Of a stretch of 64,000 nucleotides of DNA, positions 1 through 64,000 are shown piece by piece. Numbering within the stretch: the first letter of the stretch is position 1; each line of letters begins with the position of its first letter. The stretch comes from Thermoanaerobaculia bacterium (GTDB taxonomy: Bacteria; Acidobacteriota; Thermoanaerobaculia; Thermoanaerobaculales; Sulfomarinibacteraceae). The stretch spans positions 50,974 to 114,973 of the forward strand of contig JAMOWA010000040.1 in NCBI GenBank assembly GCA_027061805.1, in the 5' to 3' direction. A model generated the notes under the pieces. It ran no database searches and had not been told where the DNA came from. It worked only from the letters and a program-made list of their open reading frames with translations. Both the position numbers and the translations under genes were made by a program.

Positions 1-2198
1 GAAGTGATCTGGACGATTCTCCACTGCCCCGGAGCAAGACCGGGGATTGTCAGGACGGCCTGCTCTTCCGAGTGCGAGAGTTGTGCCCCTCCGAAGGTAA
101 GAAGCTCCGTGATACCGAGGAAGGATCCATCCGTTCGAATCAGAGCCAGCTTGCGAGGGGTGCTCAGTGGACCCTTGGGTCCGCTGGAGCACACCACGGT
201 GCCGCCGGCCGTGGGAAGGACCAGGGCCATCTCTTCGGCGATGTCCTGGCGACCGCACCAGGACACACCCGTGCCGCCGATGATTGCCACGTTTGCCCGT
301 TGGCCTGCCTTCGCTCCCAACGTTGCCGTGAAGCCGCCGCTCGCATCCGTGAGGGCCACCGCGGACTCCAGGCCGCTTCCTCCTGCCACGAGGATGACAT
401 GTGAACTGCGTACCGGTACACCGCGGGTTGTCCGTACGGTTCCCCGGATGTTCAATTCTTCCTTGAGGGTGAGGACCACGTTCTCGATGGACTCACCGTC
501 GGAGACCTCGATCCGCGTGGAATCGGACGAGAGATCTCCCTGGGATGCAGTGACGACCCAGCGGCCGGGAACAAGGCCTTCAAGCGCAAACCACCCATCC
601 TGGCCGCTCGTCGTTCTCGCGCGGAAGACACGGAGCGGTGAAGAGAGGTCCCTGGCGTCGGAGTCGTCCCCCAGGAGTCGGCCCTCCACCTCTGCATGTC
701 TCACAGGCTCGCCGTCTTCACTGACCACTGTTCCTCGGATGGCCGTGTCCGGGATGACGATTTCGATGGCCTCTTCCGGGTCGGAGAATGGAACCTGGGA
801 TACGACTGTATCGAGTTGCGGGTTCTCTGCGAGGACTCTCACATCGTAGAGTCCGGGTTCTTTGAGAATGACGGAAAATTCGCCGTCGGTGCCCGATTGT
901 GCCGCGCTCCGGAGAGGTTCATCATCCTGATGCCCCCGCAGTTCGAGGGACGCGGCCACGGGTTCATCCCGGAACGTGACGGTGCCGCTGAAGAGCGAAC
1001 CCGAGAGATCCAGTACGAACGAACGAACCTCACCGGGGAAGGTATCCAGGGTCAGCTGGTCCACCGTGGCTGCCAGCCCGCTGGGAGTGATGACCGTGGG
1101 TTCCACACGAAGGTGGCCAGGGAGCATCGGTTCGAGGGGAATATCACCACCTGGCGGGATGGAGGCCACGACTGAGAGATCCATCAGAGGGTGGCCGCAG
1201 GCTTCGGGCGTCACGACAATGGCCACTTTTGATTCGGACGGGAGGTTCGAGGCGCCGGTGACGGAGAGCAACAGAGTCACCGGACGCGGGACTTCGAGGT
1301 CTCCGACAACGGTTTCGGCGTCCTCGGAAAGCGTGACCCTGCGGCAACCCACGGAGAAATCCGGTGCCGAGGTCACCAGAAGGTAATCCCCTTCGGGAAG
1401 ACCTGAGAATCGGAACCACCCATCCTGGCCTGTCGATCCGCAGCGGGCGCTTCCAGGCATCCGGTCCTGCGCCAGTTCGACGACCGTAGCCTCGAGGTGG
1501 CGCTCCTCGACCAGGCACACTCTCGCGCCGCCGAGGGGGTACCCATTCCTGCTGTCCACTGCGTGGACGAGCACAGAGGCGCCCCGCGACAAGCTCAGCC
1601 TTGAATGTTCGAAGGGCACTCCAGGCCTGAGCTCCACATTCCAGAGTGTGACCGGAGCGAAGTCCCTCGTGAGCAACGTGAGGTTCCAGCGCCCCTCAGG
1701 GAGCTCGGTGGAGACAATGCCCCTGCGATCAGGGGTGGCGAGGAAGACGAGCTCCCGCGAAGGAGAGGGTGTGGAATGTCCAGGTTTCTCCTGGAGGTGG
1801 AGCTTCACGTTCACCGGTGGGGCAACTCCATCGTCCGGCACCAGGACAAGCTTCACCGGAACCGCCGGCCGGAACACCGCGACCCGGGTCCCTCCGCAGG
1901 GTCCGGAATCCACAGGAATCGGTTCCGAGATCAAACCGCCACACCGGACCACGAAGGTGGTCCCGCTCTGGCAACCATCCTCGATCACGAGGTTGTCACC
2001 GTCGAAATGCACAGCGTGTCGTGGCCTGTTTGGGGATACCGGCCACGATCGTGACTCAGGTGCCGGACACGGGACAGTTTCGTTGGCCGGGGACACAGGA
2101 CGGACGATGAGATCCCGGCCTTCTCCCAGTACAACCGATACCGATACTGTGAGCGCAACCACAAGGACCAATACCTGGCGGGACAGACGCATGGTCAT
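1..2198 (-). CDS. Secreted multi-repeat protein with carboxypeptidase-regulatory-like (prealbumin-fold) beta-sandwich repeats; C-terminus lies beyond the window
   Basis: Own reverse-strand translation. ATG at 2198-2196 gives MTMRLSRQVLVLVVALTVSVSVVLG (signal-peptide-like). The frame stays open to base 1 (at least 732 codons), which explains its absence from the ORF track. Recurring DGxFxhxxLxxGxY strands: TGQDGWFRFSGLPEGDYLL, GQDGWFALEGLVPGRWVV, GTDGEFSVILKEPGLYDV. Confidence 0.75.
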   Translation of the reverse strand, partial: MTMRLSRQVLVLVVALTVSVSVVLGEGRDLIVRPVSPANETVPCPAPESRSWPVSPNRPRHAVHFDGDNLVIEDGCQSGTTFVVRCGGLISEPIPVDSGPCGGTRVAVFRPAVPVKLVLVPDDGVAPPVNVKLHLQEKPGHSTPSPSRELVFLATPDRRGIVSTELPEGRWNLTLLTRDFAPVTLWNVELRPGVPFEHSRLSLSRGASVLVHAVDSRNGYPLGGARVCLVEERHLEATVVELAQDRMPGSARCGSTGQDGWFRFSGLPEGDYLLVTSAPDFSVGCRRVTLSEDAETVVGDLEVPRPVTLLLSVTGASNLPSESKVAIVVTPEACGHPLMDLSVVASIPPGGDIPLEPMLPGHLRVEPTVITPSGLAATVDQLTLDTFPGEVRSFVLDLSGSLFSGTVTFRDEPVAASLELRGHQDDEPLRSAAQSGTDGEFSVILKEPGLYDVRVLAENPQLDTVVSQVPFSDPEEAIEIVIPDTAIRGTVVSEDGEPVRHAEVEGRLLGDDSDARDLSSPLRVFRARTTSGQDGWFALEGLVPGRWVVTASQGDLSSDSTRIEVSDGESIENVVLTLKEELNIRGTVRTTRGVPVRSSHVILVAGGSGLESAVALTDASGGFTATLGAKAGQRANVAIIGGTGVSWCGRQDIAEEMALVLPTAGGTVVCSSGPKGPLSTPRKLALIRTDGSFLGITELLTFGGAQLSHSEEQAVLTIPGLAPGQWRIVQIT

Positions 2199-2310
2199 CG
2201 TCTCGAAGATTCCCTGTTCACCGGTTGTTGGAATCACCGGATTGATCTGTGAGAACAGCCAGAAGCTGGTCATTCTCGTAGAGGGTGGAATGCCAGAGTC
2301 TGCGGTGGGC

Positions 2311-2859
2311 CTACTCGGGCGTGGCCGGGGCCTCGGCGGCCTGTTCCGGTTCGCCGGACTCCACGAGCCCCAGCTTCTGGAGCTCGGCCTCGGGTACCCT
2401 GGTCCAGGTGGCGTTGCGGCCGAGCATGGAGAAGCCGATGAAGCCGCGCACCTTGAGGGTGTCCGGGCCCTCGAGCCACATCTTGCACTTGTAGGTCTTG
2501 CCGTTGCCGGGATCGTAGATGGTTCCGTTCTTCCACTGCTCCTTCCTGGCGTCGAAGGTGAAACCTTCCAGGAGCCTGAGTCCGAGGAGGGGGCGCTCCC
2601 GGAGCTCGGGATCGGGGTTGTCGAGGTCCACCTTGGGTTTCCCCGGGCGCTCCTCGTCCGGTCCGTAGATGGGCTTCTCCAGCCAGACGATGGTTCCGTC
2701 GAAGCGGCCGCCGTTGTCCACGATCCTGATGATGGCGGCTCCGTCGGGGTCGGGCTCGGTCTTCCAGTACCCGACCACGGCGTCGGCGCCGGGGCTTCCG
2801 GCGAGGGCGGTCGTGGCGGCAAACACGATGACGATGGCGGTGATGGCGAGCTTCTTCAT
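2311..2859 (-). CDS. DUF2147-family periplasmic protein
   Basis: Signal peptide MKKLAITAIVIVFAATTALA. GYWKT..DGTIVW..NGTIYDPGNGKTYKCKMW..LKVRGFIGFSMLGRNATWTRV matches the DUF2147 signature as I remember it. GGAAGGAGAGG lies upstream of the ATG. Confidence 0.8.
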   Translation of the reverse strand: MKKLAITAIVIVFAATTALAGSPGADAVVGYWKTEPDPDGAAIIRIVDNGGRFDGTIVWLEKPIYGPDEERPGKPKVDLDNPDPELRERPLLGLRLLEGFTFDARKEQWKNGTIYDPGNGKTYKCKMWLEGPDTLKVRGFIGFSMLGRNATWTRVPEAELQKLGLVESGEPEQAAEAPATPE

Positions 2860-3096
2860 GGGTCCTCTCCTTCCGGTGTTCCGGCCGAGTATAGCTCGGC
2901 TACCGTGCGCCCTCCCAGTGGAGCACGTCGTGCAGGATGGACCACCGCGGTGCGATCTTCCCGCGTCCCACGTTGATGCCCGCGAAGAGGCCGATCAGGA
3001 TCTTCCGGGAGGACCGGGGGGAGCGCCGGCGAGGGCGGGGAGACTGGCATTCTCGGGGCCCGGTGTGCCGGGCATGGAGCCGCCGCGGCCCACGGC

Positions 3097-3990
3097 TCAC
3101 GCCTCTGGGCGGACCGTGAGCACGGGGACGGCGGACCGCCGGATGACGCCGTCTGCCACGGAGCCCAGGAGAAGGTGCTCCAGCGGTGAGAGTCCCCGGG
3201 AGGCCAGGATCACGAGGTCGTGTCCACCCTGGTCCGCCTCCTCGAGGATGATCTCGGGGGCCCGTCCCACGGCCACGCGGACCGAGGTCTCGACGTTCGC
3301 CAGGTGCTCCGCGGCGATCCGCTCGAGGGCCTGTGCCGAGCGTTCCCGGATCCTGTCCATGACGTCCTCGGGCATGAGGTCCACGGCGTAGAACTCGGGG
3401 TAGACCACGGGCTCCACCACGTGAAGGAGCGTCACGGAGGCGTGGAGGACCCGGGCCCACGCCGCGGCGGTGGTCACCGCCGCCATGGAGGTCTCGGAGA
3501 AATCCAGTGGCACCAGGATCCGCTCGGGGGAGGCCGGTTCCGCGGTGCTGTCCGTCCGGACCGTCAGGACGGGGATCGGAGAGGTCCGGACCACCTCCTC
3601 GGCGACGGATCCCATGAGGAGGTGCTTGAGGCCCCGCCTGCCGTGCGTTCCCATCACCACGAGATCGCAACCGAGATCGCCCGCGGCCTCCACGATGCTC
3701 TCGGCCGGGGCGATCCCGCGCACCAGGTGGGGGTGGACCACCACGTCCGTCACGGTGTCCCGGGTCCGGCCCAGGAGCTCCCGCGTTCGCTGGTCGCTGC
3801 GATTCATGAGCCGTTCGAGCTCGGCCTGGAGCTCCTCCTCCTGGTCGGGGTCGTCCAGGAGGATGCGGACGTGGAGCAGGTGGACCTCGGCGCCGAACGC
3901 CACGGCGAGCCGTCGGGCCAGGTCGAGGGCGACTCCGGCGGTGGGCGAGAAGTCCGTCGGAACCAGGATGCGGCGGGGTGGTGTGGCCAT
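3097..3990 (-). CDS. Tandem universal stress protein (two UspA domains)
   Basis: Two USP repeats: ILVPTDFS...VVMGTHGRRGLKHLLMGSVAEEVVRTSPIPVLTV and ILVPLDFS...LVILASRGLSPLEHLLLGSVADGVIRRSAVPVLTV. Start moved from ORF-track 4335 to ATG 3990, which has GGAGG 6 nt upstream. Confidence 0.85.
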   Translation of the reverse strand: MATPPRRILVPTDFSPTAGVALDLARRLAVAFGAEVHLLHVRILLDDPDQEEELQAELERLMNRSDQRTRELLGRTRDTVTDVVVHPHLVRGIAPAESIVEAAGDLGCDLVVMGTHGRRGLKHLLMGSVAEEVVRTSPIPVLTVRTDSTAEPASPERILVPLDFSETSMAAVTTAAAWARVLHASVTLLHVVEPVVYPEFYAVDLMPEDVMDRIRERSAQALERIAAEHLANVETSVRVAVGRAPEIILEEADQGGHDLVILASRGLSPLEHLLLGSVADGVIRRSAVPVLTVRPEA

Positions 3991-4174
3991 CGGGAACCTC
4001 CGGGTCCAGTATAGCCCCGGCATGGGAGAAGGGGGGGCGGGGATCGTGGTATGATCCGGTATCACGCGAACGAACTCGGGGTACGAGACCGATGGATGTC
4101 CGGCGTGGAGGCCGGTGCCCCTGTGACGGCCTTCCGTCTTCTCGCAGGTCTCGCGTGATGGGAGGTGAGTGCCC

Positions 4175-4615
4175 ATGAACGATCGGCGGAGGAGTGAGCG
4201 CATTTCCGTGGGACGGGAGATCGTGGGCCGGGTCAGGGCCACGGTTCCCGCCCGGGTTGTGGACATCTCCCGGCATGGGGTGCAGGTTGAGATCCCGGCG
4301 GCACTCCGGCCCTCGGTGGCGTGCGACATCTGCATCCAGGCGCCGGATGGCGAGCTCAGGGTCAGGGCGAGGGTCCAGCGGTGCCGTGCCAGGGCACTCG
4401 CTCCATCGGAAGGCGGCGAGACGCTCCTCGTCTACCGGGCGGGCATGGAGTTCATCGGGTTGGACGACGAGACGTGGCGGCAGTTCGAGAAGCTCCTGGG
4501 TTCTCCGAGGTCCTCCCGCGAGGGCGGGGAGGGTTCCTCCGGTGGCGGCACGCGCCGGAAGGGGCCGGTCCGGATCAAGGTCGACCCGGAGTTCATCCGC
4601 AAGCGCCTGGAGTAG
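4175..4615 (+). CDS. PilZ-domain c-di-GMP receptor
   Basis: RRRSER (RxxxR) and DISRHGVQV (D/NxSxxG) motifs are present. ATG 4175 lies 9 nt after GGAGG, whereas ORF-track GTG 4169 is too close to it. Confidence 0.8.
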   Translation: MNDRRRSERISVGREIVGRVRATVPARVVDISRHGVQVEIPAALRPSVACDICIQAPDGELRVRARVQRCRARALAPSEGGETLLVYRAGMEFIGLDDETWRQFEKLLGSPRSSREGGEGSSGGGTRRKGPVRIKVDPEFIRKRLE

Positions 4616-4696
4616 GCTATTATTGAACCCGGAGAGGGTTCCCGCTGCGGGCCGTCTCCATATCGTGAACATCGCGGAGAGCGGAGGGAGCAGACC

Positions 4697-4900
4697 ATGA
4701 GTATCGTGAAAGTCATCGAGGTGATCGCATCATCGAAGGTCGGGTGGGACGACGCCGCCAGGCAGGCCGTGAAGGAAGCCTCGAAGACGGTCAAGAACAT
4801 CAAGCATTTCTACGCCGAGAACATGACGGCCGTGGTGGAGGGCGACGACATCGTCGAGTACCGCATCAACGGCAAGATCTCCTTCGTCGTCGAGGACTGA
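4697..4900 (+). CDS. Dodecin-family flavin-binding protein
   Basis: The 67-aa product MSIVKVIEVIASSKVGWDDAARQAVKEASKTVKNIKHFYAENMTAVVEGDDIVEYRINGKISFVVED has typical dodecin length and pattern. GGAGGGAG RBS upstream. Confidence 0.8.
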   Translation: MSIVKVIEVIASSKVGWDDAARQAVKEASKTVKNIKHFYAENMTAVVEGDDIVEYRINGKISFVVED

Positions 4901-4981
4901 GCCCCGTCCTGTGGGGCCTTCGGCGAGGTGTTCGGGTGGGGCCCTGAAGACCGGTGCTGTGGTGTACCGCGCGCCCGAGAC

Positions 4982-4999
4982 TGTTACGGGTGCGTAACT
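4982..4999 (+). promoter_or_regulatory. Distal activator-type site TGTTAC-N6-GTAACT
   Basis: Read directly as tgttac gggtgc gtaact. Its centre lies 93 bp upstream of the proximal palindrome. Confidence 0.5.
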
Positions 5000-5073
5000 T
5001 GTTTTGCCTATCTGGCCGGGACTCAGGACTTTCCATGCTCTCGATGGAGGCCCCTCTCCTCCATCCCTGCCTG

Positions 5074-5093
5074 ATGTTACTGATCAGTAACAT
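5074..5093 (+). promoter_or_regulatory. Perfect 20-bp palindrome ATGTTACTGATCAGTAACAT (candidate bEBP upstream activating sequence)
   Basis: Perfect reverse-complement symmetry checked by hand. The core is TGTTAC-N6-GTAACA, centred about 96 bp upstream of the -24 GG at 5179-5180. Confidence 0.65.
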
Positions 5094-5177
5094 TCCAGGC
5101 CGCTGGCGAACGCCGGCTCTCGTTCCATAAATCAAGGACATTCAGTGGCTTGAGGCTTCCCGATACGCCTGTTTCCG

Positions 5178-5193
5178 TGGCATGGGCGTTGCA
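5178..5193 (+). promoter_or_regulatory. Sigma-54 (-24/-12) promoter of the dsr unit
   Basis: TGGCAT-GGGCG-TTGCA has the canonical GG-N10-GC spacing and matches the TGGCAC-N5-TTGCW consensus. Confidence 0.65.
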
Positions 5194-5206
5194 CGGTGGC
5201 GTCGTG

Positions 5207-5797
5207 ATGGCGACGGCACCGCGGTCTCCGACGTTTGGCGGGCTTCTCGGGAAGCACCGGGCCGCCCTTCTGGCCTGCTGGAGGGAGGCGGCCTTGGAGG
5301 TCTACCCCGACGAGACGCGCCGGTTCCTCCTGCGGGAGAAGGACCGCTTCCAGAACCCCGTGGGTGCCGTCCTCGCGAGCACGCTGGAGGATCTCCTGGA
5401 CGGGCTCCTCGATGGCGCGCCCGGCGGGGAGCTCGCGGCGAGGTGCGACGGCCTGATCCGGGTCCGGGCGGTCCAGGACCTGGGCGCGGCCCGTTCTGTC
5501 GGCTTCGTCTTCGCCCTGCGGGAGGCTGCGCGGAGTCTCCTGGCCCACGAGGACGACGGTGCGGCGGTCCTCCTGGAGCTCCAGGAGCTGGACCGCCGCC
5601 TGGATCGCCTCGCACTGGTGCTCTTCGAGCGCTACGTGGCCTGTCGCGACGAGATGGCCGGAATCCGTGTGCGGGAGGGGCAGCGTCGGGTGGCGGTGCT
5701 CCTGAGACGGCTGGAACGGCTGGAGTCCGGAGGGGCGGAGACCCCCCCTCCGGTGGGGAGTCCTGAGCTTCGAGACAAGGGAGGTTGCAACCCATGA
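5207..5797 (+). CDS. RsbRD_N-like helical domain protein, first gene of the dsr unit
   Basis: WREAALEVYPDETRRFLLREKDRFQNPVG resembles the RsbRD N-terminal domain family (DRFxNPVG) as I recall it. ATG 5207 is the only in-frame ATG downstream of the sigma-54 promoter (GTG 5204 also in frame). The stop overlaps the dsrM ATG (ATGA). Confidence 0.55.
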   Translation: MATAPRSPTFGGLLGKHRAALLACWREAALEVYPDETRRFLLREKDRFQNPVGAVLASTLEDLLDGLLDGAPGGELAARCDGLIRVRAVQDLGAARSVGFVFALREAARSLLAHEDDGAAVLLELQELDRRLDRLALVLFERYVACRDEMAGIRVREGQRRVAVLLRRLERLESGGAETPPPVGSPELRDKGGCNP

Positions 5798-6786
5798 GAG
5801 CCTGGTCGGCGTTGGCAATCGTGGTGGTGCTGCTGGGGGTGGCGTGGGTCGCCTCCGGGACGGGAGGGGGGCAGGCCGTCATCGGGACCGTGATCCCGTA
5901 CCTCGCGGTGGCCCTGTTCCTCGCAGGGATGGTGGCCCGGGTGATCGGATGGGCCCGCTCGCCCGTCCCGTTCCGGATCACAACCACCTGCGGACAGCAG
6001 CGGTCGCTGCCGTGGATCCCCTCGGCGACCCTGGACAACCCCCACACAGGCTGGGGGGCTGTCCGCAGGATGGTGCTGGAGGTGCTGCTGTTCCGGTCGC
6101 TCTTCCGGAACACCCGCAGCGAGCTCAGGCCCACCGAGAGGCTGGTGTACGAGTCGGACAAGGTTCTCTGGGTGGCGGCCCTGGCCTTCCACTGGAGCTT
6201 CCTGGTGATCCTGCTCCGGCACCTGAGGTTCTTCCTGGAGCCGATTCCCCGCCTGGTCCCGCTGCTGGAGACCGTCGATGGCTTCTTCCAGCTGACGGTT
6301 CCCACCCTCTTCCTCACGGATGCCCTCATCGTGGCGGCGCTCCTCTATCTCCTGGGCCGGAGGGTCCTCAACGTCCAGCTGCGCTACCTCTCGCTCGCCG
6401 CCGACTACTTTCCCCTCTTCGTCCTGCTGACCATCGCCACCACGGGGATCCTCATGCGGTACGTCACGAAGGTGGACCTGGTGGGTGCCAAGGAGCTGGC
6501 CATGGGGCTGGTGACCTTCCACCCGGTGGTCCCCCAGGGGATCGGGACCCTCTTCTTCGTGCACCTGTTCTTCGTGAGCGTGCTGTTCGCCTACTTTCCT
6601 TTCTCCAAGCTGGTCCACATGGGGGGCGTCTTCCTGAGCCCCACGCGGAACCTGGCCAACAACAACCGCGCCCGGCGCCACGTCAGCCCCTGGAACCCCG
6701 AGGTGAAGGTCCACACCTACGAGCAGTGGGAAGAGGAGTTCCGGGACAAGCTGGTGGCGGCCGGAATCCCCCTGGACAAGGAGTGA
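5794..6786 (+). CDS. dsrM: DsrM, NarI-like dihaem b membrane subunit
   Basis: Polytopic membrane protein of DsrM size sitting first in an M-K-J-O-P gene order. AAGGGAGG lies 9 nt before ATG 5794, so the ORF-track TTG 5785 is less likely. Confidence 0.85.
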   Translation: MRAWSALAIVVVLLGVAWVASGTGGGQAVIGTVIPYLAVALFLAGMVARVIGWARSPVPFRITTTCGQQRSLPWIPSATLDNPHTGWGAVRRMVLEVLLFRSLFRNTRSELRPTERLVYESDKVLWVAALAFHWSFLVILLRHLRFFLEPIPRLVPLLETVDGFFQLTVPTLFLTDALIVAALLYLLGRRVLNVQLRYLSLAADYFPLFVLLTIATTGILMRYVTKVDLVGAKELAMGLVTFHPVVPQGIGTLFFVHLFFVSVLFAYFPFSKLVHMGGVFLSPTRNLANNNRARRHVSPWNPEVKVHTYEQWEEEFRDKLVAAGIPLDKE

Positions 6787-6789
6787 GCG

Positions 6790-8433
6790 ATGGCGGAGAA
6801 GAGCCCGCAGGAACTGCTGCAGATCGACTACCGCCCGCCCCGGCGGGACTGGATGGACCCCTCCATCGACTTCGAGGCCCGCCGGGGAACCTGGTCGTAC
6901 CCCGCCGCTCCGAAGAACCTGGAGTACCTGGGGTTCCCCAACCCGCGGGAGTGGTCGCCCACGGACGAGGACTGGAAGCTGCCCGACAACTGGCAGGAGA
7001 TCATCCACCAGGGGCTGAAGGACCGGCTGGAGAGGTTCCGCTCCCTGAAGGTGTTCATGGACATCTGCGTCCGGTGCGGGGCGTGCGCCGACAAGTGCCA
7101 CTTCTTCATCGGTTCGGGTGATCCCAAGAACATGCCGGTGCTCCGGGCGGAGCTGCTGCGCTCCATCTACCGCAGGGACTTTACCACCACGGGGAAGATC
7201 CTGGGACGGCTGGCCGGGGGGAGGGAGCTCACGGCCGAGGTCCTCAAGGAGTGGTACTACTACTTCTACCAGTGCACCGAGTGCCGCCGCTGCTCGGTGT
7301 TCTGCCCCTACGGGATCGACACGGCGGAGATCACCATGATCGCCCGGGAGCTCCTCAACCTGGTGGGGCTCAACATCAACTGGGTGATGGAGCCGGTGGC
7401 CAACTGCGACCGCACGGGGAACCACCTGGGCATCCAGCCCCACACGTTCAAGGACAACATCGAGTTCCTCTGCGACGAGCTGGCCGACATCACCGGGATC
7501 AAGATCAGCCCCTCCATCAACCGCAAGGGCGCCGAGGTCCTGTTCATCGTGCCCTCGGCCGACTACTTCGCGGACCCCGGCATCTTCACCTTCATGGGGT
7601 ACCTCCTGCTCTTCGAGCACATCGGCCTGGACTACACCCTGAGCGCCTACGCCTCGGAAGGCGGCAACTTCGGGCTCTTCACCTCCCACGAGACCATCAA
7701 GCGGCTCAACTACAAGATGTACGCCGAGGCGAAGAGGCTGGGGGTCAGGTGGATCCTGGGCGGGGAGTGCGGCCACATGTGGCGGGTTGTCCACCAGTAC
7801 ATGGACACGCTCAACGGGCCGGCGGACTTCCTCGAGGTGCCCCGGTCGCCCGTCACCGGGACCGTGTTCGAGAACGCCGCCTCCACGAAGATGACCCACA
7901 TCTGCGAGTTCACGGCCGACCTCATCGCCAACGGCAAGCTCAGGCTCGATCCCTCGCGCAACGACCACCGCCGGGTGACCTTCCACGATTCCTGCAATCC
8001 CGCCCGGGCGATGGGGATCCTGGAGGAGCCCCGCCACATCCTCAGGACGGTGTGCAACAACTTCTTCGAGATGCCGGACAACACCATCCGCGAGCAGACA
8101 TTCTGCTGCGGTGGCGGGGCGGGGCTGGGCAACGACGAGAACATGGAGATGCGGCTGCGGGGAGGCCTTCCCCGGGCCAACGCCGTGAAGTTCGTCCACG
8201 AACGGCATGGCGTGAACCTGCTGACCTGCATCTGTGCCATCGACAGGGCCACCCTGCCCCCGCTCGTGGAGTACTGGGTCCCCGGCGTGGAGGTCTCCGG
8301 GGTCCACGAGCTGGTGGGCAACGCCCTGGTGATGGATGGGGAGACCCGCCGGACCACGGACCTGAGGGGTGAGCCGCTCGAGGGGGTTGCGGATGAACCC
8401 TCTCCGGAGGCGGAGGAGGCGAGCCATGTATGA
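6790..8433 (+). CDS. dsrK: DsrK, HdrD-like CCG-domain Fe-S catalytic subunit
   Basis: Ferredoxin-type motifs CVRCGACADKC and CTECRRCSVFCP are present, plus a C-terminal CCG signature FCCGGGAG. Length is about 547 aa. Confidence 0.9.
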   Translation: MAEKSPQELLQIDYRPPRRDWMDPSIDFEARRGTWSYPAAPKNLEYLGFPNPREWSPTDEDWKLPDNWQEIIHQGLKDRLERFRSLKVFMDICVRCGACADKCHFFIGSGDPKNMPVLRAELLRSIYRRDFTTTGKILGRLAGGRELTAEVLKEWYYYFYQCTECRRCSVFCPYGIDTAEITMIARELLNLVGLNINWVMEPVANCDRTGNHLGIQPHTFKDNIEFLCDELADITGIKISPSINRKGAEVLFIVPSADYFADPGIFTFMGYLLLFEHIGLDYTLSAYASEGGNFGLFTSHETIKRLNYKMYAEAKRLGVRWILGGECGHMWRVVHQYMDTLNGPADFLEVPRSPVTGTVFENAASTKMTHICEFTADLIANGKLRLDPSRNDHRRVTFHDSCNPARAMGILEEPRHILRTVCNNFFEMPDNTIREQTFCCGGGAGLGNDENMEMRLRGGLPRANAVKFVHERHGVNLLTCICAIDRATLPPLVEYWVPGVEVSGVHELVGNALVMDGETRRTTDLRGEPLEGVADEPSPEAEEASHV

Positions 8434-8839
8434 CGGAGGGAAGATCGTCGCCGGCCTCGTGGTGTTCCTCGTCCTGGTGACGGTGCCCGTCTGGCTGAAC
8501 GCCCTGGCGGGCGGGACGCCCCGGGCACCGGAGCTCGAGCTGCCCCGCGACGAGAGCCGGTGCGTGGAGCCCGCTGCGGTGATGCGGGCCACCCACATGG
8601 AGCTGCTCGACACCTGGCGGGACAGCGTGGTGCGTTCCGACGATCGCTTCTTCACCCTCGAGGACGGCCGGAGGGTGGAACGCAGCCTGAGCCGGACCTG
8701 CCTGGGGTGCCACGACAGGAAGGATGCCTTTTGCGACCGCTGCCACGACTACCTGGCGGTCTCGCCCTACTGCTGGGATTGCCACGTGATCCCCGAGGGC
8801 GGGACGGCCCTGGCGGCGGCGGGAGGGGGTGTGCGATGA
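8426..8839 (+). CDS. dsrJ: DsrJ, trihaem periplasmic cytochrome c
   Basis: N-terminal anchor KIVAGLVVFLVLVTVPVWL and three CxxCH motifs (CLGCH, CDRCH, CWDCH). ATG 8426 overlaps the dsrK end by 8 nt. Confidence 0.85.
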   Translation: MYDGGKIVAGLVVFLVLVTVPVWLNALAGGTPRAPELELPRDESRCVEPAAVMRATHMELLDTWRDSVVRSDDRFFTLEDGRRVERSLSRTCLGCHDRKDAFCDRCHDYLAVSPYCWDCHVIPEGGTALAAAGGGVR

Positions 8840-9609
8840 CGGTGGACCGGAGAACGTTCCTCAAGATCGCGGGCCTCGGAGCGCTGGGGACCACGGGGGT
8901 GTACTCGCTGCCCGTGCTGGGATCGCCGGAGAGCGGTCCGGGGGGGCACGGGGTGCCGGCCCCGGGTGGGACGCGGTGGGGCATGGTGATCGACCTGGCG
9001 GCGTGCCGCCACGACGAGGGGTGCCGGGACTGCATCGAGGTCTGCGGCAGGGTCCACAACGTCCCCCACCACGACGATCCCCGCCACGAGATCAAGTGGA
9101 TCTGGAAGGTGCCCTACCCCGAGGCCTTCCCCATGCAGCAGCACGAGTACCAGGAGCCGGCGCTGCTGGGGATGGCCGTCCCGGTGATGTGCAACCACTG
9201 CGACAACCCCCCCTGTGTGAGGGTCTGCCCCACACAGGCCACGTGGAAGCGGTCCGACGGGGTCGTCATGATGGACTGGCACCGCTGCATCGGCTGCCGC
9301 TACTGCATGGCGGCCTGCCCCTACGGCTCCCGGAGCTTCAACTGGGTGGAGCCCCGGGAGGCGCTGGAACACCAGGACCCCGGGTTCCCCACGCGGACCC
9401 GTGGCGTGGTGGAGAAGTGCAACTTCTGCGAGGAACGGCTGGCGAAGAACGAGCTTCCGGCCTGTGTGACCGCCTGCCCGCACGGGGCGCTGACCTTCGG
9501 CAACCTGGCGGACCCCGACTCGCCCGTGCGGCGGATCCTTGCGGGGCGCATGGCGATCCGCCGGAAGCCCTCCCTGGGGACCCACCCCGAAATCTTCTAC
9601 CTGGTGTGA
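8836..9609 (+). CDS. dsrO: DsrO, Tat-exported 4Fe-4S ferredoxin subunit
   Basis: Tat signal MTVDRRTFLKIAGLGALG. Cluster motifs CNHCDNPPCVRVCP, CIGCRYCMAACP and CNFCEERL..PACVTACP. ATGA overlap with the dsrJ stop. Confidence 0.9.
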   Translation: MTVDRRTFLKIAGLGALGTTGVYSLPVLGSPESGPGGHGVPAPGGTRWGMVIDLAACRHDEGCRDCIEVCGRVHNVPHHDDPRHEIKWIWKVPYPEAFPMQQHEYQEPALLGMAVPVMCNHCDNPPCVRVCPTQATWKRSDGVVMMDWHRCIGCRYCMAACPYGSRSFNWVEPREALEHQDPGFPTRTRGVVEKCNFCEERLAKNELPACVTACPHGALTFGNLADPDSPVRRILAGRMAIRRKPSLGTHPEIFYLV

Positions 9610-9616
9610 GGTGACC

Positions 9617-10774
9617 ATGCTGGAGAACGCCTTCCACGGAGACCGCCGGTACTGGACCTGGATCGGGTTCCTCCTCGTCCTCATGGGCGTCGGGGCCTTC
9701 TTCTACCTCCAGCAGCTGAGGTACGGCCTGGGAATCACCGGCATGAGCCGGGACGTGAGCTGGGGGTTCTACATCGCGCAGTTCACCTTCCTGGTGGGGA
9801 TCGCCGCCTCGGCCGTGATGGTGGTGCTGCCCTACTACCTCCACGACGTGAAGGTCTTCGGGCGGATCACGGTGCTCGGAGAGTTCATCGCCGTGTCGGC
9901 CGTCACCATGTGCCTGGCCTTCATCATCATCGACCTGGGCCAGCCCCAGCGGGCGCTCAACATGGTGCTCCACCCGAGTCCCCGGTCCATCCTCTTCTGG
10001 GACATGATCGTGCTCAACGGCTACCTGGTGCTCAACGTGATCATCACGAGGGTCACGCTGGACGCCGAGCGCAACGGCGAGGCGCCCCCGCGCTGGATCA
10101 GGCCGGTGATCATCCTGTCCATCCCCTGGGCCATCAGCATCCATACCGTGACGGCGTTCATCTACTCGGGCCTCGCGGCGCGGCCCTTCTGGATGACCGC
10201 CATCCTGGCGCCCCGATTCCTGGCCTCGGCCTTCTCCTCGGGTCCCGCCCTGCTGATCCTGCTCTGCCTGATCCTGATCCGCTTCACGAAGTTCGACCCG
10301 GGCTGGGAGGCCATCCAGAAGCTGGCCCTGGTGGTCACCTACGCGGTGCTGGCCAACATCTTCTTCGTGCTCATGGAGCTGTTCACGGCCCTGTACAGCG
10401 ACATTCCGGAACACCTCCTCCACTTCAGGTACCTCTACCTCGGCCTCGACGGGCACCACGAGCTGGTGCCCTGGATGTGGACGTCGGCCTTCCTGGTGGT
10501 GGCCTCGGCGGTCATCCTGGTGACCCCGAGGCTCCGGAGGCAGAAACGCTGGCTGGTGGCGGCCTGCATCGGCGTTGTGGTGGCCATGTGGATCGAGAAG
10601 GGCCTGGGGATGGTGGTCACGGGCTTCGTACCCTCGCCGCTCGAGACGGTGACCCGCTACGTTCCGACCTTCCCCGAGGTGGCCATCACCGTGTCCGTGT
10701 ACGCCCTGGGAGCCCTCATGGTGACGGTCTTCTATCGGATCGCCCTGTCCGTCCGCGGGGAGCTGGCGGGATAG
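9617..10774 (+). CDS. dsrP: DsrP, NrfD/PsrC-like integral membrane quinone-interacting subunit
   Basis: About 385-aa polytopic membrane protein directly after dsrO. Start set at ATG 9617 (MLENAFHGDRRYWTWIGFLLVL). Confidence 0.85.
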   Translation: MLENAFHGDRRYWTWIGFLLVLMGVGAFFYLQQLRYGLGITGMSRDVSWGFYIAQFTFLVGIAASAVMVVLPYYLHDVKVFGRITVLGEFIAVSAVTMCLAFIIIDLGQPQRALNMVLHPSPRSILFWDMIVLNGYLVLNVIITRVTLDAERNGEAPPRWIRPVIILSIPWAISIHTVTAFIYSGLAARPFWMTAILAPRFLASAFSSGPALLILLCLILIRFTKFDPGWEAIQKLALVVTYAVLANIFFVLMELFTALYSDIPEHLLHFRYLYLGLDGHHELVPWMWTSAFLVVASAVILVTPRLRRQKRWLVAACIGVVVAMWIEKGLGMVVTGFVPSPLETVTRYVPTFPEVAITVSVYALGALMVTVFYRIALSVRGELAG

Positions 10775-10783
10775 GGAGGCGGG

Positions 10784-12451
10784 GTGGGCGCCGCGGCGCG
10801 CTCCGTTGTGGTGGTCGGCGCCTCGGCGGCGGGGCTCCGGTGCGCGTGCCGGCTGGCGAGGCTCCAGCCCTCCTGGGACGTCCTGGTGGTGGAGGAGCGG
10901 GAGGTCTTCTCGTACGGGGCCTGCGGCCTGCCCTACGTGCTCTCGGGGGACATCGGCGAGGCCGAGGAGGTCCGGAGGACCGCCTGGGGCGTGGTCCGCG
11001 ACGCGGAGTTCTTCGACGCCTGCAAGGGCGTGAGGGTACTCCCGGCGACGCGCGCCGTGGAGGTCCGTGACGGGGTGCTCGCCGTGGAGGGCCCGTCGGG
11101 CCGTGAGGAGCTCCCCTGGGACGAGCTCGTCCTGGCCACCGGCGCCCGGGCCCGCCGCCTTCCCGGCCAGCCCGACCATCCCGCGGTCCGCACCTTCCAC
11201 ACCTGGGACGACGTGGAGCCGCTCAGGGAGGGGCTGATCCGGGGCCGCATCGGGTCCGTGGCCGTCGTGGGCGCCGGGCCCATCGGGTGTGAGCTGGCGG
11301 AGGCGTTCGTGGCCATGTGGGGGGCGGAGGTGACGCTGCTGGAGGCCATGGCCCACCCCCTCCCCGGCCTGCTGGGTCCCGAGGCCGCCGCGGTGGCCAC
11401 CGGTGTCCTCAAGAGCGAGGGTGTCGCGGTGCGTTGCGGTGCCCCCGTGGAGGCCATCGAGCCCGCCGGGGAGGGCGTGGTGGTGACCGCGGGGGGAGAA
11501 CGGCATGCGGTGGACACCGTGGTGGTGGCCGTCGGGGTGGAGCCCGCCGTGGAGCTGGCCCGCACCGCCGGCGCGGCCCTGGGACCCACCGGCGCCATCG
11601 CGGTGGACGAGCGTCTCGCCACCAGCGTGCCCCACGTCTGGGCGGCCGGCGACTGCATCGAGTGCCGCCACGCCGTCACGGACGGCCCGGTCCACCTCCC
11701 CCTGGGGTCGCTGGCGAACCGCCAGGGGAGGATCCTCGCCAACGTCCTGGCGGGGCGGGACGACCGGTTCGGACCCGTGGCGGGTTCGGTGGCGGTGAAG
11801 GTCTTCGACCTGGAGGTGGCGGCGGTGGGCTGCTCCCTGGAGCGGTCCCTGGCCCACGGTCTCGATGCCGCGGCCGTCTGGATGACCACGGACGCTGCGG
11901 CCCACTACTGGCCGGAGTCCTCGAACCTCCACCTCTGCCTGGTGTACGAGAGGGGCACGGGGCGCGTGCTGGGCCTCCAGGCGGTGGGGCGCCGTGGTGC
12001 GGTCCGGGCCGTGGACGTGGCGGCCCAGCTGGTGGCCCGCGGGGGGACCCTCGGGGAGCTGGAGCACCTGGAGCATGCCTACGCGCCGCCCTTCGCACCG
12101 GCCCTGGACCCCGTGGCTGTGGCGGCCTCCGTGGCGCTCAACGCCTGCGAGGGCGTGACCTGCACCGGACCGCTGGAGCCACCCCCCGGCCGGGTCCTCG
12201 ATGTCCGGCTTCCCGAGGAGATCGGGGAACGCAGGACCCCGTTCCGCGAGGTGCTGGAGCTCCCCCTGCACGAGCTCCGCCGGGCAGAGGTGCCCGGCGG
12301 TCCCGGGGAGCTTCTGGTGGTGTGCGAGCGCGGGACCCGCTCGGCGGAGGCCGTGAGGCTCCTGGCAGCCCGCGGGGTGACCGCGCGCTACCTGGGGGGC
12401 GGCCTCCTGTGGCGGTGGGCTGCCGGGAACGGACAGGGGGGGGCGTCGTGA
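10784..12451 (+). CDS. CoA-disulfide reductase / NADH-dependent persulfide reductase-like flavoprotein with C-terminal rhodanese domain
   Basis: FAD fold VVVVGASAAGLRCA, redox Cys in SYGACGLPY, second Rossmann motif VAVVGAGPIGCE and AAGDC. The C-terminal rhodanese loop is VVCERGTRS (CxxxxR[ST]). GTG start lies after GGGAGG. Confidence 0.8.
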   Translation: MGAAARSVVVVGASAAGLRCACRLARLQPSWDVLVVEEREVFSYGACGLPYVLSGDIGEAEEVRRTAWGVVRDAEFFDACKGVRVLPATRAVEVRDGVLAVEGPSGREELPWDELVLATGARARRLPGQPDHPAVRTFHTWDDVEPLREGLIRGRIGSVAVVGAGPIGCELAEAFVAMWGAEVTLLEAMAHPLPGLLGPEAAAVATGVLKSEGVAVRCGAPVEAIEPAGEGVVVTAGGERHAVDTVVVAVGVEPAVELARTAGAALGPTGAIAVDERLATSVPHVWAAGDCIECRHAVTDGPVHLPLGSLANRQGRILANVLAGRDDRFGPVAGSVAVKVFDLEVAAVGCSLERSLAHGLDAAAVWMTTDAAAHYWPESSNLHLCLVYERGTGRVLGLQAVGRRGAVRAVDVAAQLVARGGTLGELEHLEHAYAPPFAPALDPVAVAASVALNACEGVTCTGPLEPPPGRVLDVRLPEEIGERRTPFREVLELPLHELRRAEVPGGPGELLVVCERGTRSAEAVRLLAARGVTARYLGGGLLWRWAAGNGQGGAS

Positions 12452-13497
12452 GCGTTTCCGGAGCCGGCATCGTGCAGGTGGGCCTCGACCACAGGGACGT
12501 GGGCGCGGAGGCCTACGAGCGCCTGCTGGCCTCGGGATGGTGTTCCGGCCGGCCGGAGCTGCCCGTGGGTGCCGGCATGGTGGCGCTGGCCACCTGCCAC
12601 CGCCGGGAGCTCTACCTGGAGGGGGTGGATCCGGCGCGGGCCCTGGCGCTCTTCGGCGAGTGGGCCGGGGCGGTGGCACCGCCGGAGATCCCCCCGCGGA
12701 TCCGGGTGGGTGTGGAGGCCGGGCGTCACCTGCTCCGCGTCACGGCGGGGCTGGAGTCGGCAGTGCTGGGGGAGGACCAGATCCTGGGGCAGGCCCGGGA
12801 GGCCTACCGGCGCGCCTGTGCCGACCGGCGGGCGGGCCCGGTCCTCCACCGTCTGTTCCACGCCGCGTTCCGGGCGGGCAAGCGCGTCCGGACCGAGACG
12901 GAGCTCGGCCGGGGGGGGCGTTCCCTGGCCGGTGTGGCGGTGTCCTGGCTCGCGTCGGCCGTGGGCGGCCTGAAGGGACGGCGGGTTCTCGTGCTCGGTG
13001 CCGGCGAGATGGCGGCCGTTGCGGCGCAGCGGCTGGTCAGGCGGGGAGCCGGCGAGCTCGTGGTGGCCAACCGGACGCTGGAGCGGGCCCGGGAGCTGGT
13101 CCGCCGGGCGGGGGGGCGAGCGGTCCCCTGGAGCTGGTGGCCCGGGCTGCTCGCGGAGATGGACGGTCTCGTGTGCGCCACCGGCGCCCCGGAGCCCGTG
13201 GTCCGGCGGGAGCACCTGGGGCCGGCCGTGGGACGGCTGGCGGTGGTGGATCTCGCCGTGCCGCGGAACGTGGAGGTGCCGGAGGAGCGGGATCGTGGGG
13301 TGGTGGTGGCCGGGGTGAGCGAGCTGGTGGGCCGGCTGGCCGGCGAGGAGAGGGCGCGCTCCGCCTCCGTGGGGGCCGCGGAGCGGATCGTTGAGGAAGA
13401 GCTCGGAACGTGGACCGGATGGCTGCAGGCCAGGGGAGAGGGGGCCGTCCGGCGGGGTAGGGGTACAGGAGGGCGAAGGGTTGTGAGCGCCGGCTGA
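12448..13497 (+). CDS. hemA: Glutamyl-tRNA reductase
   Basis: ATCHRRELY (catalytic Cys motif), GLESAVLGEDQILGQ and NAD(P)-binding VLVLGAGEMA. GTG 12448 overlaps the upstream stop (GTGA). At 349 aa it is short at the C-terminal dimerisation end. Confidence 0.8.
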   Translation: MSVSGAGIVQVGLDHRDVGAEAYERLLASGWCSGRPELPVGAGMVALATCHRRELYLEGVDPARALALFGEWAGAVAPPEIPPRIRVGVEAGRHLLRVTAGLESAVLGEDQILGQAREAYRRACADRRAGPVLHRLFHAAFRAGKRVRTETELGRGGRSLAGVAVSWLASAVGGLKGRRVLVLGAGEMAAVAAQRLVRRGAGELVVANRTLERARELVRRAGGRAVPWSWWPGLLAEMDGLVCATGAPEPVVRREHLGPAVGRLAVVDLAVPRNVEVPEERDRGVVVAGVSELVGRLAGEERARSASVGAAERIVEEELGTWTGWLQARGEGAVRRGRGTGGRRVVSAG

Positions 13498-13540
13498 GGC
13501 CGGGGACACTCGAGCGCCCGGAAACGGCAGGGGGGGAACG

Positions 13541-15316
13541 ATGTTTCCGGTGATGTTGCAGGTGGCTGGGCGATCCTGCCTGGTGGTGGGTGGGGGGGGT
13601 GTCGCCCTGCGCAAGGCCCAGGCCCTGGTGGCGGAGGGGGCGAAGGTGACGGTGGTGGCGCCCGAGGTGGTGGCGCCCCTGGAGGAGATGGCCGCACGGG
13701 GGGAGCTCGAGATCGAGCGGCGGCCCTACAGGCCGGGAGAGGCGGCGGGCCACCGGCTCGTCCTGGCGGCCACCGATGACCGCGAGGTGAACCGGCGCGT
13801 CTTCGACGACGGCGAGGCCGCGGGGGTCTGGGTCAACGTGGCGGACGACCCGGAGCTCTGCGCCTTCCACCTGCCGGGGCGGGTCAGGAGGGGGAGCCTG
13901 GAGATCGACATCTCCTCCGGAGGGAACGCCCCCTTCGCCGTGCGGCGGCTCAGGAGCCTCTTCGAGGCCCGCCTCGAACCCGAGTGGAGCGAGTGGATGG
14001 AGGCCGCGGCGCGGTTCCGCCGGATGGTGCTGGCCAGTGGCCTGGACCGGGCCGCCCAGGAGGCGGCCTTCGATCGCTTCATGGAGCGGACGGTGGACGG
14101 CGAGACCCTGCGGATCCGGGTGCCCGGCGATGAGGAGATGGCCTCGTGGATCGGATCGGGACCCAGCCGGGAGGGCGCCGCACCCACGGGTTCACCGGAA
14201 CCCTGTGGCCCGGAACGCGACGGGAAGGGGTTCGTCACGCTGGTGGGGGCGGGCCCCGGGTGCCCGGGGCTGCTGACGGTCCGGGGGAGGCGGCGTCTCA
14301 TGGAGGCCGACGCGGTGGTGTTCGACCGGCTGGCGACCGGTGCGCTGCCCACGGACCTTCCTCCCGAGACCGAGCTGCACCCCGTGGGCAAGACCGCCGG
14401 ACGCCACCCCGTGCCCCAGGAGGAGATCGTCGCCCTGCTGCTCCGGCTGGCCCGCGAGGGCAGGAAGGTCGTCCGGCTCAAGGGCGGGGATCCCTACATC
14501 TTCGGCAGGGGCGCGGAGGAGGCCGCGGTCCTGGCCTCGGCCGGGGTGCCCTTCGAGGTGGTCCCGGGGGTCACCTCGGGGATCGGTGGCCTGGCGTGGG
14601 CCGGGATTCCCGCCACCAACCGGCGGGAGGCGGTCCGGGTGACCCTCCTGACCGCCCATGAGTGCAGCAAGCCGGAGGGTTCCCAGGTGCGCTGGGACCT
14701 GCTGGCCAGGGACCCGGCCGCCACCCTCGTGGGGTACATGGGCCTCACGGTGCTGCCCGACGTGGTCGCCCGGCTCCTGGAGGAGGGAATGGACCCGGCG
14801 ACGCCGGCGGCCGTGGTGGAGAGGGCGGCCACCTCGGCCCAGCGGAGGGTCGTCGCCACGCTCTCCGGGCTTCCAGAGGCGGTGGCCGCGGCGGGCCTGA
14901 GGCCCCCGGCGCTCTTCGTGATCGGCCCCACGGTTCGCCACGCGGAGGAGCTGGACTGGTTCGCCCGGCGGCCCCTGGCAGGGCAGCGCCTGGCGGTGAT
15001 GGCCCGTCACAGGGAGCTCGTGGAGGCCCTGGAGGACGGAGGCGCCGAGGTGGTGGTCCTGCCGTTGCCGGTGACGCCCGCCGCGCGGCTCGTGGCGGCG
15101 TGCCGGCCCCTGACGGGGTGTGTCCTGCTGGACCCTGCCGAGGTGGAGGTGATGGACGAGGAACGTCAGGCCGGGGCCTGGGGGGACGATCCTGTGGCAT
15201 GGTGTGTGGGAGAGCCGGCCGCACAGCGGGCGCGGGACCTGGGGTGGCCCCGGGTGTGGTCGCTTTCCGTGGAGGTGGGCTGTGAACGCCTGGTGGACGA
15301 GATCGCCGCTCGGTAG
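13541..15316 (+). CDS. cysG: Siroheme synthase-like fusion: precorrin-2 dehydrogenase/ferrochelatase + uroporphyrinogen-III C-methyltransferase + partial HemD-like tail
   Basis: N-terminus CLVVGGGGVALRKAQALVAEGAKVTVVAP (SirC/Met8-type Rossmann fold). Middle region VTLVGAGPGCPGLLTVRG..VVRLKGGDPYIFGRG..VVPGVTS (SUMT). The last ~110 aa resemble half of a uroporphyrinogen-III synthase. Confidence 0.8.
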   Translation: MFPVMLQVAGRSCLVVGGGGVALRKAQALVAEGAKVTVVAPEVVAPLEEMAARGELEIERRPYRPGEAAGHRLVLAATDDREVNRRVFDDGEAAGVWVNVADDPELCAFHLPGRVRRGSLEIDISSGGNAPFAVRRLRSLFEARLEPEWSEWMEAAARFRRMVLASGLDRAAQEAAFDRFMERTVDGETLRIRVPGDEEMASWIGSGPSREGAAPTGSPEPCGPERDGKGFVTLVGAGPGCPGLLTVRGRRRLMEADAVVFDRLATGALPTDLPPETELHPVGKTAGRHPVPQEEIVALLLRLAREGRKVVRLKGGDPYIFGRGAEEAAVLASAGVPFEVVPGVTSGIGGLAWAGIPATNRREAVRVTLLTAHECSKPEGSQVRWDLLARDPAATLVGYMGLTVLPDVVARLLEEGMDPATPAAVVERAATSAQRRVVATLSGLPEAVAAAGLRPPALFVIGPTVRHAEELDWFARRPLAGQRLAVMARHRELVEALEDGGAEVVVLPLPVTPAARLVAACRPLTGCVLLDPAEVEVMDEERQAGAWGDDPVAWCVGEPAAQRARDLGWPRVWSLSVEVGCERLVDEIAAR

Positions 15317-16220
15317 GGCCGTGCTGGGGGTGGTCCTGGTTCTTTCGGCCGGGATCGCTGCCGGTGGGATGCAGCGGGCCGGAGGGCCGGCTCCACGGGT
15401 CGAGCCGCTGCGCCTGGGGGTGGTCGGGTTCTACAACCCCAGGCTCATGTACCTGAAGTACCAGGAGCTGGTGGACTACCTGACGGAGACCACGGGGCGG
15501 AGGTGGGAGCTGGTCATCGGATCCAGCTACGAGGAGACCGTGGAGGGGCTGTGCTCGGGGACGCTGGACCTGGCGTACCTGGGTCCCTTCACCTACGTGC
15601 AGGCCCACGCCCGGTGCGGTGCCCTGCCGGTGGTGCGATTGCGGACACTGGGCCGGGAGACCTATCGGAGCCTCATGCTCGTGCGAACGGACAGCCCCAT
15701 CCGGGAGGTCTCGGACCTCGGGGGCAGGCGTTTCGGGTTCGGGTCTCCCCTCTCCACCTCCTCCCACCTGGTGCCGCGGGCGATCCTCATGGAGGCGGGC
15801 CTTGCTGCGGGCAAGGATGTGGAGTGCCGGTACTTCCGGCATCACGAACGGGCGGCCCGGGCCGTGCTCCTTGGCGAGGTGGAGGCCTGCGGCGTCCGTG
15901 ACATCGTGGGGGAGAAGTACGTGGGTCGGGGCCTGAGGGTGCTGGCGCGCTCGGATCCGATCCCGAACTTCCCGCTGGTGGTGGGACCGGGCGACGACGG
16001 CACCATCCGCCGGATGATCGTCCGGGCGCTGCTGGAGGTGCCGCAGAAGGAGCCGGCCGTCCGTGCGAGGATGGGGTGCTGGGACCGGGAGCTTGCCGGG
16101 GGGTTCCTGCCGGCAGCCGATGCCGACTACGACGGGGTGAGGGTCCTGGCCAGGCGGGTCTTCGGTCCCCGGGCGCTGCTGCTCGGGCCCGGGGCGCTGC
16201 AGTGCGGGGGAGGTGACTGA
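15282..16220 (+). CDS. PhnD-like (phosphonate-type) periplasmic solute-binding protein, sensor-associated
   Basis: LRLGVVGFYNPRLMYLKYQELVDYL..LDLAYLGPFTYV..GFGSPLSTSSHLVPR fits the type-2 PBP Phosphonate-bd family. Start is uncertain (GTG 15282 overlapping cysG, or GTG 15321). Confidence 0.7.
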   Translation: MNAWWTRSPLGRAVLGVVLVLSAGIAAGGMQRAGGPAPRVEPLRLGVVGFYNPRLMYLKYQELVDYLTETTGRRWELVIGSSYEETVEGLCSGTLDLAYLGPFTYVQAHARCGALPVVRLRTLGRETYRSLMLVRTDSPIREVSDLGGRRFGFGSPLSTSSHLVPRAILMEAGLAAGKDVECRYFRHHERAARAVLLGEVEACGVRDIVGEKYVGRGLRVLARSDPIPNFPLVVGPGDDGTIRRMIVRALLEVPQKEPAVRARMGCWDRELAGGFLPAADADYDGVRVLARRVFGPRALLLGPGALQCGGGD

Positions 16221-16223
16221 TCC

Positions 16224-17696
16224 ATGTTCCGGCTGGGCCTCCGGGCCAAGTTCTTCCTGTACTCCAACACCCTCATCGTGGTGACCATGATGCTGGTGAC
16301 CGCGCTGGCCCTGGTCCACGAGAAGAGGCTGCGGTACGAGGCCATCGAGAAGAGGGGCCTCTCGCTGACGGAGGCACTGGCCATTCCCATCACCGACGCG
16401 CTGCTCTACGAGGAGATGGGCCTCGTGGAGGAGAGCGGGCTCATCGAGAACTACATCGAGGAGATCCTGGGGCGCAACCGGGACCTCATGCGGTACGTGA
16501 TCGTGACCGATCCTCAGGGGATCGTGACCCACACCAACCGGTGGGAGCTGCTCGGCAAGCGGTTCGACCGGGCCGTGGGACGGGAGGCCATCGGCAGGGA
16601 GCCCATCGTCGAGGCGCGTGTCACGGAGGACGGGGAAAGGGTCCTGGAGGTGCGGGCACCCCTGGCCATCTCAACCCGGTTCTGGGGCTCCATCACCGTG
16701 GGGTACTCGCTCCGGGCCATCGACCGGGAGATCCGGGAGCTGGCGCGGAAGGCGGCCATCATCGCCCTCATCCTCATGCTGGGAAACTCCATCATGACCG
16801 CCCTCTACGTGGAGACGCTCATCCGCCCGATCCTGGGGCTCTACCGCACCATGCGCCGGGCGGCCCGTGGCGACCTCACCGTGCGGGCGGACGACCGGAG
16901 GGCGGACGAGGTGGGAGGGCTGGCCCGGGCGTTCAACCACATGATGGACGAGCTGGAGGAGGCCAGGGAGCGGGAGAAGGCCCAGCAGGCCCAGCTGGCC
17001 CACACCGAGAAGATGGCTGCCGTGGGCACCCTCGCCGCCGGCGTGGCGCACGAGGTGAACAACCCGCTGGCGGGGATCCTCGGTTGCATCGAGAACCTGC
17101 GGGCCCATCCCGACGACGAGGAGATGCGGTACCGGTACCTGGACCTCATCGCAGACGGTGTGAAGCGGATCGAACGGACGGTCTCGAACCTGCTGGACTT
17201 CTCCAGGCCCCGTCCCATGCAGCCGGTTCCCACGTCGATCAACCACAATCTCCGGCATGTCATGGAGCTCACGGAGTACCAGGTGAGGAAGGCGGGGGTG
17301 GAGGTCCGGCTTCACCTCGACCCGTCCGAACCGCTGGTGCTGGCCGACCACTTCCAGATGGAGCAGCTGTTCCTGAACCTGGTGCTCAACGCCCTCCAGG
17401 CCATGCCCGACGGCGGTGAGCTGACCCTGAACACATCCCGCCGGGACGGGCAGGTTGTGATCGAGGTCCGGGACACCGGGGAGGGCATTCCACCGGAGGT
17501 CCTCGAGAGGATCTTCGATCCATTCTTCACCACCCGCGGGGTCGGGGAGGGGACCGGCCTGGGACTCACGGTGAGTGACACCATCGTCCGGTCACACCGC
17601 GGGACCATCGAGGTGGAGAGCACCGTGGGCCGGGGGACGGTGGTCCGTGTGACCCTTCCCGAGCTCTCGGATGCCGACGACGAAGGGGGTGCGTGA
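16224..17696 (+). CDS. Sensor histidine kinase (2 TM, periplasmic domain, HAMP, HisKA, HATPase)
   Basis: TM segments TLIVVTMMLVTALALV and AAIIALILMLGNSIMTALYV, H-box AAGVAHEVNNPL, N/G boxes LNLVLNALQA and DTGEGI..GTGLGL. Confidence 0.9.
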   Translation: MFRLGLRAKFFLYSNTLIVVTMMLVTALALVHEKRLRYEAIEKRGLSLTEALAIPITDALLYEEMGLVEESGLIENYIEEILGRNRDLMRYVIVTDPQGIVTHTNRWELLGKRFDRAVGREAIGREPIVEARVTEDGERVLEVRAPLAISTRFWGSITVGYSLRAIDREIRELARKAAIIALILMLGNSIMTALYVETLIRPILGLYRTMRRAARGDLTVRADDRRADEVGGLARAFNHMMDELEEAREREKAQQAQLAHTEKMAAVGTLAAGVAHEVNNPLAGILGCIENLRAHPDDEEMRYRYLDLIADGVKRIERTVSNLLDFSRPRPMQPVPTSINHNLRHVMELTEYQVRKAGVEVRLHLDPSEPLVLADHFQMEQLFLNLVLNALQAMPDGGELTLNTSRRDGQVVIEVRDTGEGIPPEVLERIFDPFFTTRGVGEGTGLGLTVSDTIVRSHRGTIEVESTVGRGTVVRVTLPELSDADDEGGA

Positions 17697-19084
17697 TGGC
17701 TCTGCTCTGTGGCAACAGACTTCTCATCGTGGAGGACGAGCCCCTTCTGCGCATCACGATGGCGGACGCCCTGAGGAAGGAGGGGTGGGCGGTGGACGTG
17801 GCGGAGGACGGCGTCAAGGGCAACGCGCTCTTCGAGCGCTCGTTGCACGATGTGGTCCTCACCGACCTGGTGATGCCCCGGATGGACGGCATGGCGCTGC
17901 TCAAGAGGATCAAGGCGCTGCAGCCCGACACCACCGTGGTGATCATCACCGCCCACGGCTCCGTGGATCGTGCGGTGGAGGCCATGAGGGAGGGTGCGGC
18001 GGACTTCATCTCGAAACCGTTCTCCATGGCCCAGCTCCTGGTCCGTCTCAACAACGTGTGCTCGGTCCGGATGCTCAGGGAGCAGAACGTCCGCCTCCAG
18101 GAGCAGCTGGAGGAGCGGTTCTCCTTCTCCAACATCATCGGCAAGAGCAAGAAGATGTTCGAGGTCTTCGAGCTCATCAAGGTGGTGGCCGATTCCGAGG
18201 CCAGCGTCCTGGTCCTGGGGGAGAGTGGTACCGGCAAGGAGCTGGTGGCCTCGGCCATCCACTACAACTCACCCCGGAGGACCAAGCCGTACATCCGGGT
18301 GAGCTGTGCGTCGCTGCCCGAGTCGCTCATCGAGTCGGAGCTCTTCGGGTACGAGCGCGGGGCGTTCACGGGAGCCAGCGAGCGGCGCATCGGGCGGTTC
18401 GAGGCCGCCAGCGGCGGGACCCTCTTCCTGGACGAGATCGGTGAGCTCCCCCTCTCCTTCCAGGTCAAGCTGCTCCGGGTCCTCCAGGAGCGCCAGATCG
18501 AGCGCCTGGGTTCCAACCGTCCCATCGACATCGACGTCCGGTTCGTCGCGGCGTCGTTGCGGCCCCTGGAGGAGGAGATCGCCGAGAGCCGTTTCCGTGA
18601 GGACCTCTACTTCAGGATCAACACCGTGACCATCCAGCTCCCGCCCCTCCGCGAGCGGCGGGAGGACATCCCACTGATGGCGCAGTCGTTTCTCCAGGAG
18701 TTCGCCCAGGAGAGGGGCAAGGAGCTGGAGGGGTTCTCCGACGAGGTGCTCGAACGATTCGACAGTTACTCCTGGCCCGGGAACGTGCGGGAGCTGCGCA
18801 ACGTGGTGGAACGGGCGGTGCTCTTCTCACGGGGACCGCTGGTGACGGCGGAGGCCCTCCCCGAGAACCTGATGGCCTCCGCAGGTCCCGTGGTCCGGGA
18901 GGCCGAGCCCGTCCGGAAGGTGGTGAAGCTCCAGGAGGCGGTGGAGAGGGCGGAGGTGGAGGCGATCCGCGCGGCCCTCTCGGCCACCGGTGGACGCCGG
19001 TCCGACGCTGCCGATCTCCTGGGGATCAGCCGGAAGACCCTGTGGGAGAAGATGCGGAACTACGGGATCCAGCACGATGGGTAG
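17696..19084 (+). CDS. NtrC-family sigma-54-dependent response regulator (REC + AAA+ + Fis-type HTH)
   Basis: REC domain with [13 protein letters not shown], Walker A GESGTGKE, intact [15 protein letters not shown], and C-terminal [24 protein letters not shown]. The ATG overlaps the kinase stop. Confidence 0.9.
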
Positions 19085-19204
19085 GTCTGCCGGACATCGT
19101 TCTCCGGGGCTCTCGCCGTGGGTGGGAATCGTGATCTGGAAAGGCGCCGGGGCAGGCCCATCGTTACCGGGAGGGTACGTGGGGACCTCCGTTGGCATGA
19201 CGCC

Positions 19205-19222
19205 CGTTACACGGGTGTTACG
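19205..19222 (+). promoter_or_regulatory. UAS-like site CGTTAC-N6-GTTACG
   Basis: Centred 95 bp upstream of the -24 GG at 19308-19309. A weaker CGTTAC-N6-GGTACG site at 19162-19179 lies 43 bp further upstream. Confidence 0.45.
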
Positions 19223-19306
19223 AGCTGTACGGGGAGGCGGTGACGGTGGAACCTCCAATTGCCTGTCCTCTCAACAGGATGCACGTGACGACGTCTTCCC
19301 GTGTTC

Positions 19307-19322
19307 TGGCACACACCTTGCT
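19307..19322 (+). promoter_or_regulatory. Sigma-54 (-24/-12) promoter
   Basis: TGGCAC-ACACC-TTGCT is a perfect core consensus, 223 bp downstream of the NtrC-type gene stop. Confidence 0.75.
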
Positions 19323-19332
19323 TTTCCCGGTG

Positions 19333-19565
19333 TCGAGAGCGGACACGAGCCACCGTCCCCCCGGGGGATGGCGAGGCTCCAGGGAGGTGCAGGGGTCCGG
19401 AGTTGTCCGGGTTACGAGGGCCGGAACAACGATGGGCCGGGAATCAACGACGAACCAACCCCCCCCGGCGGGCACCGGGGTGACCTGGTGCCCGCCATAT
19501 CCCACTCCTCTCCCGATCCTCCCACAGGGGAGAACGCCGCGCTCCGTGCGCGGCGTCCTTTTGTG
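19333..19565 (+). ncRNA. Candidate sigma-54-dependent structured sRNA, or attenuating 5' leader of the 19649 gene
   Basis: Bounded by the sigma-54 promoter and an intrinsic terminator. It contains a perfect 10-bp stem GGCGGGCACC/GGTGCCCGCC (19467-19496). A CU-rich single-stranded stretch CCCACUCCUCUCCCGAUCCUCCCA (19501-19524) holds anti-SD-like CCUCC. No convincing RBS-preceded ORF. Confidence 0.45.
19534..19565 (+). terminator. Rho-independent terminator
   Basis: ACGCCGCGC-tccgt-GCGCGGCGT is a 9-bp GC stem followed by CCTTTTGTG. Confidence 0.65.
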
Positions 19566-19648
19566 CGTGGTCCCGGGATGGATGGGAGGAGGGCATGGTT
19601 CCGGTCGAGCGTGACGGGACGAGCGGGAGAGCTCGGGGGAGGACGATC

Positions 19649-20251
19649 ATGAGAGCAACGTTCCGGAGAGTGAGCCTGGTGGTGGTGATGATGGTGGCCG
19701 GCATGGCCGGAGCGGGACAGCCCGCGCCGCGAGAGACCGGCACGGTGACGCGGGAGGCCGTGCGGGAGCGGCTGGCCGACATCCTGGCGGGAGAGGATTA
19801 CGACAGGGTGGAGTTCGCCGTCAGCACCTTCGACCAGGCCATGGAATGGATCTACCTGGCCGTGGATACCTACCTGGACAGCGCCATCCCGAAGCTCGGT
19901 GGCCCGGGTCCGGCCGGGGAGTACGGTGCCGAGATCCTGGGTGGCCTCGAGGACCACAAGGTCCGGTGGGCGGATGACAACGGCCTGGACCTGGTTGGAG
20001 AACGGACGCTCCTGGTGAGCTCACCGGAGGAGGCCCGTCAGCTGGGGGAGCTCCTGCTCCGGACCGCCCTCCTGATCCGCGAGGCCGGGGTGGGGCACGG
20101 CGTGGCCATCCGGAGCGCGGCCCGCAAGGTCTTCGAGACCATGCTGCCGGTGGAGGGCACGGGGCAGTCCCTGGTGACCCAGTACGTGGTCAGGTTGCGG
20201 ATGATGACGGAGTCCGACAGGAAGGCCCTCCTCGAGCTGCTCCGGGACTGA
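19649..20251 (+). CDS. Hypothetical secreted protein
   Basis: ATG 19649 follows GGGGGAGGA. Signal peptide MRATFRRVSLVVVMMVAGMAGAG. No family recognised. Confidence 0.6.
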   Translation: MRATFRRVSLVVVMMVAGMAGAGQPAPRETGTVTREAVRERLADILAGEDYDRVEFAVSTFDQAMEWIYLAVDTYLDSAIPKLGGPGPAGEYGAEILGGLEDHKVRWADDNGLDLVGERTLLVSSPEEARQLGELLLRTALLIREAGVGHGVAIRSAARKVFETMLPVEGTGQSLVTQYVVRLRMMTESDRKALLELLRD

Positions 20252-20393
20252 GGTCCGGCGGGGACGCCGTTCCGCCCTTCTCTCTGGAAGGCGGTCACGG
20301 ATCCTGCGGGTCGCCGTGGGAGGTCGCGACGCTGGCCGGGAGGGCGGGGAGATACCGCCGGAACGTTCCGGCCTCGCCTGGTGCGGGGATGGA

Positions 20394-21191
20394 TCAGTGC
20401 CCGCGCCCGCCGTCCTCCCGGTACCAGCTGATGCCGTTGTCCCAGACGATGATGCTCCCCCCGTCCTTGAGGCGTCCCTTGCAACAGCCAGGGCCGAAGC
20501 CCCCGATGAGGGTGTCCGGTCCGATGATGCGCCCGGAGACCCTGCGGTCCGGGAGCACGAAGGTGAGCATCCTGCCATCCTGGATGATCTCCAGGGGGCC
20601 GTCCGGGGTGGACCAGACGCCGCCCACAGCGGGTCCGCCTCCGGGTGGGAGCGGTGCCGGTGATGCCGCGGCGGGTTCCTGTGGTGCGGGGCCTGGGGGT
20701 GGTGCCGTGGCCGGCACGCCGGACTCGGGAGAGGTGGTGACGGATGGCGGCAGTGTCACTGGCGGTCTTTCCCAGGCGGTCGGAGTGGGTGAGGGCGGCC
20801 GGTGGTCCGCCGGCTGCGGCGTCGCGAACCATGGCACGGGAAGGCCCCGGCCCGGGATGGTGGCGCTCCCGGCCATGGGTGCGGCGTCCGCGCCGGGCGG
20901 AACGGTGGTCCCGACCCAGCCCTCCCAGATTTCCTGACCCTTCCCGGAGCCCCGGAGTAGCACGATGCGTCGCCCCGTCAGTGTCCCCGTGACAGGTGCG
21001 CCGAGGAGCGTTCCCTCCAGCCGGCCGCCAGGAGCCGCCACGAGGTGGAGCAGGCCCGAAGTGCCGTCGAGGTTCACGTTCCAGGTGTGACCGGCGGTCC
21101 TGCCGGGCGGCACGTCGTCGGCGGCCGTCAGTCCCGCGATGGCCAGCAGTGTGAGGAGAACCAGAACTGTGCGACGTCCCGAGATGACCAT
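20394..21191 (-). CDS. Hypothetical secreted protein with Pro-rich linker
   Basis: Start reset to ATG 21191 (MVISGRRTVLVLLTLLAIAGLTA signal peptide). A central P/T/A-rich linker separates two small globular regions. No family recognised. Confidence 0.6.
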   Translation of the reverse strand: MVISGRRTVLVLLTLLAIAGLTAADDVPPGRTAGHTWNVNLDGTSGLLHLVAAPGGRLEGTLLGAPVTGTLTGRRIVLLRGSGKGQEIWEGWVGTTVPPGADAAPMAGSATIPGRGLPVPWFATPQPADHRPPSPTPTAWERPPVTLPPSVTTSPESGVPATAPPPGPAPQEPAAASPAPLPPGGGPAVGGVWSTPDGPLEIIQDGRMLTFVLPDRRVSGRIIGPDTLIGGFGPGCCKGRLKDGGSIIVWDNGISWYREDGGRGH

Positions 21192-21296
21192 GTCAGCCCC
21201 CTGGAGCAGTGTAGCCCGGATCGTCTGGAGGTGTGCGCCCTCAACGCAGGGACCCCGGCACGGGCCGGGGTCCCTGGCCACCAGATGATGGGAGAC

Positions 21297-22463
21297 TCAG
21301 AACTTGTACTGCCACTGGATGATCCAGCCGTCATCCTTGTAGCCGCCCTTTCCGGTCCAGCTTGTGGTGTCTCCGCTGGCGAGAATGTAGTTGAACACGA
21401 GCTTGTGCCGCTGGAAGTCGCGGGCCTTGTAGCGGAGCGGGACAAGGTACCAGTTGATACCGAGATAGGTATTGGAGAGATCAGAAGATCCCGCCGTCGG
21501 ACTGTCGGCGGACGAATGATAGTGCTTGACGACGGCCTCGACGTTCTGGCCGACCATGTAGCCGAACATCAGGGCGAAGGTCTTCTGATCCCAGTCCCTG
21601 ACACCGAGCAGATTGTGACCCGAGGTGTACTCGAGGGACCCTTCCCACATGGGATGGCTCGTGATGATGCCGGCGGACCAGACGCTGTAGTCCTCGGTGT
21701 TGGGTCCTCCGGCCTTCTGGGAGGTGCCATAGGCAATTTCCATGTGCAGCGGCCGGCCGTGGTCGTAGTGGAGGCGACCAACGTAGGCCAGCGCATCACC
21801 GATCACGGACTTGTTCCACTTCACGACCTTGGACCGACCGGCAGGATTGAAGATGCCGATGTCGTAGCCGAAACCGTAACCCCTGCGCTCACGGCCCATC
21901 TCCAGGCCGTTGCACTTCATCTTCTTGTCCTCCGGCTGGCCGATCAGGCGGCCGGAGAGCATGAGCCCGAAGTCGCGTTCGAGCGCCAGACCCTTGTCGA
22001 GGGAGTTGCGCTCGGCGATGTCCAGGTTCCAGCCCGGGTTCGTGAAGCTCATGTGCAACGGCGTCTTGATCATGCCGAGGCGGATGAACGCCGAGTTGGA
22101 GAACTTGTACGCCACGAAGGCGTCCTTGATCATCTTGGGGAGCCCGGCGTCGTCCTTCGTGTGGGACTGGTTGAAGTCCAGGAAGAGCTTGCCCGCGAGG
22201 GGGCCATGGAAATAGTTGAACCCAACACGGACTCGCTGAGCCTTGAAGAAGATGCCGCCTCCGGAGGACTGACCGTCTCCGCCTCGCAGCTCGAATTGCG
22301 AGAATCCGTAGATCTTGACCTTGATCTCCTTGTCACCCACCTTGTCCTTGAGTGTGATCTTGGCGTGGGCCGGGCCGGTGACCACCAGGGTCATGGCGAA
22401 TGCCAGGACCATCACCAGGCTCAGGACCACCCGCGGAGTTCCGCTTCCCCCTTTTCGATGCAT
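21297..22463 (-). CDS. Outer-membrane beta-barrel porin (phosphate-selective porin O/P-like)
   Basis: Start at ATG 22463 after GAGGAGG. Signal peptide ends VTGPAHA. Alternating amphipathic strands, aromatic girdle residues and terminal ...IIQWQYKF (C-terminal Phe). Confidence 0.75.
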   Translation of the reverse strand: MHRKGGSGTPRVVLSLVMVLAFAMTLVVTGPAHAKITLKDKVGDKEIKVKIYGFSQFELRGGDGQSSGGGIFFKAQRVRVGFNYFHGPLAGKLFLDFNQSHTKDDAGLPKMIKDAFVAYKFSNSAFIRLGMIKTPLHMSFTNPGWNLDIAERNSLDKGLALERDFGLMLSGRLIGQPEDKKMKCNGLEMGRERRGYGFGYDIGIFNPAGRSKVVKWNKSVIGDALAYVGRLHYDHGRPLHMEIAYGTSQKAGGPNTEDYSVWSAGIITSHPMWEGSLEYTSGHNLLGVRDWDQKTFALMFGYMVGQNVEAVVKHYHSSADSPTAGSSDLSNTYLGINWYLVPLRYKARDFQRHKLVFNYILASGDTTSWTGKGGYKDDGWIIQWQYKF

Positions 22464-22543
22464 CGTGACCTCCTCGTTCGGTTTTTCGGGAGCCCGGCCC
22501 CGGCCTCGCCGGGGGAAGGCATCCCGTGTCACGTGAGGGGAGA

Positions 22544-22558
22544 GCAAGCTCTGTGCCA
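22544..22558 (-). promoter_or_regulatory. Sigma-54 (-24/-12) promoter of the porin operon
   Basis: The minus strand reads TGGCAC-AGAGC-TTGC-T, a perfect core consensus. It lies about 70 nt upstream of ATG 22463. Confidence 0.75.
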
Positions 22559-22560
22559 GA

Positions 22561-22576
22561 TGTGAGAGATTTCACA
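22561..22576. promoter_or_regulatory. Perfect CRP/FNR-type box TGTGA-N6-TCACA
   Basis: Reads tgtga gagatt tcaca and starts 3 nt upstream of the -24 element of the porin promoter. Confidence 0.5.
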
Positions 22577-22642
22577 ATACGGCAACTATTTGTTTGACAG
22601 TGACTTGTGATTCAAAGTTCCCATGGGGAGCGACGCGGAGGA

Positions 22643-22660
22643 GATTACCGTTCCGTAACA
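22643..22660 (-). promoter_or_regulatory. UAS-like site (minus strand TGTTAC-N6-GTAATC)
   Basis: Plus strand reads gattac cgttcc gtaaca. Centred 95 bp upstream of the -24 GG (22556-22557). A weaker TGTAGA-N6-GTAACG site at 22685-22702 lies 42 bp further upstream. Confidence 0.5.
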
Positions 22661-23023
22661 GCGCTGAGCGGGAGTCTCACGAAATGTAGAGCCGCCGTAA
22701 CGCCATGGTCCGGGCGGGAGGGGGGACGCGGAGGCGCCCCCGTTGCCGTGGGCGGCCCGGTGTCGCCCGGAGGTGTCGGCTCATGGGAACGGCCATGGGT
22801 GACAGGCCGGTGGTCACGGCTCCCGGGGGTGACTGCCGGACCGCTGTGGTGATGTCGGGTGTGGACACCTCCACCCTGGCGCTGGCGGTCCTTCCAGTGC
22901 TCCACCACCGGTTCAACCGGGGTCCCTCCGGAGACGGAGCGCAGGCATGCTCCGTGTCTTCGGGCGAGAGTCGATCCCCGGGGTCGACCCTGTCGCCGCG
23001 GTCCGGGAGGTTCCCTGGAGGCT

Positions 23024-24883
23024 TCAGGGGGCCGATGAGCCCGGTACCGCCGTGGTGGGGTCCCCTTCCTCGCGGGAATCCCGCGCGTGGAGGATCACCG
23101 TCTGGTTCTTGCCATGCGCCTTGGCGGCGTAGAGGGCCCGGTCCGCGAGCCGCAGCCACGTCTCCACATCGCCGCCAATTCCCTCGACGATGCCGATGGA
23201 GGCGGTCAGCGAGATCCTGGTGCCGTCCAGTGCCAGCCCGATTCCCGTGACGGCTTCCCGGATGCGGTCGGCCAGGGCGCAACCCACCGAGGCGGGGCTG
23301 TCGGGAAAGAGCAGGAGGATCTCGTCCCCCCCCAGCCGGGCCGCATAATCCTTGGTGCGGATCACCGATTCGATCTCCTGGGCCAGCGCCATGAGCACCC
23401 TGTCCCCGGTCTCGTGGCCGTGGCGGTCATTGATGAGCTTGAAGTCGTCCACATCGGCCAGGGCCAGTACAAAGGGCCTGTTGTGTGTGATGGAATCCCG
23501 GATCTCCCTCTCGAGGCGTTCCACGGCGTCACGCCGGTTGGCGAGCCCGGTGAGGTCGTCGGTTCTCGAGAGCCGTTCCACCTGGCAGTAGGCCTCCTCC
23601 AGCTCGCGGTTCTTCCGCCTCACCTCCAGCGCCGCGCGGGTGCGGACCCGGACGAGGAGCGCGAGGCCCAGGACGAGGACCGCGGCGAGCAGAAGCGCCA
23701 CCTGCAGGAAGCGGTTGGCCATTCGCTGGCTCGCCTCCTTCTCACGAAGAAGTGCCAGTTCTCGTTCCCTGGCATTGGCATCGTAGGCAATGCGGAGACG
23801 GGAGATGTTGGAGACCTTCGTGGCATCGAGCAACGTACTCTGGAGCTTCTCCCGGGCCCGGAGGTGGGCGTTCGCCTCCCGGTGGCGCCCGAGGGCTTCC
23901 AGTACCGAGGCGAGATCGGCGTGGAGCTCTCCCCGTGTGTGGGTATCCGAGAGCTCCTTGGCAAGGGTGAGAGCCTTCCTGTAGGATTCCAGGGCCGCCT
24001 CCATGTTGCCCCGTGCCTTCTCGAGGTCCCCGAGCTCCACCAGGTTGTGGAGCATGCCCCGTTTTCTTCCGATCTTCCGGCAGATCTCCCGGGATCTCTC
24101 GATGGCCCTTGCCGCCTCGGTGTAACGGCCCAGCTCGGTCCAGGTGGACGCCAGGTTCGTCAGGGCCATGGAGAGCAGGGCGTCGTTACCGATCCCCCGG
24201 GCCAGGTCGCGGGCCTTCCCGTACTCCTCGAGCGCCTCCCCGAACCGTTCCCGGTCAAAGAGAAGGTTCCCGATATTGAGCGTCACGCCGGCCAGTCCGA
24301 GATCGTACCCTTCCCTGCCATAGATGGAGGCAGCCTCCCGAAACTCGGCGAGTGCCTGGTCCAGGACCCCGGTCCTCTGGAGCACGTTGCCCGTCATCAC
24401 GTGGAGGTGTCCCACGGCGAGGCGCTGGGTCCTGTCAGGATCGGTGATGCGTCCGAGCTGCTCCCGGGCCTTCAGGAAGGCCTCCATGGCCAGCTCGTAG
24501 CTGCCGAGCCGGTAGTCCACGTCACCGATCCGTCGCCAGGAACGGCTCAGGCCCCAGGGGTTGTCCGCCATCTCGAAGAGCCGACGGGCCGTGTGGAACT
24601 CGTCCAGGGCCTCGCGAAGCTTTTCCTCCTCCAGGAGGACGCTTCCCAGTGCGTGGTGGGCCTCGGCCTCCGGGACGGTGGCCCCGAGCCGCCGTGCCCT
24701 GGCGATGGCCTCCCCGGCCGCACGCTTCCGGACCGCCGTGTCACGCCCGCCGTCAATGGCGGCGTCCAGCAGGACCTGAAGCCTCTCCGAGGATGGCCGT
24801 GGCGCCGAAGGCGGGTCTGCCCGCACGTTCCCGGCGAGGACCAGGAGGCAGAGTGGCGCAAGGATCCGGACGGCCTGTCCCAT
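23024..24883 (-). CDS. Periplasmic TPR-sensor diguanylate cyclase (signal peptide, TPR array, 1 TM, coiled coil, GGDEF domain)
   Basis: Long TPR-like region, TM FLQVALLLAAVLVLGLALLV, then DDLTGLANRR..DVDDFKLINDRHGH..IRTKDYAARLGGDEILLLF. This gives an RxxD I-site 5 residues before a GGDEI variant motif. Confidence 0.85.
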   Translation of the reverse strand: MGQAVRILAPLCLLVLAGNVRADPPSAPRPSSERLQVLLDAAIDGGRDTAVRKRAAGEAIARARRLGATVPEAEAHHALGSVLLEEEKLREALDEFHTARRLFEMADNPWGLSRSWRRIGDVDYRLGSYELAMEAFLKAREQLGRITDPDRTQRLAVGHLHVMTGNVLQRTGVLDQALAEFREAASIYGREGYDLGLAGVTLNIGNLLFDRERFGEALEEYGKARDLARGIGNDALLSMALTNLASTWTELGRYTEAARAIERSREICRKIGRKRGMLHNLVELGDLEKARGNMEAALESYRKALTLAKELSDTHTRGELHADLASVLEALGRHREANAHLRAREKLQSTLLDATKVSNISRLRIAYDANARERELALLREKEASQRMANRFLQVALLLAAVLVLGLALLVRVRTRAALEVRRKNRELEEAYCQVERLSRTDDLTGLANRRDAVERLEREIRDSITHNRPFVLALADVDDFKLINDRHGHETGDRVLMALAQEIESVIRTKDYAARLGGDEILLLFPDSPASVGCALADRIREAVTGIGLALDGTRISLTASIGIVEGIGGDVETWLRLADRALYAAKAHGKNQTVILHARDSREEGDPTTAVPGSSAP

Positions 24884-25083
24884 GAGCCTGCAGTATACCG
24901 CCCGTGAGGACGGCTGGCGAACCGGTACGGGGGATGGGGAGCTCCCGGAGTGGTTCGCGGTTCATGCCGCGAGGAACAGGAGATCCACCTCGGGGCCCGG
25001 GACGCACCGCTCCGGCTCCCGGAGAGTCCGGTCCCTGGCCGTCGCACCGGGCGTCCGGGCCGACGGCCGCCGCAGGCTCCTCC

Positions 25084-26271
25084 TCACTCCACCACCGGCG
25101 TGGGAGGGATCTCCGGAACCAGCTCCCGGTAGAGCTCCTCGCGTTCGGCCATCTCGCCGGCTCTTCGCCGGTTCCTGATGTACCACGACGTGAAGGACGA
25201 GCTCTTCACACCACGGACGATGTTCTCCAGGTCCCTGTACATCTGTGGGTCGTTGATGAAGGCGCCGGCGGTGCCCTCCCCCCGGTCGAGCTTGTCCGCC
25301 ACGGATCGCAGGGCGTGGACCAGTCCCCGGAGGTCATCCAGGAAGCTGTCGGCGTACTCCCTGTCCCCGAGAAGGCGGGGGAGGGTCCCCTGGCCGGAGA
25401 CCAGCTCCCCGGCGGCGGCGGCCAGGGCCCGGGAGGCCTCGTGGAGCGACGCCAGCGTCTCCGCGACCAGGCGGGCACCCTCCGGGTCGCGGACCAGGGC
25501 CGACCAGGCCGTGTCCTCCCGCTGCATGTCCCGGGAGATCCCCTCGGTGACTTTCCGGATGGCCGCCGCCGTGGCGGCCATGTCGTCGAACAGCCGCCCG
25601 CCGAGCTCGTCGTCGGTCACCAGCCGGCCAAGAACACCCCTGCCGTCCTTGACTCCCCGGACGATGTCCCGGAGATCGCTGATGGTCGCCATGAGGTCCT
25701 CGCCACTGGTCCGTCCCCCCCCGGAGGGCGCCAGGAGCTGTCCCAGCAGCCCGTGCCCCTGCTCCGCGTTCTCCAGGATCACGCGGAGGCTCGAGGAGAT
25801 GGCCAGGAGGTTCTCCATGAGGTCCTCGCCGCCGGTCAGAAAGTGTTCCAGCTCGGCCGGGTTCTGCCCGGTGACCTCGGCGCCTTCCAGGACCCTCGGC
25901 CTGTCGGGCGAGCCGCCTGCCAGCTTGAGGTAACGATCCCCCAGGAGTCCGACGGTCTTGATGGAGGCCACCGTGTCCTCCCGGATACGGTCGGTGAACC
26001 GGGAGTCCACCTTGAAGTGGACGGTGATCCCGGTGGCGGTGGGGTCGGTGGGCAGCTCGATGCTCTCCACGTACCCCACCGTGACCCCGTTCAGCTCCAC
26101 GGGCGCACCCGGGCGCAGGCCGAGGACATCCCGGAACACCGTGTGGTATTTCGTGTGGCGGATGAAGAGCTGCTGTCGCTTGCCGATGATGAAGATGCCA
26201 GTGGCCACCACGATCAGCGCCACCAGGACCAGGATGCCGATCCTCAGATTCTGCCGGGTCTCATCACGCAT
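25084..26271 (-). CDS. mlaD: MCE/MlaD-family substrate-binding protein with long C-terminal helical extension
   Basis: Start reset to ATG 26271. N-terminal anchor LRIGILVLVALIVVATGIFII and MCE core GLRPGAPVELNGVTVGYVESI. Overlaps the mlaF stop. Confidence 0.8.
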   Translation of the reverse strand: MRDETRQNLRIGILVLVALIVVATGIFIIGKRQQLFIRHTKYHTVFRDVLGLRPGAPVELNGVTVGYVESIELPTDPTATGITVHFKVDSRFTDRIREDTVASIKTVGLLGDRYLKLAGGSPDRPRVLEGAEVTGQNPAELEHFLTGGEDLMENLLAISSSLRVILENAEQGHGLLGQLLAPSGGGRTSGEDLMATISDLRDIVRGVKDGRGVLGRLVTDDELGGRLFDDMAATAAAIRKVTEGISRDMQREDTAWSALVRDPEGARLVAETLASLHEASRALAAAAGELVSGQGTLPRLLGDREYADSFLDDLRGLVHALRSVADKLDRGEGTAGAFINDPQMYRDLENIVRGVKSSSFTSWYIRNRRRAGEMAEREELYRELVPEIPPTPVVE

Positions 26272-27007
26272 GGAGGCCTCCCGCGGCGAAGAACTGGCGG
26301 ACCCGTTCCGGTCCCTCCCGTGCCGCCTCGTCCGGCGTGCCGGAGTAGATGAACCGTCCCTCATGGAGGAAGACGATGCGCGTGGCGACGCGCACCACCA
26401 GGGGGATGTCATGGGTCACCACCACCGACGTGACGCCGAGGCGCTCGTGGAGCGACCGGATGAGGTCGGCGATGGTCTTCCCGGTGAGGGGGTCGAGACC
26501 GGTGGTGGGCTCGTCGTACAGGATGATCTCCGGCCTGAGGGCCAGTGCCCGTGCCAGGGCAGCCCGCTTTCTCATGCCGCCCGAGAGCTCCGACGGGAAG
26601 AGGTTCTCGGTTCCCTCGAGCTCCACCATGGCCAGGAGCTCCTCCACCAGCTCCTCCAGCTCTCCGGGCGATGGGGAGCCGTGTTCCAGCACGGGGAAGG
26701 CGATGTTGTCGAAGACGTTCATGGAGTCGAAGAGGGCCCCTCCCTGGAAGAGGTAGGAGACCTTGAGCCGGATCGAGAGGAGCTGCCGCTCGTCGAGCTC
26801 GGAGACGGGCTCGGACAGCACCGTGATGGATCCCGAATCGGGATGAAGGAGCCCGTTGATCAGCTTGAGAGTCACTGTCTTGCCGGTCCCCGAGCCTCCC
26901 AGGATTGCCACCGTCTCCCCACGGCCGATCTCCAGGTCCACACCGCGGAGCACCCGCTTGTCCCCGAACGACCGGACGACGCGACGGAAGGAGATGGCGG
27001 GTTCCAT
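26264..27007 (-). CDS. mlaF: ABC transporter ATPase MlaF
   Basis: Walker A GGSGTGKT, signature LSGGMRKR, Walker B ILYDEPTTGLD. Confidence 0.85.
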   Translation of the reverse strand: MEPAISFRRVVRSFGDKRVLRGVDLEIGRGETVAILGGSGTGKTVTLKLINGLLHPDSGSITVLSEPVSELDERQLLSIRLKVSYLFQGGALFDSMNVFDNIAFPVLEHGSPSPGELEELVEELLAMVELEGTENLFPSELSGGMRKRAALARALALRPEIILYDEPTTGLDPLTGKTIADLIRSLHERLGVTSVVVTHDIPLVVRVATRIVFLHEGRFIYSGTPDEAAREGPERVRQFFAAGGLHA

Positions 27008-27759
27008 CAGAAGCTCAGGAACAGCTTGGTGAGGAAGAAGTCACTGATCAGGATCCCGATGGAGGCGGCGTAGACCGTGGTGGTCGTGGCCCGGCCCACC
27101 CCGTCGGCGCCGCCCCGTGCCGTGAGTCCCTGGTAGCACCCTGTGATGGCGATGAGGAAGCCGAAGAAGAGGGTCTTGGCGATGCCGGACCCCACGTCAT
27201 TGAAGTCCATGATCCGGAACACGTGCTGCACGTAGAAACCCGCCGTGGAACCCTCCTCCACCACGGCGATCACCATCCCGCCGAGAATGCCGAGGCAGTC
27301 AGCCAGGATCGTCAGCAGTGGCAGGGAGATCACCAGTGCCCAGATCCGGGGGACCACGAGCTTCCTGACGGGATCGGCTCCCATGGAGCGCATGGCGTCC
27401 ACCTGCTCCGTCACGGTCATGGAGCCCAGCTCGGCGGCGATACCGGAGCCCACCCTGCCGCCCACCATGAGCGAGGTGAGCACGGGTCCCAGCTCGCGAA
27501 CCAGGGCCATGCCAACCACCTCGCCCACGTAGAGGCCCGCACCGAAGGCCGACAGGGCGTACGCGGTCTGGAGCGCCAGGACCATGCCCGTGAACAGGGC
27601 CGTGATGTTCGTGAGGTTCACCGAGCCCACACCGAGACGGTCGACCTGATGAAGTGTCTCCCGGATCTGGAATGGGGGTGTCGTCATCCTCACCACCGCC
27701 CTGCCCGCCAGGCGGGTTGCCGCACCGAGGTGTACGAAGAATGCCGTGAGTCCCGTCAT
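27007..27759 (-). CDS. mlaE: ABC transporter permease MlaE
   Basis: MlaE-type pattern: RELGPVLTSLMVGGRVGSGIAAELGSMTVTEQVDAMRSMG. Confidence 0.85.
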   Translation of the reverse strand: MTGLTAFFVHLGAATRLAGRAVVRMTTPPFQIRETLHQVDRLGVGSVNLTNITALFTGMVLALQTAYALSAFGAGLYVGEVVGMALVRELGPVLTSLMVGGRVGSGIAAELGSMTVTEQVDAMRSMGADPVRKLVVPRIWALVISLPLLTILADCLGILGGMVIAVVEEGSTAGFYVQHVFRIMDFNDVGSGIAKTLFFGFLIAITGCYQGLTARGGADGVGRATTTTVYAASIGILISDFFLTKLFLSF

Positions 27760-27866
27760 CGTGAACTGCTTCAGCGTGGTCCATGATACCGGATCGGGTG
27801 TGTGGACGGGGGTGACCGCGCACGGGTGTTGGAGCTACAATGGAGGTTCCAGAAAGGAGAACCGCC

Positions 27867-28340
27867 GTGCAGATCGTTGAAGGAATGCTGGAGGCTTCCG
27901 GTCTCAGGTTCGCGCTCGTGGTGAGCCGGTTCAACGAAGCCATCACCTCTCGCCTCCAGGACGGGGCCGTGGACTGCCTGCTGCGTCACGGGGCCGAGGA
28001 GGAGAACATCACCGTCGTCCGTGTCCCCGGGGCGTGGGAGATCCCGATGGTTGCATCCCGGCTGGCCTCTTCCGGTGACGTGGATGCCGTGGTGTGCCTC
28101 GGGGCGCTGATCCGCGGAGGCACCGTCCACTTCGACCTGATCGCCGCCGAGGTGGCCAAGGGGATCGCCCAGGTTGCCATGGCTGCCAGGGTACCGGTGA
28201 CCCTCGGTGTGGTCACCGCCGACACCCTGGAGCAGGCGGTCGAGCGGGCCGGGGCCAAGATGGGCAACAAGGGCTGGGACGCGGCCCTGGCCGCGGTGGA
28301 GATGGCGCAGCTGTACAGAGGGCTCGGCGGGGAGGCGTAG
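27867..28340 (+). CDS. ribH: 6,7-dimethyl-8-ribityllumazine synthase
   Basis: [50 protein letters not shown] 27867 lies 8 nt after AAAGGAGA and gives a homologue-like N-terminus. ORF-track ATG 27840 is the alternative. Confidence 0.85.
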
Positions 28341-28757
28341 ATGGGGGTCCGGAGGCGGGCCAGGGAGCTGGCGCTCCAGATGCTGTACCAGCACGAGCTG
28401 ACCGGGGAGCCGCCGGAGGCGATCCAGTCCGATTTCGAGGTGTGGAAGACCGCTCCCGAGGCCGCCCAGCTCTTCGCCGACGAGCTGCTCCGGGGCACGC
28501 TGGAGCACCTCGAGGAGATCGACGGGCTGCTCGCCCGGCAGACGGCCCACTGGAAGCTGGACCGGCTCGCCGCCGTGGACCGGAACATCCTGCGCATCGC
28601 CATGTTCGAGCTCCTCTATCACCGGGAGACCCCTCCGGCCGTGGTGATCGACGAGGCCATCGAGATTGCCAAGCGTTTCGGAGCCGAGGAGTCGAGCCGC
28701 TTCGTCAACGGTGTCCTCGACGGCTTCGTGAAGCGCGGAAGGGCACATCCTGAATGA
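28341..28757 (+). CDS. nusB: Transcription antitermination factor NusB
   Basis: RRRARELALQMLYQ..LDRLAAVDRNILRIAMFELLY..PPAVVIDEAIEIAKRFG..FVNGVLD. Confidence 0.9.
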   Translation: MGVRRRARELALQMLYQHELTGEPPEAIQSDFEVWKTAPEAAQLFADELLRGTLEHLEEIDGLLARQTAHWKLDRLAAVDRNILRIAMFELLYHRETPPAVVIDEAIEIAKRFGAEESSRFVNGVLDGFVKRGRAHPE

Positions 28758-29716
28758 AATGGGGCGTCCTGGCCGCCGCCCTCCTGACGGCCGGCTCACT
28801 GATGGCTGGCGAGGCGACATTCATCTTCTCGGGAACGCAGCTTCCGGTGGACCGCGTGGTGAACGGCCATGTCCAGGAGGTGACACCGCTGGGCTCCGGG
28901 CGTGTACGGGTCCAGGTGTCCGTGCACCTGGATCCGCTGGATTCCCGCGGAGCGGTCGAGGGGGGAGCACGGGCCATCACCGGTGTGCCCGACTGGTTCG
29001 TCCTGCCCACAGGGCTGTCACGGCGGCTCGGGGGGATCGGCGGTGCGTGGGGCCGGGCCACGGCCGTTCTCTCCTGGGTGATGAGGCATGTCGCCATCGA
29101 CGTGGAGGACATGACGCCACAGGACGCGGCCACCGTCCTCCGGACGGGGAGTGGCAGGTGTTCGGGTCTTGCCAACGTGAGCGTGGCGCTGTTGCGGGCG
29201 GCCGGTTTCCCGGCCCGCACCGTGAGCGGCGTGCTGGTGGGGAAGGAAGGCCCGGTGCCCCATCGCTGGCTCGAGTGTCACCTTCCGGCTGCGGGCTGGG
29301 TTCCCTCCGATCCAACCCTTGGCCTCTGGGTGATCAGCCCGCGGCACGTGGCCTTCGATCACTCCGTGGCGGAGCTGCCACGGATCGAGATTCTCGGTGT
29401 CACGGAGGTTCCGCTCCGGGAGCTGCCCCTCGTGGAGGGGTGGCCGGCTCGGGTCAACGAGGGCGGTGAGCTGGTGTGTACCGTGGTCGAGGGCTGGGAC
29501 GGGACGCCGGTGGATGCCCGGCTCGAGGGCCCCGGGGGCGACCGGAGAAGACTCCGTCTCAGTCCGGGCGGGACCTTCGCTGGCCTGGCCCCCGGAGAGT
29601 GGACACTCACCGTCATCCGGTCCGGCACGGTGGTGGACAGGAAGATCTTCACGCTGGAATCGGGTGGCGCGCTGAGCTATGCCGTCCGTCTTCCACGACG
29701 TCCGGAGGTGGGGTGA
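28754..29716 (+). CDS. Secreted transglutaminase-like (Cys-His-Asp core) protein with C-terminal beta-sandwich
   Basis: Signal peptide. GSGRCSGLANVSVALLRAAGFPARTVSG..HRWLECHL..GWVPSDP is the transglutaminase-core pattern. ATGA overlap with the nusB stop. Confidence 0.75.
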   Translation: MKWGVLAAALLTAGSLMAGEATFIFSGTQLPVDRVVNGHVQEVTPLGSGRVRVQVSVHLDPLDSRGAVEGGARAITGVPDWFVLPTGLSRRLGGIGGAWGRATAVLSWVMRHVAIDVEDMTPQDAATVLRTGSGRCSGLANVSVALLRAAGFPARTVSGVLVGKEGPVPHRWLECHLPAAGWVPSDPTLGLWVISPRHVAFDHSVAELPRIEILGVTEVPLRELPLVEGWPARVNEGGELVCTVVEGWDGTPVDARLEGPGGDRRRLRLSPGGTFAGLAPGEWTLTVIRSGTVVDRKIFTLESGGALSYAVRLPRRPEVG

Positions 29717-30324
29717 TGCGGCGCGCACTCTCGGGTGATCTGGCCCATCTGGGCCCCCGGGCAGTGCTCCGGTTGCTGGCCGCCGGGGAGGCGACGGGGG
29801 TGCTCGAGCTCACGACATCCTCCGCGAGCGCCCTCGTTCGCTTCCATCGGGGGAGGGTCGAGCGTCCCGGAAGCGCGACCATGGGGGCGCTGTGTGAGAT
29901 CCTCGAGAGCACTGCCGGGGAGTTCCGTTTCGACCCCCGGCCGCCGGAGGAGGTTCCCGGGAATGCGCTGGATCTTGCGGCGCTCCTGGACGCCTGCCGC
30001 CAGGCCGTTGCAGGTACCCACCACGGTTTCTCGGTGGAGAACATCGGAAGGACGGTGGGCCACCCGGACCCGCAGATCCATCTCCTGGGGCGTGGTACGC
30101 CGGAGGATCCCCTCGAGGACATGCTCGCCGAGCTCGAGGCCTCGGCACCCGAGGAGCTGCTCTTCGCCCAGGTGGGTATCGTGACGGCGGATCCCAGGCC
30201 GTGGCGCGGGAGCCTTGAGGCGGACTGGAAGCGCCGGGGCTGGGAGCTCTCGGTGTACGGGGCCCCGGACGAGCTGGTCCTCATGGGCCGGCGGCTGGGG
30301 GGTGCCCTGGTGGGTCGGCGCTGA
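29716..30324 (+). CDS. DUF4388 (PatA-N-like) domain protein
   Basis: LSGDLAHLGPRAVLRLLAAGEATGVLEL is the characteristic DUF4388 opening. ATG 29716 overlaps the upstream TGA. Confidence 0.65.
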   Translation: MRRALSGDLAHLGPRAVLRLLAAGEATGVLELTTSSASALVRFHRGRVERPGSATMGALCEILESTAGEFRFDPRPPEEVPGNALDLAALLDACRQAVAGTHHGFSVENIGRTVGHPDPQIHLLGRGTPEDPLEDMLAELEASAPEELLFAQVGIVTADPRPWRGSLEADWKRRGWELSVYGAPDELVLMGRRLGGALVGRR

Positions 30325-30378
30325 ACTGTATCCAGAAGTGGCGGTTTCCTCTGTCAGGAACCAATATCGTCGAGTCTC

Positions 30379-30407
30379 TTGACACCCGCCGCCCTCACAG
30401 TCACAAT
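30379..30407 (+). promoter_or_regulatory. Sigma-70-type promoter TTGACA-N17-CACAAT
   Basis: Read directly. The ORF-track start codon at 30379 is the TTG of this -35 hexamer. Confidence 0.45.
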
Positions 30408-30510
30408 GTGGGCCATCGGTAATTGTCGTACGGTCCATGAATCTGGAAGGACCGGAGAGATCGCGGGCCTCCTGGGGAGACGGCGCGGAGGTGATTCTCG
30501 GAGGCGGAGC

Positions 30511-32358
30511 ATGGAGGGTGACATGGAGGTGGGCTTGATCACACTGGCAATCGAGGGAAGCGGTGGTTCGGAGTTGACCTACCAGCTGAGCAAGACATCG
30601 ATCACGGTGGGTGCGTCCGATCGCAACGATGTGGTGATCCGTTCGCCCGGTGTGGCTCCCCGTCACCTGGTGATCCAGAGGACCGGTGAGGTCACGACCT
30701 TCGTGAGCCACCACCGGCAGCTGGTGGTGCTCAACGGAGAACGCCGGTCCAGGGGGGTGCTCCGGGTGGGGGACCGGCTGAAGATCGGCACGGTGGTGCT
30801 CATCTTCAAGGGCCTCGACGAGGGTTCCATCGAGGTGACCCAGGTGAGCGAGGCCGGGGAGCGGGAGGCCGGTCCGGAGTCCGGTGTGGTCCCCGAGGCC
30901 ACCCCTGCCTCCGGGTCACGATCCGAGCTTGTCCTCTACAGCGAACCGAGCCGGCTGGCCGAGGCGCGTCGCCGGATGGTGGAGATGTTCCGGGGGGCGA
31001 TCCATACCGACCTCATTCCTCCCCTGCGTGCCTTCTTCGAGGACTGTTTTCCCGGCCGGGAATGCATGCTGGCGTGGCTGAACGAGGAGGGGGAGCTGCA
31101 ACCGCTGGTCTCCCTGTGGACGAGCCGGATGCCCGGCCTGCCTGCCCGGACCCTCAACGAGCTGACCGTCGGGGGCCGCTTCGGCCATCTCCATCTGGGG
31201 AGCCGGGACATCCTGGTCTACCCGGTGGATCAGGGGACGCTGGGTCCACCCGCCTTCCTGGTGGTGGAATCGTCCGGAGAGACCGGCAAGGACGATGAGC
31301 TGGTGCTGGCGGAGCTCTCCAGGATCCTGGCCGTCTTCTGGGACCGGGTGGAGCGTTCCCCGGGTCTCTACGGAACCTGGGAGGCGGAAGCCCGCCGTAC
31401 GGTCGAGAGCGCCCTCCCTGGCTCGTCGCACGCCATCCAGGTGCTGCGCGAGGCCGTTCTGGAGGCGGCCCGTGGTGTCCGGCCCGTGCTCATCTGCGGG
31501 CGGGCGGGGAGCGGCAGGAGGCGCACCGCCACCCTGATGGCCTCCCTCCACCCCACGGGTCCGCTTCCCGTGCATGTCTTCGAGGTGGGTGCGTCCGATG
31601 GAGAGGCCCTGAGATCCCGTCTGTTCGGTCTGGAGGGGCCGGGATCAGGGGGGCTGCTGGACCGGGCCAGGGGCGGTATCCTGGTCCTCCCCGAGATCCA
31701 CCGGTTGCCGACGACCTTCCAGAGAGAGGTGTGTGCCGCCATCAGGTCGGACCTGGAACGGGCCTACGGTCCCATGGTGCGGTGGGTGGCCACGGCCGAG
31801 GAGGACCTGCTGAGCCTCGTGAACGAGGGCAGCCTCGATGCGGACCTCTTCAACGTCTTCCAGCACCACCTGATGAAGGTCCCGTCTCTGGCCGAGCGCC
31901 GGGAAGACCTGTCCCTCCTCATCGTGACACTGCTCCACAACCTTGCCTCCGAGCAGGGCAAGGAGATCCGCGGTATCGAGCTCGAGACGCTGAACTCCCT
32001 TGTGATGCACCCCTTCGAGGGGGAGATGGCAGAGCTGGTGACGGAGCTCCGGCGCCTGGTGACGGCCACCCCGGACGGGGCGATGGTCCGGGGCAGGGTG
32101 CCGCTCCGTCCCCTGGCGCCCGGCGAGGCTCCTGGCGGGGGGGCCGGTGATGTCACCGGTACGGAGTTCCTCTCCTGCGACGATCTCAAGGTGGTGATTC
32201 CGGGGGTGGAACGGCTCGTCATCGACCGGGTGCTCCGGAAGACCCTGGGCAACCAGAGCAAGGCCGCCAGGATCCTCAACCTCTCGCGGGGAGCCCTCAT
32301 CGCCAAGATGAAGGACTACGACATCCCGGATTACCGTTACCTGCGAAAGAAGAGGTAG
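30511..32358 (+). CDS. FHA-domain regulator with GAF-like middle region, degenerate sigma-54-activator AAA+ module and Fis-type HTH (pseudo-bEBP)
   Basis: FHA region: ITVGASDRNDVVIRSPGVAPRHLVI..LNGERR..LRVGDRLKIG. Walker A is degraded to GRAGSGRR, GAFTGA is replaced by GPGSGG, Walker B reads ILVLPEI, and the FRxDLYYRL arginines are absent (LDADLFNVF). HTH: AARILNLSRGALIAKMKDYDI. ATG 30511 follows GGAGGCGGAG. Confidence 0.75.
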   Translation: MEGDMEVGLITLAIEGSGGSELTYQLSKTSITVGASDRNDVVIRSPGVAPRHLVIQRTGEVTTFVSHHRQLVVLNGERRSRGVLRVGDRLKIGTVVLIFKGLDEGSIEVTQVSEAGEREAGPESGVVPEATPASGSRSELVLYSEPSRLAEARRRMVEMFRGAIHTDLIPPLRAFFEDCFPGRECMLAWLNEEGELQPLVSLWTSRMPGLPARTLNELTVGGRFGHLHLGSRDILVYPVDQGTLGPPAFLVVESSGETGKDDELVLAELSRILAVFWDRVERSPGLYGTWEAEARRTVESALPGSSHAIQVLREAVLEAARGVRPVLICGRAGSGRRRTATLMASLHPTGPLPVHVFEVGASDGEALRSRLFGLEGPGSGGLLDRARGGILVLPEIHRLPTTFQREVCAAIRSDLERAYGPMVRWVATAEEDLLSLVNEGSLDADLFNVFQHHLMKVPSLAERREDLSLLIVTLLHNLASEQGKEIRGIELETLNSLVMHPFEGEMAELVTELRRLVTATPDGAMVRGRVPLRPLAPGEAPGGGAGDVTGTEFLSCDDLKVVIPGVERLVIDRVLRKTLGNQSKAARILNLSRGALIAKMKDYDIPDYRYLRKKR

Positions 32359-32461
32359 GCGCGTCGCGCGGGGAAGACCGTGGCGCGATGGCGGCTTCCC
32401 GCTGCATCCATGGTGGCGGGCCGGTCGCGATGCTTCCCTGCGCGGCCCGTGTGCAGCCGGG

Positions 32462-33061
32462 TCACCTCGTGTCGGGAGCTTCCCTGGAGGGCAACGGGAG
32501 GATCCCTGCCACAAGGTCCCAGTTGTAGGCGATCCACAGGACGAACGGCGCCCCGAGCCGCATGGGGAGGTCGGTGAAGTACTGGAGGAAGGCGTAGGCG
32601 TTTCTCGCGAGGGAGGAGAAGTTCCGCTCGCTCCATGGCCCCAGGGCCGTGGCGTAGGTGAACTTCACGTGGAAGAGCACGTTGAGGGACTGGATGACGA
32701 ACAGCAGGCACCAGGCCATGAAGAGCCGTTCCAGCTGACGCCGTGAGAACGGCCGGGGGAGGGCCAGGAACAGGGCCAGGAGGACGATGGTGTTGAAGTG
32801 GACCTGGGTGAGCGGGATGGGGGGCAGCCGGGATCCCGCACGGAGATCGGAGCGCGTGACGTGGGCCGCATGTTCCCGGGCCGCCACGAGCGTGACCCGT
32901 GGCACCTCGTAGGCCCGGATCAGGAGCTGGGCCGTGCCGGCGACCGCGGCGTCGAGGCCGGGCCGGAGCAACACCCAGATCAGCGTGGCCACCACCGCGG
33001 CCACGGGGAGCCTCCTCAGGAAGGTCCGGTGAACGTCAGTCGGTGGCAGTTCCGCGCCCAT
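32462..33061 (-). CDS. Polytopic membrane protein co-transcribed with the exosortase (candidate exosortase-associated factor)
   Basis: About four hydrophobic helices (VAAVVATLIWVLL, IVLLALFLALP, FMAWCLLFVIQSL, FVLWIAYNWDLVAGILPL). Its start overlaps the exosortase 3' end by 26 nt. Confidence 0.6.
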   Translation of the reverse strand: MGAELPPTDVHRTFLRRLPVAAVVATLIWVLLRPGLDAAVAGTAQLLIRAYEVPRVTLVAAREHAAHVTRSDLRAGSRLPPIPLTQVHFNTIVLLALFLALPRPFSRRQLERLFMAWCLLFVIQSLNVLFHVKFTYATALGPWSERNFSSLARNAYAFLQYFTDLPMRLGAPFVLWIAYNWDLVAGILPLPSREAPDTR

Positions 33062-33602
33062 ACCGGCCTGCCCAGAAGACCCACAGTGCGACCCCGGCGA
33101 GGATCACGATGGACTGCCACACCACCACGTGGGCGTTGTTGAACCACGACGGGAAGAAGGCCCCGATGTAGTAGAGAGAGACGATCCGGATCATGTTGAT
33201 CAGCTGGATGGCCACGATGCCGCCCACGACGCCGATGAGCTTGGGCCGCCACCCCACGGGGAAGGCCAGGACAGCGGAAAGGAAGATCAGCGTCGTGATG
33301 AGCCCGTTGCAACCGTTGAAGATGGTCACGGCAAATCGGGGCGAGGCCAGGAGGCACCCCCGGACCGTGACCTTCTCGCCGAGGCCCTGGAGGATCCTGC
33401 CGGCGACCTTCGCCACGCCCGCGGTGTAGGGGTCCACGAAGGCGTCGTTCACGGGCTTGAGGGCGACGATGCCAAAGCTGGAGACCAGAAGGCCGACGAA
33501 TACCAGAAGAAACCTCGTCTCCGGCCTGGACAGCAGGGGCGAGCGTCTGGCTCCGGTGGAGCGGTCCTGCGGGTGCCTCGTGGAAGGGGAGCGCCTGGCC
33601 AT
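33036..33602 (-). CDS. Compact exosortase/archaeosortase-family transpeptidase (188 aa)
   Basis: Polytopic membrane protein carrying the family Cys/Arg/His signature in order: TIFNGCNGLITTLIF, QLINMIRIVSLYY, NNAHVVVWQS. Confidence 0.7.
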   Translation of the reverse strand: MARRSPSTRHPQDRSTGARRSPLLSRPETRFLLVFVGLLVSSFGIVALKPVNDAFVDPYTAGVAKVAGRILQGLGEKVTVRGCLLASPRFAVTIFNGCNGLITTLIFLSAVLAFPVGWRPKLIGVVGGIVAIQLINMIRIVSLYYIGAFFPSWFNNAHVVVWQSIVILAGVALWVFWAGRYGRGTATD

Positions 33603-33603
33603 C

Positions 33604-36147
33604 CTACCTCTGCATGGCCACCCGGATCAGGGCGGCGTGAAGGTCGCTGGCCGAGGCGTACCGGCGGGAGGGATCCTTCTCCAGGCACCTGAGGATGATG
33701 TCGCCGACCTCGCGGGAGAGCCCCTCCATCACCTGGAGCGGATCGGGAGGTTCCTTCCTGAGGTGGGCGTCGATCACGTTGCCCCGATTGAAGGGGGGGC
33801 GTCCGGTGGCCAGGTGGAAGAAGGTCGCCCCCAGGGAGTAGATGTCACTGCGGGCCGAGGGGGCCTCTCCCCGGATCTGCTCCGGCGACATGTAGAAGGG
33901 TGTGCCGCAGATCTTGCCGCCTGTGGCCCGGTCCGTACCGAGGCGGGCCGCGATGCCGAAGTCGAAGATCTTGACCCGGTTGGTGGCCGTGAGCAGGATG
34001 TTTCCCGGTTTGATGTCCCGGTGGATGACCCCCTGCTGGTGGGCGTAGGCGATGGCGTCGGCGACCTGCACGAGGAGGGGCAGCAGGTTGCGCTGGATCC
34101 GTTCGGGGTTTTCCCGGATCACGGCATCCATGGGCCTGCCATCCACGTACTCCATGGAGATGAGGTATCCGCCGAGCCCGGGTCCGAAGTCGTAGACCGT
34201 GACGATGGCGGGGTGATTGAGAGTGGCGGCGGCCTTGGCCTCCTCCTCCAGGAGGGAGGCCTCGGTCACGGATGTGGTCCGCACGACCTTGATGGCCACG
34301 GTTCGTTCGAGGCGGGTGTCCCGCGCGCGGAACACCACGCCCATGCCACCACGGCCGAGCTCGGAGAGAATCTCGTAGCGCTCTCCGCTCTCGGCCCCGA
34401 GGCCCGTCCGGGTCGCAGAGGGTGCAGGTGCGGTCTTGCTGGTCCGGCGGGCAAGGGCGGCGCGCTCGAGCTCCTGCTGGACATTCCGGACCTCGGTGTT
34501 CGAGTAGTCGAACTCCAGCACCTTCTGGATCTGCGTCCGGGCGGCCTCCAGGTCGCCGGCCTCGAGCAGCATCCGGGAGAGCTCGACGGCCGCAGGGATC
34601 CGGGCAGGCGATGGGGCGACACCCACGACGGTCCGCTGCAGGCAGGCGATGGCCTCGGGGAGACGATCCTCCTTCCGGAGTGTGCGTGCGATCTCCAGGA
34701 TGACGCCGGGAATGTCGGGGACGGGCCCGGGCTGCTCCTTGAGCAGGGTCCAGGCCTCGTCGTCCAGGCCCGTCCGGCGGAGCTCCACCAGCGCCTCCGG
34801 CAGTCGGCCCAGCTGCACGAGCGAGCGGGCCACGCCGCGCGCGTCGCCCACCTGGCGGTAGAGATCCAGGGCCCGTTCGGCCTCTCCGGCGGCCTCGGCA
34901 CACCGGGCGGCCTCCGCGAGCTGGCCGCCGAGCTCGTGGGCGTCGCTGGCCTCGCCCCAGCGTCCGAGACGTTCCAGGAGGGCCGCCGCAAGCTCCCACC
35001 TCTGGGCGGCCGAGGCCACCTCCGCGGCACGGGCCACCTGGTCCTTGGCGAGGAGGAGGGTGACGGCCTCGTCCACGCGATCCACGTGCAGGAGGACCTC
35101 CACACGCGCGTCGTCCATTCCCAGCTCCTCGAGCCGTGGCAGCAACCGTGCCGCGACCGCCTCGAGCTCCCGTTTCTGTTCGGATCCGCTCACGGCCGTG
35201 GCCTGGATGAGGCTCATGGCCATCTGCTTCTCGGCGCGGAGCAGCAACAGGGCCGCGTCCCGGGACCTTCCGGCGCGGTCCAGTGCGTCGGCGGCCTTCT
35301 CCAGCTTTCCGAGACGGATCCAGGCCTCGGCCGCGGCGTCGGGCTTCCCGGCCCGCATCCACGCCTCGGCGGCCCCGTCGTAGTCGCCCTCGGTCTCCAG
35401 CAGCCGTGCCGTGAGCTCGTGGTCGCGAACCGACTCCGCGGCCCGTCGTGCCGCCTTGAACTCTCCCGTGGAGGGATTGATGCGCCCCTTGCTCATGGCG
35501 AGACGGGCCGCCCGGGCGGCTCGCTCGGGCTCACCGGCCCGCATCCAGGCCCCCACCGCGTCGCTGAACCGGTTGCGTTCGGTGTACCACCGGGCCAGGG
35601 CGTGATGGCACTGCCGGGCCTCGTCGGGCAGGCCCCGGGAGAGAAACAGCCGTGCGGCCTCCTCGAGATGCTGATGCCCCGCCTTCTTGTAGAGCTCGGC
35701 GGCCTCCTCCTTCCGGCCGAGCTTCAGGGCAACGCGTGCCGCCTCCGGCCAGGCGTGGGCCTTCCGATACAGCGTGAGGGCCCGGCGGAGGTCACCCGCC
35801 TTGAGGAAGAGGTCGGCCGCGCCGCCGGGATCGCCCCGTCGGGCCAGGCGCCGCGCCAGGGCACGGTCGGGGTTGGAGCCGGACAGCAGCGCCCACAGGC
35901 CCCACGAGACGAGCGCAAGGGCCACGGTGTTCCCCGCCATGGACACCGGAGGCGTGAGGTGCTTGCCCAGGAGCTGCTCGGCCGTGGCCTGCCCGAGGAG
36001 GCGGGCGGCCCAGCCCAGGTTGCTCACCACGGCAAGCGCGACTCCGGCGAGAATCTGCGGGAACCAGCGGCTTCTGCGAGCCACAGGCACGGCCAGCCCG
36101 ATGAAGGCCAGGAGAACGGTCGGTTCCATTCCGTCCACACCGGCCAT
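33604..36147 (-). CDS. Membrane-anchored TPR/helical-repeat Ser/Thr protein kinase (kinase domain C-terminal)
   Basis: C-terminal Hanks kinase motifs GRGGMGVVF, AIK, HRDIKPGNILL, DFGIA, SPEQ. N-terminal TM helices and about 450 aa of Ala/Arg-rich helical repeats. Start is ATG 36147 or 36129. The stop lies 1 nt before the exosortase ATG. Confidence 0.85.
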   Translation of the reverse strand: MAGVDGMEPTVLLAFIGLAVPVARRSRWFPQILAGVALAVVSNLGWAARLLGQATAEQLLGKHLTPPVSMAGNTVALALVSWGLWALLSGSNPDRALARRLARRGDPGGAADLFLKAGDLRRALTLYRKAHAWPEAARVALKLGRKEEAAELYKKAGHQHLEEAARLFLSRGLPDEARQCHHALARWYTERNRFSDAVGAWMRAGEPERAARAARLAMSKGRINPSTGEFKAARRAAESVRDHELTARLLETEGDYDGAAEAWMRAGKPDAAAEAWIRLGKLEKAADALDRAGRSRDAALLLLRAEKQMAMSLIQATAVSGSEQKRELEAVAARLLPRLEELGMDDARVEVLLHVDRVDEAVTLLLAKDQVARAAEVASAAQRWELAAALLERLGRWGEASDAHELGGQLAEAARCAEAAGEAERALDLYRQVGDARGVARSLVQLGRLPEALVELRRTGLDDEAWTLLKEQPGPVPDIPGVILEIARTLRKEDRLPEAIACLQRTVVGVAPSPARIPAAVELSRMLLEAGDLEAARTQIQKVLEFDYSNTEVRNVQQELERAALARRTSKTAPAPSATRTGLGAESGERYEILSELGRGGMGVVFRARDTRLERTVAIKVVRTTSVTEASLLEEEAKAAATLNHPAIVTVYDFGPGLGGYLISMEYVDGRPMDAVIRENPERIQRNLLPLLVQVADAIAYAHQQGVIHRDIKPGNILLTATNRVKIFDFGIAARLGTDRATGGKICGTPFYMSPEQIRGEAPSARSDIYSLGATFFHLATGRPPFNRGNVIDAHLRKEPPDPLQVMEGLSREVGDIILRCLEKDPSRRYASASDLHAALIRVAMQR

Positions 36148-36421
36148 TCTAGCCTGGAATATTCGAGACGTTTCACCGCGCGGCGCGATCCACCATTCCT
36201 GGCGGTGTTGCAGCGGCTCGGCTGTCCGTCGTGCTCGAGGCACCCCGTTGCTCCCTCGTCGTGCGAGAACACCGCCACGATCCCTCCTGTATCGTCCAGG
36301 CTGGCCCGGTTCGTCGGCGGACGGCACAGTCCGGGGTCCTTGCTCCGGAACCCTGCGTCCGGCAGAAGGACCGGCCCGCGGTGCGGGCCACGGAGTTCCG
36401 GATTTTTTTGTGACGATGGGG

Positions 36422-36450
36422 TTGAAATTTTATAAAGAATCACTCATATT
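36422..36450 (+). promoter_or_regulatory. Promoter upstream of dnaJ-like gene (TTGAAA -35; either sigma-32-like CACTCATAT or sigma-70 CATATT -10)
   Basis: TTGAAA-N13-CACTCATAT partly matches the sigma-32 consensus TTGAAA-N13/14-CCCCATNT. The same DNA also reads TTGAAA-N17-CATATT. Confidence 0.35.
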
Positions 36451-36467
36451 TGAGCCCGGAGGAGACA

Positions 36468-37496
36468 GTGGCACGTGACTACTACGAGATCCTGGGGATC
36501 TCCCGGGACGCCAAGCCAGCCGAGATCAAGAAGGCCTACCGGAGGTTGGCGCGGAAGTTCCATCCCGACGTGAACCCCGGCAATGCCGAGGCCGAGAAGA
36601 AGTTCAAGGAGATCCAGGAGGCGTACGCCGTCCTGTCGGATCCGGAGAAGCGGAAACAGTACGACACCTTCGGTCACGTGGACGGGATCGGGGCCGAGGG
36701 GTTCGATCCGTTCTCCGGGGCACGTGGCAGGACCACCTGGCGTGAGGCGGGGCCCCACCGGGTGGACGCGGAGGGAATGGGTGGTTTTGGCGGGTTCGAG
36801 GATCTTGGCGATCTCTTCAGCCAGATCTTCGGGGGCCGGCAACGGTCGCAGCGCCCGCAGCCGAGGAGGGGAGCGGACCAGGAGACCACGGTGGAGATCG
36901 ACTTTGCCGAGGCGGTCCGGGGAACCACCGTGCTGGTTCCGTTGCAGCGTCAGGTCCGGTGCACGCAGTGCGGCGGGTCGGGGAATGTCGGTGGGAGGGT
37001 CTGTCCTGCCTGCCGCGGGGCCGGCATCGTGATCGCCAGCGAGCGGCTCCGGGTGAAGATCCCCGAGGGTGTCCGGGACGGCTCCCGGGTGCGGGTGGCT
37101 GGCAAGGGTTCCGACGGGGCCGCCGGTGGCCCCCCAGGCGACCTCTACGTCCGGGTCAGGGTCAGGCCTCATCCCTTCTTCAAGCGGGAGGGGGACACCA
37201 TCCGGACCACCGTTCCCATCACCTTCGACGAGGCGTACCTGGGAGCCCAGATCGAGGTGGGGACCATCCATGGGCCGGTGCGGGCCACCATCCCTCCGGG
37301 AACCCAGTCGGGTCAGACCTTCCGGCTCCGGGGCAAGGGGGTCCGCAACCTCAAGACGCGGGCCTACGGCGACCACCTCTACACGGTGCACGTGGCGGTG
37401 CCGAAGGTCGTGTCCCCGGCGGGAGAGGAGGCCGCCCGGCGCGTGGCGGAGCTCTATTCGGCCAACCCCAGGGCCGGCCTACCGTTGAGCCTGTGA
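36468..37496 (+). CDS. dnaJ: DnaJ-class co-chaperone (J domain, G/F region, single zinc centre, C-terminal substrate domains)
   Basis: [26 protein letters not shown] (HPD motif), G/F stretch, [25 protein letters not shown] 36468 follows GGAGGAGA. Confidence 0.8.
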
Positions 37497-38030
37497 GCCC
37501 CTCGGCCCGTCACGGCGCAGCCTCTGCCAGGCGTGGCGCCTGAGGGTCCTGCGGAGCTGGAAGAACAGGCGGCGGGGACCGTGCACCATGTCCGGCAGCA
37601 GGATGCCCTCCAGGTGGTCGAGCTCGTGGCAGAAGGCCTGGGCGAGCCTGTCCGTCGCCTCGTGGACCCTCCAGGTGCCCGTCAGGTCCAGGGCGCGGAC
37701 CCGGACCCGCCGCGGCCTCCGTACGGTGGTGTAGAGGTCCGGGAAGGAGAGGCACCCCTCGGTGAGGGGCCGGAGCTCCCGGGCCTCCTCCAGCACGGGG
37801 TTGGCCAGGACGAGGACGCCGGCCGGGTCCCGGCCCAGGGAGAGGTCCACCACCGCCAGCCGCAGGTTCACGCCCACCTGGGGGCCGGCGAGCCCCAGGC
37901 CCGGCGCGGCCCATGCCGTCTCCAGCATGTCCCGCACGAGGTGGTCCAGCTCGCTGCCGAAACGCTCCACGGGAGCGTTGGGGGCCACCAGCCGCGGGTC
38001 GTCGTCCAGGAGGATGGGAAGAACGCTCAC
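37479..38030 (-). CDS. def: Peptide deformylase
   Basis: [15 protein letters not shown] and HELDHLEG motifs. The GTG start overlaps the upstream stop (GTGA). Confidence 0.9.
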
Positions 38031-38881
38031 CCCTGGGAGCTTCGCATGCGGGAGACCAGCGCCTCCACGGTGTCCTGGGCCCGCCGGTGGCAGAACTCCT
38101 CGAGGGTCTGCAGGACCTCGGGGTGGTGGGCGGTGACGCGGTCCACGGAGGCGCGGTCCAGCTCGATGGCCATCACGGGGGTCTTCGCCGTGATGGTGGC
38201 GGTGCGGGGCCTGCCCGTGAGCAGTGAGACCTCGCCGAAGAAGTCTCCCTCGCCCAGCTCGCCCAGGGGAATGTGCTCGCCGTGCTCGCCGCGGGTGAAC
38301 ACCTTGACCGTGCCCGAGGCGATGAGGAAGAGGCTGTCGCCCGGCTCCCCCTCGGTGACGATGATGTCGCCCTCGGCGTAGGAGCGGAGCGTGGTGGAGG
38401 TGAGGACCTCCAGCAGGGCCTCCTTCTCGAAGGCGGCGAAGAGGGTCGAGGACCGGAGCTCCTTGATGCGGCGCTCCCGGCCCTCGGGGTCCTCCGCCTT
38501 CCGTGGCTTCTCCGCCTGCGCCGCCGCGAGACGCTCCTGGAGCGGCATCTGCGTCTTCCGGGCCTCCTCGATGAGGCGGGCCAGCTCCTCGTGCACGTCG
38601 GGTGCGTCGGGGTCGAGGCGGAGGATCTTCTTGTACAGCGCGATGGCCTTGGCGTAGAACCCGTCCCGGGCGTAACGCTCGGCCAGGTCCCGGTACAGCC
38701 CGATCGCCTTCTCCCGGTTCCCGGCGAGGCCGAGGATCTCCGCCTGCCGGAGCAGCAGGTTGAACTGCTTCGGGTTCTTCCTGAGGGCCTCCGTGACGGC
38801 GGCGAGCGCCCTGTCGTACTCCTTGCGGGCCAGGTAGTGGTCCAGGTCCTCGATCCTGGGCTTGGAGAATGGAAACCTCAT
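38027..38881 (-). CDS. TPR + cyclic-nucleotide-binding domain protein (no DNA-binding output seen)
   Basis: Start reset to ATG 38881. N-terminal TPRs are followed by a cNMP-binding fold: GDIIVTEGEPGDSLFLIASG..GDFFGEVSLLTGRPRTATI. Confidence 0.75.
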   Translation of the reverse strand: MRFPFSKPRIEDLDHYLARKEYDRALAAVTEALRKNPKQFNLLLRQAEILGLAGNREKAIGLYRDLAERYARDGFYAKAIALYKKILRLDPDAPDVHEELARLIEEARKTQMPLQERLAAAQAEKPRKAEDPEGRERRIKELRSSTLFAAFEKEALLEVLTSTTLRSYAEGDIIVTEGEPGDSLFLIASGTVKVFTRGEHGEHIPLGELGEGDFFGEVSLLTGRPRTATITAKTPVMAIELDRASVDRVTAHHPEVLQTLEEFCHRRAQDTVEALVSRMRSSQG

Positions 38882-40224
38882 GGTGCCGACTCCTTCATGC
38901 GCTCGAACGTTGCGTGGGCCGCCCCGGCGGACCGCCGGCGGATGGCGGTGGGATCCTCCACGACGAGGGTCCCGTCCCTGACCAGGATCCTGCCGGCCAC
39001 GACGGTGTGCAGCACGGTGCACGCCGTGCCGCCGTAGACGATGCGGGAGGCCGGGTCGCCGCCGGGCTGGAGGGCCCAGGCGTTGCCGTCGATCACGATC
39101 ACGTCCGCCGCCAGGCCCGGTGCGAGGGTGCCCGTCACGTCCTCCAGGTGGAGGGCACGCGCGCCCTCCCGGGTGGCCATGGCGAGGACGGTCCACGGGG
39201 AGAGTGCCTTCGGCCCGTGCCGCAGGTTGTGGAGCGTTCCGGCCAGGGCCATCTCCGCGAAGGCCGAGAGCCTGTTGTTGCAGGGCGGGCCGTCGGCTCC
39301 GAGGGCCAGGGGAACCCCCGCCGCGAGAAGGCCGGGGACATCGGCGATACCCGACGCCAGCTTGAGGTTGGCCCCGGGGCAGTGGCAGATGCGGGTCCGA
39401 GTCCGGGCCAGGAGCTCCACCTCGGCGGGTTCCAGGTGGACGCCATGGGCCAGGACCACGTCCTCGCCCGTGAGCCCCACGCTGTCCAGGTACGCCACAT
39501 TGGCCAGCCCTGTCAGCTTCCGGACCAGCGCCACCTCCTCGCGGTTCTCCGAGGCGTGGGTCTGGAGGAGCCAGCCGTTGTCACGGGCCAGCCCGGCGCA
39601 GCCCTCGAGCAGCGAAGGGCTGCAGGAGAGGGCGAAACGGGGGGCCACGGCGTAGCCCAGGCGGCCCCCCTCCGCTCCGTGCCACCGCCGGCCCAGCTCC
39701 TCCGCCTCGGCCAGGGAGTCGTCGGGGGCCCGGAGCAGACGGGCCGGCACACCCTCGCCCGTGTCCATGTGGGTCATGCCCGAGATGAAGCGGATGCCCA
39801 GGCGCCGTGCGGCCTCGAACACCCTGTGGTGGTCGTGGGTGGTGCCGAAGTCCAGCACGGTGGTGGTGCCGCCGGCGAGCAGCTCGGCAATGCCGAGCTC
39901 CGCGGCGGCCTCCACCCCGTCGCCGTCCAGCGCGGCCTCGTAGGGCCAGGTCCGGAGCCGGAGCCAGTCCAGCAGCTCCAGGAAGTCGGCCCTGTGGCGG
40001 AGCAGGGACTGCACCACGTGGACGTGGCCCTGGACGAGGCCGGGCAGCACGAGGCAGTCCGTGGCGTCCAGCTCCTCCCGGGCCTCCACGTCACGGGCCG
40101 GGCCCCGCGTGAGGGCGGCGATGCGTCCTTCCGAGATGAGCACGTCCCCGGTGAAGAACTCTCCGTCCTCCACCATGGGGACCACCGTCCCGTTCCGGAT
40201 GCGGAGGTCGTAAACCGTGGCCAT
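38878..40224 (-). CDS. Amidohydrolase-superfamily deaminase (MtaD / SsnA / guanine-deaminase-like)
   Basis: Start reset to ATG 40224. LVLPGLVQGHVHV metal-binding HxH, ...QTHASE..., HGVHL, GADG pattern. Confidence 0.7.
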   Translation of the reverse strand: MATVYDLRIRNGTVVPMVEDGEFFTGDVLISEGRIAALTRGPARDVEAREELDATDCLVLPGLVQGHVHVVQSLLRHRADFLELLDWLRLRTWPYEAALDGDGVEAAAELGIAELLAGGTTTVLDFGTTHDHHRVFEAARRLGIRFISGMTHMDTGEGVPARLLRAPDDSLAEAEELGRRWHGAEGGRLGYAVAPRFALSCSPSLLEGCAGLARDNGWLLQTHASENREEVALVRKLTGLANVAYLDSVGLTGEDVVLAHGVHLEPAEVELLARTRTRICHCPGANLKLASGIADVPGLLAAGVPLALGADGPPCNNRLSAFAEMALAGTLHNLRHGPKALSPWTVLAMATREGARALHLEDVTGTLAPGLAADVIVIDGNAWALQPGGDPASRIVYGGTACTVLHTVVAGRILVRDGTLVVEDPTAIRRRSAGAAHATFERMKESAP

Positions 40225-40345
40225 GCAATAGATGGTCGCACCCGGTGGGTGAGGTGTCAAACGGAGGACTCCGGGGGGTGTGGTGGACCCGGAGACCAGA
40301 GGTCGGGAGCCGCCCGCATCCCCGCCATGTCCCGCCCGGCGGTCC

Positions 40346-41497
40346 TCACGGCCCGGTGGCCCAGCCATCCGGGCTCAACCCGGCCACGAATCGCGTGGTG
40401 AAGACCGGGTCCGGGAGCCTCCGGGTCCATCGCCGGAACAGGAGCCCCAGCACGGCGTTGCTGCGAATGGCGAGGTTCGTGACACCGATGACTCTCCGGA
40501 CCGTTGCACGAGAGACCTTCACCTGGGTCCCCTCGGTGAACGAGGGGTTGGCCGCGATGTTGGAGAGCGTCAGGGCGGCGAGCCCCACCGCCCACATGAG
40601 GAAGCGGCGGATTCCGGTCTCCCCGCGCGGAATGGCCTGGACGTAGGCGAGCGCGTCCCTGAGGCTGCCATGGGCCACCGCCAGCAGCTGGTGGAGAGCC
40701 CGGGAGAACTCCGGCGTGCTCCGGACCTCCGGCAGCCCGTCGAGATTGGCCCCGGCCTCGGCAAAGAGGCGTCGGGGCAGCCAGCAGCATCCCCGCTCGA
40801 GATCGGCCCAGATGTCCTTGAGGATGTTGGCCATCTGGAGCCCCTGCCCGAAGGACGCGGCGAGGGCCTTGAGGCGTTCCCGGCGCCGGGCGATGACTCC
40901 CGAGTGGTGGCAGAAGAGGTCGGTGAGCATCTCGCCCACGACCCCGGCCACGTGGTAGCAGTAGCGCTCCAGGTCCTCCAGGGTCTCCAGGCCCCTGCCC
41001 GTACCGTCGCGGCTGAACCTGGCCATGCCCCGTCCCATGATGGCCACGCAGCGGATGAGAGCTCTTCTCTGGGCCCCGGCCAGCGACTGCGTGATCCGCA
41101 ACACCCGTGGCAGCTCCCGGATCAGCCTGTGCTCCGCGGGCAGCGAGGCGCGGGAAAGGCGTCCCCCGAGAGCGGCGGCCAGCGGGGCCCCGTCACCGCC
41201 CCGTTCCAGCTCCGCCAGGAAGGCCTCCAGGAACACCACCTTCTGTTCGTGAGGCACACCGGGATCGTCCTCGATGGTGTCGGCGATCCGGCAGAGCAGG
41301 TAGCCGTTGGCCACGGCCCGGCTCAGGTCGGGTGGCAGCTGGGGAATGGTCAGGGCGAAGGTCCGGGAGACCTCGCCGAGGCTCTGGATCTGGAATGTCT
41401 CGTCGGGTGGCTGTGGTGGGCCGGCCGGGCTGTCCGACAGGAGCTCCTGCACGCCACCTGCGGTGATCTCCCCGAACAGGGCGGTCGCTGAAACCAT
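40346..41497 (-). CDS. Squalene synthase (farnesyl-diphosphate farnesyltransferase), long SQS type
   Basis: SRTFALTIPQLP..YLLCRIADTIEDD (first Asp-rich motif), YCYHVAGVVGEML, GQGLQMANILKDIWAD. At 383 aa it is longer than HpnC/HpnD-type enzymes. Confidence 0.75.
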   Translation of the reverse strand: MVSATALFGEITAGGVQELLSDSPAGPPQPPDETFQIQSLGEVSRTFALTIPQLPPDLSRAVANGYLLCRIADTIEDDPGVPHEQKVVFLEAFLAELERGGDGAPLAAALGGRLSRASLPAEHRLIRELPRVLRITQSLAGAQRRALIRCVAIMGRGMARFSRDGTGRGLETLEDLERYCYHVAGVVGEMLTDLFCHHSGVIARRRERLKALAASFGQGLQMANILKDIWADLERGCCWLPRRLFAEAGANLDGLPEVRSTPEFSRALHQLLAVAHGSLRDALAYVQAIPRGETGIRRFLMWAVGLAALTLSNIAANPSFTEGTQVKVSRATVRRVIGVTNLAIRSNAVLGLLFRRWTRRLPDPVFTTRFVAGLSPDGWATGP

Positions 41498-41505
41498 GGG
41501 CGGGA

Positions 41506-42606
41506 TTATACGTCAGTGGGCTTCGATGGTACCGGGGAATCCGCACTGCACACGGCGCCCACCGGGTCCTCCCGAAGTGTCGTGGGACGGAAGCCCTCCA
41601 GAGAGGCTGCACGGGTGAAGCGGCCCAGGCGGTCCTCTTCGGTCCCGAAGACGATGCCAAAGTCGCCACCCCCTGCACCGCTGGGCTTGTAGGCCACGCC
41701 GGCCTCCGAGGCCAGCTCCCGGAGGCGCCGATGCTCGGGGGAGAGGATGGGAGAGCCCATCAGCGCTCCCAGACGCTCCAGGGTTCCGGTGAAGGACCGC
41801 ACGGTGTCGAGGAAGTCCGGCAGCCGGTCTCCTGCCAGCTCATCGAGGCCCCGTGCCGAGAGCTTCCCCAGCTCGTCGAGGCAGGCCACCGTGCCAGTCT
41901 CTCTCAGTACCAGGGACCGTTCCAGGCGGGAGAGGAAACCTCCTGTGCTGGCGGCCCTGCCGGTCCAGACGAAGCGCAGGCGGAGCTCCGGGGGCAGGGA
42001 CACCGGAACGGCGTGGGGCTGGCTTCCCCTGGAATCCAGTTCATAGCGCAGGACACCACCGAGCAGGCTCGCCGCAACGTCGATCCCGGACCCCCTCCCA
42101 CCCTGGAGGCCGCGGTGGGCCTCCACCAGCGGGCCGAGAATGGTACCGGGGCCAGGGACATTGCCGTCCCCTGCCAGGTCCAGGAGCCCTGCGGCGAGGG
42201 CCACGGTGAGCGCCGCGCTGGATCCCAGGCCCAGCTTGGGCCGGCCGGGGATGTCTCCTCCGAAGAAGGCGCGGGTGTCCAGGATCAGGATCTGCGGGGG
42301 CAGCCCTGCGGGGTCCAGGAGGCCGGTCCGGGACAGGTCGCGGAAGAGGCCGGTGACCAGGGCGAGCCCCTCCGCCGCTCCGGGATCCTCCCACCGGACG
42401 CCACCGTCCGGCCCCACCTCGAAGGCCGCCCGCCCCGGGACCAGGCCCGGGGACTCCGCGTGCCAGCGTGTGTCGGAAGAGGGCTCCAGGACCACACGGG
42501 CCCGGCGGTCGATCGCCATCACCAGGGCCGGCGCACCGAAGAGCACGGTGTACTCTCCCAGGAGCACGAGCTTGCCGGGAGCCGTGGCTTCCAGGGCACG
42601 GCTCAT
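41506..42606 (-). CDS. mvaK2: Phosphomevalonate kinase (GHMP family)
   Basis: Start reset to ATG 42606. APGKLVLLGEYTVLFG (GEY rather than the GEH of mevalonate kinase), GLGSSAA and KPSGAGGGD. Confidence 0.7.
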   Translation of the reverse strand: MSRALEATAPGKLVLLGEYTVLFGAPALVMAIDRRARVVLEPSSDTRWHAESPGLVPGRAAFEVGPDGGVRWEDPGAAEGLALVTGLFRDLSRTGLLDPAGLPPQILILDTRAFFGGDIPGRPKLGLGSSAALTVALAAGLLDLAGDGNVPGPGTILGPLVEAHRGLQGGRGSGIDVAASLLGGVLRYELDSRGSQPHAVPVSLPPELRLRFVWTGRAASTGGFLSRLERSLVLRETGTVACLDELGKLSARGLDELAGDRLPDFLDTVRSFTGTLERLGALMGSPILSPEHRRLRELASEAGVAYKPSGAGGGDFGIVFGTEEDRLGRFTRAASLEGFRPTTLREDPVGAVCSADSPVPSKPTDV

Positions 42607-43589
42607 CCGGCGACCCTCGCTCCCTCGCCGAGCCCGCTGGAAAGGAGCCGGACGACACCGGGCACCGTGCCGAGCGCCTCTTCGACCCTGGCCGTGGCTT
42701 CGGGCAGGCAGATGGCCTTCACCTGGGGTCCGGCGTCCACCGTGAAGAACACCGGGATCCCCTCCCGCCGCAGCTGCCGGATCCGGTGGAGGCACTCCAC
42801 GGTGGTGCCGTTCCAGTAGATCAGTCCGGGCCGGGCCGAGAGCATGAGGCCGTGCATGGCCAGGCAGCTGGCCTCGCTCACCTCGGCCAGTGCCTCGAAA
42901 TCGCGGGACGCCACGGCCTCCCGTGCGGCGGCCAGGTCCGCCGGGGACTGCCGCACCCACGAGCGGTAGCAGGGAGAGGTCCGCTCGGTGAGCAGCATGC
43001 CCTCGGTGGAGCCGGTCTCCTTGGGACCGGTGGCGGTGACGGCCACCACCACCTCCAGGGGCCAGGCCTCCGGAGGCAGGATCTGCCGTGTGGTGGTGGG
43101 GTGGGGGCCTTCCGGCGTCAGGGCGAGCTCCACGAAGCCGCCGAAGAGGGAACGTGCCGCCGATCCCGAGCAGCGCCTGGCGAGGTCGGCCAGCTCTTCC
43201 CGGGGGAGGTTTCCGCCGAGAGCCGCGTGGGCCGCCACCACCAGGGCGGCGAACCCCGATGCCGACGAGGCCAGGCCCGCGGCGGTGGGGAAGTCGTTGG
43301 CGCTCTCCACGCGGGCATGGAGGGAGGTGCCAAGCCGGCGGCGGAGCCGCTCGAGGCAGCCGGAGACCCGCCGCACCGCCGCGGTGTCCTCCCGCCCGTC
43401 CAGCAGGAGCACGTCCTCCCGGAGCTCCGGATCGAAGGCCACGGTGGTGGTGGTGGCCAGGCCTCCCAGCGTGATGGAGAGCGAGCCCACGGCGGGCAGG
43501 TTCTCCGCGATGTCCGCCTTGCCCCAGTACTTGACCAGCGCGATGTTGGGGTGGGCGATGGCGGTGGCAGAGCAGGACAGGCCGCTCAT
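42603..43589 (-). CDS. mvaD: Diphosphomevalonate decarboxylase
   Basis: Start reset to ATG 43589. AHPNIALVKYWGK..LPAVGSLSITL..AAGLASSASGFAAL..GSGSAARS. Confidence 0.8.
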   Translation of the reverse strand: MSGLSCSATAIAHPNIALVKYWGKADIAENLPAVGSLSITLGGLATTTTVAFDPELREDVLLLDGREDTAAVRRVSGCLERLRRRLGTSLHARVESANDFPTAAGLASSASGFAALVVAAHAALGGNLPREELADLARRCSGSAARSLFGGFVELALTPEGPHPTTTRQILPPEAWPLEVVVAVTATGPKETGSTEGMLLTERTSPCYRSWVRQSPADLAAAREAVASRDFEALAEVSEASCLAMHGLMLSARPGLIYWNGTTVECLHRIRQLRREGIPVFFTVDAGPQVKAICLPEATARVEEALGTVPGVVRLLSSGLGEGARVAG

Positions 43590-44009
43590 GCTGGCCCCCG
43601 GTGGGATGCGGGGATCCTCTCCGCGGCGCGGGGCCGTGGTGGTGCGAGCATGTTCCCGGGAGAGGGGGATACCGGCACGTGAACCTCCCAGAACGATCCT
43701 GCGCGATTCTACCGTGAGCCTGTTGCAGGAGTCATGGATCGAGGTGGGTTCCTGCGGCATCGGCCCCCACCCGCCCGGGAAAATGAACCACGGATCACGC
43801 GGATTGATCGGATCAAGAAGAAGATAGAAATAGATCCGGAAATGCGTTCGACTTCTCGCCAGGCCGATGGGCATGACCTTCCGGGAGTTTTGCAAGTGGC
43901 TCCCGTGATACGGCTCGAGAGTGGACACAGGGTTCTCCAGCAATCGGGAATGAGACCTTGACGCAAGATGTTGCTCGGTTCGTACCATTCGCGAAGGGGA
44001 GGGGAAGGT

Positions 44010-45083
44010 ATGCCGCGGAAGCCGATCGTCACCGCCACCATCGAGCGTCTGGAGATCCTGTCTCCCGACGGGAGCGTGGACGAGGCGCTCCTGCCGGAGC
44101 TCTCCGGCGAGGACATGGTGGGGCTCTACCGCGAGATGGTCCGCATGCGGGCCTACGACGAGAAGGCCGTGAAGCTCCAGCGGCAGGGGCGCATGGGGAC
44201 CTGGGCGCCGCTGAAGGGCCAGGAGGCGCCCCAGGCGGCGCTGGCGCTCGCCATGGAACCCGAGGACTGGCTGATCCCGGCCTTCCGCGAGCACGGCATC
44301 ATGCTGGCCCGTGGCGTGCCCGGCCACGTCCTCTACGCCTACTGGGCCGGTGACGAGCGCGGCTCGGCCTTCCCCGAGGACGTGAGGGTCTTCCCCATCC
44401 CCGTTCCCGTGGGCAGCCAGTTCGCCCACGGTGCCGGCGTGGGCATGTCGCTCGCGCTCCGGGGCGAGCCCGGCGTGGCCGTCACCTTCGGGGGCGACGG
44501 CGCCACCTCGGAGGGCGACTTCCACGAGGCGCTGAACTTCGCGGGGGTCTTCCGGGCCCGGACCATCTTCGTGATCCAGAACAACCAGTGGGCCATCTCG
44601 GTGCCCCGCGAGAAGCAGACCGCCGCGGAGACCCTGGCCCAGAAGGCCGTGGCCCACGGCATCCCCGGCATCCAGGTGGACGGCAACGACGTCTTCGCCG
44701 TCCACGTGGCGGCCCGGGAGGCCCTCGATCGTGCCCGTTCGGGTGAGGGGCCCACCCTCATCGAGGCGGTGACCTACCGCCTGGGCGACCACACCACGGC
44801 CGACGACGCCGGCCGCTACCGGGACCCCGAGGAGCTGGCCCGGTGGCAGGAGCGGGACCCCATCCCCAGGATGCGCCGCTTCCTGGAGGCCCGCGGCCTG
44901 TGGGACGAGCAGCAGGAGCTCGTCCTGACCGACGAGGCCACCGCCTGGGTGGAGGCCCAGGTGGAGGCCCTGGAGGCCATGCCGGCCCCCGATCCGGCGG
45001 ACATCTTCCGGTACATGTACGCCGAGATGCCCGCCAGCCTGCGCGAGCAGATGGAGGAGCTTCGGGAGGAGGTGTCATCGTGA
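44010..45083 (+). CDS. 2-oxoacid dehydrogenase E1 alpha subunit (pyruvate or branched-chain specific; undetermined)
   Basis: ATG 44010 follows GGGGAGGGGAAGG. ThDP motif region GDGATSEGDFHEALNFA..IFVIQNNQWAIS. Confidence 0.85.
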   Translation: MPRKPIVTATIERLEILSPDGSVDEALLPELSGEDMVGLYREMVRMRAYDEKAVKLQRQGRMGTWAPLKGQEAPQAALALAMEPEDWLIPAFREHGIMLARGVPGHVLYAYWAGDERGSAFPEDVRVFPIPVPVGSQFAHGAGVGMSLALRGEPGVAVTFGGDGATSEGDFHEALNFAGVFRARTIFVIQNNQWAISVPREKQTAAETLAQKAVAHGIPGIQVDGNDVFAVHVAAREALDRARSGEGPTLIEAVTYRLGDHTTADDAGRYRDPEELARWQERDPIPRMRRFLEARGLWDEQQELVLTDEATAWVEAQVEALEAMPAPDPADIFRYMYAEMPASLREQMEELREEVSS

Positions 45084-46117
45084 GCAGCACCATCCACGAG
45101 GCCCGCCGCACCGCCGGTCCCGCCGGGGAGGCGGCAGTCACCGAGAAGGTCACCATCGCCACCGCCGTCCGCGACGCCCTGGCCCTGGAGATGGAGCGGG
45201 ACCCCCGCGTCATCGTCATGGGCGAGGACGTGGGCGTCAACGGCGGCGTGTTCCGCGCCACCGAGGGCCTGCTGGAACGCTTCGGCCCCGAGCGCGTCCT
45301 GGACACCCCCCTGGCCGAGGACGGCATCATCGGCACGGCGGTGGGCATGGCCATGACCGGCCTCCGCCCCGTGGCGGAGATCCAGTTCATGGGCTTCGTC
45401 TACCCCGCGGTGAACCAGCTGCTGGCCCACATGGCCCGGATCCGGAACCGGACCCGGGGCCGCTTCCACGCGCCCATGGTGGTGCGCATGCCCTACGGCG
45501 GGGGGATCCACGCACCGGAGAGCCACTCGGAGAGCTACGAGGCCATGTTCCTCAACGCCCCGGGGATCAAGGTGGTGGTGCCCTCCACGCCCCGCGACAC
45601 CCGGGGCCTGCTGGCCTCGGCCATCCGGGACGAGGACCCCGTGGTCTTCCTGGAGCCCAAGCGCATCTACCGGGCCTTCCGGGAGGAGGTGCCGGTGGAG
45701 CCCTTCACCATTCCCCTGGGCGTGGCCTCCATCCCGCATCCCGGCGAGCAGGTGACCCTGGTGGCCTGGGGCGCCATGGTGCGGGTCTGCCTGGAGGCCG
45801 CCCGGGCCCTGGAGCGGGAGGGGATCTCCGCCGAGGTGGTGGACCTCCGGACCCTGAACCCCCTGGACCGGGACACCCTGCTCGAGAGCGTCCGGAAGAC
45901 CGGCCGCTGCGTGGTGGTGCACGAGGCCCCCCGCACGGCGGGTTTCGGGGCCGAGCTCGTGGCACTCATCAACGAGCACGCCCTCCTGGACCTGGAGGCC
46001 CCCGTGCAGCGCGTCACCGGCTTCGACACGGTGTTCCCCTACGCCAGGCTGGAGCACCACTACCTGCCCAACCGCGACCGCGTCCTGCGGGCGGTGAAGA
46101 AGACCTTCGAGTTCTGA
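45080..46117 (+). CDS. 2-oxoacid dehydrogenase E1 beta subunit
   Basis: RVIVMGEDVGVNGGVFRAT..RVLDTPLAEDGIIG. GTG 45080 overlaps the E1 alpha stop. Confidence 0.85.
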   Translation: MSSTIHEARRTAGPAGEAAVTEKVTIATAVRDALALEMERDPRVIVMGEDVGVNGGVFRATEGLLERFGPERVLDTPLAEDGIIGTAVGMAMTGLRPVAEIQFMGFVYPAVNQLLAHMARIRNRTRGRFHAPMVVRMPYGGGIHAPESHSESYEAMFLNAPGIKVVVPSTPRDTRGLLASAIRDEDPVVFLEPKRIYRAFREEVPVEPFTIPLGVASIPHPGEQVTLVAWGAMVRVCLEAARALEREGISAEVVDLRTLNPLDRDTLLESVRKTGRCVVVHEAPRTAGFGAELVALINEHALLDLEAPVQRVTGFDTVFPYARLEHHYLPNRDRVLRAVKKTFEF

Positions 46118-46132
46118 TCGGGGAGCACAGAG

Positions 46133-47419
46133 ATGGCATTCGTATTCCGGTTTCCGGACGTGGGCGAGGGGATCCACGAGGGGCGCGTGGTGGAGTGGCT
46201 GGTGGCCGAGGGCGACACCGTGGCCGTGGACCAGCCGCTGGTGAAGGTGGAGACGGACAAGGCGGTGGTGGAGCTGCCCTCGCCCCGGGCGGGCACGGTG
46301 CTGAAGCTCCACGCCGAGGCCGGCGCGGAGATCCACGTGGGCGACCCCCTGGTGACCCTGGGCGAGGCGGGCGAGGCCCCTCCCGCCGGGGAGCCGGAGG
46401 CCGCCGCCCCGGAAGCCTCCGCAGCCGCGCCACCGCGGGAGGAACCCGCGGCGCCGGCTCCGGCGGCCCCGGCCGTGCCGCGGAGGCGGCCTCCCGCCAC
46501 CCCGAAGACCCGGCAGCTGGCCCGCAGCCTGGGCGTGGACCTGGGTACCGTCAGGGGCACGGGCCCCGGCGGCCGGATCACCGACGAGGACGTGCGCCGC
46601 GCGGCCGCGGGAGGCCCGGCCCCGGCCCCCACGGCGGCCCCCGCCCCAGCGGCGCCGTCGTCGCCGGCCCCGGCCTCCCCACCCCCTGCGGGGACACCCG
46701 CGAGCACTGCGGACGGCCCCGTGGAGCGGGTCCCCCTGAGCCACCTGCGCAAGGTCATCGCCCGCTCCATGCGGGAGTCCAAGCACACGGCGGCCCACGT
46801 GACCCACGTGGACGAGGCCGACGTGACCGCCCTGCTTGCGCTCCACGCCTCCATGAAGGCCGACGCCGCGGCCCGCGGCGGGGTGCGGGTGACCCTCCTG
46901 CCGCTCTTCGTCAGGGCCCTGGTGGCGGTGCTCCGGGAGCACCCCGTCTTCAACGCCGAGGTGGACGAGGCCGCGGAGGAGCTGGTGCTCAAGCGCTTCT
47001 ACAACATCGGCATCGCGGTGGACACCCCCGAGGGGCTCATCGTTCCCGTGGTGAAGGGGGCCGACCGCAAGAGCATGGTGGAGCTCGCCGCCGAGATCGC
47101 GGAGCTCGCGGAGAAGGCCCGCGAGCGGCGCCTGGCGCTCGAGGAGCTCCGGGGCGCCACCTGCACCATCACCAACATCGGGCCCCTGGGGGGCGTCTTC
47201 GCCACCCCCATCATCCCGCTCCCGCAGCTGGCCATCGTGGGTCTCCACACCATCAAGGAGCGCCCCGTGGTGGTGGATGGGGAGATCGCCATCCGGAAGA
47301 TGATGTACCTGAGCGTCTCCTTCGACCACCGCTGGATCGACGGTGCCCAGGCCGCCCGCTTCATGAGCGACCTGGTGCGCCTGGTGGAGAACCCGGGCCT
47401 GTTGATGGCGAGGCTGTAG
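46133..47419 (+). CDS. Dihydrolipoamide acyltransferase E2
   Basis: Lipoyl domain LVKVETDKAVVELPSP, Ala/Pro linkers, subunit-binding ATPKTRQLARSLGVDL, catalytic DHRWIDGA. Confidence 0.9.
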   Translation: MAFVFRFPDVGEGIHEGRVVEWLVAEGDTVAVDQPLVKVETDKAVVELPSPRAGTVLKLHAEAGAEIHVGDPLVTLGEAGEAPPAGEPEAAAPEASAAAPPREEPAAPAPAAPAVPRRRPPATPKTRQLARSLGVDLGTVRGTGPGGRITDEDVRRAAAGGPAPAPTAAPAPAAPSSPAPASPPPAGTPASTADGPVERVPLSHLRKVIARSMRESKHTAAHVTHVDEADVTALLALHASMKADAAARGGVRVTLLPLFVRALVAVLREHPVFNAEVDEAAEELVLKRFYNIGIAVDTPEGLIVPVVKGADRKSMVELAAEIAELAEKARERRLALEELRGATCTITNIGPLGGVFATPIIPLPQLAIVGLHTIKERPVVVDGEIAIRKMMYLSVSFDHRWIDGAQAARFMSDLVRLVENPGLLMARL

Positions 47420-47590
47420 TTCGTGAATCGTGAATGAATCGTGAAACATGAAACGTGAAACGAATGAGGCGCTTCCGGTGTGAAAAGGGCGGGGCTGGCC
47501 GTTCCTCAGGCGGGCCGTAGCCAGACCAGGGCTCTTCAAGAACCCTTTGCTTCTTTCGTTTCACGTTTTCCGTTTCACCTTTCACGAGTG
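47420..47590. repeat. 170-bp AT-richer imperfect inverted repeat built from CGTGAAW heptads, between E2 and E3
   Basis: Left arm 47421-47468: cgtgaat cgtgaat gaat cgtgaaa catgaaa cgtgaaa cgaatgagg. The reverse complement of the right arm (47550-47588) reads cgtgaaa ggtgaaa cggaaaa cgtgaaa cgaaagaag. Inner AAAGGG/CCCTTT pairing extends the stem. Confidence 0.7.
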
Positions 47591-47655
47591 GACGGGTGGG
47601 CGGGCGGCATCGGGTATGATCGCGGTCCGGCCGGCGGGCCGGCGAGGAGGTCGTC

Positions 47656-49074
47656 ATGGTGGTGGGTTCGGTTTCCAGGGGATGCCAGGTGGTGGTCATC
47701 GGCGGGGGCCCCGGCGGCTACGTGGCCGCCATCCGGCTGGCCCAGCTGGGGAAGGACGTGCTCCTGGTGGAGCGGCGGAAGACCCTGGGCGGGGTCTGCC
47801 TCAACGAGGGCTGCATCCCCTCCAAGGCGCTCATCCACGCCGCCGAGATCAAGCACGAGGCCGAGCACGCCACGGGAATGGGCCTCAGCACCGAGGGCGT
47901 CCACGTGGACATGCCCCGCCTCGTGAAATGGAAGGACGGCATCGTCCGGCGCCTCACCTCGGGCGTGAAGTTCCTCTGCGAGAAGAACGGTGCCGAGCTG
48001 CTCGAGGGCGAGGCGACCTTCACCTCCGACCGCAGCCTGGCCGTGGAGACGGCGGAGGGCCGCGTGGAGGTGGAGTTCGAGCAGGCCGTCATCGCCACGG
48101 GCTCCTCCCCCATGGACCTGCCGGGTGTGGAGCGCGACGGGGTCTCGGTGATCGGGGCCCGCGAGGCCCTCTCGCTCGAGGCCGTGCCGGAGCACCTGGT
48201 GGTCATCGGGGCGGGCTACATCGGGCTCGAGCTCGGCACGGTGTACGCCAAGCTGGGCAGCTCCGTGACGGTGGTGGAGCTGCTTCCGGAGCTCTTCCCG
48301 GGTCTGGAGCCCGAGGTGGCGGACACCATGAAGCGGCGCCTGAAGCAGCTGGGCATCGCCCTGAAGCTGGGGTACCGGGTCACCGGGGTGACCCCCGGCG
48401 AGCCCGCGGTGGTGGCCGTGGAGGGGCCGGAGGGTGAGACCGCGAGCTTCGAGGCCGAGAAGGTGCTGGTCTCCATCGGCCGCGTGCCCAACACGGCGGG
48501 CCTGGGCCTGGAGCGGGCCGGCGTGGCCACCGGCGGGGGCGGCTTCGTCACGGTGAACGAGCGGCAGGAGAGCTCGGTGTCGGGGATCTTCGCCATCGGC
48601 GACGTGGTGGGCGGGGCCCTGCTGGCCCACAAGGCCTACCAGGAGGCCAAGGTGGCCGCGGAGGTGATCGCCGGGGAGGCCGCGGCCTTCGACGCCGTGG
48701 TGCCCGCCGTGGTCTACACGGACCCCGAGATCGCCTGGGCCGGGCTCACCGAGGCCGCCGCCCGCGAGCGGGGCCACGAGGTGGTCACGGGCAGCTTCCC
48801 CTTCCGCGCCTCGGGCCGGGCCATGACCCTGGGTTCCACCGACGGCTTCGTCAAGGTGGTGGGCGACGCGGCCGACGGACGGCTGCTGGGGATCACCGCC
48901 GTGGGGCGGGGCGTCTCCGAGCTCATGGGCGAGGCCACGCTCGCCCTCGAGACCGACGCCTTCCTGGAGGACCTGGCGGCCACCATCCACCCGCACCCCA
49001 CCATGTCGGAGGCCCTGCAGGAGGCGGTGGAGCTGGCCCTGGGGAAGGCCGTCCACGCGCTCAACGAGAGATAG
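47656..49074 (+). CDS. lpd: Dihydrolipoyl dehydrogenase E3
   Basis: VVVIGGGPGGYVAA, redox disulfide GGVCLNEGCIPSK, C-terminal HPHPTMSE. Confidence 0.9.
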   Translation: MVVGSVSRGCQVVVIGGGPGGYVAAIRLAQLGKDVLLVERRKTLGGVCLNEGCIPSKALIHAAEIKHEAEHATGMGLSTEGVHVDMPRLVKWKDGIVRRLTSGVKFLCEKNGAELLEGEATFTSDRSLAVETAEGRVEVEFEQAVIATGSSPMDLPGVERDGVSVIGAREALSLEAVPEHLVVIGAGYIGLELGTVYAKLGSSVTVVELLPELFPGLEPEVADTMKRRLKQLGIALKLGYRVTGVTPGEPAVVAVEGPEGETASFEAEKVLVSIGRVPNTAGLGLERAGVATGGGGFVTVNERQESSVSGIFAIGDVVGGALLAHKAYQEAKVAAEVIAGEAAAFDAVVPAVVYTDPEIAWAGLTEAAARERGHEVVTGSFPFRASGRAMTLGSTDGFVKVVGDAADGRLLGITAVGRGVSELMGEATLALETDAFLEDLAATIHPHPTMSEALQEAVELALGKAVHALNER

Positions 49075-49360
49075 CGGGCCGGCCGGCAGGCCGCCAGGAT
49101 CGCGGCGGGCAGGGGGATCCGGTTGAAGCCGGGTGCGGCGCCGGTGACCTCTGCCGTCCGGGGGAAGAGACGGCGAAGATCACCGTCGTGGGTCCGGGCA
49201 GCGAGCGGCACGGGGGCTCCCAGCGCGGTGCCGAGGACGATGGCGGCAATGAGCAGCTCCATGGCTCTCCTCTCGAAACGAACTCCACGCGGGGCTTCCG
49301 CCAGTGTACCGTGAACGCGTACCGTCACCCGTTCCGGCGGGGACTCTGGAGGAGGCGAGC

Positions 49361-49729
49361 ATGTCCGGAAAGTCGGTCGAGGAGTTCAGGAAGGAGCGCG
49401 AGGCGCTCGACGAGCTGGTGCTGGACCGGGCGAACCTGGAGGTCAGGCGCTTCTTCAGCCTGGATGCGCAGGCCTACCGGGAGGGGGCGCTGGGCCGGAA
49501 GACCAAGGAGATGCTGGGCCTTGTGGCCTCCCTGGTGCTCCGGTGCGACGACTGCGTCCTCTACCACCTGGACCGCTGCAGGGAGGAGGGCGTCACGGAC
49601 GGGGAGCTCCAGGAGGTCCTTTCCATCGGCCTGGTGGTGGGCGGCTCCATCACCATCCCCCACCTGCGCCGCGCCGTCCGGGCGTGGGTGGAGATGGAGG
49701 AGGATGCCGGGTTCGCCATGGATGACTGA
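49361..49729 (+). CDS. Carboxymuconolactone-decarboxylase / AhpD-like family protein
   Basis: ATG 49361 follows GGAGGAGG. LVASLVLRCDDCVLYHL carries the CxxC..H pattern of the AhpD-like fold. Confidence 0.7.
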   Translation: MSGKSVEEFRKEREALDELVLDRANLEVRRFFSLDAQAYREGALGRKTKEMLGLVASLVLRCDDCVLYHLDRCREEGVTDGELQEVLSIGLVVGGSITIPHLRRAVRAWVEMEEDAGFAMDD

Positions 49730-49847
49730 ATGCCGTGGACGATTGTGGGGATGGCTCCACCGCCGGGTTCCGACCGTGGGAGTCCGGTTGCGTCATGGAA
49801 TCTTCCGTGCAGACGTGACGGTGGTGTGCCGGCCCGTACGAAGAAGG

Positions 49848-49869
49848 CCCGGGAGCGGACTCCCGGGCC
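49848..49869. terminator. GC hairpin between convergent genes (possible bidirectional terminator)
   Basis: GCCCGGGAG-cgga-CTCCCGGGC is a 9-bp stem. The flanking U-tracts are weak. Confidence 0.4.
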
Positions 49870-49892
49870 GGGTCTGAGATGTTGAATGCGGG

Positions 49893-50927
49893 TTACTGCG
49901 CCAGGCGGCGGATGAGGGCCATGGCCTGCTCGTGATCGAGACCCTCGCCCAGCCGGAGCGTGTTCAGGTCCGACCAGCCCTCGTCGCGGAGGGTGATGTA
50001 GCTGATCCCGGTGGTGGCACCCTCCTCGTCGGTCTCGTCCCACGAGAGCACCACGGAGAGGTCGTGACCCACCTCGAACTGGGCCTCGGTGAGCCGGAGC
50101 CCGGGCTTGATGGCGATGTGCTTGCGAACCCCGAACACGATCACGTTGCGGCGGCGCTGCTCCGTGAGCACGTCGTCGTCTCCCGAACCCTCGGGCTCGG
50201 GATGGAGGCGCACGATCTCGAACAGGCACTGGCTGATGTCGGCAAAGATGAGGTGGGGCTCACCCGTCTGTGCGTCCACGAAGAGCCGCGGCGCCGCCAG
50301 GGATGACATGTCCTCCTCGAACCCGCAGGACAGGCCGTAGGGCAGGAGGGAGCGGAGCTCCACCGGTGCCGCCTCGTCGAGGGCGGGAACACCCGGTTCG
50401 TCCAGCGGAATGGCCATGTACACGGCGTGGCCACCGTCCTCAGCCCCGGGGTTCTCCCACCATGCCACGTGGATCCAGGGGTCGACGAAGGTTGTGTCCT
50501 CGGCCTCCTCGTCCTCCGCGGGCACCACGGTCCTGACGTCATGGACCAGCAGGGCCGGGTTGATGGAGGGCACGGCGCCCGTCGAGATCTGGACCGGACC
50601 GAACCAGGTTCCTTCGTGCAGCGCGGCGAGCATGATCCGGGGTGTCTCGGGGTCTGTGATGTCCTGCCACACCGCCACGATGGTGGAGGTGGCACGGTCG
50701 AAGTCGATCCTGGGCGACGCGAACTGGATTCCGGTGGTCTGGGGGATGGGGACGACGAAGCTCTCCTCGGATGGGGCCGACACGACGACGGCGAGCTGGT
50801 CCTCGGCAGGGGCGAGCCGGTAGAGGGTGGCGCCCGGCGCCAGGACCATGTCGGGTGCGGACGCCCCCAGCGGAGCGCCCCCCAGGAAGGCCATCACGGC
50901 AAGAAGGCAGAGTGCTTTTCGCATCAC
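49893..50927 (-). CDS. Hypothetical secreted protein
   Basis: Signal peptide MMRKALCLLAVMAFLGGAPLGASA. No family recognised. Begins 1 nt after the upstream TPR gene stop. Confidence 0.6.
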   Translation of the reverse strand: MMRKALCLLAVMAFLGGAPLGASAPDMVLAPGATLYRLAPAEDQLAVVVSAPSEESFVVPIPQTTGIQFASPRIDFDRATSTIVAVWQDITDPETPRIMLAALHEGTWFGPVQISTGAVPSINPALLVHDVRTVVPAEDEEAEDTTFVDPWIHVAWWENPGAEDGGHAVYMAIPLDEPGVPALDEAAPVELRSLLPYGLSCGFEEDMSSLAAPRLFVDAQTGEPHLIFADISQCLFEIVRLHPEPEGSGDDDVLTEQRRRNVIVFGVRKHIAIKPGLRLTEAQFEVGHDLSVVLSWDETDEEGATTGISYITLRDEGWSDLNTLRLGEGLDHEQAMALIRRLAQ

Positions 50928-50928
50928 A

Positions 50929-51837
50929 TCAACCCCTCAGGTTCACGACACGGGTCAGATCCATGTCAAGGAACACGTCGATGATCTCCTCGTCCGGGGC
51001 CACCTCGGGATAGCACCGGACGAGCTCGGAAAGGTAGCGGCGGGCGCGGAAGCGGTCCCGCTGCCGGACGGCCACCTCGGCCAGGAGGAACAGGGAGTTC
51101 TTCACCACGAGGCGGTCGTCGGTCTCCAGTGCCAGCGTCAGGCCACGTTCGCCGTGGCTCCGCGCCGGCTCGAGCCTGCTGTCGAGCAGGTACCCGTAGC
51201 AGAGGTCCTGCAGGGTCTGGGGAAGGAGGTGGGTGGCGTCCCACGCCTCCAGCTCCCGGCGGGCCGCCTCGCAGAGGACGATGCCGTCGGGTATCCGGTC
51301 GGTGCACAGGTGGACGTACCCGAGGTTGTCCCGGATCTGTGCGGCCATGGTCCTGCCGTGCGGGTCGCTCCGCAGGTCGAAGGTCTCGAGCGCCCGCCTG
51401 TAGGCCTCCTCGGCCTCGTCGAAGCGGGACAGCAGCACGGCGATGTTGCCCTCGAGGTTGGAGGTGGCCGCCCGGTGGACCGGGTCGTCCAGCTCGCCGG
51501 CGTACCGTTCGGCCCGCCGGGCCCAGGAGGCGGCCTCCTCGAGGCTGGATTCCATGTACGCCGCCATGGCCGTGGTGTAGGAGGCCATCCACCGGACCCT
51601 CGGGGTCCGGCTCCGCATCAGGATCTGCTTGAGATGCGGGACGCACCCGGCACCCCGCTCCAGGTCCACCAGGATGGCGGCGCGGTTGCAGTAGGCCAGG
51701 TCGGCCGTCTCGGCGTCGCCCTCCGAGCGGGCCCTTCGCTCGGCCTGTTCGAAGAGCGCGAGGGCGGTGGAGACGTCTCCGGAGGCGAAGGCCTCCTCGG
51801 CCCGGCGGCGGATCTCCTCGTACCAGCCCACGGTCAC
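50929..51837 (-). CDS. TPR-like helical repeat protein
   Basis: The 302-aa all-helical product has repeated A..A...Y..AL patterns. Its start overlaps the XRE gene stop. Confidence 0.6.
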   Translation of the reverse strand: MTVGWYEEIRRRAEEAFASGDVSTALALFEQAERRARSEGDAETADLAYCNRAAILVDLERGAGCVPHLKQILMRSRTPRVRWMASYTTAMAAYMESSLEEAASWARRAERYAGELDDPVHRAATSNLEGNIAVLLSRFDEAEEAYRRALETFDLRSDPHGRTMAAQIRDNLGYVHLCTDRIPDGIVLCEAARRELEAWDATHLLPQTLQDLCYGYLLDSRLEPARSHGERGLTLALETDDRLVVKNSLFLLAEVAVRQRDRFRARRYLSELVRCYPEVAPDEEIIDVFLDMDLTRVVNLRG

Positions 51838-52250
51838 GCCTCGCCCCGCGCGTGGTCGTCGCTCGCAGCGGTCCGGCGCTCGGCGCGTTCGCGCCGCAGC
51901 TTGAACTCGATGAACTCCTGGACCTCCCGACGGCTCTCCTCGCCGAGCTGACGCAGCATGTGCAGGGTCTGCATGTCCTCCCGGGACAGTGGCCGGGAGG
52001 GAGGGGCCTCCACGGGAGACCTCTCCGAGAAGAACTGGGCCATGTCCATGCCGAAGACCGTCAGGATCTTGAAGAGGTTGTCCAGCGAGACCCGGTAGGT
52101 CCCCTTCTCCATGCGCGACAGATCGGACTGCTGGATGCCAATCTGGCGTGCCAGCTCAGCCTGCGTGAGGCCCCGTGCCTTGCGCAACTCCCTCAGACGC
52201 GCGCCGATGCGCGCCACGTCGTTCCGGGATGTGGGGGTCCGTCCCCGCAT
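51834..52250 (-). CDS. XRE/Cro-C1-family HTH transcriptional regulator
   Basis: IGARLRELRKARGLTQAELARQIGIQQSDLSRMEKG. ATG 52250 lies 8 nt after GGAGG, so it is preferred over ORF-track GTG 52268. Confidence 0.8.
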   Translation of the reverse strand: MRGRTPTSRNDVARIGARLRELRKARGLTQAELARQIGIQQSDLSRMEKGTYRVSLDNLFKILTVFGMDMAQFFSERSPVEAPPSRPLSREDMQTLHMLRQLGEESRREVQEFIEFKLRRERAERRTAASDDHARGEA

Positions 52251-52322
52251 TGTTGCGACCTCCGGCACGTGCTACGATCACCTTTCGGGGGGATCGCAGA
52301 CCTCTCCTACTCAATACATATT

Positions 52323-53150
52323 ATGGCATTTCAGCAATCGGGTCAACAGGCGTGGGACACGGGGCTGGCTGGTGAGCTCCGGCGGCACCGGTTCCTCCTG
52401 TTCCAGCTGGCCCGCCGCTCCTTCGCGGCCCGCCATGCGGAGAACCTCCTGGGATGGTGGTGGTCGCTGATCTCCACGGCGTTCCAGGCCCTGCTCTTCT
52501 GGGCCATCTTCTCGAGGGTGATTGGCATCAGGATTGCAGAGCCGCGCGGCGTGGGATTTGCCGTGTACCTGATGACGGGGCTCGTGCCCTTCGCCGCGCT
52601 GCAGGATGCCCTGACGCGCTCCGCCACCGTGTTCAGGCGGCATGCGGCCATCGTCCAGAGGGTTCGCTTTCCCCTGGGTGTCCTGGTGACCGGGGATCTC
52701 CTGGGGACCCTCGCCTACCACGCCCTCCCCCTGGCGGCGGTGGGGATCTGGTGCCTCGCCGCCGGGCACCTGGAGCTCCCGGGAATGGGGGGGCTGGCCC
52801 TGGGGCTGGTCTTCCTGGCCGTCTGGACCCTGGGCCTGGGGCTGGCGCTCGCCGTGGTGGGGGCCCTGCTCCCGGACGTGGATCACGTGCTCTCCCTGGT
52901 GCTGCAGGCCGTGTTCTACGGTGCCCCCATCGTGTACCCGCTTTCCATGGTGGGCGAGGGGACACTCGGGACGGTGGTCCGGGCGAACCCGCTGACCGTC
53001 ATGGTGGAGCTCGTCCGGATGGGCCTCATCGGGGCCGCCGCCCCGGCCGCTGCTCCGGTCATCGCGGTGGCCGTGGGCGGGGTGGTCCTGGTGGTGGCCG
53101 GCACGGCTCTCCTGGGCCGGTACAGGTGGCGGATTCCCGACGTGGTGTGA
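52323..53150 (+). CDS. ABC-2-type polysaccharide/glycan exporter permease (Wzm/TagG/KpsM-like)
   Basis: ATG 52323 is in frame inside ORF 51852-53150. ELRRHRFLLFQLARRSFAARHAENLLGWWWSLI opening and six hydrophobic helices. No obvious RBS. Confidence 0.75.
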   Translation: MAFQQSGQQAWDTGLAGELRRHRFLLFQLARRSFAARHAENLLGWWWSLISTAFQALLFWAIFSRVIGIRIAEPRGVGFAVYLMTGLVPFAALQDALTRSATVFRRHAAIVQRVRFPLGVLVTGDLLGTLAYHALPLAAVGIWCLAAGHLELPGMGGLALGLVFLAVWTLGLGLALAVVGALLPDVDHVLSLVLQAVFYGAPIVYPLSMVGEGTLGTVVRANPLTVMVELVRMGLIGAAAPAAAPVIAVAVGGVVLVVAGTALLGRYRWRIPDVV

Positions 53151-53237
53151 GTGGATGGTTCCGGGGTGATCCGGACGTGACGAGGATGGCCGGCGCCATC
53201 CCATGCATGATCGAGGTCGAGGAAAGGAGAGACGACG

Positions 53238-54926
53238 ATGAAGGACACGACGGGACGCAGGTGGCTGGCGTTGACGGCTGCCGCGGTTCTGATTGCAGGT
53301 GGTGCGGTGGCCCGGCAGGGATCCGCGCAGGTTTCCGGCCAGAAGGGGACCGCGAAGGCCTCCCGGGCCGGCGAGACAACGACGACAACGGTGAAGGGCG
53401 GGAACCTTCGCTTCGAGACCTTCCAGGAATGGATGGACTACATGCTCACGCCACGTCCGTATCCGAAGGATGTGATCATCCGGATCGACGAGAAGCACGC
53501 CTACCCCCACGCCGCCGCGCAGCAGTGGAAGATGGAGATCGTCAGGGAGGAGGGGGACACCGTCTGGATGCGACCGCTTCCTCCCGAAGATCCCGAGTCC
53601 ATCCTTCACAGACCCTGGCTGGACCAGCAGGAGCTGGAGGCCCGTGAGCTGCAGTACCGGAAGAAGCTGCCCAAGGCGTGGTTCGTCAACTTCTCGAACG
53701 AGATCGTTCCTCCCGGAACGCAGGACGCGCTGGAGATGCGGTACGTTCCAGGCGAGTTGCCGAACCGGGGCAACTGGCAGATGAACGTGGTCCTGGCCGA
53801 CATGAACGAGGACGGCAAGGTGGACCTCGTGGCCGGCCTTCCGCGCAAGGGCGGGGTCCAGACCCCGAACATCTGGCTGGGGGACGGCAGGGGGGGGTTC
53901 ACCCACTGGAAGGACGTGCGCTGGCCCACCGGGGACGTCGCCTTCGACTACGGCTCGGTGGCCGTGGCCGATTTCGACGGCGACGGTCACCAGGACGTGG
54001 CCCTCGCGGTGCACTTCGGCCGGCAGTACGTGTTCCACGGTGACGGTGCGGGCGGCTTCCTGCGGTGGAAGAAGCTCCCGGCACCCGACGAGAGGATCAC
54101 CTCCAGGGCGGTGGCGGCCGGGGACCTCAACGGTGATGGCCGGCCGGACCTGGCGTTCATCGCGGAGCTCAACATCGACCGGACGACGCAGAAGCGGTAC
54201 GACGTTCCCACGGTCTGGGTCCTGGAGAACCTCGGGAAGGGCACGTGGAGAAAGCGGACCGAGCTCCTGCCCACCTATGTCTTCTCGGACCGGATCTCCA
54301 TTGCCGACGTGAACGGTGACGGCCGGCCGGACCTGGTCATCGCGGCCAACTTCCAGAACTGGCGTGATCTGGTGATCCTCAACCAGGGCGGCTGGAAATG
54401 GGGTGGTGTGAACATCGACCGCATCCTCTCGTCGGCGGTGCACTTCGACGTGGCGCCTGTGGCGGCCGATACGGGCGAGTCCGGCCGCACGACGGACCTC
54501 TTCGCCGCCTTCGAGGAGTGGGCGTCCACTCCGGGTGAGACACGGGGCAAGCCCGAGCTCGAGGCGAGGACCGGCGTGGCGCGGTACCGCTGGGACCCGT
54601 CGAAGAAGGGGTTCCGCTACAGGCAGGTCATCCTCGACGACGAGATGGTGAACCCCTTCTGGCGCGTGGCGGCCGGGGACCTCGACGGGGACGGCCGGAC
54701 CGACCTGGCAGTGGCGAGGAAGGGGGGTGAGCTGCTCCTCCTGGTCCAGGACGATACCGGCAAATGGGTGCAGGAGCTCTCCCCCGAGATCCCGGCCATG
54801 GGGCGCGCCATGGACCTCAGGCTCGTGGACCTCGACGGCGACGGTCTGGATGACCTGGTGGTGTCGGCGGCCGCCCGGAAGGGTCCGGGAGGCATCTACG
54901 TGTGGCTCACGGGCACGAAGGAGTAG
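53238..54926 (+). CDS. Secreted FG-GAP/VCBS-repeat (integrin-alpha-like beta-propeller) protein
   Basis: Signal peptide. Repeated DxNxDGxxDL calcium-binding loops: ADMNEDGKVDLV, ADFDGDGHQDVA, GDLNGDGRPDLA, ADVNGDGRPDLV, GDLDGDGRTDLA, VDLDGDGLDDLV. Confidence 0.85.
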   Translation: MKDTTGRRWLALTAAAVLIAGGAVARQGSAQVSGQKGTAKASRAGETTTTTVKGGNLRFETFQEWMDYMLTPRPYPKDVIIRIDEKHAYPHAAAQQWKMEIVREEGDTVWMRPLPPEDPESILHRPWLDQQELEARELQYRKKLPKAWFVNFSNEIVPPGTQDALEMRYVPGELPNRGNWQMNVVLADMNEDGKVDLVAGLPRKGGVQTPNIWLGDGRGGFTHWKDVRWPTGDVAFDYGSVAVADFDGDGHQDVALAVHFGRQYVFHGDGAGGFLRWKKLPAPDERITSRAVAAGDLNGDGRPDLAFIAELNIDRTTQKRYDVPTVWVLENLGKGTWRKRTELLPTYVFSDRISIADVNGDGRPDLVIAANFQNWRDLVILNQGGWKWGGVNIDRILSSAVHFDVAPVAADTGESGRTTDLFAAFEEWASTPGETRGKPELEARTGVARYRWDPSKKGFRYRQVILDDEMVNPFWRVAAGDLDGDGRTDLAVARKGGELLLLVQDDTGKWVQELSPEIPAMGRAMDLRLVDLDGDGLDDLVVSAAARKGPGGIYVWLTGTKE

Positions 54927-55057
54927 CCGCGTGGCGCACCCCGATCTGCGGAGCACCCCTGCCACCATTGACATCAGGGATGTCCGGCGGTACTCTCGCT
55001 TCGGACGGTCCGGAGGGATCGGGGCGTGATTGGCGTCATGTTTTTCTCCGGGCATGC

Positions 55058-55086
55058 TTGACAGCCGGAGAATCGGGTGCTAGTTT
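55058..55086 (+). promoter_or_regulatory. Sigma-70-type promoter TTGACA-N17-TAGTTT
   Basis: Read directly in the AT-richer spacer, about 135 nt upstream of ATG 55222. Confidence 0.4.
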
Positions 55087-55221
55087 TATGCTGTAGTGAC
55101 ATATTCGAGGTTTCCGACTCTGCTTCGGGAGGTGATGCATATCGGATGGGTGGAACACAAGGCAGGCAATCACAATCGTCACGGTTTCTTTTTTCGAAAA
55201 ACAGATAGGGAGGAGAACGGT

Positions 55222-56676
55222 ATGAAGAAGTTTCTGACCTACGCCCTGGCCGCGGTCCTTGCCCTCGGTGCGGGCAGCGTCGCCTACGCGAATGTCTGCG
55301 CGGTGGACCAGGTTCCGGCCGCCACACTGCTGTACCCCTTCGTGGTCCTCGACTACAACGGTGGTGGCAGCGGTACGACCACGCTGTTCTCGGTGACGAA
55401 CGTGTCGTCCGAGGCCCAGATCGTTCACTTCGTCCTCTGGACGGACTACAGCTACCACGTTCTGGACTGGAACGTCCTGCTTTCCGGTTACGACGTCCAG
55501 ACCATGAATATCCGCGACATCCTCATGAACGGCGTCCTGCCCTCCACGGGTACGGTCAGCGGTGTGGATGACACCACCTCCAACGATGGTGGTGCGGTTT
55601 CCGGCTTCGGCCCCCGCATCGACGTGGGCGCGCTGGACGGTTCCGACAGCACCACCACCCTGTACGATCGGTGCAACCCCGGCATGACCGCGTACCCCGA
55701 CTACGACGAGTTGATGCCCGACAGCTTCCTCGCGACCCTCAAGGGCTGGCTGCAGCGGTCCCAGGCGGCCTCCCGCGGTCACTACGACTGCGAGCTGGAC
55801 GAGTACTTCCACGATGCCAACATCTGGTGGGAGCAGCGGACCGACGCCGATCCGACCTGGATGTACATCACCGCCGACGTGGTGTGGACCTGCAACCGGT
55901 TGTTCCCGGATTCTCCCGACTACTGGATCCCGGGTCCCGCCAACAACCCGTCCTACGATGAGAACGGTGCGCAGGCCATGTACGACAATACCCTGATTGG
56001 CGACATCTTCTACGTCAACCAGGACCAGAACCTGTCCGAGGCGCTGCCCGCCGTCTCCCTGGAGACCGACCCGGAGCTTGACGGGTACATCACCTTCTAC
56101 AGCACCTACACGCTGGGCGCCGGTGGTGTGTACAGCGACCTGCGCGAGCCGCTGCCCAACGGGTACGGCGTGCGCTACCTCTTTGCCGACACCGAGGACG
56201 CGAGCGGCACCGCCGTGCGCGTCTTCAAGCGGTCCACCTCCCCGCAGCCCGGTGGCGACCCCATCGTGTGGGATCTCGAGGCCGTTGGCTTCCCGTATCC
56301 GTCCGCCATGTACGCGTCCAACTGCAGGGGTTACGTGCTGTACGCGTGGGACGAGGACGAGAACGTCATCACCAGCACGCCGGATCCGGACGATCCGTGG
56401 TCGCCGCCGCCCTGCATCGGTGACGGCTGCGAGACCCCGAATCCGCCCAACCAGCTGCCCCTCGAGACCCAGGAGGTCGTGATCGAGCAGCTGCCGCACG
56501 TGGACATGTTCGGCTGGATCTGGATCGTGTGGCCTGGCCCCACGGCAACCCAGACCGACGACGACTACTACCAGACCTACGTGAGCGTGAAGTACAACTA
56601 CGGCGGGTACTCCATGGCCCTGCCGGGCGCCGTGCTCAACAGCGACAACTGCTGGGTAGAGGTTCCCGTCCTGTAA
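55222..56676 (+). CDS. Cys-rich secreted orphan protein (484 aa)
   Basis: ATG 55222 follows GGGAGGAG. Signal peptide MKKFLTYALAAVLALGAGSVAYA. Ten Cys in the mature part. No family recognised. Confidence 0.7.
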   Translation: MKKFLTYALAAVLALGAGSVAYANVCAVDQVPAATLLYPFVVLDYNGGGSGTTTLFSVTNVSSEAQIVHFVLWTDYSYHVLDWNVLLSGYDVQTMNIRDILMNGVLPSTGTVSGVDDTTSNDGGAVSGFGPRIDVGALDGSDSTTTLYDRCNPGMTAYPDYDELMPDSFLATLKGWLQRSQAASRGHYDCELDEYFHDANIWWEQRTDADPTWMYITADVVWTCNRLFPDSPDYWIPGPANNPSYDENGAQAMYDNTLIGDIFYVNQDQNLSEALPAVSLETDPELDGYITFYSTYTLGAGGVYSDLREPLPNGYGVRYLFADTEDASGTAVRVFKRSTSPQPGGDPIVWDLEAVGFPYPSAMYASNCRGYVLYAWDEDENVITSTPDPDDPWSPPPCIGDGCETPNPPNQLPLETQEVVIEQLPHVDMFGWIWIVWPGPTATQTDDDYYQTYVSVKYNYGGYSMALPGAVLNSDNCWVEVPVL

Positions 56677-56700
56677 TTTCTCCCCCAGGGAGTCGATCGA

Positions 56701-56725
56701 GGGCGGCCTTCGGGCCGCCCTTTTT
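56701..56725 (+). terminator. Rho-independent terminator
   Basis: GGGCGGCC-ttcg-GGCCGCCC followed by TTTTT, 25 nt after the stop codon. Confidence 0.8.
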
Positions 56726-56847
56726 CCTGCGGCAGTCGTGCAGAGCCACACCGCGCGATGTCCCGGGGGCAAGGCGGGGGAACTCACCGGCCGGACCGGG
56801 ACCAGAGGGGTGGTTCCTCCGGTCGAGCCGGCCGGGAGGCCGGGTCC

Positions 56848-56863
56848 TGTGACCTGTCTCACC
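56848..56863. promoter_or_regulatory. CRP/FNR-like box TGTGA-N6-TCACC
   Basis: Reads tgtga cctgtc tcacc, one mismatch from the consensus, about 200 nt upstream of the giant gene. Confidence 0.3.
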
Positions 56864-56984
56864 TCTCCGGGAGGGAGGGGCCTTGGGTCCGGGCCCGGAA
56901 TCTGCTAGACTTCGGTCTGGATGGGGGAAAGGGGGTCGTGTAGCCGCCTTTCCCGGAGGTCGTATTCATGCCGTTCTTTTTCAG

Positions 56985-57022
56985 GAGTCATTGAGATGTG
57001 CCCCACATCGCCGAGTCATTGA
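56985..57022 (+). promoter_or_regulatory. Composite operator-like element: direct repeat GAGTCATTGA x2 flanking palindrome GATGTG-ccc-CACATC
   Basis: Repeat copies lie at 56985-56994 and 57013-57022 (28-bp period), with the palindrome at 56995-57009. The element sits immediately upstream of the candidate starts 57031/57055. Confidence 0.45.
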
Positions 57023-57054
57023 ACGGAACCATGAAAGGCAATTGGAGTCTGACC

Positions 57055-60000
57055 ATGACATCGATCCGTCCGAACGAGAAGTTCCGGGACGTGGCCAGGG
57101 CTGCTGCCATTGGCCTGATTCTGGTGGGAAGCCTGATACCGGCGGTCCGCTCCCGGGCTGCCGACGAGGCGGACTGCACGTCCACCTACTGCTTCACGGG
57201 CCTCCTGCTCGACGAGAGTGACCAGCGGGACGAGTACACCTGCTTCGACAGGGTCCGGTTTGCGGACCGCTTCACCTGGAACGACCACGCCTGGGCACTG
57301 GTGAACGCGGGCAACGATCTGCTCCTCTACGATCTCCAGAACCTGGGCCGTGGCCTCACCGACCGTGGAGGCTACGGTCTCGGCCAGAACTGTGCCATGA
57401 CCGAGCCGCCCAGGGGAACCATCACCGGGCCGGAGCCCGCCGGTGCCGGGCTCGAGGGCCCGGAAGGCCAGTCCCCGAAGGTGGTCAGTGCCTTCGATTT
57501 CCTGGACACCTACTCGGTGTGTGACGCCTACGGTTCCGGTGCGTGCCGGTTCGCCTTCTCCAACTACTCCCACGACGGCGCGGCCGGCTTCGCCATCGAC
57601 TTCGGGTCCCCCACGGGAGCCCGGCCCTACCTGGAGGACTACTGGAAGTATCCCGACATCTACTTCGGTGCCACGTGGGGGCTCAACGGCAACCAGTACG
57701 TGATCGTGAAGGGGTTTGCCGAGTCGGAGGGTTGCACGGACGGATGGGGGGTCTTCCGGGTCGTGGCGGGTTCGCCCCCGGTCTTCACCTACATGCAGTG
57801 CGCCCCTTCCAACCTGGCTCCGCGGTACTCCAAGCAGGCCCACGATCTGCTGTTCACCTTTGATCGGTCGAACGTCCAGGTGTGGGGCCTCGACCCCACC
57901 ACCGGGATGATCTCCGACGAGGCCGACGGGAGCGGCATCTCGGGCTACGGCGAGAGCGCCATGAACATCGATGCCCACGGCTACGACGGGACCTCGGGCT
58001 CTGTGGTGATGGTGGTGACCGACGTCAGGGGCTCGTCGGGTACGGCCCAGCTCTTCGAGGTCACGGGGCCGGGAACCTCGGCCGTGGTGACCCGGAAGTA
58101 CACGTTCCCCGATCCTCCCGGGTTCGACCCCCCCTCCGTCAAGGGCTGGTTCTCCAGTGCGGTGAACAGGGGGCCCACGGGGCACTACGTCTTCCTCGAG
58201 CAGAACCTCGGGATCTTCACGGGTCACAGGGTGCTCTACGACATCACCGACCTGACGAACCCCGTCGCGCTCGACGGTGGTGCCACCGGGTACTGGAGCG
58301 ATCCCAACTCCGATTTCAACCAGGCCGGCTTCGACAACGACGATGCGCTGGACTTCATGCCCATCTTCTCCTTCGACGGCACCCAGTTCCTCATGATGCG
58401 GAAGTACATGCTGGCCCGGTTCCAGTACGGCGGACCTCCCGTGCCCACGGCCGGCCTGGAGATGCAGCCGGCCGTCCGCTTCCCGGGTGACACGGTCACG
58501 CTGAAGGACAGGTCCACGTCGGCCGACGGCGTGGCCATGTGGATCACCGATGGCAGCGGAACCAAGGTCGAGGGCGACTACGAGCCACCCACCTACGACC
58601 TGAACCCTCCGACCGACGATGTGGTCTGGAACACCGCGCCGCTGCAGCCCATGGCCTTCGACGCCGGGTGCACCACGCTGTCTCCCGGGCCCTACACGGC
58701 CCACGTGGAGATCATCCCGTCGGGCGAGGAGGACCGGGTGGACCGGGTCATCTCCTTCCAGTGCAGGCCGGGAGCCGCCATCTCCGTGTACCCCTCCACC
58801 GCCATGACGGGCGAGGTGGTCACCCTCACGGGAACCGTGGACGGCGGGACCCCCATCCAGTGGGAGTGGAAGGTGACCGATCCGGCCAACACCACAACAC
58901 CCACCACCCATCCGGCGGGCAACGGGACCGGAACGGACTCGCTGGACGTGAGCATCACCCAGGCCGGCGAGTGGAAGTTCGAGCTGACCGCCGTCTACCA
59001 GCACACGGTGGACGGGTCGTCGTGGGAGGCCGTTGCGGTTCCGGTGGTGAAGACCTATTCGTCCGTGGCGCCGGTGCTTGACGTGGTTCCCGGAGCGCCC
59101 CGCCCCACCGACGTGGTCACCTTGAAGGGTGACCAGTCGCTGCTCGGTGCGAACCTCACGGTGAGCTACACCTACACCCTGAACTCGGCGGAGCAATGCT
59201 CGGGCACCTTCAATTCCAACACCGACACCGTGCCCGACTGCGAGATCGGCACCCTCTCGGAGGGCTCGTACACGGCGGTGCTCACGCTTGATCCCGACGA
59301 TGGCAGCACCCCGGTGTCCGACACCCGGCACGTCACCGTGACCGATACCGACTTCTCCATCTCGCCCACCGATCCGGAGATCGGCGAGATCGTCACCTTC
59401 TATCCCACCAAGACCCCGTGGTCGGGTGAGTGGGACTTCGGTGATCAGGGCTGCGTCGGCTACGGCCAGAAACTGCACTGCCCGCCGGGCCAGATCTGCG
59501 GCACGCTTCCTCCCCAGTACAAGTACGCCGACAGCGGGGTGAAGACCGTCACGTTCACCCCCACGGGTGGTTCGCCGGTGTCCCGGACGCTCACCGTGCA
59601 GCCCAAGGGGAGCTGCAGCGGCGGGGTCACGTGCACCTACTCCATCTCGCCCGCGTACTTCAACGTGCCGGCCTCGGGCGGGAGGTACACGCTGAGGATC
59701 ACGGCCAGCTCGCCAACCTGCGGGTGGAGCGCCACGAGCCTGAACCCCTCCTGGATCGGCATCTCGCCCACCAGAGGCTCGGGAACCAAGGCCCTCAACG
59801 TGACCGTGCTCGCCAACGGCGCCGCCAAGCGGCAGGGCTCGATCCGTGTCATCGCCGGGAAGAGCTACACCATCAACGTGAACCAGGCCGCGGGTGTGGT
59901 GTGTGATCCCATCGACGCCACCTACACCTGGACTCCTGACCGCGACACCTTCGGGGTGGGTGAGACGGTGCACTTCATTGACACTTCTTCGGGAGTGACC

Positions 60001-61611
60001 AGCCGCCGCTGGGAGGTCTTCCAGGACAGCTGGCTCCTGCCCGGTGCGATCACGACAAGGGACTTCTACTGGACACCCCCGGCGGTGGGCAACTACTCGA
60101 TCAAGCTCACCGTCCACAACGAGTGCCAGAGCTCGGATGTGAGGGAGAAATCCTTCACGGTGACCGAGGAGGCCCCCTCCAGCCTGATGTTCGTCTCGGG
60201 CGCGGCCCACGCGCCGGGCCTCGAGGGAACGCTCTGGCGGACCGACGTGAACCTCTTCAACCCCACGTCCGAACCCCTGCAGGTGGAGCTCCAGCTCCTG
60301 CCCTACGGCCAGGACAACAGCGACCCGCAGTACACCGCGAGCTACTTCATCAGTCCCCACAAGACGCGTCGCGTGGAGGACGTGGTGAAGGCGCTCTGGG
60401 GTGACGTGAGCAAGCTCGGCGCCTCCGTTGGAATCAAGCCCGTGGCGTCGACGAGCCCCTCGGTGGCCGCACGGACGTACAACGAGACGCCTTACGGGAC
60501 CTACGGCTCGTTCATCCCCATGTTTTCCCGGCCCGTGACTGCCGGTGTCGCCCCGGTCCTGGGCGGGCTCCGTGCGGACAGCGCCTACCGGACCAACGTG
60601 TTCGTCACCAATCACACGGACGAGGCCATCGGCGACGTGGCCATCGAGATTTACAATACCAGTGGATCACTTGTCGGTACCACGGACGCACGGCTCCTGC
60701 CTCCGTACAGCACGGTGCAGTTCGTGAAGGTGGGAGACGGTCTGGGTCTCGAGCTGTTTTCCATCAGGGTGACGGCTCCGGCGGACAGGGTCTCGGTGTC
60801 GGCCTCGGTGGTCGAGAACGTGAGCGGCGACTCGGTGCTGGTGGTGCCGAACGCCATCGGTGATTCCGTGCTGTACCTTCCTGGCCTGGCCCACGTGCCG
60901 GGCAAGCACGGTACCTTCTGGCGCACTGACCTCGCCTTCACCAACCCGGCGGGGTCCGGCACGAACGTCCAGTTCAACCTCCACCTCTGGCGGCAGAACA
61001 CCAGGACGTGGGAGACCGAGACCGAGGAGACCGGCATGATTCCGCTGGCACCCGGCGGGAGCTTCCGCCTCGAGGATGTCCTCGGACCGGGAGGGAACAT
61101 CTTCCCCGGGGCCTCCGAGGACGACGCGGTGCTCGGCTACGCCTGGGTGGAGGTCAAGGCCGGCAGTGCGGCGCCCCTGATCCAGGCCCAGACGTACACC
61201 ACCATTGACGGGGGTGGTGCCTACGGCCAGGGTGTGGCGGCCTGTGGCGAGGACCAGCTCCTGGAGCGGGGAGAGGCCGGCTTCGTGGCCGGGATCTCCA
61301 ACAGCACCGATGGCGAGACCGGCTTCCGGTCGAACCTCGGCTTCCTGTGCACGGGCGAGAGCAACTGTGTGGTGGGCCTGAGGGTCTACGGGAGCGACGG
61401 CACCGTCCTCGCCGAGCGGTCGGACGTGGTGGTGGCGCCCATGAAGTACCTCCAGGCATCCATCACGTCGATCCTGCCGGATCTCGCCGGCCAGGACGTG
61501 TTCGGCTCCCTGGAGGTCACCGTGCTGGATGGTGGCCCGCTCGTGGCCTTTGCCACCATCGTGGACAACGCCACCAACGATGGAATCTTCGTTCCGGTCC
61601 TGAAGAACTGA
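57055..61611 (+). CDS. Giant secreted/surface multidomain protein (1518 aa): N-terminal propeller-like region, Ig-like/PKD modules, BACON-like module, two C-terminal copies of an unassigned ~230-aa domain
   Basis: ATG 57055 lies 7 nt after GGAG (alternative ATG 57031), with signal anchor AAAIGLILVGSLIPAVRSRAA. PKD hallmark EWDFGDQG..YKYADSGVKTVTFT, and a second PKD YTWTPDRDTFGVGETVHFIDTS..GNYSIKLTV. Cys-bracketed CTYSISP..CGWSATS..WIGISPTRGSG module. Duplicated AHxPGxxGTxWRTD domains. Confidence 0.8.
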   Translation: MTSIRPNEKFRDVARAAAIGLILVGSLIPAVRSRAADEADCTSTYCFTGLLLDESDQRDEYTCFDRVRFADRFTWNDHAWALVNAGNDLLLYDLQNLGRGLTDRGGYGLGQNCAMTEPPRGTITGPEPAGAGLEGPEGQSPKVVSAFDFLDTYSVCDAYGSGACRFAFSNYSHDGAAGFAIDFGSPTGARPYLEDYWKYPDIYFGATWGLNGNQYVIVKGFAESEGCTDGWGVFRVVAGSPPVFTYMQCAPSNLAPRYSKQAHDLLFTFDRSNVQVWGLDPTTGMISDEADGSGISGYGESAMNIDAHGYDGTSGSVVMVVTDVRGSSGTAQLFEVTGPGTSAVVTRKYTFPDPPGFDPPSVKGWFSSAVNRGPTGHYVFLEQNLGIFTGHRVLYDITDLTNPVALDGGATGYWSDPNSDFNQAGFDNDDALDFMPIFSFDGTQFLMMRKYMLARFQYGGPPVPTAGLEMQPAVRFPGDTVTLKDRSTSADGVAMWITDGSGTKVEGDYEPPTYDLNPPTDDVVWNTAPLQPMAFDAGCTTLSPGPYTAHVEIIPSGEEDRVDRVISFQCRPGAAISVYPSTAMTGEVVTLTGTVDGGTPIQWEWKVTDPANTTTPTTHPAGNGTGTDSLDVSITQAGEWKFELTAVYQHTVDGSSWEAVAVPVVKTYSSVAPVLDVVPGAPRPTDVVTLKGDQSLLGANLTVSYTYTLNSAEQCSGTFNSNTDTVPDCEIGTLSEGSYTAVLTLDPDDGSTPVSDTRHVTVTDTDFSISPTDPEIGEIVTFYPTKTPWSGEWDFGDQGCVGYGQKLHCPPGQICGTLPPQYKYADSGVKTVTFTPTGGSPVSRTLTVQPKGSCSGGVTCTYSISPAYFNVPASGGRYTLRITASSPTCGWSATSLNPSWIGISPTRGSGTKALNVTVLANGAAKRQGSIRVIAGKSYTINVNQAAGVVCDPIDATYTWTPDRDTFGVGETVHFIDTSSGVTSRRWEVFQDSWLLPGAITTRDFYWTPPAVGNYSIKLTVHNECQSSDVREKSFTVTEEAPSSLMFVSGAAHAPGLEGTLWRTDVNLFNPTSEPLQVELQLLPYGQDNSDPQYTASYFISPHKTRRVEDVVKALWGDVSKLGASVGIKPVASTSPSVAARTYNETPYGTYGSFIPMFSRPVTAGVAPVLGGLRADSAYRTNVFVTNHTDEAIGDVAIEIYNTSGSLVGTTDARLLPPYSTVQFVKVGDGLGLELFSIRVTAPADRVSVSASVVENVSGDSVLVVPNAIGDSVLYLPGLAHVPGKHGTFWRTDLAFTNPAGSGTNVQFNLHLWRQNTRTWETETEETGMIPLAPGGSFRLEDVLGPGGNIFPGASEDDAVLGYAWVEVKAGSAAPLIQAQTYTTIDGGGAYGQGVAACGEDQLLERGEAGFVAGISNSTDGETGFRSNLGFLCTGESNCVVGLRVYGSDGTVLAERSDVVVAPMKYLQASITSILPDLAGQDVFGSLEVTVLDGGPLVAFATIVDNATNDGIFVPVLKN

Positions 61612-61638
61612 GCCCGGACCGCGATACCATTCACAGAC

Positions 61639-61670
61639 GGGGTGGCCAAGGGGCCACCCCGTTGTTTGTT
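61639..61670 (+). terminator. Rho-independent terminator
   Basis: GGGGTGGCC-aagg-GGCCACCCC followed by GTTGTTTGTT. Confidence 0.75.
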
Positions 61671-61797
61671 GGTTCTGCAGGTGGGACACGGACAGAATGA
61701 TCGGGGAAGTGGTGGATCCCGAGTGCACCCGCCGTGGACGAGCATGGGCGCCCGAAAGCCCTCCGTGGTCCGGTCAGGGTTGGAATCCGTTTCCCTC

Positions 61798-62643
61798 TTA
61801 CCGGCCGGGGAGGTCGCCCTCCTCCATGGCCTCCAGATCCTTCGGGTGCATGAAGAGGGGCTCGGAGGGCATGCCCAGCGACTCCCAGCGGACCTTGACC
61901 GTGCGCACGTGGCCGCTCTCGGCGCCGTTCTGGTCGATTCCCACCACGAGAAGGTCGGACGCGAGGCGTGCCGGTCCCACCTTCTCCCACCGGAGGAACC
62001 GGTACCGCACTCCCTCGGCACCCACCTTGAGGTACTCCTCGGGAGCGAAGAGCTGGGCCACCAGGAGACGCCCGTCGGACCGCCGGACCAGCAGCTCCCA
62101 GGGGGTGTTGAAGATGGGCGTGGTGAAGTAGTTCGGCGGGAACTCCACCGTGAGCTTCCACACGGGGTCCCCCTCCCATGTGGCCCGTGTGACTGACGTG
62201 ACCCGGACCCCCTCGATCCCGAGGGAGAAGGGAAGCAGGAGCGGGAAGAGGCGGTCGTGGAGTGTCATCCGTGCCATGAGCGGTGTCTGCCGCCTGGTGT
62301 CCAGCTGCCCGTCGATCATCGCCCAGGCCTTGATCCCGTTGTCCACCAGAAGGATCCGCGGTGTGTACTGGAGCCGGAGCTGTTCGAGGTCCGCACCGTT
62401 GACCCATGCCGTCATGTCGGTGACGTGCTGCTCGCCCTTGGCGGTGGTCTCCTCGTTGTGGATTCGCGCCTTCAGGATTCCCAGGCCGGTGAGGGCGTCG
62501 GCGCCCCCTGCGGCCTTCATGGCCAGGTCCACGACCTTCGCCGTGCGGCCGGATCGTTCCGGTCCGGTGGCGTGGGCCGTGGGAGCTGCGGCCACCATCG
62601 TGGCAGCGAGCAGGATCGTCGCGGGTGTCTGGATTGCGGACAT
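61798..62643 (-). CDS. Hypothetical periplasmic protein (281 aa)
   Basis: Start reset to ATG 62643 after AGGAGG. Signal peptide MSAIQTPATILLAATMVAAAPTAHA. No family recognised. Confidence 0.6.
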   Translation of the reverse strand: MSAIQTPATILLAATMVAAAPTAHATGPERSGRTAKVVDLAMKAAGGADALTGLGILKARIHNEETTAKGEQHVTDMTAWVNGADLEQLRLQYTPRILLVDNGIKAWAMIDGQLDTRRQTPLMARMTLHDRLFPLLLPFSLGIEGVRVTSVTRATWEGDPVWKLTVEFPPNYFTTPIFNTPWELLVRRSDGRLLVAQLFAPEEYLKVGAEGVRYRFLRWEKVGPARLASDLLVVGIDQNGAESGHVRTVKVRWESLGMPSEPLFMHPKDLEAMEEGDLPGR

Positions 62644-62685
62644 GCATGCCTCCTGGGGTCCAACCCCGATTCTTGCGGTGAATAT

Positions 62686-62701
62686 AGCAGGAACCGTACC
62701 A
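62686..62701 (-). promoter_or_regulatory. Weaker sigma-54-like promoter
   Basis: The minus strand reads TGGTAC-GGTTC-CTGCT. GG-N10-GC spacing is correct, with two departures from the consensus. It lies about 45 nt upstream of ATG 62643. Confidence 0.3.
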
Positions 62702-62821
62702 GCCTGGGGCCCCGGTGGGCGCCTCGCGAAGAGGGGTTGCCGTGCCCCGCCGGCACGCCGTGCCATGCTGGCCGGGAGCCGCTCCGCTCCACCCCGGCCC
62801 CTGTGGTATCGTGACGGCACC

Positions 62822-64000
62822 ATGGGGCCGGACGTCAGCCACGAGACCATCGCAGTGGAGGGGGTTTCCAAGGTCTACCGGGTGTTCGCCTCCCCGGGGG
62901 AACGGCTGAAGCACCGCCTGGGGCTCAGGGGCAGGTGGGTGGACCACGAGGCCCTCCACGACGTGTCCCTGACGGTCGCCGGGGGCGAGGCGGTGGGGAT
63001 CGTCGGGGAGAACGGTGCGGGGAAGTCCACGTTGCTCAAGATCGTGGCCGGGACCACCGCACCCACCACCGGCACGATCCGGGTGGACGGCACCGTGGCG
63101 GCCATCCTGGAGCTGGGGGCGGCCTTCCACCCGGAGTTCAGCGGCAGGGAGAACGCCGTGCTCTACGGCGCGCTCATGGGCCTGTCCCGCCGGGAGATCC
63201 AGGACCGCCTCGACGAGATCCTCGCCTTCGCCGAGCTGGGGGAGTTCATCGACCACCCCATCAAGACCTACTCCACGGGCATGGCCATGCGCCTGGCCTT
63301 CGCCGTGGCCACGAGCGTGGAGCCGGACGTGCTCATCGTGGACGAGGCGCTGGCCGTGGGCGACGGGTACTTCCAGAAGAAGTGCATCGACCAGATCCTC
63401 AGGATCCGCGAGCGGGGCGCCACGATCCTGTTCTGCTCCCACGCCATGTACTACGTGACCATGTTCTGCGAGCGTGCGGTGTGGCTGGAGGGGGGACGGG
63501 TCCGCAAGGTGGGGCCCGCCGACGAGGTGGTGGAGGCCTACGAGGCCCACCTCCTGTCACGGGGGAAGCGCACCCCCGACGAGAGCGGCCGCGTTCCCGG
63601 CGTGGAGCTGGGATCCGGCGGGACGCTGGGGCTCCGCACGGGCCGGGTGGCCGAGGTGCACCTGGCGGGGCGCCGGGACGGGGCCGGAGTGGTGCTCGAG
63701 CCCCACGACTCCCTCGTGGTGGATCTCGGGGTGGAGAGCGTGAGGCGGGAGGAGCCGTACCACGTGGTGGTGACGCTGGATGCGGCCGACGGCCGGTGCG
63801 TCATGGCGGCCTCCACCTTCTGGGACGGACGCGAGCCCCTCCGGGGATCGGACCGCTACGGTGTCCGGCTGGAGGTGCCCGACCTCCCGCTGGCCGGCGG
63901 GACCTACACCCTCTACGTCTTCCTCCTGGACGAGACGGGGCTCCACATCCACGACGAGGTGGTGATGACGGGGGCGGTGACCGTCCGGGGAGCGCGCCGC
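62822..64000 (+). CDS. Wzt/TagH-like ABC exporter ATPase with C-terminal beta-sandwich (glycan-binding-type) extension; 3' end beyond window
   Basis: Own translation from ATG 62822. Walker A GENGAGKST, signature YSTGMAMRLAFA, Walker B VLIVDEALAVGD, H-loop CSHA, then over 130 aa of extension. Open to the window end, so it is absent from the ORF track. Confidence 0.8.
   Translation, partial: MGPDVSHETIAVEGVSKVYRVFASPGERLKHRLGLRGRWVDHEALHDVSLTVAGGEAVGIVGENGAGKSTLLKIVAGTTAPTTGTIRVDGTVAAILELGAAFHPEFSGRENAVLYGALMGLSRREIQDRLDEILAFAELGEFIDHPIKTYSTGMAMRLAFAVATSVEPDVLIVDEALAVGDGYFQKKCIDQILRIRERGATILFCSHAMYYVTMFCERAVWLEGGRVRKVGPADEVVEAYEAHLLSRGKRTPDESGRVPGVELGSGGTLGLRTGRVAEVHLAGRRDGAGVVLEPHDSLVVDLGVESVRREEPYHVVVTLDAADGRCVMAASTFWDGREPLRGSDRYGVRLEVPDLPLAGGTYTLYVFLLDETGLHIHDEVVMTGAVTVRGARR

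Follow-up and report, generated by a model that had tools for sequence, protein, structure and literature searches.

How the synthesis of the Dsr machinery is controlled in sulfite and sulfate reducers is poorly understood, and the 64,000-nucleotide stretch of acidobacterial DNA analysed here (the window) poses that question in concrete form: does the region at 4982-5209, in front of a dsrMKJOP gene cluster, which encodes the membrane complex for the last step of sulfite respiration, serve as an enhancer-dependent sigma-54 promoter, and if so, which protein would bind its two palindromic sites? From the evidence set out below, we consider it likely that 4982-5209 is the sigma-54 control region of dsrTMKJOP, that its two palindromes are bound by the response regulator encoded at 17696-19084, one member of an AioXSR-type trio, and that dsrT is expressed from a leaderless mRNA. 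The dsrT promoter would thus be worked, probably, by the putatively oxyanion-sensing three-protein system of its own neighbourhood.

A sigma-54 element, a perfect palindrome and a second site of the same kind had been read from this DNA in a preliminary description, and all of their coordinates were borne out when the sequence was re-read (Table 1). The promoter TGGCATGGGCGTTGCA fits 10 of the 11 specified positions of the consensus TGGCAC-N5-TTGCW, with its GG and GC 10 nt apart, and the distal site TGTTACGGGTGCGTAACT lies 93 bp, centre to centre, upstream of the proximal palindrome ATGTTACTGATCAGTAACAT. These elements are far above chance expectation. Across the window, TGGCAY-N5-TTGCW has four exact matches, compared to 1.56 expected even with one mismatch allowed; TGTTAC-N6-GTAACA with up to two mismatches has three (0.15 expected); and GTTAC-N6-GTAAC with up to one mismatch has four (0.13 expected), a number reached in none of 100 shuffles. 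All four of the GTTAC-N6-GTAAC matches sit 95-189 bp upstream of one of three intergenic sigma-54 promoters, each of which has a GTTAC-type site 95-96 bp from its GG. A fourth sigma-54-like match, at 52523, was treated as a chance occurrence because it falls inside an ABC-2 permease gene and is without a GTTAC site. No sigma-70-like promoter was found between 4000 and 23000 in a scan with the E. coli consensus.

Table 1. Features of the window that bear on the control of dsrTMKJOP (positions in the window; a point in the strand column marks features without orientation)
Feature	Position	Strand	Remarks
Distal putative activator site	4982-4999	.	TGTTACGGGTGCGTAACT; core GTTAC-N6-GTAAC 4983-4998; centre 189 bp upstream of -24 GG
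Proximal putative activator site	5074-5093	.	Perfect 20-bp palindrome ATGTTACTGATCAGTAACAT; centre 5083.5, 96 bp upstream of -24 GG
AT-rich island	5127-5146	.	14/20 bases A/T vs 69% GC genome; between enhancer and promoter
Sigma-54 (-24/-12) promoter	5178-5193	+	TGGCATGGGCGTTGCA, TGGCAT-N5-TTGCA; GG 5179-5180, GC 5191-5192
Predicted transcription start	5204-5206	+	G 5204, 12 nt beyond the C of the -12 GC; GTG directly before ATG
dsrT, RsbRD_N family	5207-5797	+	Pfam PF14361; predicted start codon at +4; stop overlaps dsrM start as ATGA
dsrM, 330 aa	5794-6786	+	Shine-Dalgarno GGGAGG 5779-5784
dsrK	6790-8433	+	Fer4 and CCG domains
dsrJ	8369-8839	+	NCBIfam cytoc_DsrJ, 2.7e-45; ORF limits, true start probably slightly later
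dsrO	8860-9609	+	Fer4_11; start approximate
dsrP	9539-10774	+	NrfD, 2e-45; ORF limits
Pyridine-nucleotide-disulfide oxidoreductase, CoA-disulfide reductase-like (flavoprotein)	10784-12451	+	10 nt after dsrP
hemA, glutamyl-tRNA reductase	12448-13497	+	
cysG-type siroheme synthase	13541-15316	+	
Periplasmic binding protein, PtxB/AioX/ArrX family	~15280-16220	+	Pfam Phosphonate-bd; signal-peptide-like N-terminus; start approximate
Sensor histidine kinase	16221-17696	+	TM, sCache_3_2, TM, HAMP, HisKA, HATPase
NtrC-type response regulator/sigma-54 activator	17696-19084	+	REC, AAA+ with GAFTGA, HTH_8; proposed GTTAC-N6-GTAAC binder
Two GTTAC-type sites before second sigma-54 promoter	19162-19222	.	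CGTTACCGGGAGGGTACG; CGTTACACGGGTGTTACG centred 95 bp from GG; kept in L085-L087
Second sigma-54 promoter	19307-19322	+	TGGCACACACCTTGCT; just downstream of regulator gene
Candidate sigma-54-dependent small RNA or leader	19333-19565	+	Hairpin; invariant CU-rich CCCACUCCUCUCCC 19501-19514; terminator 19534-19556
Porin-like outer-membrane protein gene, downstream of third promoter	21297-22463	-	Weak Porin_4 match
Third sigma-54 promoter	22543-22558	-	TGGCACAGAGCTTGCT
GTTAC-type site	22643-22660	-	TGTTACGGAACGGTAATC, centred 95 bp upstream of third sigma-54 promoter; kept in L085, L086, L087

The arrangement recurs in relatives, whose loci were found mostly by protein look-ups rather than by the metagenome scan with DsrM, which gave few close relatives among the matches listed. 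A sigma-54 promoter precedes dsrT in eight lineages (the window, L081, L082/83, L001/L088, L172, L069, L173-175 and L176), all independent and belonging to a single Acidobacteriota clade, and in each of them GTTAC-N6-GTAAC is centred upstream of the -24 GG, at a distance of 96-104 bp. DsrM identity among these lineages goes from 87% down to 64%, the proximal site is perfect or 9/10 in all eight, and the sequence around the conserved elements is otherwise diverged. L081, L082, L001 and L172 have the distal site as well, at 188-201 bp. Promoter-site pairs are also found in L085-L087, at positions orthologous to the window's second and third promoters, and over three different operons and many genomes the distance between site and GG is held to 92-104 bp. 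None of the other ~160 dsrM loci (~1 Mb in total, other Acidobacteriota included) has the promoter/GTTAC combination. Conservation and specificity of this kind are what a functional enhancer-dependent promoter predicts, and the earlier claim of enhancer-binding-protein geometry, which covers promoter, palindromes and spacing alike, is thus supported. Comparable AT-rich islands occur in most of the orthologous promoters; that of the window might serve for DNA bending or as a site of the IHF type, but the spacer is AT-rich only, and no 8/9 match to the IHF consensus occurs anywhere in the window.

The dsrMKJOP operon of the preliminary description was confirmed as a complete gene row, encoding DsrM (NarI-like), DsrK (CCG/Fe-S), DsrJ (cytochrome c), DsrO (Fe-S) and DsrP (NrfD); the first gene, however, is not dsrM but dsrT, of the Pfam family RsbRD_N. 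DsrT is an RsbRD paralogue (PMC8477390), and as is known from its occurrence beside dsrMK(JOP), a gene of the same family here heads the operon directly before dsrM (PMC8477390). Compared to DsrT elsewhere, the protein of this lineage has ~8 extra N-terminal residues, its start being moved to the 5' end of the predicted transcript. Translation of dsrM would be coupled to that of dsrT via the ATGA overlap. The cluster has the order dsrT-MKJOP, flavoprotein, hemA, cysG, periplasmic binding protein, histidine kinase and NtrC-type response regulator, and the operon that begins with dsrT may run on through the flavoprotein gene, hemA, cysG and the regulator genes. Synteny of dsrMKJOP, flavoprotein, (hemA), cysG, binding protein, kinase and regulator is kept in L084, L085, L086 and L087, and L168 has the same gene order without the binding protein. 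Since L081 and L084 come from one assembly, that genome carries both the dsrT promoter and the linked regulatory system.

From promoter geometry and the comparison with relatives, we infer a near-leaderless dsrT mRNA with the ATG at +4. Transcription from G 5204 would give an mRNA that begins GUG-AUG and is translated without a Shine-Dalgarno sequence, the GUG alone standing ahead of the AUG as a 3-nt leader. GTG 5204 and ATG 5207 are in frame; the window and its close relative L081 alike have the ATG at the predicted +4, with identical spacing; at the protein level, conservation extends to the N-terminus MATxPRxPxF (compared with P0002; L081); and from the promoter to the conserved domain there is no other in-frame start. 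The near-leaderless start put forward in the preliminary description is thus supported by comparison. Its accompanying statement that the first gene has no Shine-Dalgarno sequence needs qualification, in that a weak GGTGG (5196-5200) stands 6 nt before the ATG; it holds for the transcript, the GGTGG lying outside any that starts at 5204. In the six other lineages, dsrT has a 20-36 nt leader with a GGGAGG-type Shine-Dalgarno over the homologous stretch. Strong Shine-Dalgarno sequences are used elsewhere in this organism too, and the dsrT mRNA might accordingly have a leader after all, if transcription started upstream or shifted by some nucleotides, with the GGTGG as ribosome binding site, or if a different start codon were used. 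We judge this to be rather improbable. One candidate codon, TTG 5294, is preceded by GGAGGGAGG and is the start in the public gene call (P0001); it was rejected because the protein would lose a family-conserved helix with the pattern R-x-x-x-L-x-x-W-x-x-x-A-L. The other, TTG 5150, is in frame, with the reading frame open upstream, and was rejected because the conserved promoter would then fall within the gene, whereas six lineages have a dsrT that plainly begins downstream of the promoter. That L081 keeps both MATxPRxPxF and the GTGATG spacing likewise argues for the start at 5207.

The proposed mechanism of control follows the general scheme of sigma-54 activation. The sigma-54 RNA polymerase would bind TGGCAT-N5-TTGCA but could not open the promoter by itself; opening would depend on an NtrC-type activator in its phosphorylated form, which would assemble on both GTTAC-N6-GTAAC palindromes (centred 96 and 189 bp from the GG), loop across the AT-rich spacer and spend ATP. 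The most likely activator would be the response regulator 17696-19084, encoded 12 kb downstream of the dsrT promoter, and its partners would be the adjoining kinase (16221-17696) and binding protein of the PtxB/AioX family (~15280-16220). The signal is suggested to be a periplasmic oxyanion, most plausibly, though this is our guess, sulfite or a related sulfur oxyanion. A gene for sigma-54 itself, rpoN, was not found among the genes scanned in the 64-kb window; its presence in the genome is indicated by the GAFTGA activator together with the conserved sigma-54 promoters. The same activator would also drive the conserved small RNA (or leader) and a small ORF from the promoter at 19307, and the porin gene from that at 22558. 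The region downstream of the 19307 promoter has no Rfam match above the gathering score. At the orthologous position of the porin gene, L086/L087 have a porin-like gene and L168 has a Porin_O_P gene.

Sigma-54 control of a Dsr membrane complex was said in the preliminary description not to be a described paradigm. As regards dsr genes this stands, for no report of their control by sigma-54 was found in a literature search, and the paper on the sigma-54 regulome of Desulfovibrio is silent on dsr; the design as such has been described, since it matches AioXSR/ArrXSR including the GTT-N10-AAC site. In AioXSR, as well as in ArrXSR and ArxXSR, a PtxB-like binding protein, a kinase and a sigma-54 NtrC-type regulator are encoded beside a respiratory enzyme operon (PMC5335332, PMC3673622, PMC5908839). 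AioR acts through sigma-54 (PMC3673622), and its sites have been given as GTT-N10-AAC and, in Burkholderiales, as GTTNC-N6-GNAAC, with the footprint GTTCGGATTTCCGAAC (PMC5335332, PMC3673622). The target promoter in these systems is likewise of the -24/-12 type, and GTTAC-N6-GTAAC fits the 16-bp inverted repeat GTT-N10-AAC exactly. The binding protein of the window matches PtxB (8e-29), ArrX (4e-18) and AioX (1e-10) in the PDB, hence scores higher against the phosphite-binding PtxB than against either of the arsenic-related proteins. Whereas AioXSR controls the arsenite oxidase aioBA, ArrXSR an arsenate reductase and ArxXSR an anaerobic arsenite oxidase, the target here is dsrTMKJOP, of dissimilatory sulfite reduction, in an acidobacterial host; no aio, arr or arx genes are found in the window, the putative targets being dsrTMKJOP, the small RNA with the small ORF, and the porin. 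Considering the binding protein's likeness to PtxB, ArrX and AioX, and the fit of the motif to the AioR consensus, the dsr circuit looks like an AioXSR-type design rewired to dissimilatory sulfite reduction.

Two further groups of systems help to place the circuit. With promoters of the NtrC/DctD/NifA type, it shares the TGGCAC-N5-TTGCW element with correct GG/GC spacing, the AT-rich spacer and two dyad sites ~100-200 bp upstream, 93 or 103 bp apart (roughly whole helical turns); it differs in its motif, which is not that of NtrC or NifA, and in lacking an IHF consensus match in the window. With the tetrathionate and thiosulfate sensors TtrSR/ThsSR it shares the sensing of sulfur oxyanions, as proposed here, by a PhnD/Phosphonate-bd-type periplasmic module that switches on a respiratory reductase; TtrS is also among the NCBIfam families matched, weakly, by the binding protein. 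TtrS itself carries its binding module fused to the kinase and works with a sigma-70 activator of the LuxR/NarL type as regulator. The module of the window is, by contrast, a separate protein, and the regulator a sigma-54 activator.

Promoter and palindromes could work as described and still be served by another sigma-54 enhancer-binding protein, encoded outside the window, for instance a paralogue with the same HTH; in that case, the targets of the adjacent two-component system would be confined to its own neighbours or lie somewhere else. Bacteria with sigma-54 often encode many such activators (PMC4641369). The regulator's family is very large and its HTH nearly invariant across it (76-95% identity), the recognition helix almost entirely so, with the consequence that specificity cannot be assigned from sequence; in tblastn against plasmids, the regulator gave only generic NtrC-family matches of ~45-46% identity at most, and Bosea sp. 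AS-1, the best plasmid candidate for comparison with AioR, has no aio context. Moreover, the regulator orthologues in L168 and L169 have no adjoining GTTAC site or sigma-54 promoter, showing that the link between regulator and motif is not universal and that the sites could in truth be bound by a paralogue encoded elsewhere. We nonetheless hold an outside activator to be unlikely. At least five loci have the regulator system in synteny with dsrMKJOP, and the GTTAC motif agrees with the one known for AioR, the response regulator in a homologous three-component design (PMC5335332). The two other motif-bearing promoters flank the regulator gene 17696-19084, in the window as well as in L085-L087. 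Within the window, there is also no good competitor: of two proteins proposed as regulators in the preliminary description, the one at 17696-19084 is credible, and the other, the FHA-domain protein at 30511-32358 and the sole other activator-like protein, was rejected as activator, since it has LEGPGSGG in place of GAFTGA and a degenerate Walker A.

The palindromes might, alternatively, serve as operators for a repressor or activator of the conventional kind, for example a redox repressor resembling Rex, and the distal palindrome might be just the terminator of the upstream dodecin gene. The Rex box is an inverted repeat, TGTGA-N6-TCACA / TTGTGAA-N4-TTCACAA, that overlaps a sigma-70 promoter. 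The half-sites found here, TGTTA-N8-TAACA, differ from it in sequence and are spaced 2 bp further apart, and they stand far upstream of a sigma-54 promoter, at 96-189 bp, a position unsuited to repression. The constancy of the distance to the GG in different operons and genomes, noted above, speaks for enhancer sites instead. Rex is the only transcription factor found to have been proposed earlier for dsrMKJOP, which is a predicted Rex target in Desulfovibrio and was unresponsive in a rex mutant (PMC4045070). There, the repressor acts at sigma-70 promoters, through a box of other sequence and spacing and in another phylum; a Rex operator was rejected on spacing, position and taxonomy. Regarding the terminator, the distal palindrome followed by TTGTTTTG was flagged as a weak terminator-like hairpin, and palindrome and T-run could act in this way for the dodecin gene. 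By comparison, no T-run follows the distal sites of L081, L082, L001 and L172, two of which do not even constitute palindromic hairpins. As a whole, operators of a conventional regulator appear highly improbable as an explanation of the palindromes.

Our preferred reading, that of a sigma-54 control region served by the neighbouring activator, invites a more far-reaching one, which we offer tentatively and with considerable doubt. The trio of binding protein, kinase and activator might be a dedicated sensor of sulfite or a close sulfur oxyanion, and so constitute the first three-component sigma-54 switch for dissimilatory sulfite reduction, by which DsrTMKJOP, haem and siroheme synthesis, an anion porin and a new small RNA would be induced together. 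The invariant CU-rich stretch of that RNA could mask Shine-Dalgarno sequences, and the leader of dsrT would have been turned into coding sequence, with a rare sigma-54-driven leaderless mRNA as the result.

Lastly, the analysis has importance for a phylum, the Acidobacteriota, in which knowledge of dissimilatory sulfur metabolism comes largely from metagenomes. The locus provides a concrete, conserved and testable circuit, composed of a defined promoter, an enhancer motif of 16 bp, a specific protein as candidate activator and, as candidate sensor, a periplasmic protein amenable to ligand screening in vitro. The AioXSR design would thereby be extended beyond arsenic, and a new candidate small RNA is indicated in the same regulon. 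Should a sulfur oxyanion prove to be the ligand, binding protein and promoter could be used as a biosensor module, as the related sensors of thiosulfate and tetrathionate have been.

The dsr genes of the window are very probably preceded by a functional enhancer-dependent sigma-54 promoter, a reading that is supported jointly by motif excess over chance and by phylogenetic footprinting. Inspection of positions 4300-5700 bears out the coordinates put forward in the preliminary description for the promoter, the two palindromes and the start codons, together with the -24/-12 spacing, the 96 bp separating the proximal palindrome from the GG and the 93 bp between palindrome centres (see table). The window has 68.7% G+C, a composition at which chance would rarely yield motifs that contain A/T. 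TGGCAY-N5-TTGCW has four exact matches in the window, compared to 1.56 expected even with one mismatch permitted; for GTTAC-N6-GTAAC, the proposed activator-binding site, 0.13 matches were expected at ≤1 mismatch and four were found, a number attained in no shuffle. Each of the four is upstream of a correctly oriented intergenic sigma-54 promoter (5178, +; 19307, +; 22558, −). An exact TGGCAT-N5-TTGCA at 52523-52538 (+) lies within an ABC-2 permease gene (52323-53150), lacks an upstream GTTAC site and is probably a chance match or an intragenic sigma-54 site. From 4000 to 23000, no sigma-70-like promoter was found in a scan with the E. coli consensus. The distal palindrome, followed by TTGTTTTG (together 4983-5008), was flagged as weakly resembling an intrinsic terminator, 83 nt past the dodecin stop codon, and might have a second role beyond that of enhancer site.

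Elements of the dsrT control region and genes following dsrT
Feature	Position	Strand	Remarks
Distal site TGTTACGGGTGCGTAACT	4982-4999		centre 189 bp from GG
Proximal site ATGTTACTGATCAGTAACAT	5074-5093		perfect 20-bp palindrome; centre 96 bp from GG
Sigma-54 promoter TGGCATGGGCGTTGCA	5178-5193	+	GG 5179-5180, GC 5191-5192
In-frame GTG and ATG	5204 and 5207	+	downstream of promoter
dsrM	ATG 5794	+	GGGAGG Shine-Dalgarno sequence
dsrK, dsrJ, dsrO, dsrP	successive after dsrM	+	domain/family matches
Flavoprotein	after dsrP	+	resembles CoA-disulfide reductase
hemA	after flavoprotein	+	
cysG	after hemA	+	siroheme synthase type
Periplasmic binding protein	after cysG	+	Phosphonate-bd (domain match)
Histidine kinase	after binding protein	+	sCache_3_2/HAMP (domain match)
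Response regulator	after kinase	+	REC, AAA+, HTH_8 (domain match)

Upstream regions of dsrT in relatives (loci with L numbers) were gathered by genome scans, metagenome scans and protein look-ups. In eight lineages (window, L081, L082/L083, L001/L088, L172, L069, L173-L175, L176), dsrT is preceded by TGGCAY-N5-TTGCA/T at a constant position, and a GTTAC-N6-GTAAC site, perfect or matching at 9/10 bases, has its centre 96-104 bp further up from the GG. In the five where a PilZ gene lies upstream, the distal site is present as well (188-201 bp), spaced by 92-93 bp or 103 bp from the proximal one, that is, by about nine or ten helical turns. Around these elements the sequence has diverged, and the promoter-site combination was not found in ∼160 other dsrM loci (∼1 Mb), which include L023, L037 and L056 from other Acidobacteriota. 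Retention in eight lineages and absence from these other loci argue that the element is real, functional-looking and clade-specific. An additional GTAAC half-site ∼45-55 bp upstream of the promoter occurs in L069 (3326-3330), L176 (∼2355) and L001 (∼1846) and is absent from the window. The nearest DsrM among species-representative genomes belongs to an Acidobacteria MAG (77% identity; all others ≤66%), and named homologues of the neighbouring regulator are labelled Thermoanaerobaculales, Holophagae or Acidobacteriota. By sequence comparison, the dsr locus is acidobacterial, not of Desulfovibrio.

The genes dsrMKJOP named in the preliminary description do follow, on the same strand, but the first gene of the series is dsrT rather than dsrM: it encodes a 196-aa RsbRD_N protein (profile match to Pfam PF14361), of the DsrT family that is typically syntenic with dsrMK(JOP) (PMC8477390). 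Intergenic gaps from dsrT to the regulator are ≤44 nt and the one terminator-like hairpin that a scan detected within the cluster is weak; the 14 kb may be co-transcribed in part or as a whole. The dsrT stop and dsrM start overlap as ATGA (5794-5797) with GGGAGG 10 nt upstream, an arrangement that points to dsrM being translationally coupled to dsrT. Gene order is also kept on the upstream side of dsrT, with a minus-strand tandem-Usp protein, a PilZ-domain protein and dodecin (window 3097-4900; L081 1924-3691; L172 477-2059; L082 594-1094), the dodecin gene being present in the window and L081 only.

Translation of dsrT likely begins at ATG 5207 on a leaderless message. The -24/-12 rule places +1 at G 5204, so that the transcript would start GUG-AUG. 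The near-leaderless start of the preliminary description thus gains support from L081, which has identical promoter-to-start spacing and the same GTGATGGCGACGG, and from the N-terminal peptide, where MATAPRSPTFGGLL of the window aligns with MATVPRAPVFGELL of L081 despite several synonymous third-position changes, ahead of a helix conserved across the family. The public gene call (P0001; TTG 5294, 167 aa) was rejected, for it removes 29 residues including that helix. Six other lineages have the dsrT start codon 20-36 nt past the predicted +1, with a Shine-Dalgarno sequence of GGGAGG type in front of it. The distance from promoter to the conserved GGCGG codons is the same (window, 43 nt; L172, 40 nt). 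The lineage of the window has therefore apparently lost the old Shine-Dalgarno sequence and ATG; it appears to have recruited an ATG at the extreme 5′ end, so that the former leader would now encode about eight additional N-terminal residues.

Position, synteny and family resemblance make the NtrC-type response regulator at 17696-19084 a fairly likely activator of the dsrT promoter. Its GAFTGA motif is intact, and its gene is flanked by the window's remaining two sigma-54 promoters, both of which have a GTTAC-type site whose centre is 95 bp from the GG; matching pairs occupy orthologous positions in L085, L086 and L087. The order dsrMKJOP, flavoprotein, (hemA), cysG, binding protein, kinase, regulator is kept in L084-L087 and, without the binding protein, in L168; L081 (dsrT promoter) and L084 (dsrP through regulator) are from one assembly. 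Weighing against the assignment, the orthologous loci L168 and L169 lack both a GTTAC site and a sigma-54 promoter next to the regulator gene, and the regulator belongs to a very large family whose recognition helix is nearly invariant. Together with homologues P0007-P0126, the regulator is unusually conserved: identity is 76-95% across metagenome proteins numbering in the thousands, compared to 62-87% for DsrM in the same clade. The core of cysG, (binding protein), kinase and regulator also occurs without nearby dsr genes (L169, adjoining a sulfatase). Of the two regulators initially nominated, that at 17696-19084 remains credible, while the FHA-domain protein at 30511-32358 (+) is ruled out as a sigma-54 activator in the usual sense. 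Its activator-like AAA+ domain is degenerate, also in Walker A, and has LEGPGSGG in place of GAFTGA. The protein also carries HTH_8; it could represent a relative of the enhancer-binding proteins that binds DNA but does not activate.

Beyond the 19307 promoter, ∼230 nt (19333-19565, +) fold strongly (z = -3.2) and end in a GC hairpin plus T-run terminator (19534-19556) ahead of the next ORF. Alignment with counterparts in L084 (∼9604-9835), L085 (∼10051-10270) and L086 (∼9566-9822) retains the terminator, a hairpin with compensatory changes and an invariant single-stranded CU-rich stretch, CCCACTCCTCTCCC (19501-19514); an Rfam search of the region gave no family above threshold. The segment is a candidate for a small RNA or an attenuating leader that depends on sigma-54 and belongs to the same regulon. 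At the 22558 promoter, which precedes a porin-like gene, a TPR-GGDEF diguanylate cyclase gene (23024-24883) is adjoining.

In full-text literature searches, no account of dsr genes under sigma-54 control came up. Dsr is absent from the paper on the sigma-54 regulome of Desulfovibrio, a sigma-54 survey across phyla from 2025 covers neither dsr nor Acidobacteria, and Desulfovibrio dsrMKJOP is no more than a predicted Rex target (PMC4045070). Within these searches, the claim that such control is not a described paradigm stands for dsr as target, but its design has precedent in AioX, AioS and AioR, a three-component system whose sigma-54 activator AioR switches on aioBA (PMC3673622, PMC5908839). 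Published AioR sites (GTT-N10-AAC; GTTNC-N6-GNAAC in Burkholderiales; footprint GTTCGGATTTCCGAAC; PMC5335332, PMC3673622) are exactly compatible with GTTAC-N6-GTAAC of the window. Among solved structures, the binding protein most resembles PtxB, which binds phosphite (8e-29), followed by the arsenate sensor ArrX (4e-18) and the arsenite sensor AioX (1e-10). Sulfite is geometrically near phosphite and arsenite. The context points to a sulfur oxyanion as the signal, possible although less likely than not, considering the linkage to dsr genes and siroheme synthase, the porin gene in the proposed regulon (its place is taken in L168 by an anion porin of the Porin_O_P family) and the sulfatase adjoining the core genes in L169. 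The circuit shares with AioXSR and ArrXSR a similar three-component design and, in general layout, a classical enhancer-dependent promoter; it differs from them in target, phylum and probably ligand, of which the first two appear to be new and the third is probably so.

Follow-up and report, generated by a model that had tools for sequence, protein, structure and literature searches.

In the DsrMKJOP membrane complex, DsrK reduces the DsrC trisulfide, a reaction driven by menaquinol and possibly also from the periplasm; the cofactor of DsrAB, in turn, is siroheme. The gene dsrT "always precedes" dsrMKJOP (PMC6018805): in the clusters of Chlorobi and of the peatland Acidobacteria SbA1-7 it comes right before dsrMKJOP, and homologs of precorrin-2 dehydrogenase and uroporphyrinogen methyltransferase (dsrV/dsrW) follow dsrP (PMC6018796, PMC6018805). 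The dsr clusters of the lineages that carry the flavoprotein described here also code for DsrL, a cytoplasmic NAD(P)H-linked flavoprotein of a GltD/Nfn-like family with Fe-S domains (Fer4_20 + Pyr_redox_2) (PMC7596348).

Flavoproteins of a different family combine an FAD/NADH domain with a C-terminal rhodanese domain, as in the Npsr of Archaeoglobus fulgidus (AfNpsr; PDB 6PFZ), the Npsr of Shewanella loihica (SlNpsr; 3NTA), the CoADR-RHD of Bacillus anthracis (BaCoADR-RHD; 3ICR) and the CoA-persulfide reductase of Enterococcus faecalis (CoAPR; 8A56). The last three types are known from sulfur respiration or from sulfide-stress (cst-type) operons and are not known from dsr operons. The A. fulgidus gene is presumably not adjacent to that organism's own dsr genes, whereas the homolog described here is embedded in a dsr operon.

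The dsr gene string

Nine co-directional genes on the + strand occupy positions 5207-15316 of the window (the whole 64-kb stretch of DNA analysed), in the order dsrT, dsrMKJOP, a 555-aa flavoprotein gene, hemA and cysG. The initial annotation had placed them there correctly, and matches to NCBIfam and Pfam profiles bear out the identities it gave them. It had, however, ended the array at 15316, and the genes for a PhnD-like protein, a histidine kinase and a sigma-54 regulator in fact continue it to 19084. The features are:

5178..5193, + strand: sigma-54-type -24/-12 promoter-like motif TGGCATGGGCGTTGCA, 14 nt upstream of the dsrT start
5207..5797, + strand: dsrT, RsbRD_N-domain protein, 196 aa (Pfam PF14361, RsbRD_N, E 2.9e-14)
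5794..6786, + strand: dsrM, membrane cytochrome b, NarI-like (NF038037, 516 bits vs cutoff 300)
6790..8433, + strand: dsrK, cytoplasmic Fe-S/CCG catalytic subunit (NF045796, 743 bits vs cutoff 400)
8426..8839, + strand: dsrJ, triheme cytochrome c (NF038038, 154 bits vs cutoff 100; three CXXCH)
8836..9609, + strand: dsrO, periplasmic Fe-S protein with Tat signal (NF045797, 299 bits vs cutoff 200)
9617..10774, + strand: dsrP, NrfD-type membrane subunit (NF045798, 465 bits vs cutoff 350; Pfam NrfD)
10784..12451, + strand: flavoprotein of Npsr/CoADR-RHD type by phmmer and fold, 555 aa (Pyr_redox_2, E 1e-58)
12448..13497, + strand: hemA, glutamyl-tRNA reductase, short form, 349 aa (TIGR01035, 222 bits vs 209.55)
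13541..15316, + strand: cysG-type siroheme synthase, 591 aa (NF007922, 403.5 bits vs 400)
15282..16220, + strand: PhnD-family periplasmic binding protein, 312 aa (Pfam Phosphonate-bd, E 7e-56; TIGR01098, 127 bits vs 112)
16224..17696, + strand: sensor histidine kinase, sCache_3_2-HAMP-HisKA-HATPase (domains per the record of an identical contig)
17693..19084, + strand: sigma-54-dependent response regulator, NtrC/AtoC type (Response_reg, Sigma54_activat, HTH_8)

The first gene, earlier labelled "RsbRD_N-like", is nothing other than dsrT, because the Pfam match is combined with a position directly before dsrM and an ATGA overlap with it, and the published definition fits (PMC6018805). The public call for this gene starts ~29 codons further downstream. 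All five DsrMKJOP subunits exceed their NCBIfam equivalog cutoffs. DsrK displays two CX2CX2C motifs and one CCG, and DsrO, with the N-terminus MTVDRRTFLK, contains a Fer4_11 domain and a weak TAT_signal match (E 0.017, below threshold). An ORF at 8829-9614 in the mechanical list was rejected as dsrO, the frame of which is that of the ORF 8560-9609.

Of the tetrapyrrole enzymes, HemA is composed of GlutR_N and Shikimate_DH domains, with the catalytic Cys within TCHR, and CysG of NAD_binding_7 and TP_methylase domains, followed by an extra C-terminal region of ~125 aa with only a weak HEM4 match. Siroheme genes in dsr clusters, a feature to which the initial annotation had drawn attention, are already known as dsrV/dsrW (PMC6018796); the window differs in that a single fused CysG-type gene covers both siroheme functions and in that hemA is added.

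The junctions, as read from the sequence, are as tight as first described, with overlaps of 4-8 nt and otherwise gaps of at most 43 nt: dsrT/dsrM and dsrJ/dsrO share an ATGA, dsrK and dsrJ overlap by 8 nt, the flavoprotein gene and hemA by 4 nt (GTGA), and the remaining gaps measure 3, 7, 9 and 43 nt. Shine-Dalgarno-like GGAGG/GGGAGG stretches lie ahead of gene starts in the array. Further downstream, the PhnD-like gene, which overlaps cysG by 35 nt provided that the start at 15282 is correct, is kept after cysG in ~15 related loci. The histidine kinase, which also matches NCBIfam kinase-core models, and the response regulator are each kept in ~23 related loci (51-72% and 71-94% identity, respectively). 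The sigma-54 activator gene closes the same gene string that opens with a sigma-54 motif.

A scan of the window with the sigma-54 pattern returned 4 matches against 0.96 expected, a count reached in 2 of 100 shuffles, and a motif of this kind also stands just 5' of dsrT in 11 related loci. We infer co-transcription and sigma-54 control from sequence only: the genes from 5207 to ~19084 probably constitute a single sigma-54-driven transcription unit.

Neither dsrAB nor dsrC was found in the 64 kb, as had been noted at the outset, and neither was dsrL or dsrN: a Pfam scan of ~45 ORFs across the window, covering all but short ORFs in a few gaps of ≤2.3 kb, gave no match to NIR_SIR or DsrC; no window ORF has a DsrC-type C-terminus; and tblastn with DsrL, DsrN and DsrC queries from relatives found no match in the window. 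The operon had been taken for a self-contained module, a view that the relatives do not support. Acidobacteriota-type loci show the order dsrL-dsrN-dsrC-dsrT-dsrMKJOP-flavoprotein, with dsrL-dsrN-dsrC contiguous and immediately 5' of dsrT in nearly all relatives, and in Ignavibacteria-type loci the string is additionally contiguous with qmoAB, sat and aprA downstream. Rather than being a property of the system, the break is specific to the window and to L002, the locus most closely related to it, and Usp/PilZ genes lie upstream in both instead; the dsrAB and dsrC of this organism may have been lost. Interrupted dsr clusters are normal in classical sulfate reducers too (PMC6018805). As had been suggested, the lineage belongs to the non-classical carriers of dsr genes, and the closest loci come from Acidobacteriota/Thermoanaerobaculia MAGs.

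The flavoprotein and its slot after dsrP

The flavoprotein, with an FAD/NADH domain bearing Cys47 and a C-terminal rhodanese domain bearing Cys514, is by sequence and structural model an Npsr/CoADR-RHD-type enzyme. It aligns with 6PFZ across residues 7-542, rhodanese domain included (phmmer, E 3.8e-91), and its AF2 model (pLDDT 92.7) places 6PFZ as the closest solved relative (Foldseek TM 0.92/0.95, rmsd 1.8 A), with further full-length matches to 8A56, 3ICR and 3NTA. Since Pfam Rhodanese on the C-terminal 105 aa reaches only E 0.045, below threshold, the rhodanese assignment rests on the full-length alignment and the fold; the NCBIfam CoADR models likewise score below their cutoffs. With the fold matching over the full length and Cys514 kept, a plain NADH oxidase devoid of the rhodanese Cys is ruled out, and the CoADR-rhodanese identity first proposed holds.

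AfNpsr, also from an organism with a Dsr system, has the same two-domain architecture over its full length, and its Cys42 and Cys519 correspond to Cys47 (redox) and Cys514 (rhodanese). Its lid loop reads TTYGAVR where the window flavoprotein has TAWGVVR; the TxxGxxR pattern has been described as special to AfNpsr, and AfNpsr Glu183, the equivalent of Glu187, as the NADH determinant (PMC7969121). The two differ in that they share only ~36-39% identity and in that the Acidobacteriota-type clade has an additional, invariant Cys20 as well as a GASAAG FAD motif. 3NTA, 3ICR and 8A56 share the fold, the domain order (TM 0.89-0.91) and both aligned catalytic cysteines at 28-32% identity. DsrL, in contrast, is a separate upstream gene in relatives, whereas the window flavoprotein is without an Fe-S motif and has a rhodanese domain. 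Cys47, the CxxGxR motif of Cys514, the lid loop and Glu187 are each retained in every dsr-linked homolog that has sequence at the position concerned. The use of NADH and the binding of CoA are predictions, and the substrate most of all.

Synteny with dsrP is not unique to this genome. A genome scan recovered the flavoprotein gene directly after dsrP in ~40 loci; the MAGs carry the labels Acidobacteriota and Ignavibacteria/Bacteroidota, apart from isolated ones that are labelled otherwise. In every locus of that scan with an ortholog of at least 50% identity and upstream DNA available, dsrP lies directly upstream, except for L020, where a 3.7-kb insert separates the two; the same holds for the Ignavibacteria/Bacteroidota clade at 31-36% identity. 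In metagenomes, a scan seeded with DsrP rather than the flavoprotein showed that 24 of 71 dsrP loci have the gene no more than 600 nt downstream of dsrP, and brought in a third divergent clade. The three dsr-linked clades are 33-40% identical to one another; neighbor-joining bootstrap gives 100% for each, and 60% of replicates set all dsr-linked sequences apart from the others. Given this recurrence, a functional link between the flavoprotein and Dsr is well founded. The gene is accessory rather than essential to Dsr function, since it is missing from about two-thirds of the 71 sampled dsrP loci and apparently from the peatland Acidobacteria MAGs, in which consecutive locus tags run dsrP-dsrWa and dsrP-dsrV; in the published descriptions of the Chlorobi and SbA1-7 clusters, unlike in the window, the siroheme genes follow dsrP with no flavoprotein listed in between.

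Possible roles of the flavoprotein

We lean towards the view that a large dsr gene island in a Thermoanaerobaculia-like member of the Acidobacteriota is represented here by its distal half, with an AfNpsr-like persulfide reductase as a conserved accessory. The unit would encode DsrT, DsrMKJOP and a cytoplasmic NADH-dependent enzyme of this type; HemA and CysG would feed tetrapyrrole synthesis, the latter yielding siroheme, which may double as heme precursor; and a PhnD-like sensor protein, a histidine kinase and a sigma-54 activator would be the unit's own. If the enzyme works as other Npsr enzymes do, sulfane sulfur would first be taken up by Cys514, on the surface of the rhodanese domain, enzyme-bound CoA would ferry it to Cys47 beside FAD, and NADH would then reduce it to H2S. 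Likely donors would be persulfidic species from the DsrAB/DsrC/DsrK cycle, namely: (i) DsrC persulfide; (ii) low-molecular-weight or CoA persulfides; (iii) polysulfide. The outcome would be either the regeneration of free DsrC and thiols or the clearance of reactive sulfane sulfur during pathway operation, and the flavoprotein might act directly with DsrK or DsrC.

A tentative alternative is protective housekeeping: a reductase of CoA or other low-molecular-weight persulfides, or of polysulfide, co-expressed with a sulfide-producing pathway and without a specific Dsr partner, would prevent CoA and other thiols from being loaded with sulfane sulfur, in the manner of E. faecalis CoAPR or of the protective role suggested for AfNpsr. 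In architecture, fold and catalytic residues match 8A56 as well as they match 6PFZ, two-thirds of related dsrP loci do without the gene, and some close RHD-bearing homologs have no dsr neighbours (L027, L041, L043, L044). Further, the substrates of AfNpsr include the persulfides of cysteine, glutathione and CoA as well as polysulfide, and the study of that enzyme suggested a protective function while calling the physiological one unidentified (PMC7969121). However, the exact post-dsrP slot in three such divergent clades is unexpected for a generic detoxification gene, and no CstR-type regulator or other sulfide-stress gene was seen in the cluster. This alternative overlaps the accessory persulfide reductase that we favor; the difference is that DsrC would be no substrate.

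We regard as unlikely the reverse or bidirectional case, in which the flavoprotein forms persulfide, or acts mainly as a sulfurtransferase, and loads DsrC for oxidation by DsrMKJOP and DsrAB in lineages with DsrL and DsrD but without DsrEFH, thereby supplying the sulfur transfer step invoked for Acidobacteria. Among the labels of linked MAGs are the "group three" phyla Acidobacteriota, Myxococcota and Bacteroidota, which retain DsrL but lack DsrEFH (PMC11406059), dsrL is in the same cluster in relatives, and a rhodanese Cys is a typical sulfane carrier. Against this, all characterised family members are NAD(P)H-consuming reductases (PMC7969121), and DsrT and other cluster markers go with reductive operation (PMC6018805, PMC11406059). 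The sequence gives no sign of direction, and the SbA1-7 MAGs, from which the problem arose, seem to be without the gene. Least probable is a partnership with hemA and cysG in the synthesis or maturation of siroheme and heme for DsrAB, DsrM and DsrJ: the gene is invariably flanked by dsrP on one side and tetrapyrrole genes on the other, shares 4 nt with hemA in the window, usually has hemA next in the third and Ignavibacteria clades, and, where absent, often leaves cysG straight after dsrP (8 loci), but we know of no established step of siroheme or heme synthesis that uses a CoADR/Npsr-type enzyme, the invariant rhodanese and redox Cys indicate sulfane-sulfur chemistry, and ~2/3 of the Acidobacteriota-type loci with the flavoprotein gene lack hemA.

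We found no paper describing a link between this flavoprotein and dsr genes. Sulfite respiration is completed by the membrane complex that the dsrTMKJOP operon, here of the Acidobacteria type, encodes. The flavoprotein gene is a conserved, so far unnamed accessory gene of such dsr clusters and, because three gene lineages that are only distantly related all have it after dsrP, its product is probably an overlooked part of the Dsr pathway.

The gene string around dsrMKJOP

DsrMKJOP, together with DsrC, constitutes the terminal stage of sulfite and sulfate respiration, at which energy is conserved. Within this complex it is DsrK that reduces the DsrC trisulfide, according to passages of PMC6018796 and PMC6338057 that draw on Santos et al. 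2015. The initial annotation had described nine co-directional genes at 5207-15316, and both their identities and their junctions are borne out by the sequence. The subunit order M-K-J-O-P is intact, and all five corresponding NCBIfam equivalogs exceed their cutoffs:

Gene calls and family scores in the nine-gene string
5207-5797 (+): dsrT, the first gene
DsrM: NF038037, 516 bits (cutoff 300)
DsrK: NF045796, 743 bits (cutoff 400)
DsrJ: NF038038, 154 bits (cutoff 100)
8836-9609 (+): DsrO, in the frame of ORF 8560-9609 with its ATG at 8836; NF045797, 299 bits (cutoff 200)
DsrP: NF045798, 465 bits (cutoff 350)
10784-12451 (+): the flavoprotein, 555 aa
12448-13497 (+): HemA, 349 aa; TIGR01035, 222 bits (cutoff 209.55)
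CysG, 591 aa, ending at 15316; NF007922, 403.5 bits (cutoff 400)

The window has a G+C content of about 68%. Two mechanically called ORFs were rejected as neither has any family match (8829-9614 in the case of dsrO, 5182-5766 in that of dsrT); the right frames are those listed. DsrK carries two CX2CX2C motifs (CVRCGAC and CTECRRC) and a CCG motif, and DsrJ three CXXCH heme-c sites (CLGCH, CDRCH and CWDCH), while DsrO begins with the Tat signal MTVDRRTFLK, for which the TAT_signal match is weak and below threshold (E 0.017). The first gene had been noted as RsbRD_N-like. The domain stands (PF14361, E 2.9e-14), and since a gene with an RsbRD N-terminal domain that "always precedes" dsrMKJOP is precisely the definition of dsrT (Anantharaman et al. 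2018, PMC6018805), the gene is a standard dsrT. A word-indexed protein search with its product returned six matches. The string is tightly packed, with ATGA overlaps at dsrT/dsrM and dsrJ/dsrO, an overlap of 8 nt at dsrK/dsrJ and GTGA at flavoprotein/hemA; the remaining gaps are 3, 7, 9 and 43 nt, and the starts are preceded by GGAGG-like ribosome-binding sequences.

The two terminal genes pass their family cutoffs narrowly, with the expected domains present (NAD_binding_7 and TP_methylase in CysG). HemA is short, being without the usual C-terminal part, and its catalytic cysteine lies in TCHR as against the usual TCNR. CysG extends about 125 aa beyond the model, with an extra C-terminal tail encoded at 14936-15316 whose sole match is a weak one to uroporphyrinogen-III synthase (HEM4, E 0.013); tblastn matches of similar length suggest that this tail is conserved in relatives.

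Identity of the flavoprotein

The product of the gene directly 3' of dsrP displays the Pyr_redox_2, Pyr_redox and Pyr_redox_dim domains of the PNDOR fold. Its best sequence match among solved structures (phmmer) is 6PFZ, the NADH-dependent persulfide reductase of Archaeoglobus fulgidus (AfNpsr), with an E-value of 3.8e-91 over residues 7-542, rhodanese domain included; the CoA-persulfide reductase 8A56, the Bacillus anthracis CoADR-RHD 3ICR and the Shewanella Npsr 3NTA come next. An AlphaFold model built from 26 homologs (pLDDT 92.7, pTM 0.91) superimposes on 6PFZ with TM-scores of 0.92/0.95 and an rmsd of 1.8 A, and on the other two-domain enzymes with TM-scores of about 0.9. On the last 105 residues the Pfam Rhodanese match is sub-threshold (E 0.045), which we do not count against the domain because the solved-structure sequence and fold comparisons both cover it. 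Scores for the CoA-disulfide reductase equivalogs fall well under their cutoffs (TIGR03385, 294 bits against 578.8; NF007123, 259 against 458) and, hence, the protein should not be named a CoA-disulfide reductase.

Four features have been named in AfNpsr: the redox cysteine by the FAD, a surface cysteine of the rhodanese domain, a lid loop and Glu183 (PMC7969121). Each has a counterpart here. The AfNpsr redox Cys42 beside the FAD aligns with Cys47, the single redox cysteine near the N-terminus, in an invariant SYGACGLPY; the surface Cys519, the first sulfur acceptor, corresponds to Cys514 in CERGTRS, a motif conserved in each dsr-linked homolog that extends into the domain; the NADH determinant Glu183 corresponds to Glu187; and the lid loop TTYGAVR, which is absent from the homologs of Shewanella and B. 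anthracis (PMC7969121), is TAWGVVR. All four recur in every dsr-linked homolog that we examined, the one exception being an Asp at the Glu187 position in the related locus L111. Taken together, sequence and predicted fold identify the flavoprotein as an Npsr/CoADR-RHD-type enzyme, nearest to the A. fulgidus type. The original CoADR-rhodanese call is thereby upheld by the full-length match to 6PFZ, the fold and the two cysteines, and the conservation of Cys514 speaks against a plain NADH oxidase devoid of a rhodanese cysteine. DsrL was considered as another identity and ruled out: it is a GltD/Nfn-like protein with Fe-S cluster domains, whereas the flavoprotein belongs to a different family without Fer4 or Fer4_20, and in relatives DsrL is encoded by a separate gene.

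A further cysteine, Cys20 (10841-10843), lies in GLRC beside an unusual GASAAG FAD motif. Of the 24 full-length dsr-linked proteins of the Acidobacteriota type that the genome scan yielded, 23 have it; the two other dsr-linked clades, AfNpsr and the homologs unlinked to dsr genes do not.

Genomic neighborhoods and probable control of the operon

A profile of the flavoprotein was run against one genome per species and the window's other genes were located in the 80 loci returned. Among orthologs of at least 50% identity (about 30 loci), dsrT-dsrMKJOP lies directly upstream in all that retain upstream DNA, and cysG lies downstream. The MAGs concerned are mostly labelled Acidobacteriota, Thermoanaerobaculia, Ca. 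Sulfomarinibacteraceae or Vicinamibacteria, with a few labelled Myxococcota, Pseudomonadota or Fibrobacteraceae. One locus (L020) has an insert of 3.7 kb separating dsrP from the flavoprotein gene. Flavoproteins of Ignavibacteria/Bacteroidota MAGs, 31-36% identical, make up a second group, and their genes too lie directly 3' of dsrP. Homologs without a rhodanese domain (from Actinomadura and others) have no dsr neighbors, and four rhodanese-bearing homologs (L027, L041, L043 and L044) are also unlinked, L027 being flanked by MoxR/DUF58 and protease genes.

The reverse frequency was obtained from a DsrP-profile scan of metagenome contigs, which gave 71 dsrP loci with a DsrP identity of 59-70% and at least 400 nt of downstream sequence. 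The flavoprotein gene lies within 600 nt 3' of dsrP in 24 of these and cysG directly 3' of dsrP in eight, the rest having other genes there. Ten of the 24 metagenome flavoproteins, 33-38% identical to the window protein, form a third clade without taxonomic assignment, in which the gene is mostly followed by hemA, a short precorrin-2-dehydrogenase-like gene, or both:

Members of the third clade (metagenome contigs)
L085, L087, L090, L093, L094, L097, L101, L117, L137, L143

Thus, the synteny with dsrP is widespread and not peculiar to one genome. A neighbor-joining tree (200 bootstraps) of the genome and metagenome sequences with PDB proteins, including AfNpsr and 3IWA of D. vulgaris, supports each clade at 100%. 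A single ancient recruitment of the flavoprotein is plausible from this tree, though not established, because the grouping of the dsr-linked proteins apart from all others, AfNpsr and 3IWA included, reaches only 60%; the single dsr-linked clade of a tree built from the genome loci alone was dropped on this account once the metagenome and PDB sequences had been added.

Among the downstream partners, hemA is found 3' of the flavoprotein gene in most of the Ignavibacteria-type and third-clade loci, as against only about 9 of 26 loci of the Acidobacteriota type. Siroheme-synthesis homologs, dsrV and dsrW(a), are known in the dsr clusters of Chlorobi and peatland Acidobacteria, and the peatland MAGs have consecutive locus tags for dsrP-dsrWa or dsrP-dsrV (PMC6018796); from these gapless tags, they seem to be without the flavoprotein.

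The noted lack of dsrAB and dsrC in the 64 kb is corroborated. A Pfam scan of about 45 ORFs across the window, picked by codon-position G+C and leaving out short ORFs in a few gaps of up to 2.3 kb, found no sulfite-reductase or DsrC domain; no ORF in the window has a DsrC-type Cys-X10-Cys-X terminus; and DsrL, DsrN and DsrC queries from related loci gave no tblastn match in it. However, neither the idea of a self-contained module nor that of the missing neighborhood as a trait of the system survives comparison. In almost all relatives with upstream sequence, dsrL, dsrN, two conserved ORFs and dsrC precede dsrT without a break; the Ignavibacteria-type order is dsrN-dsrL-dsrC-dsrT, and in these loci qmoA, qmoB, sat and aprA follow the flavoprotein gene and hemA. 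Only the window and L002, the locus closest to it (DsrK 86% and response regulator 94% identical), differ, so that the missing neighborhood is a lineage-specific break of a larger island; classical sulfate reducers, too, usually have interrupted dsr clusters (PMC6018805). In these two loci alone, dsrT has Usp and PilZ genes on its upstream side, where the window has:

4169-4900 and 2311-4431: upstream genes for PilZ, dodecin, a tandem universal-stress protein (-) and DUF2147

A hairpin with a T-run follows the dodecin gene at 4983-4998; such sites occur at chance frequency in the scan. The ORFs between dsrN and dsrC in relatives, neither of which is in the window, encode a protein of about 160 aa without a Pfam match and a TPR protein of about 190 aa (e.g., L012 2926-3429 and L019 2872-3919, with corresponding positions in about 20 loci), and they possibly correspond to some of the unnamed "syntenic genes 1-4" in Hausmann et al. 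2018.

On its 3' side the string continues into genes for a binding protein and a two-component system, listed here with the four sigma-54 motifs of the window:

5178-5193: sigma-54 -24/-12 motif TGGCATGGGCGTTGCA, 14 nt before the dsrT start
15282-16220: PhnD-family binding protein, directly after cysG
16224-17696: sensor kinase
17693-19084: sigma-54-dependent response regulator, starting 4 nt before the kinase stop
19307-19322 (+): perfect sigma-54 motif, before ORF 19484-20251, which has no family match
22543-22558 (-): perfect sigma-54 motif, before the porin-like gene 21297-22571 (-)
52523-52538: fourth sigma-54-like motif

The kinase and regulator follow cysG in about 23 Acidobacteriota-type loci, the regulator being 71-94% identical, and the PhnD-like protein is conserved in about 15. 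The four sigma-54 motifs compare with 0.96 expected in the window, and all four are intergenic and face a gene; an equivalent motif occurs just 5' of dsrT in 11 relatives. A sigma-70 promoter and terminator scan of 4500-19600 gave nothing above chance. We infer from the sigma-54 motifs and the conserved genes that the operon is activated by the two-component system at the sigma-54 promoter 5' of dsrT. The ORF at 19484-20251 and the porin-like gene possibly belong to the same regulon, since both adjoin the two-component system in the related locus L004 too. A PhnD-like domain is the tetrathionate sensor of TtrS, which makes a sulfur oxyanion a plausible ligand of the PhnD-like protein.

Elsewhere in the window, genes for a squalene/phytoene synthase (40346-41512, -), a diphosphomevalonate decarboxylase (about 42603-43560, -) and a complete 2-oxoacid dehydrogenase set (E1 alpha, E1 beta, E2 and E3; 43962-49074) appear unrelated to the dsr cluster. 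An FG-GAP repeat protein (53211-54926) is encoded upstream of a 1537-aa protein (56998-61611) with BACON as its sole recorded domain. Neither an Rfam nor a tRNA scan of the window gave a match.

Proposed role in the Dsr pathway

In Npsr, sulfane sulfur passes to the rhodanese cysteine, then to bound CoA and then to the redox cysteine, with NADH as the reductant (PMC7969121). We propose that the flavoprotein would handle persulfidic sulfur from around the DsrAB/DsrC/DsrK cycle, with DsrC itself, small thiol persulfides or polysulfide as candidate donors. That the slot after dsrP is kept among proteins of 33-40% identity speaks for a functional coupling with the Dsr system, and we incline, if modestly, to the view that the flavoprotein is a sulfane-sulfur reductase of the Npsr type that is tied to the Dsr pathway. 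A purely protective housekeeping function, with four rhodanese-bearing homologs standing apart from dsr genes and the kept slot arguing for coupling, strikes us as possible and distinctly less probable.

More speculatively, the flavoprotein could be a dedicated and as yet unnamed Dsr component, namely a soluble NADH-linked partner of DsrC whose rhodanese cysteine would take persulfide or trisulfide sulfur, or would load DsrC in reverse. This would furnish, alongside the quinol-coupled step at DsrK, a second route coupled to NAD(H) in lineages that lack DsrEFH and carry DsrL (MAGs labelled Acidobacteriota, Ignavibacteria/Bacteroidota and Myxococcota); we regard it as rather unlikely. Operation purely in reverse, loading sulfur onto DsrC, is improbable, and a cofactor-supply role, despite the adjoining hemA and cysG, highly so.

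The authors of the AfNpsr study called Npsr in a sulfate reducer "anomalous", its role being unidentified (PMC7969121). If true, the reading of the flavoprotein as a partner of DsrC would explain Npsr homologs in sulfate reducers unable to respire sulfur; more generally, the dsr context suggests an answer to the role of this enzyme class in sulfate reducers, which that study left open. The sulfane-sulfur reductase that we favor could link the NADH pool to sulfane-sulfur intermediates of the Dsr cycle, and it is a candidate for the unexplained sulfur-transfer step in Acidobacteria without DsrEFH and TusA. The presence of dsrD, dsrL, dsrT and dsrN is used to predict sulfur reduction as against oxidation from genomes. 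Since roughly one in three of the Acidobacteriota-like dsrP loci sampled carries an Npsr-type gene, and the slot after dsrP is kept in three deeply diverged clades, the flavoprotein is a candidate extra marker and a biochemical lead.

The open-access literature that we searched describes no Npsr/CoADR-RHD gene in dsr clusters, although an earlier description elsewhere is possible; a dsr-cluster Npsr, CoADR or rhodanese flavoprotein goes unmentioned in Hausmann 2018, Anantharaman 2018, Thiel 2019, Loeffler 2020, Flieder 2021, Neukirchen 2023, Klier 2024 and a 2026 paper on DsrEFH. Neither the conserved dsr-linked gene for a persulfide reductase nor its sigma-54 two-component control seems to have been reported previously, and the conserved two-component system, along with its PhnD-like sensor protein, provides a testable handle on how the pathway is switched on in uncultured sulfur cyclers.

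Follow-up and report, generated by a model that had tools for sequence, protein, structure and literature searches.

Analysis of the window (the whole 64-kb stretch of DNA studied here) led us to read the interval 19307-19565 as a separate gene, the product of which would be a small non-coding RNA (sRNA) of a previously undescribed family, acting by the mechanism proposed below; we assign this reading a probability of about 0.7. The RNA family is conserved in twelve related uncultured Acidobacteriota (Thermoanaerobaculia); its promoter, upstream sites, conservation, covarying structure, absence of an open reading frame (ORF) and independence of orientation were all read directly from the sequences. 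The initial annotation had regarded the interval chiefly as the gene of an sRNA, transcribed from a sigma-54 promoter of its own and lying beside the gene of its probable activator, and this view was strengthened by the twelve relatives, their covarying stems, and the lack of both a conserved ORF and an Rfam match. The features discussed are collected in Table 1.

Table 1. Location of the features of the window that are discussed in the text.
Feature	Position	Strand	Description
Perfect palindromes	5076-5091 and 4983-4998	+	GTTAC-N6-GTAAC; centres -94 and -187 to TGG of the promoter at 5178-5193
Third sigma-54 promoter	5178-5193	+	5' of DsrMKJOP-like operon
PhnD-like periplasmic binding protein gene	15204-16220	+	Domain searches
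sCache_3_2/HAMP histidine kinase gene	16224-17696	+	Domain searches; probable sensor
NtrC-type sigma-54 activator gene	17693-19084	+	Pfam: receiver, AAA+ and Fis-type HTH domains
Distal imperfect upstream activator site	19163-19178	+	GTTACCGGGAGGGTAC; centre ~137 bp upstream of promoter TGG
Proximal upstream activator site, 16-bp core	19206-19221	+	GTTACACGGGTGTTAC (GTNAC-N6-GTNAC); centre 93 bp upstream of promoter TGG
Sigma-54 (-24/-12) promoter	19307-19322	+	TGGCACacaccTTGCT (TGGCAC-ACACC-TTGCT); perfect consensus
Variable 5' part of predicted transcript	19333-19458	+	Start at ~19333 inferred from promoter
Single-stranded C-run	19459-19466	+	8 C in window; six invariant C columns across family (alignments)
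Stem-loop 1	19467-19496	+	13 bp in window; 13-14 bp across family
CU-rich single-stranded tract	19499-19513	+	AUCCCACUCCUCUCC; candidate seed, near-invariant in 12 members
Small hairpin 2	19519-19532	+	CUCCC-ACAG-GGGAG; in all members, 4-5 bp, CCCC/GGGG
Intrinsic terminator	19534-19565	+	9-bp GC stem, 5-nt loop, then CCUUUUGUG; terminator scan and alignment
Signal-peptide protein gene 'sec'	19649-20251	+	Adjoins RNA gene in 12/12 loci
Porin promoter, sigma-54	22558-22543	-	Drives porin-like gene 22463-21297
Porin upstream site	22659-22644	-	GTTACGGAACGGTAAT; one mismatch to GTNAC-N6-GTNAC; centre -93 to TGG

The promoter and the UAS-like site that had been proposed upstream of it were both confirmed, and both exceed chance, the promoter by far. 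Throughout the 64-kb window the perfect sigma-54 consensus is found twice, against 0.04 occurrences expected, and the form TGGYAY-N5-TTGCW four times, against 0.05 expected; GTNAC-N6-GTNAC is found three times (0.57 expected), every one of them 5' of a sigma-54 promoter. The proximal core lies within CGTTAC-N6-GTTACG (19205-19222). The sequence of the distal site is unchanged in the close relative L102 and matches at 12/16 positions in L104, where the 5' GTTACCG half is retained, with diverging flanks in both relatives, and the regulator may also bind there. Two upstream sites, at -130 and -90, are likewise present in L005, so that a second site ~40 bp beyond the proximal one is found in the window and in L005. 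Across the family, all 12 members have, 64-177 nt before the conserved RNA module, a promoter that deviates from TGG[CT]A[CT]-N5-TTGC[AT] at one position at most, and an exact GTNAC-N6-GTNAC is centred 70-93 bp upstream of the TGG of this promoter in 10 of them. The adjacent NtrC-type gene product is the probable activator of the RNA promoter. The sequence-level marks of the class of sRNAs dependent on sigma-54 and an enhancer-binding protein are present: the promoter (GG-N10-GC, TGGCAC-N5-TTGCW), a conserved upstream site, for which the class leads one to expect ~80-150 bp, and a non-coding, structured RNA ending in a terminator.

Comparison of the intergenic region with the orthologous loci by BLAST revealed conservation of only its last ~115 nt, and the conserved part of the RNA corresponds to the 3' ~110 nt (19459-19568). 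The 5' part differs widely in length and sequence: no alignment of it is possible for distant members, and even within the closely related group of the window, L102 and L104 it changes far more rapidly than the 3' module. An RNA of ~230 nt had been proposed by the initial annotation; this agrees with the 234 nt predicted in the window, but the length is lineage-specific (about 150-265 nt are implied for the relatives) and the 3' ~110 nt alone are conserved. In folding, which had been suggested as a check, the predicted 234-nt transcript was more stably structured than all 200 dinucleotide shuffles (z = -3.2).

The conserved module consists of a C-run, a stem-loop, a CU-rich strand, a small hairpin and the terminator. 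Two of the elements that had been pointed out beforehand, a 10-bp stem at 19467-19496 and a 9-bp GC hairpin with a U-tract, were recovered in place. The perfect 10-bp core of stem-loop 1 pairs GGCGGGCACC (19467-19476) with GGTGCCCGCC (19487-19496) and extends to 13 bp. In the terminator, the hairpin proper (19534-19556) is followed by CCTTTTGTG; its 7-bp core GCCGCGC/GCGCGGC is invariant in 12/12 members, its outermost pair covaries, and a U-run comes after it, which in the window is a short U-tract with four U residues only. The closing pair of hairpin 2 covaries as well, being CG in seven members and UA in five. The CU-rich tract (15 nt; module consensus form (U)UCAUCCCACUCCUCUCC) is identical in 9/12 members; L104 departs from it by one substitution and L006 and L105 by four each, and the CCUCUCC core of the tract is invariant in all 12. 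An unpaired CU stretch with CCUCC had been described at 19501-19524: the CU-rich tract is real and begins at 19499, but its unpaired part is 19499-19513, and the second CCUCC (19518-19522), which had also been taken as unpaired, falls nearly entirely within the 5' arm of hairpin 2. In full-length folds the tract is partly paired, with a mean unpaired probability of 0.2-0.7. A variable 5' part, stems with compensating changes and a near-identical CU strand just before the terminator form the usual signature of a base-pairing sRNA, here with a putative seed in the 3' module. Every variable 5' region also contains a GGAG(G/A) tract, which folding paired with the CU tract in 7/8 members; intramolecular sequestration of the CU tract by this 5' GGAG was rejected because the complementarity was no better than in dinucleotide shuffles of these G-rich 5' regions (mean z = +0.24).

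The family was delimited with a covariance model built from five copies and searched in the orthologous loci and in further candidate loci. One strong match per locus was obtained in the window, L001, L002, L003, L005 and L006. A pattern scan of metagenomes returned 20 loci with three real members, one of which (L100) duplicates L001, and the family is therefore rare. Four more members were found through homologues of the 'sec' protein, giving a total of 12 distinct sequences, the window included. In the 12-sequence alignment, standard pairs occupy 94.8% of stem cells, against 39-48% after a shift of the 3' partners by 1-3 columns. Changes on both sides were found in 8 pairs and 38 cells, against 11.6 in column shuffles, and none of 500 column shuffles reached the observed covariation score; these values come from 12 members of one narrow clade, with few independent covariation events and an alignment fitted to the model. 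Six of the eight pairs belong to stem-loop 1, which has 14 pairs in all and 94% of its cells paired. As an example of compensation, GGCGGGCACC/GGTGCCCGCC of the window is replaced in L102 by GGCGGGTACC/GGTACCCGCC, and among the close relatives the triplets CAC/GTG (window), TAC/GTA (L102) and AAC/GTT (L104) all preserve pairing. The covariation that the initial annotation had proposed to look for is thus observed across the 12 relatives.

We considered whether the region might instead encode a small protein, or be a conserved intergenic element (a terminator or a repeat) without a product of its own. Open frames do cross the module in some members; a frame reading ...SHSSP... is open across it in the window, L001 and L003, and the high G+C content makes long open frames common. 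In this same frame, however, L002 and L084 have stops just upstream and no start after them, and all ATG ORFs of L005 and L006 fall short of 15 aa. Comparison of the members revealed no shared ORF, and neither the spacing between C-run and tract nor that between tract and terminator is constant modulo 3. The small-protein gene was dropped on account of these spacings and the lack of a preserved frame, in keeping with the absence of an RBS-preceded ORF noted at the outset. Moreover, substitutions in stem-loop 1 keep its pairing while altering the hypothetical peptide, every copy carries its own promoter, and there is a single copy per locus, all of which argue against either form of this explanation and make it very improbable. 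An Rfam scan, also proposed by the initial annotation, gave nothing at the gathering threshold over the full 64 kb, in line with an undescribed RNA. A permissive scan of the region returned BjrC68 (RF02353; 22.0 bits against a threshold of 39) and 6C (RF01066; 18.3 bits against a threshold of 47), two chance-like matches that rest on generic GC hairpins; no riboswitch or other cis-regulatory Rfam family matched the region.

The gene neighbourhood was then compared among the loci. The order siroheme synthase, binding protein, kinase and activator is conserved in the orthologous loci, with synteny kept in L001-L011. Although the sequence has a myxobacterial look, the activator orthologues (71-93% identical) all belong to Thermoanaerobaculia or Acidobacteriota MAGs. 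The activator gene adjoins the RNA in 11/12 loci; in L084 no activator gene is nearby, and an MgsA/RarA-type ATPase gene lies on the terminator side. Homologues of 'sec' are very few, only 14 among 5.8 billion proteins, none of them with a Pfam domain. A second gene without assigned function, on the minus strand, is also located downstream of the RNA. Searches for a function of 'sec' and of the porin-like protein in Pfam, NCBIfam and by PDB sequence yielded nothing beyond a weak Porin_4 match.

The constant association with 'sec' bears on the fallback offered by the initial annotation, in which the RNA would be a cis-acting leader or attenuator, that is, the 5' UTR of the gene at 19649, with the terminator setting read-through from the sigma-54 promoter. 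The element is linked to 'sec' in all 12 loci and, in seven of them (window, L001, L093, L002, L005, L102 and L104), is directly upstream in the same orientation, in the order activator-RNA-'sec'. The gap of 83 nt between terminator and 'sec' in the window has a best sigma-54-like site matching at 6/11 positions, and no sigma-70-like site was found in these 83 nt before 19649. Given this poor promoter-like site and the short U-tract, read-through is possible in the window, where the RNA may also form the 5' end of the 19649 mRNA. An obligatory role of this kind is contradicted, however, since in the other five loci (L003, L006, L084, L105 and L110) the promoter-plus-RNA cassette is inverted and divergent from 'sec', being convergent with the activator gene in four of these (L003, L006, L105 and L110); a riboswitch or attenuator should always lie upstream of, and co-oriented with, its gene. 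In addition, 'sec' has its own sigma-54 promoter (10/11 positions) in L003, L084 and L005, and in the last of these the promoter is found 150 nt past the terminator even though the RNA is upstream and co-oriented. Neither a mutually exclusive antiterminator pairing nor a ligand-binding core was evident on viewing the consensus fold, and no riboswitch family matched. Finally, 'sec' is present without the element in L007-L009, L012, L107 and L108, where activator and 'sec' are ~100-200 nt apart with no RNA between them. Taken together, these results make a leader or attenuator quite unlikely as the function of the family; they also indicate, from the loci that have the operon and lack the RNA, that the RNA is dispensable for the system as such.

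Based on the above, we propose the following mechanism for the independent sRNA gene. A signal would be sensed by the adjacent two-component pair, composed of the kinase with its periplasmic sCache domain, together with the PhnD-like binding protein, and the NtrC-type activator. The activator would bind GTNAC-N6-GTNAC ~90 bp (and ~135 bp) upstream, leading to opening of the sigma-54 promoter, and transcription is predicted to begin near 19333 and to stop at the intrinsic terminator (19562-19565), giving an RNA of ~230 nt. Its functional core would be the 3' 110 nt, comprising the C-run, stem-loop 1, the tract AUCCCACUCCUCUCC, hairpin 2 and the terminator, and processing might cut off the variable 5' part, as happens with NrsZ, Pxr and ArcZ. 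The CU tract would most probably pair in trans with purine-rich, Shine-Dalgarno-like regions of target mRNAs. In this scheme the RNA would provide post-transcriptional control within a regulon connected with dissimilatory sulfur metabolism. Transcription, activator dependence, seed function, processing, targets and signal are thus predictions of the scheme.

Since the CU tract resembles the anti-Shine-Dalgarno end of 16S rRNA, purine-rich ribosome-binding regions are its likely targets. The anti-SD seed suggested by the initial annotation agrees with this conserved tract, which is a candidate for such a role. The reverse complement of the tract had no near match in the window, and duplex scans for targets in the window and eight loci gave generic purine-rich matches only. 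One duplex site was recurrent, at activator codons ~25-31, with ~-22 kcal/mol in RNA-bearing and ~-16 kcal/mol in RNA-less loci; this site overlaps a conserved protein motif, and the comparison of bearing and lacking loci is confounded by phylogeny. As a lead, the RNA may feed back on the mRNA of its own activator through complementarity of the CU tract to these codons, as Qrr does on luxO.

The invariance of the C-run and of the terminator stem is not explained by a simple seed model, and a role in protein binding was therefore kept among the possibilities. In this alternative, the RNA would act like CrcZ or CsrB, binding or titrating a protein, here through the C-run, the CU tract and the invariant terminator stem, with no pairing to mRNAs. 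The near-invariance of the C-run, of the CU tract (identical in 9/12) and of the 7-bp terminator core, although unneeded for internal pairing, would fit such a role, as would the lack of a convincing mRNA target in the local searches; CrcZ, a sigma-54-dependent RNA encoded beside cbrB, acts in this way. On the other hand, each motif is present in a single copy, whereas protein sponges typically repeat their motifs, the tract mimics the anti-Shine-Dalgarno sequence in what is the classic layout for target pairing, and no candidate protein partner is known. We consider protein titration unlikely and retain pairing of the CU tract with target mRNAs as the preferred mode of action.

Arrangements of this kind, in which a sigma-54-dependent sRNA gene adjoins that of its activator, are known in several Proteobacteria and in Myxococcus, while the RNA family itself is undescribed. 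Its closest precedents in layout are NrsZ and CrcZ, which were absent from the precedents listed by the initial annotation. NrsZ of Pseudomonas aeruginosa is an NtrB/NtrC- and RpoN-dependent sRNA whose gene occupies the intergenic region immediately 3' of ntrC; this non-coding RNA of 226 nt or more is transcribed from an RpoN promoter of the TGGCAC-N5 type and is processed to shorter active forms (PMC4253122). In the same work CrcZ is mentioned as RpoN-dependent (PMC4253122). The RNA of the window resembles NrsZ in lying 3' of an NtrC-type gene, in its TGGCAC-type promoter, in its predicted length of ~230 nt and in being non-coding. It differs in that NrsZ has three repeated stem-loop modules with a ACAGGCAG loop motif, whereas a single module with a single-stranded CU tract is found here; the two RNAs show no similarity of sequence or structure and belong to different phyla, and their signals probably differ too, being nitrogen for NrsZ and possibly related to sulfur here.

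In Myxococcus xanthus, the gene order pxrK-pxrR-pxr corresponds to kinase, NtrC-like regulator and sRNA, and Pxr has a predicted sigma-54 promoter, an upstream enhancer region and three stem-loops, its long form giving rise to a short active form; it is restricted to one lineage, where it co-evolves with the two-component genes (PMC5684412). The order of kinase, NtrC-like regulator and sRNA and the sigma-54 promoter are shared with the locus studied here. Part of the essential conserved sequence of Pxr is located within its stem-loop 3, whereas the best-conserved block of the present RNA is single-stranded. Homology to Pxr, considered at first, was set aside as improbable: the 80 best-matching loci of the activator included no close relative from the Myxococcota, no Rfam model reached its threshold, and a comparison with the published description of Pxr gave no sign of homology.

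Further sigma-54-dependent sRNA genes adjoining the gene of an enhancer-binding activator are CrcZ/CbrB in Pseudomonas, Qrr/LuxO in Vibrio and GlmY/GlrR in Enterobacteria, and the RNA gene of the window is likewise situated beside an NtrC-type activator gene. Protein titration or mimicry is the mode of action of CrcZ and GlmY, and the Qrr RNAs, of ~100 nt, are Hfq-dependent and have a different conserved seed; none of the three matched the present RNA in the Rfam scan. Exposed C- or CU-rich motifs, with assumed or demonstrated pairing to G-rich ribosome-binding sites, occur in RsaE/RoxS of Firmicutes and in 6C RNA of Actinobacteria. A C-/CU-rich motif is shared with these RNAs, but theirs are in hairpin loops and they are not sigma-54-dependent. 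A search of the literature for sigma-54-dependent sRNAs in Acidobacteria found none.

The upstream sites also connect the RNA gene with other genes of the window. Three of the four TGGYAY-N5-TTGCW promoters in the window have a site of the GTNAC form ~93-94 bp upstream: those of the RNA, of the porin-like gene and of the DsrMKJOP-like operon. The sigma-54 promoter of the porin is conserved in L001, L005, L007 and L009, and GTNAC-N6-GTNAC also precedes porin promoters in L005, L009, L010, L011 and L014. According to their domains, the genes following position 5193 encode an RsbRD_N protein, DsrM-like (Nitrate_red_gam) and DsrK-like (Fer4/CCG) proteins, a Fer4_11 protein, an NrfD protein and a pyridine nucleotide-disulfide oxidoreductase. 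Sites of the same form at the same spacing at the RNA, porin and Dsr-like promoters suggest a single regulon, in which the adjacent pair of sensor kinase and NtrC-type activator would control the RNA, the porin and the DsrMKJOP-like operon. We advance, as a tentative and rather doubtful extension, that the RNA could be the riboregulatory arm of a sulfur-compound-sensing sigma-54 regulon controlling dissimilatory sulfur respiration in Thermoanaerobaculia, this regulon consisting of the DsrMKJOP-like operon, a dedicated porin and a lineage-specific secreted protein. If this were true, the RNA would be the first example of an sRNA linked to dsr-type metabolism.

The new RNA family is a further case of an established theme and not the start of another. 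To our knowledge, the regulatory RNAs of Acidobacteriota are essentially uncharted, the organisms concerned here being uncultured, and we know of no functional sRNA family defined earlier in this phylum. The small and consistent putative regulon would link the sensor kinase/activator pair to dissimilatory sulfur metabolism, which is of biogeochemical interest, and a conserved sRNA with a recognisable promoter, an activator site and a candidate seed offers a handle on post-transcriptional control in Acidobacteriota.

Conservation across the 12-member family of the predicted small RNA was uneven: the 7-bp core of the terminator stem and the C-run were both invariant in all 12 members, whereas stem-loop 1, the hairpin 5' of the conserved CU-rich tract, varied freely. 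Such invariance is unusual for a terminator. The downstream gene sec, coding for a signal-peptide protein, was linked with the RNA at all 12 loci. Its family is tiny (only 14 homologues among the 5.8 billion proteins searched), and comparison of the protein with Pfam, NCBIfam and PDB gave no match.

On the metagenome contig L084 (1146-2761), the RNA and sec form a pair away from two-component genes, and the gene convergent with the RNA codes for an MgsA/RarA-type AAA+ ATPase. Since the RNA promoter and a GTTAC...GTGAC site are retained there with no two-component genes adjacent, regulation at this locus would be in trans. In a further related locus, L002, tandem repeats of ~150 bp rich in short GC palindromes (gggacctcgcgcccgggccg...) were seen by eye (5370-5760); they separate the RNA promoter from the activator gene, and are absent from the other loci.

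The CU tract is complementary to a segment of the upstream NtrC-type activator gene. Where the RNA is present, duplex energies are -17.6 to -24.3 kcal/mol, against -11.1 to -18.9 kcal/mol at loci that lack it. This predicted pairing could point to feedback acting on the activator mRNA, although the segment falls on a conserved protein motif.

Features of the window discussed here
Feature	Position	Strand	Remarks
Palindromes GTTAC-N6-GTAAC	4983-4998, 5076-5091		two, perfect; upstream of the promoter at 5178-5193
Sigma-54 promoter TGGCATgggcgTTGCA	5178-5193	+	ahead of DsrMKJOP-like gene set
RsbRD_N / DsrM-like / DsrK-like / Fer4_11 / NrfD / disulfide-oxidoreductase	5207-12451	+	first ATG at 5207
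CU-tract-complementary segment AAGGAGGGGUGGG	17768-17797		activator codons ~25-31
Terminator stem core GCCGCGC/GCGCGGC	19535-19555		
sec	19649-20251	+	secreted protein
Porin-like outer-membrane protein gene	22463-21297	-	weak Porin_4 match; protein end ...QWQYKF
Second perfect sigma-54 promoter, upstream GTTACGGAACGGTAAT site	22543-22659	-	ahead of porin-like gene
Fourth sigma-54 consensus match TGGCATcaggaTTGCA	52523-52538	+	

The sigma-54 promoter of the porin-like gene was kept in L001, L005, L007 and L009. Directly 3' of the activator gene, L010, L011 and L014 carry a porin gene that has a promoter and upstream site of this kind. In L102 and L103, the stretch separating the porin gene from the following minus-strand gene contains a GC hairpin similar to stem-loop 1 (17.6 bits, E = 0.005; L102 4594-4623 and L103 2475-2504, both minus strand); it is probably merely a terminator-like hairpin.

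No GTTAC-N6-GTRAC site with up to one mismatch was found near the fourth sigma-54 match, which therefore presumably belongs to a different activator. The gene set at 5207-12451 is a DsrMKJOP-like operon, whose first ATG lies only ~14 nt past its sigma-54 promoter and whose first gene is possibly near-leaderless. This operon and the sRNA are apparently controlled by the same activator.
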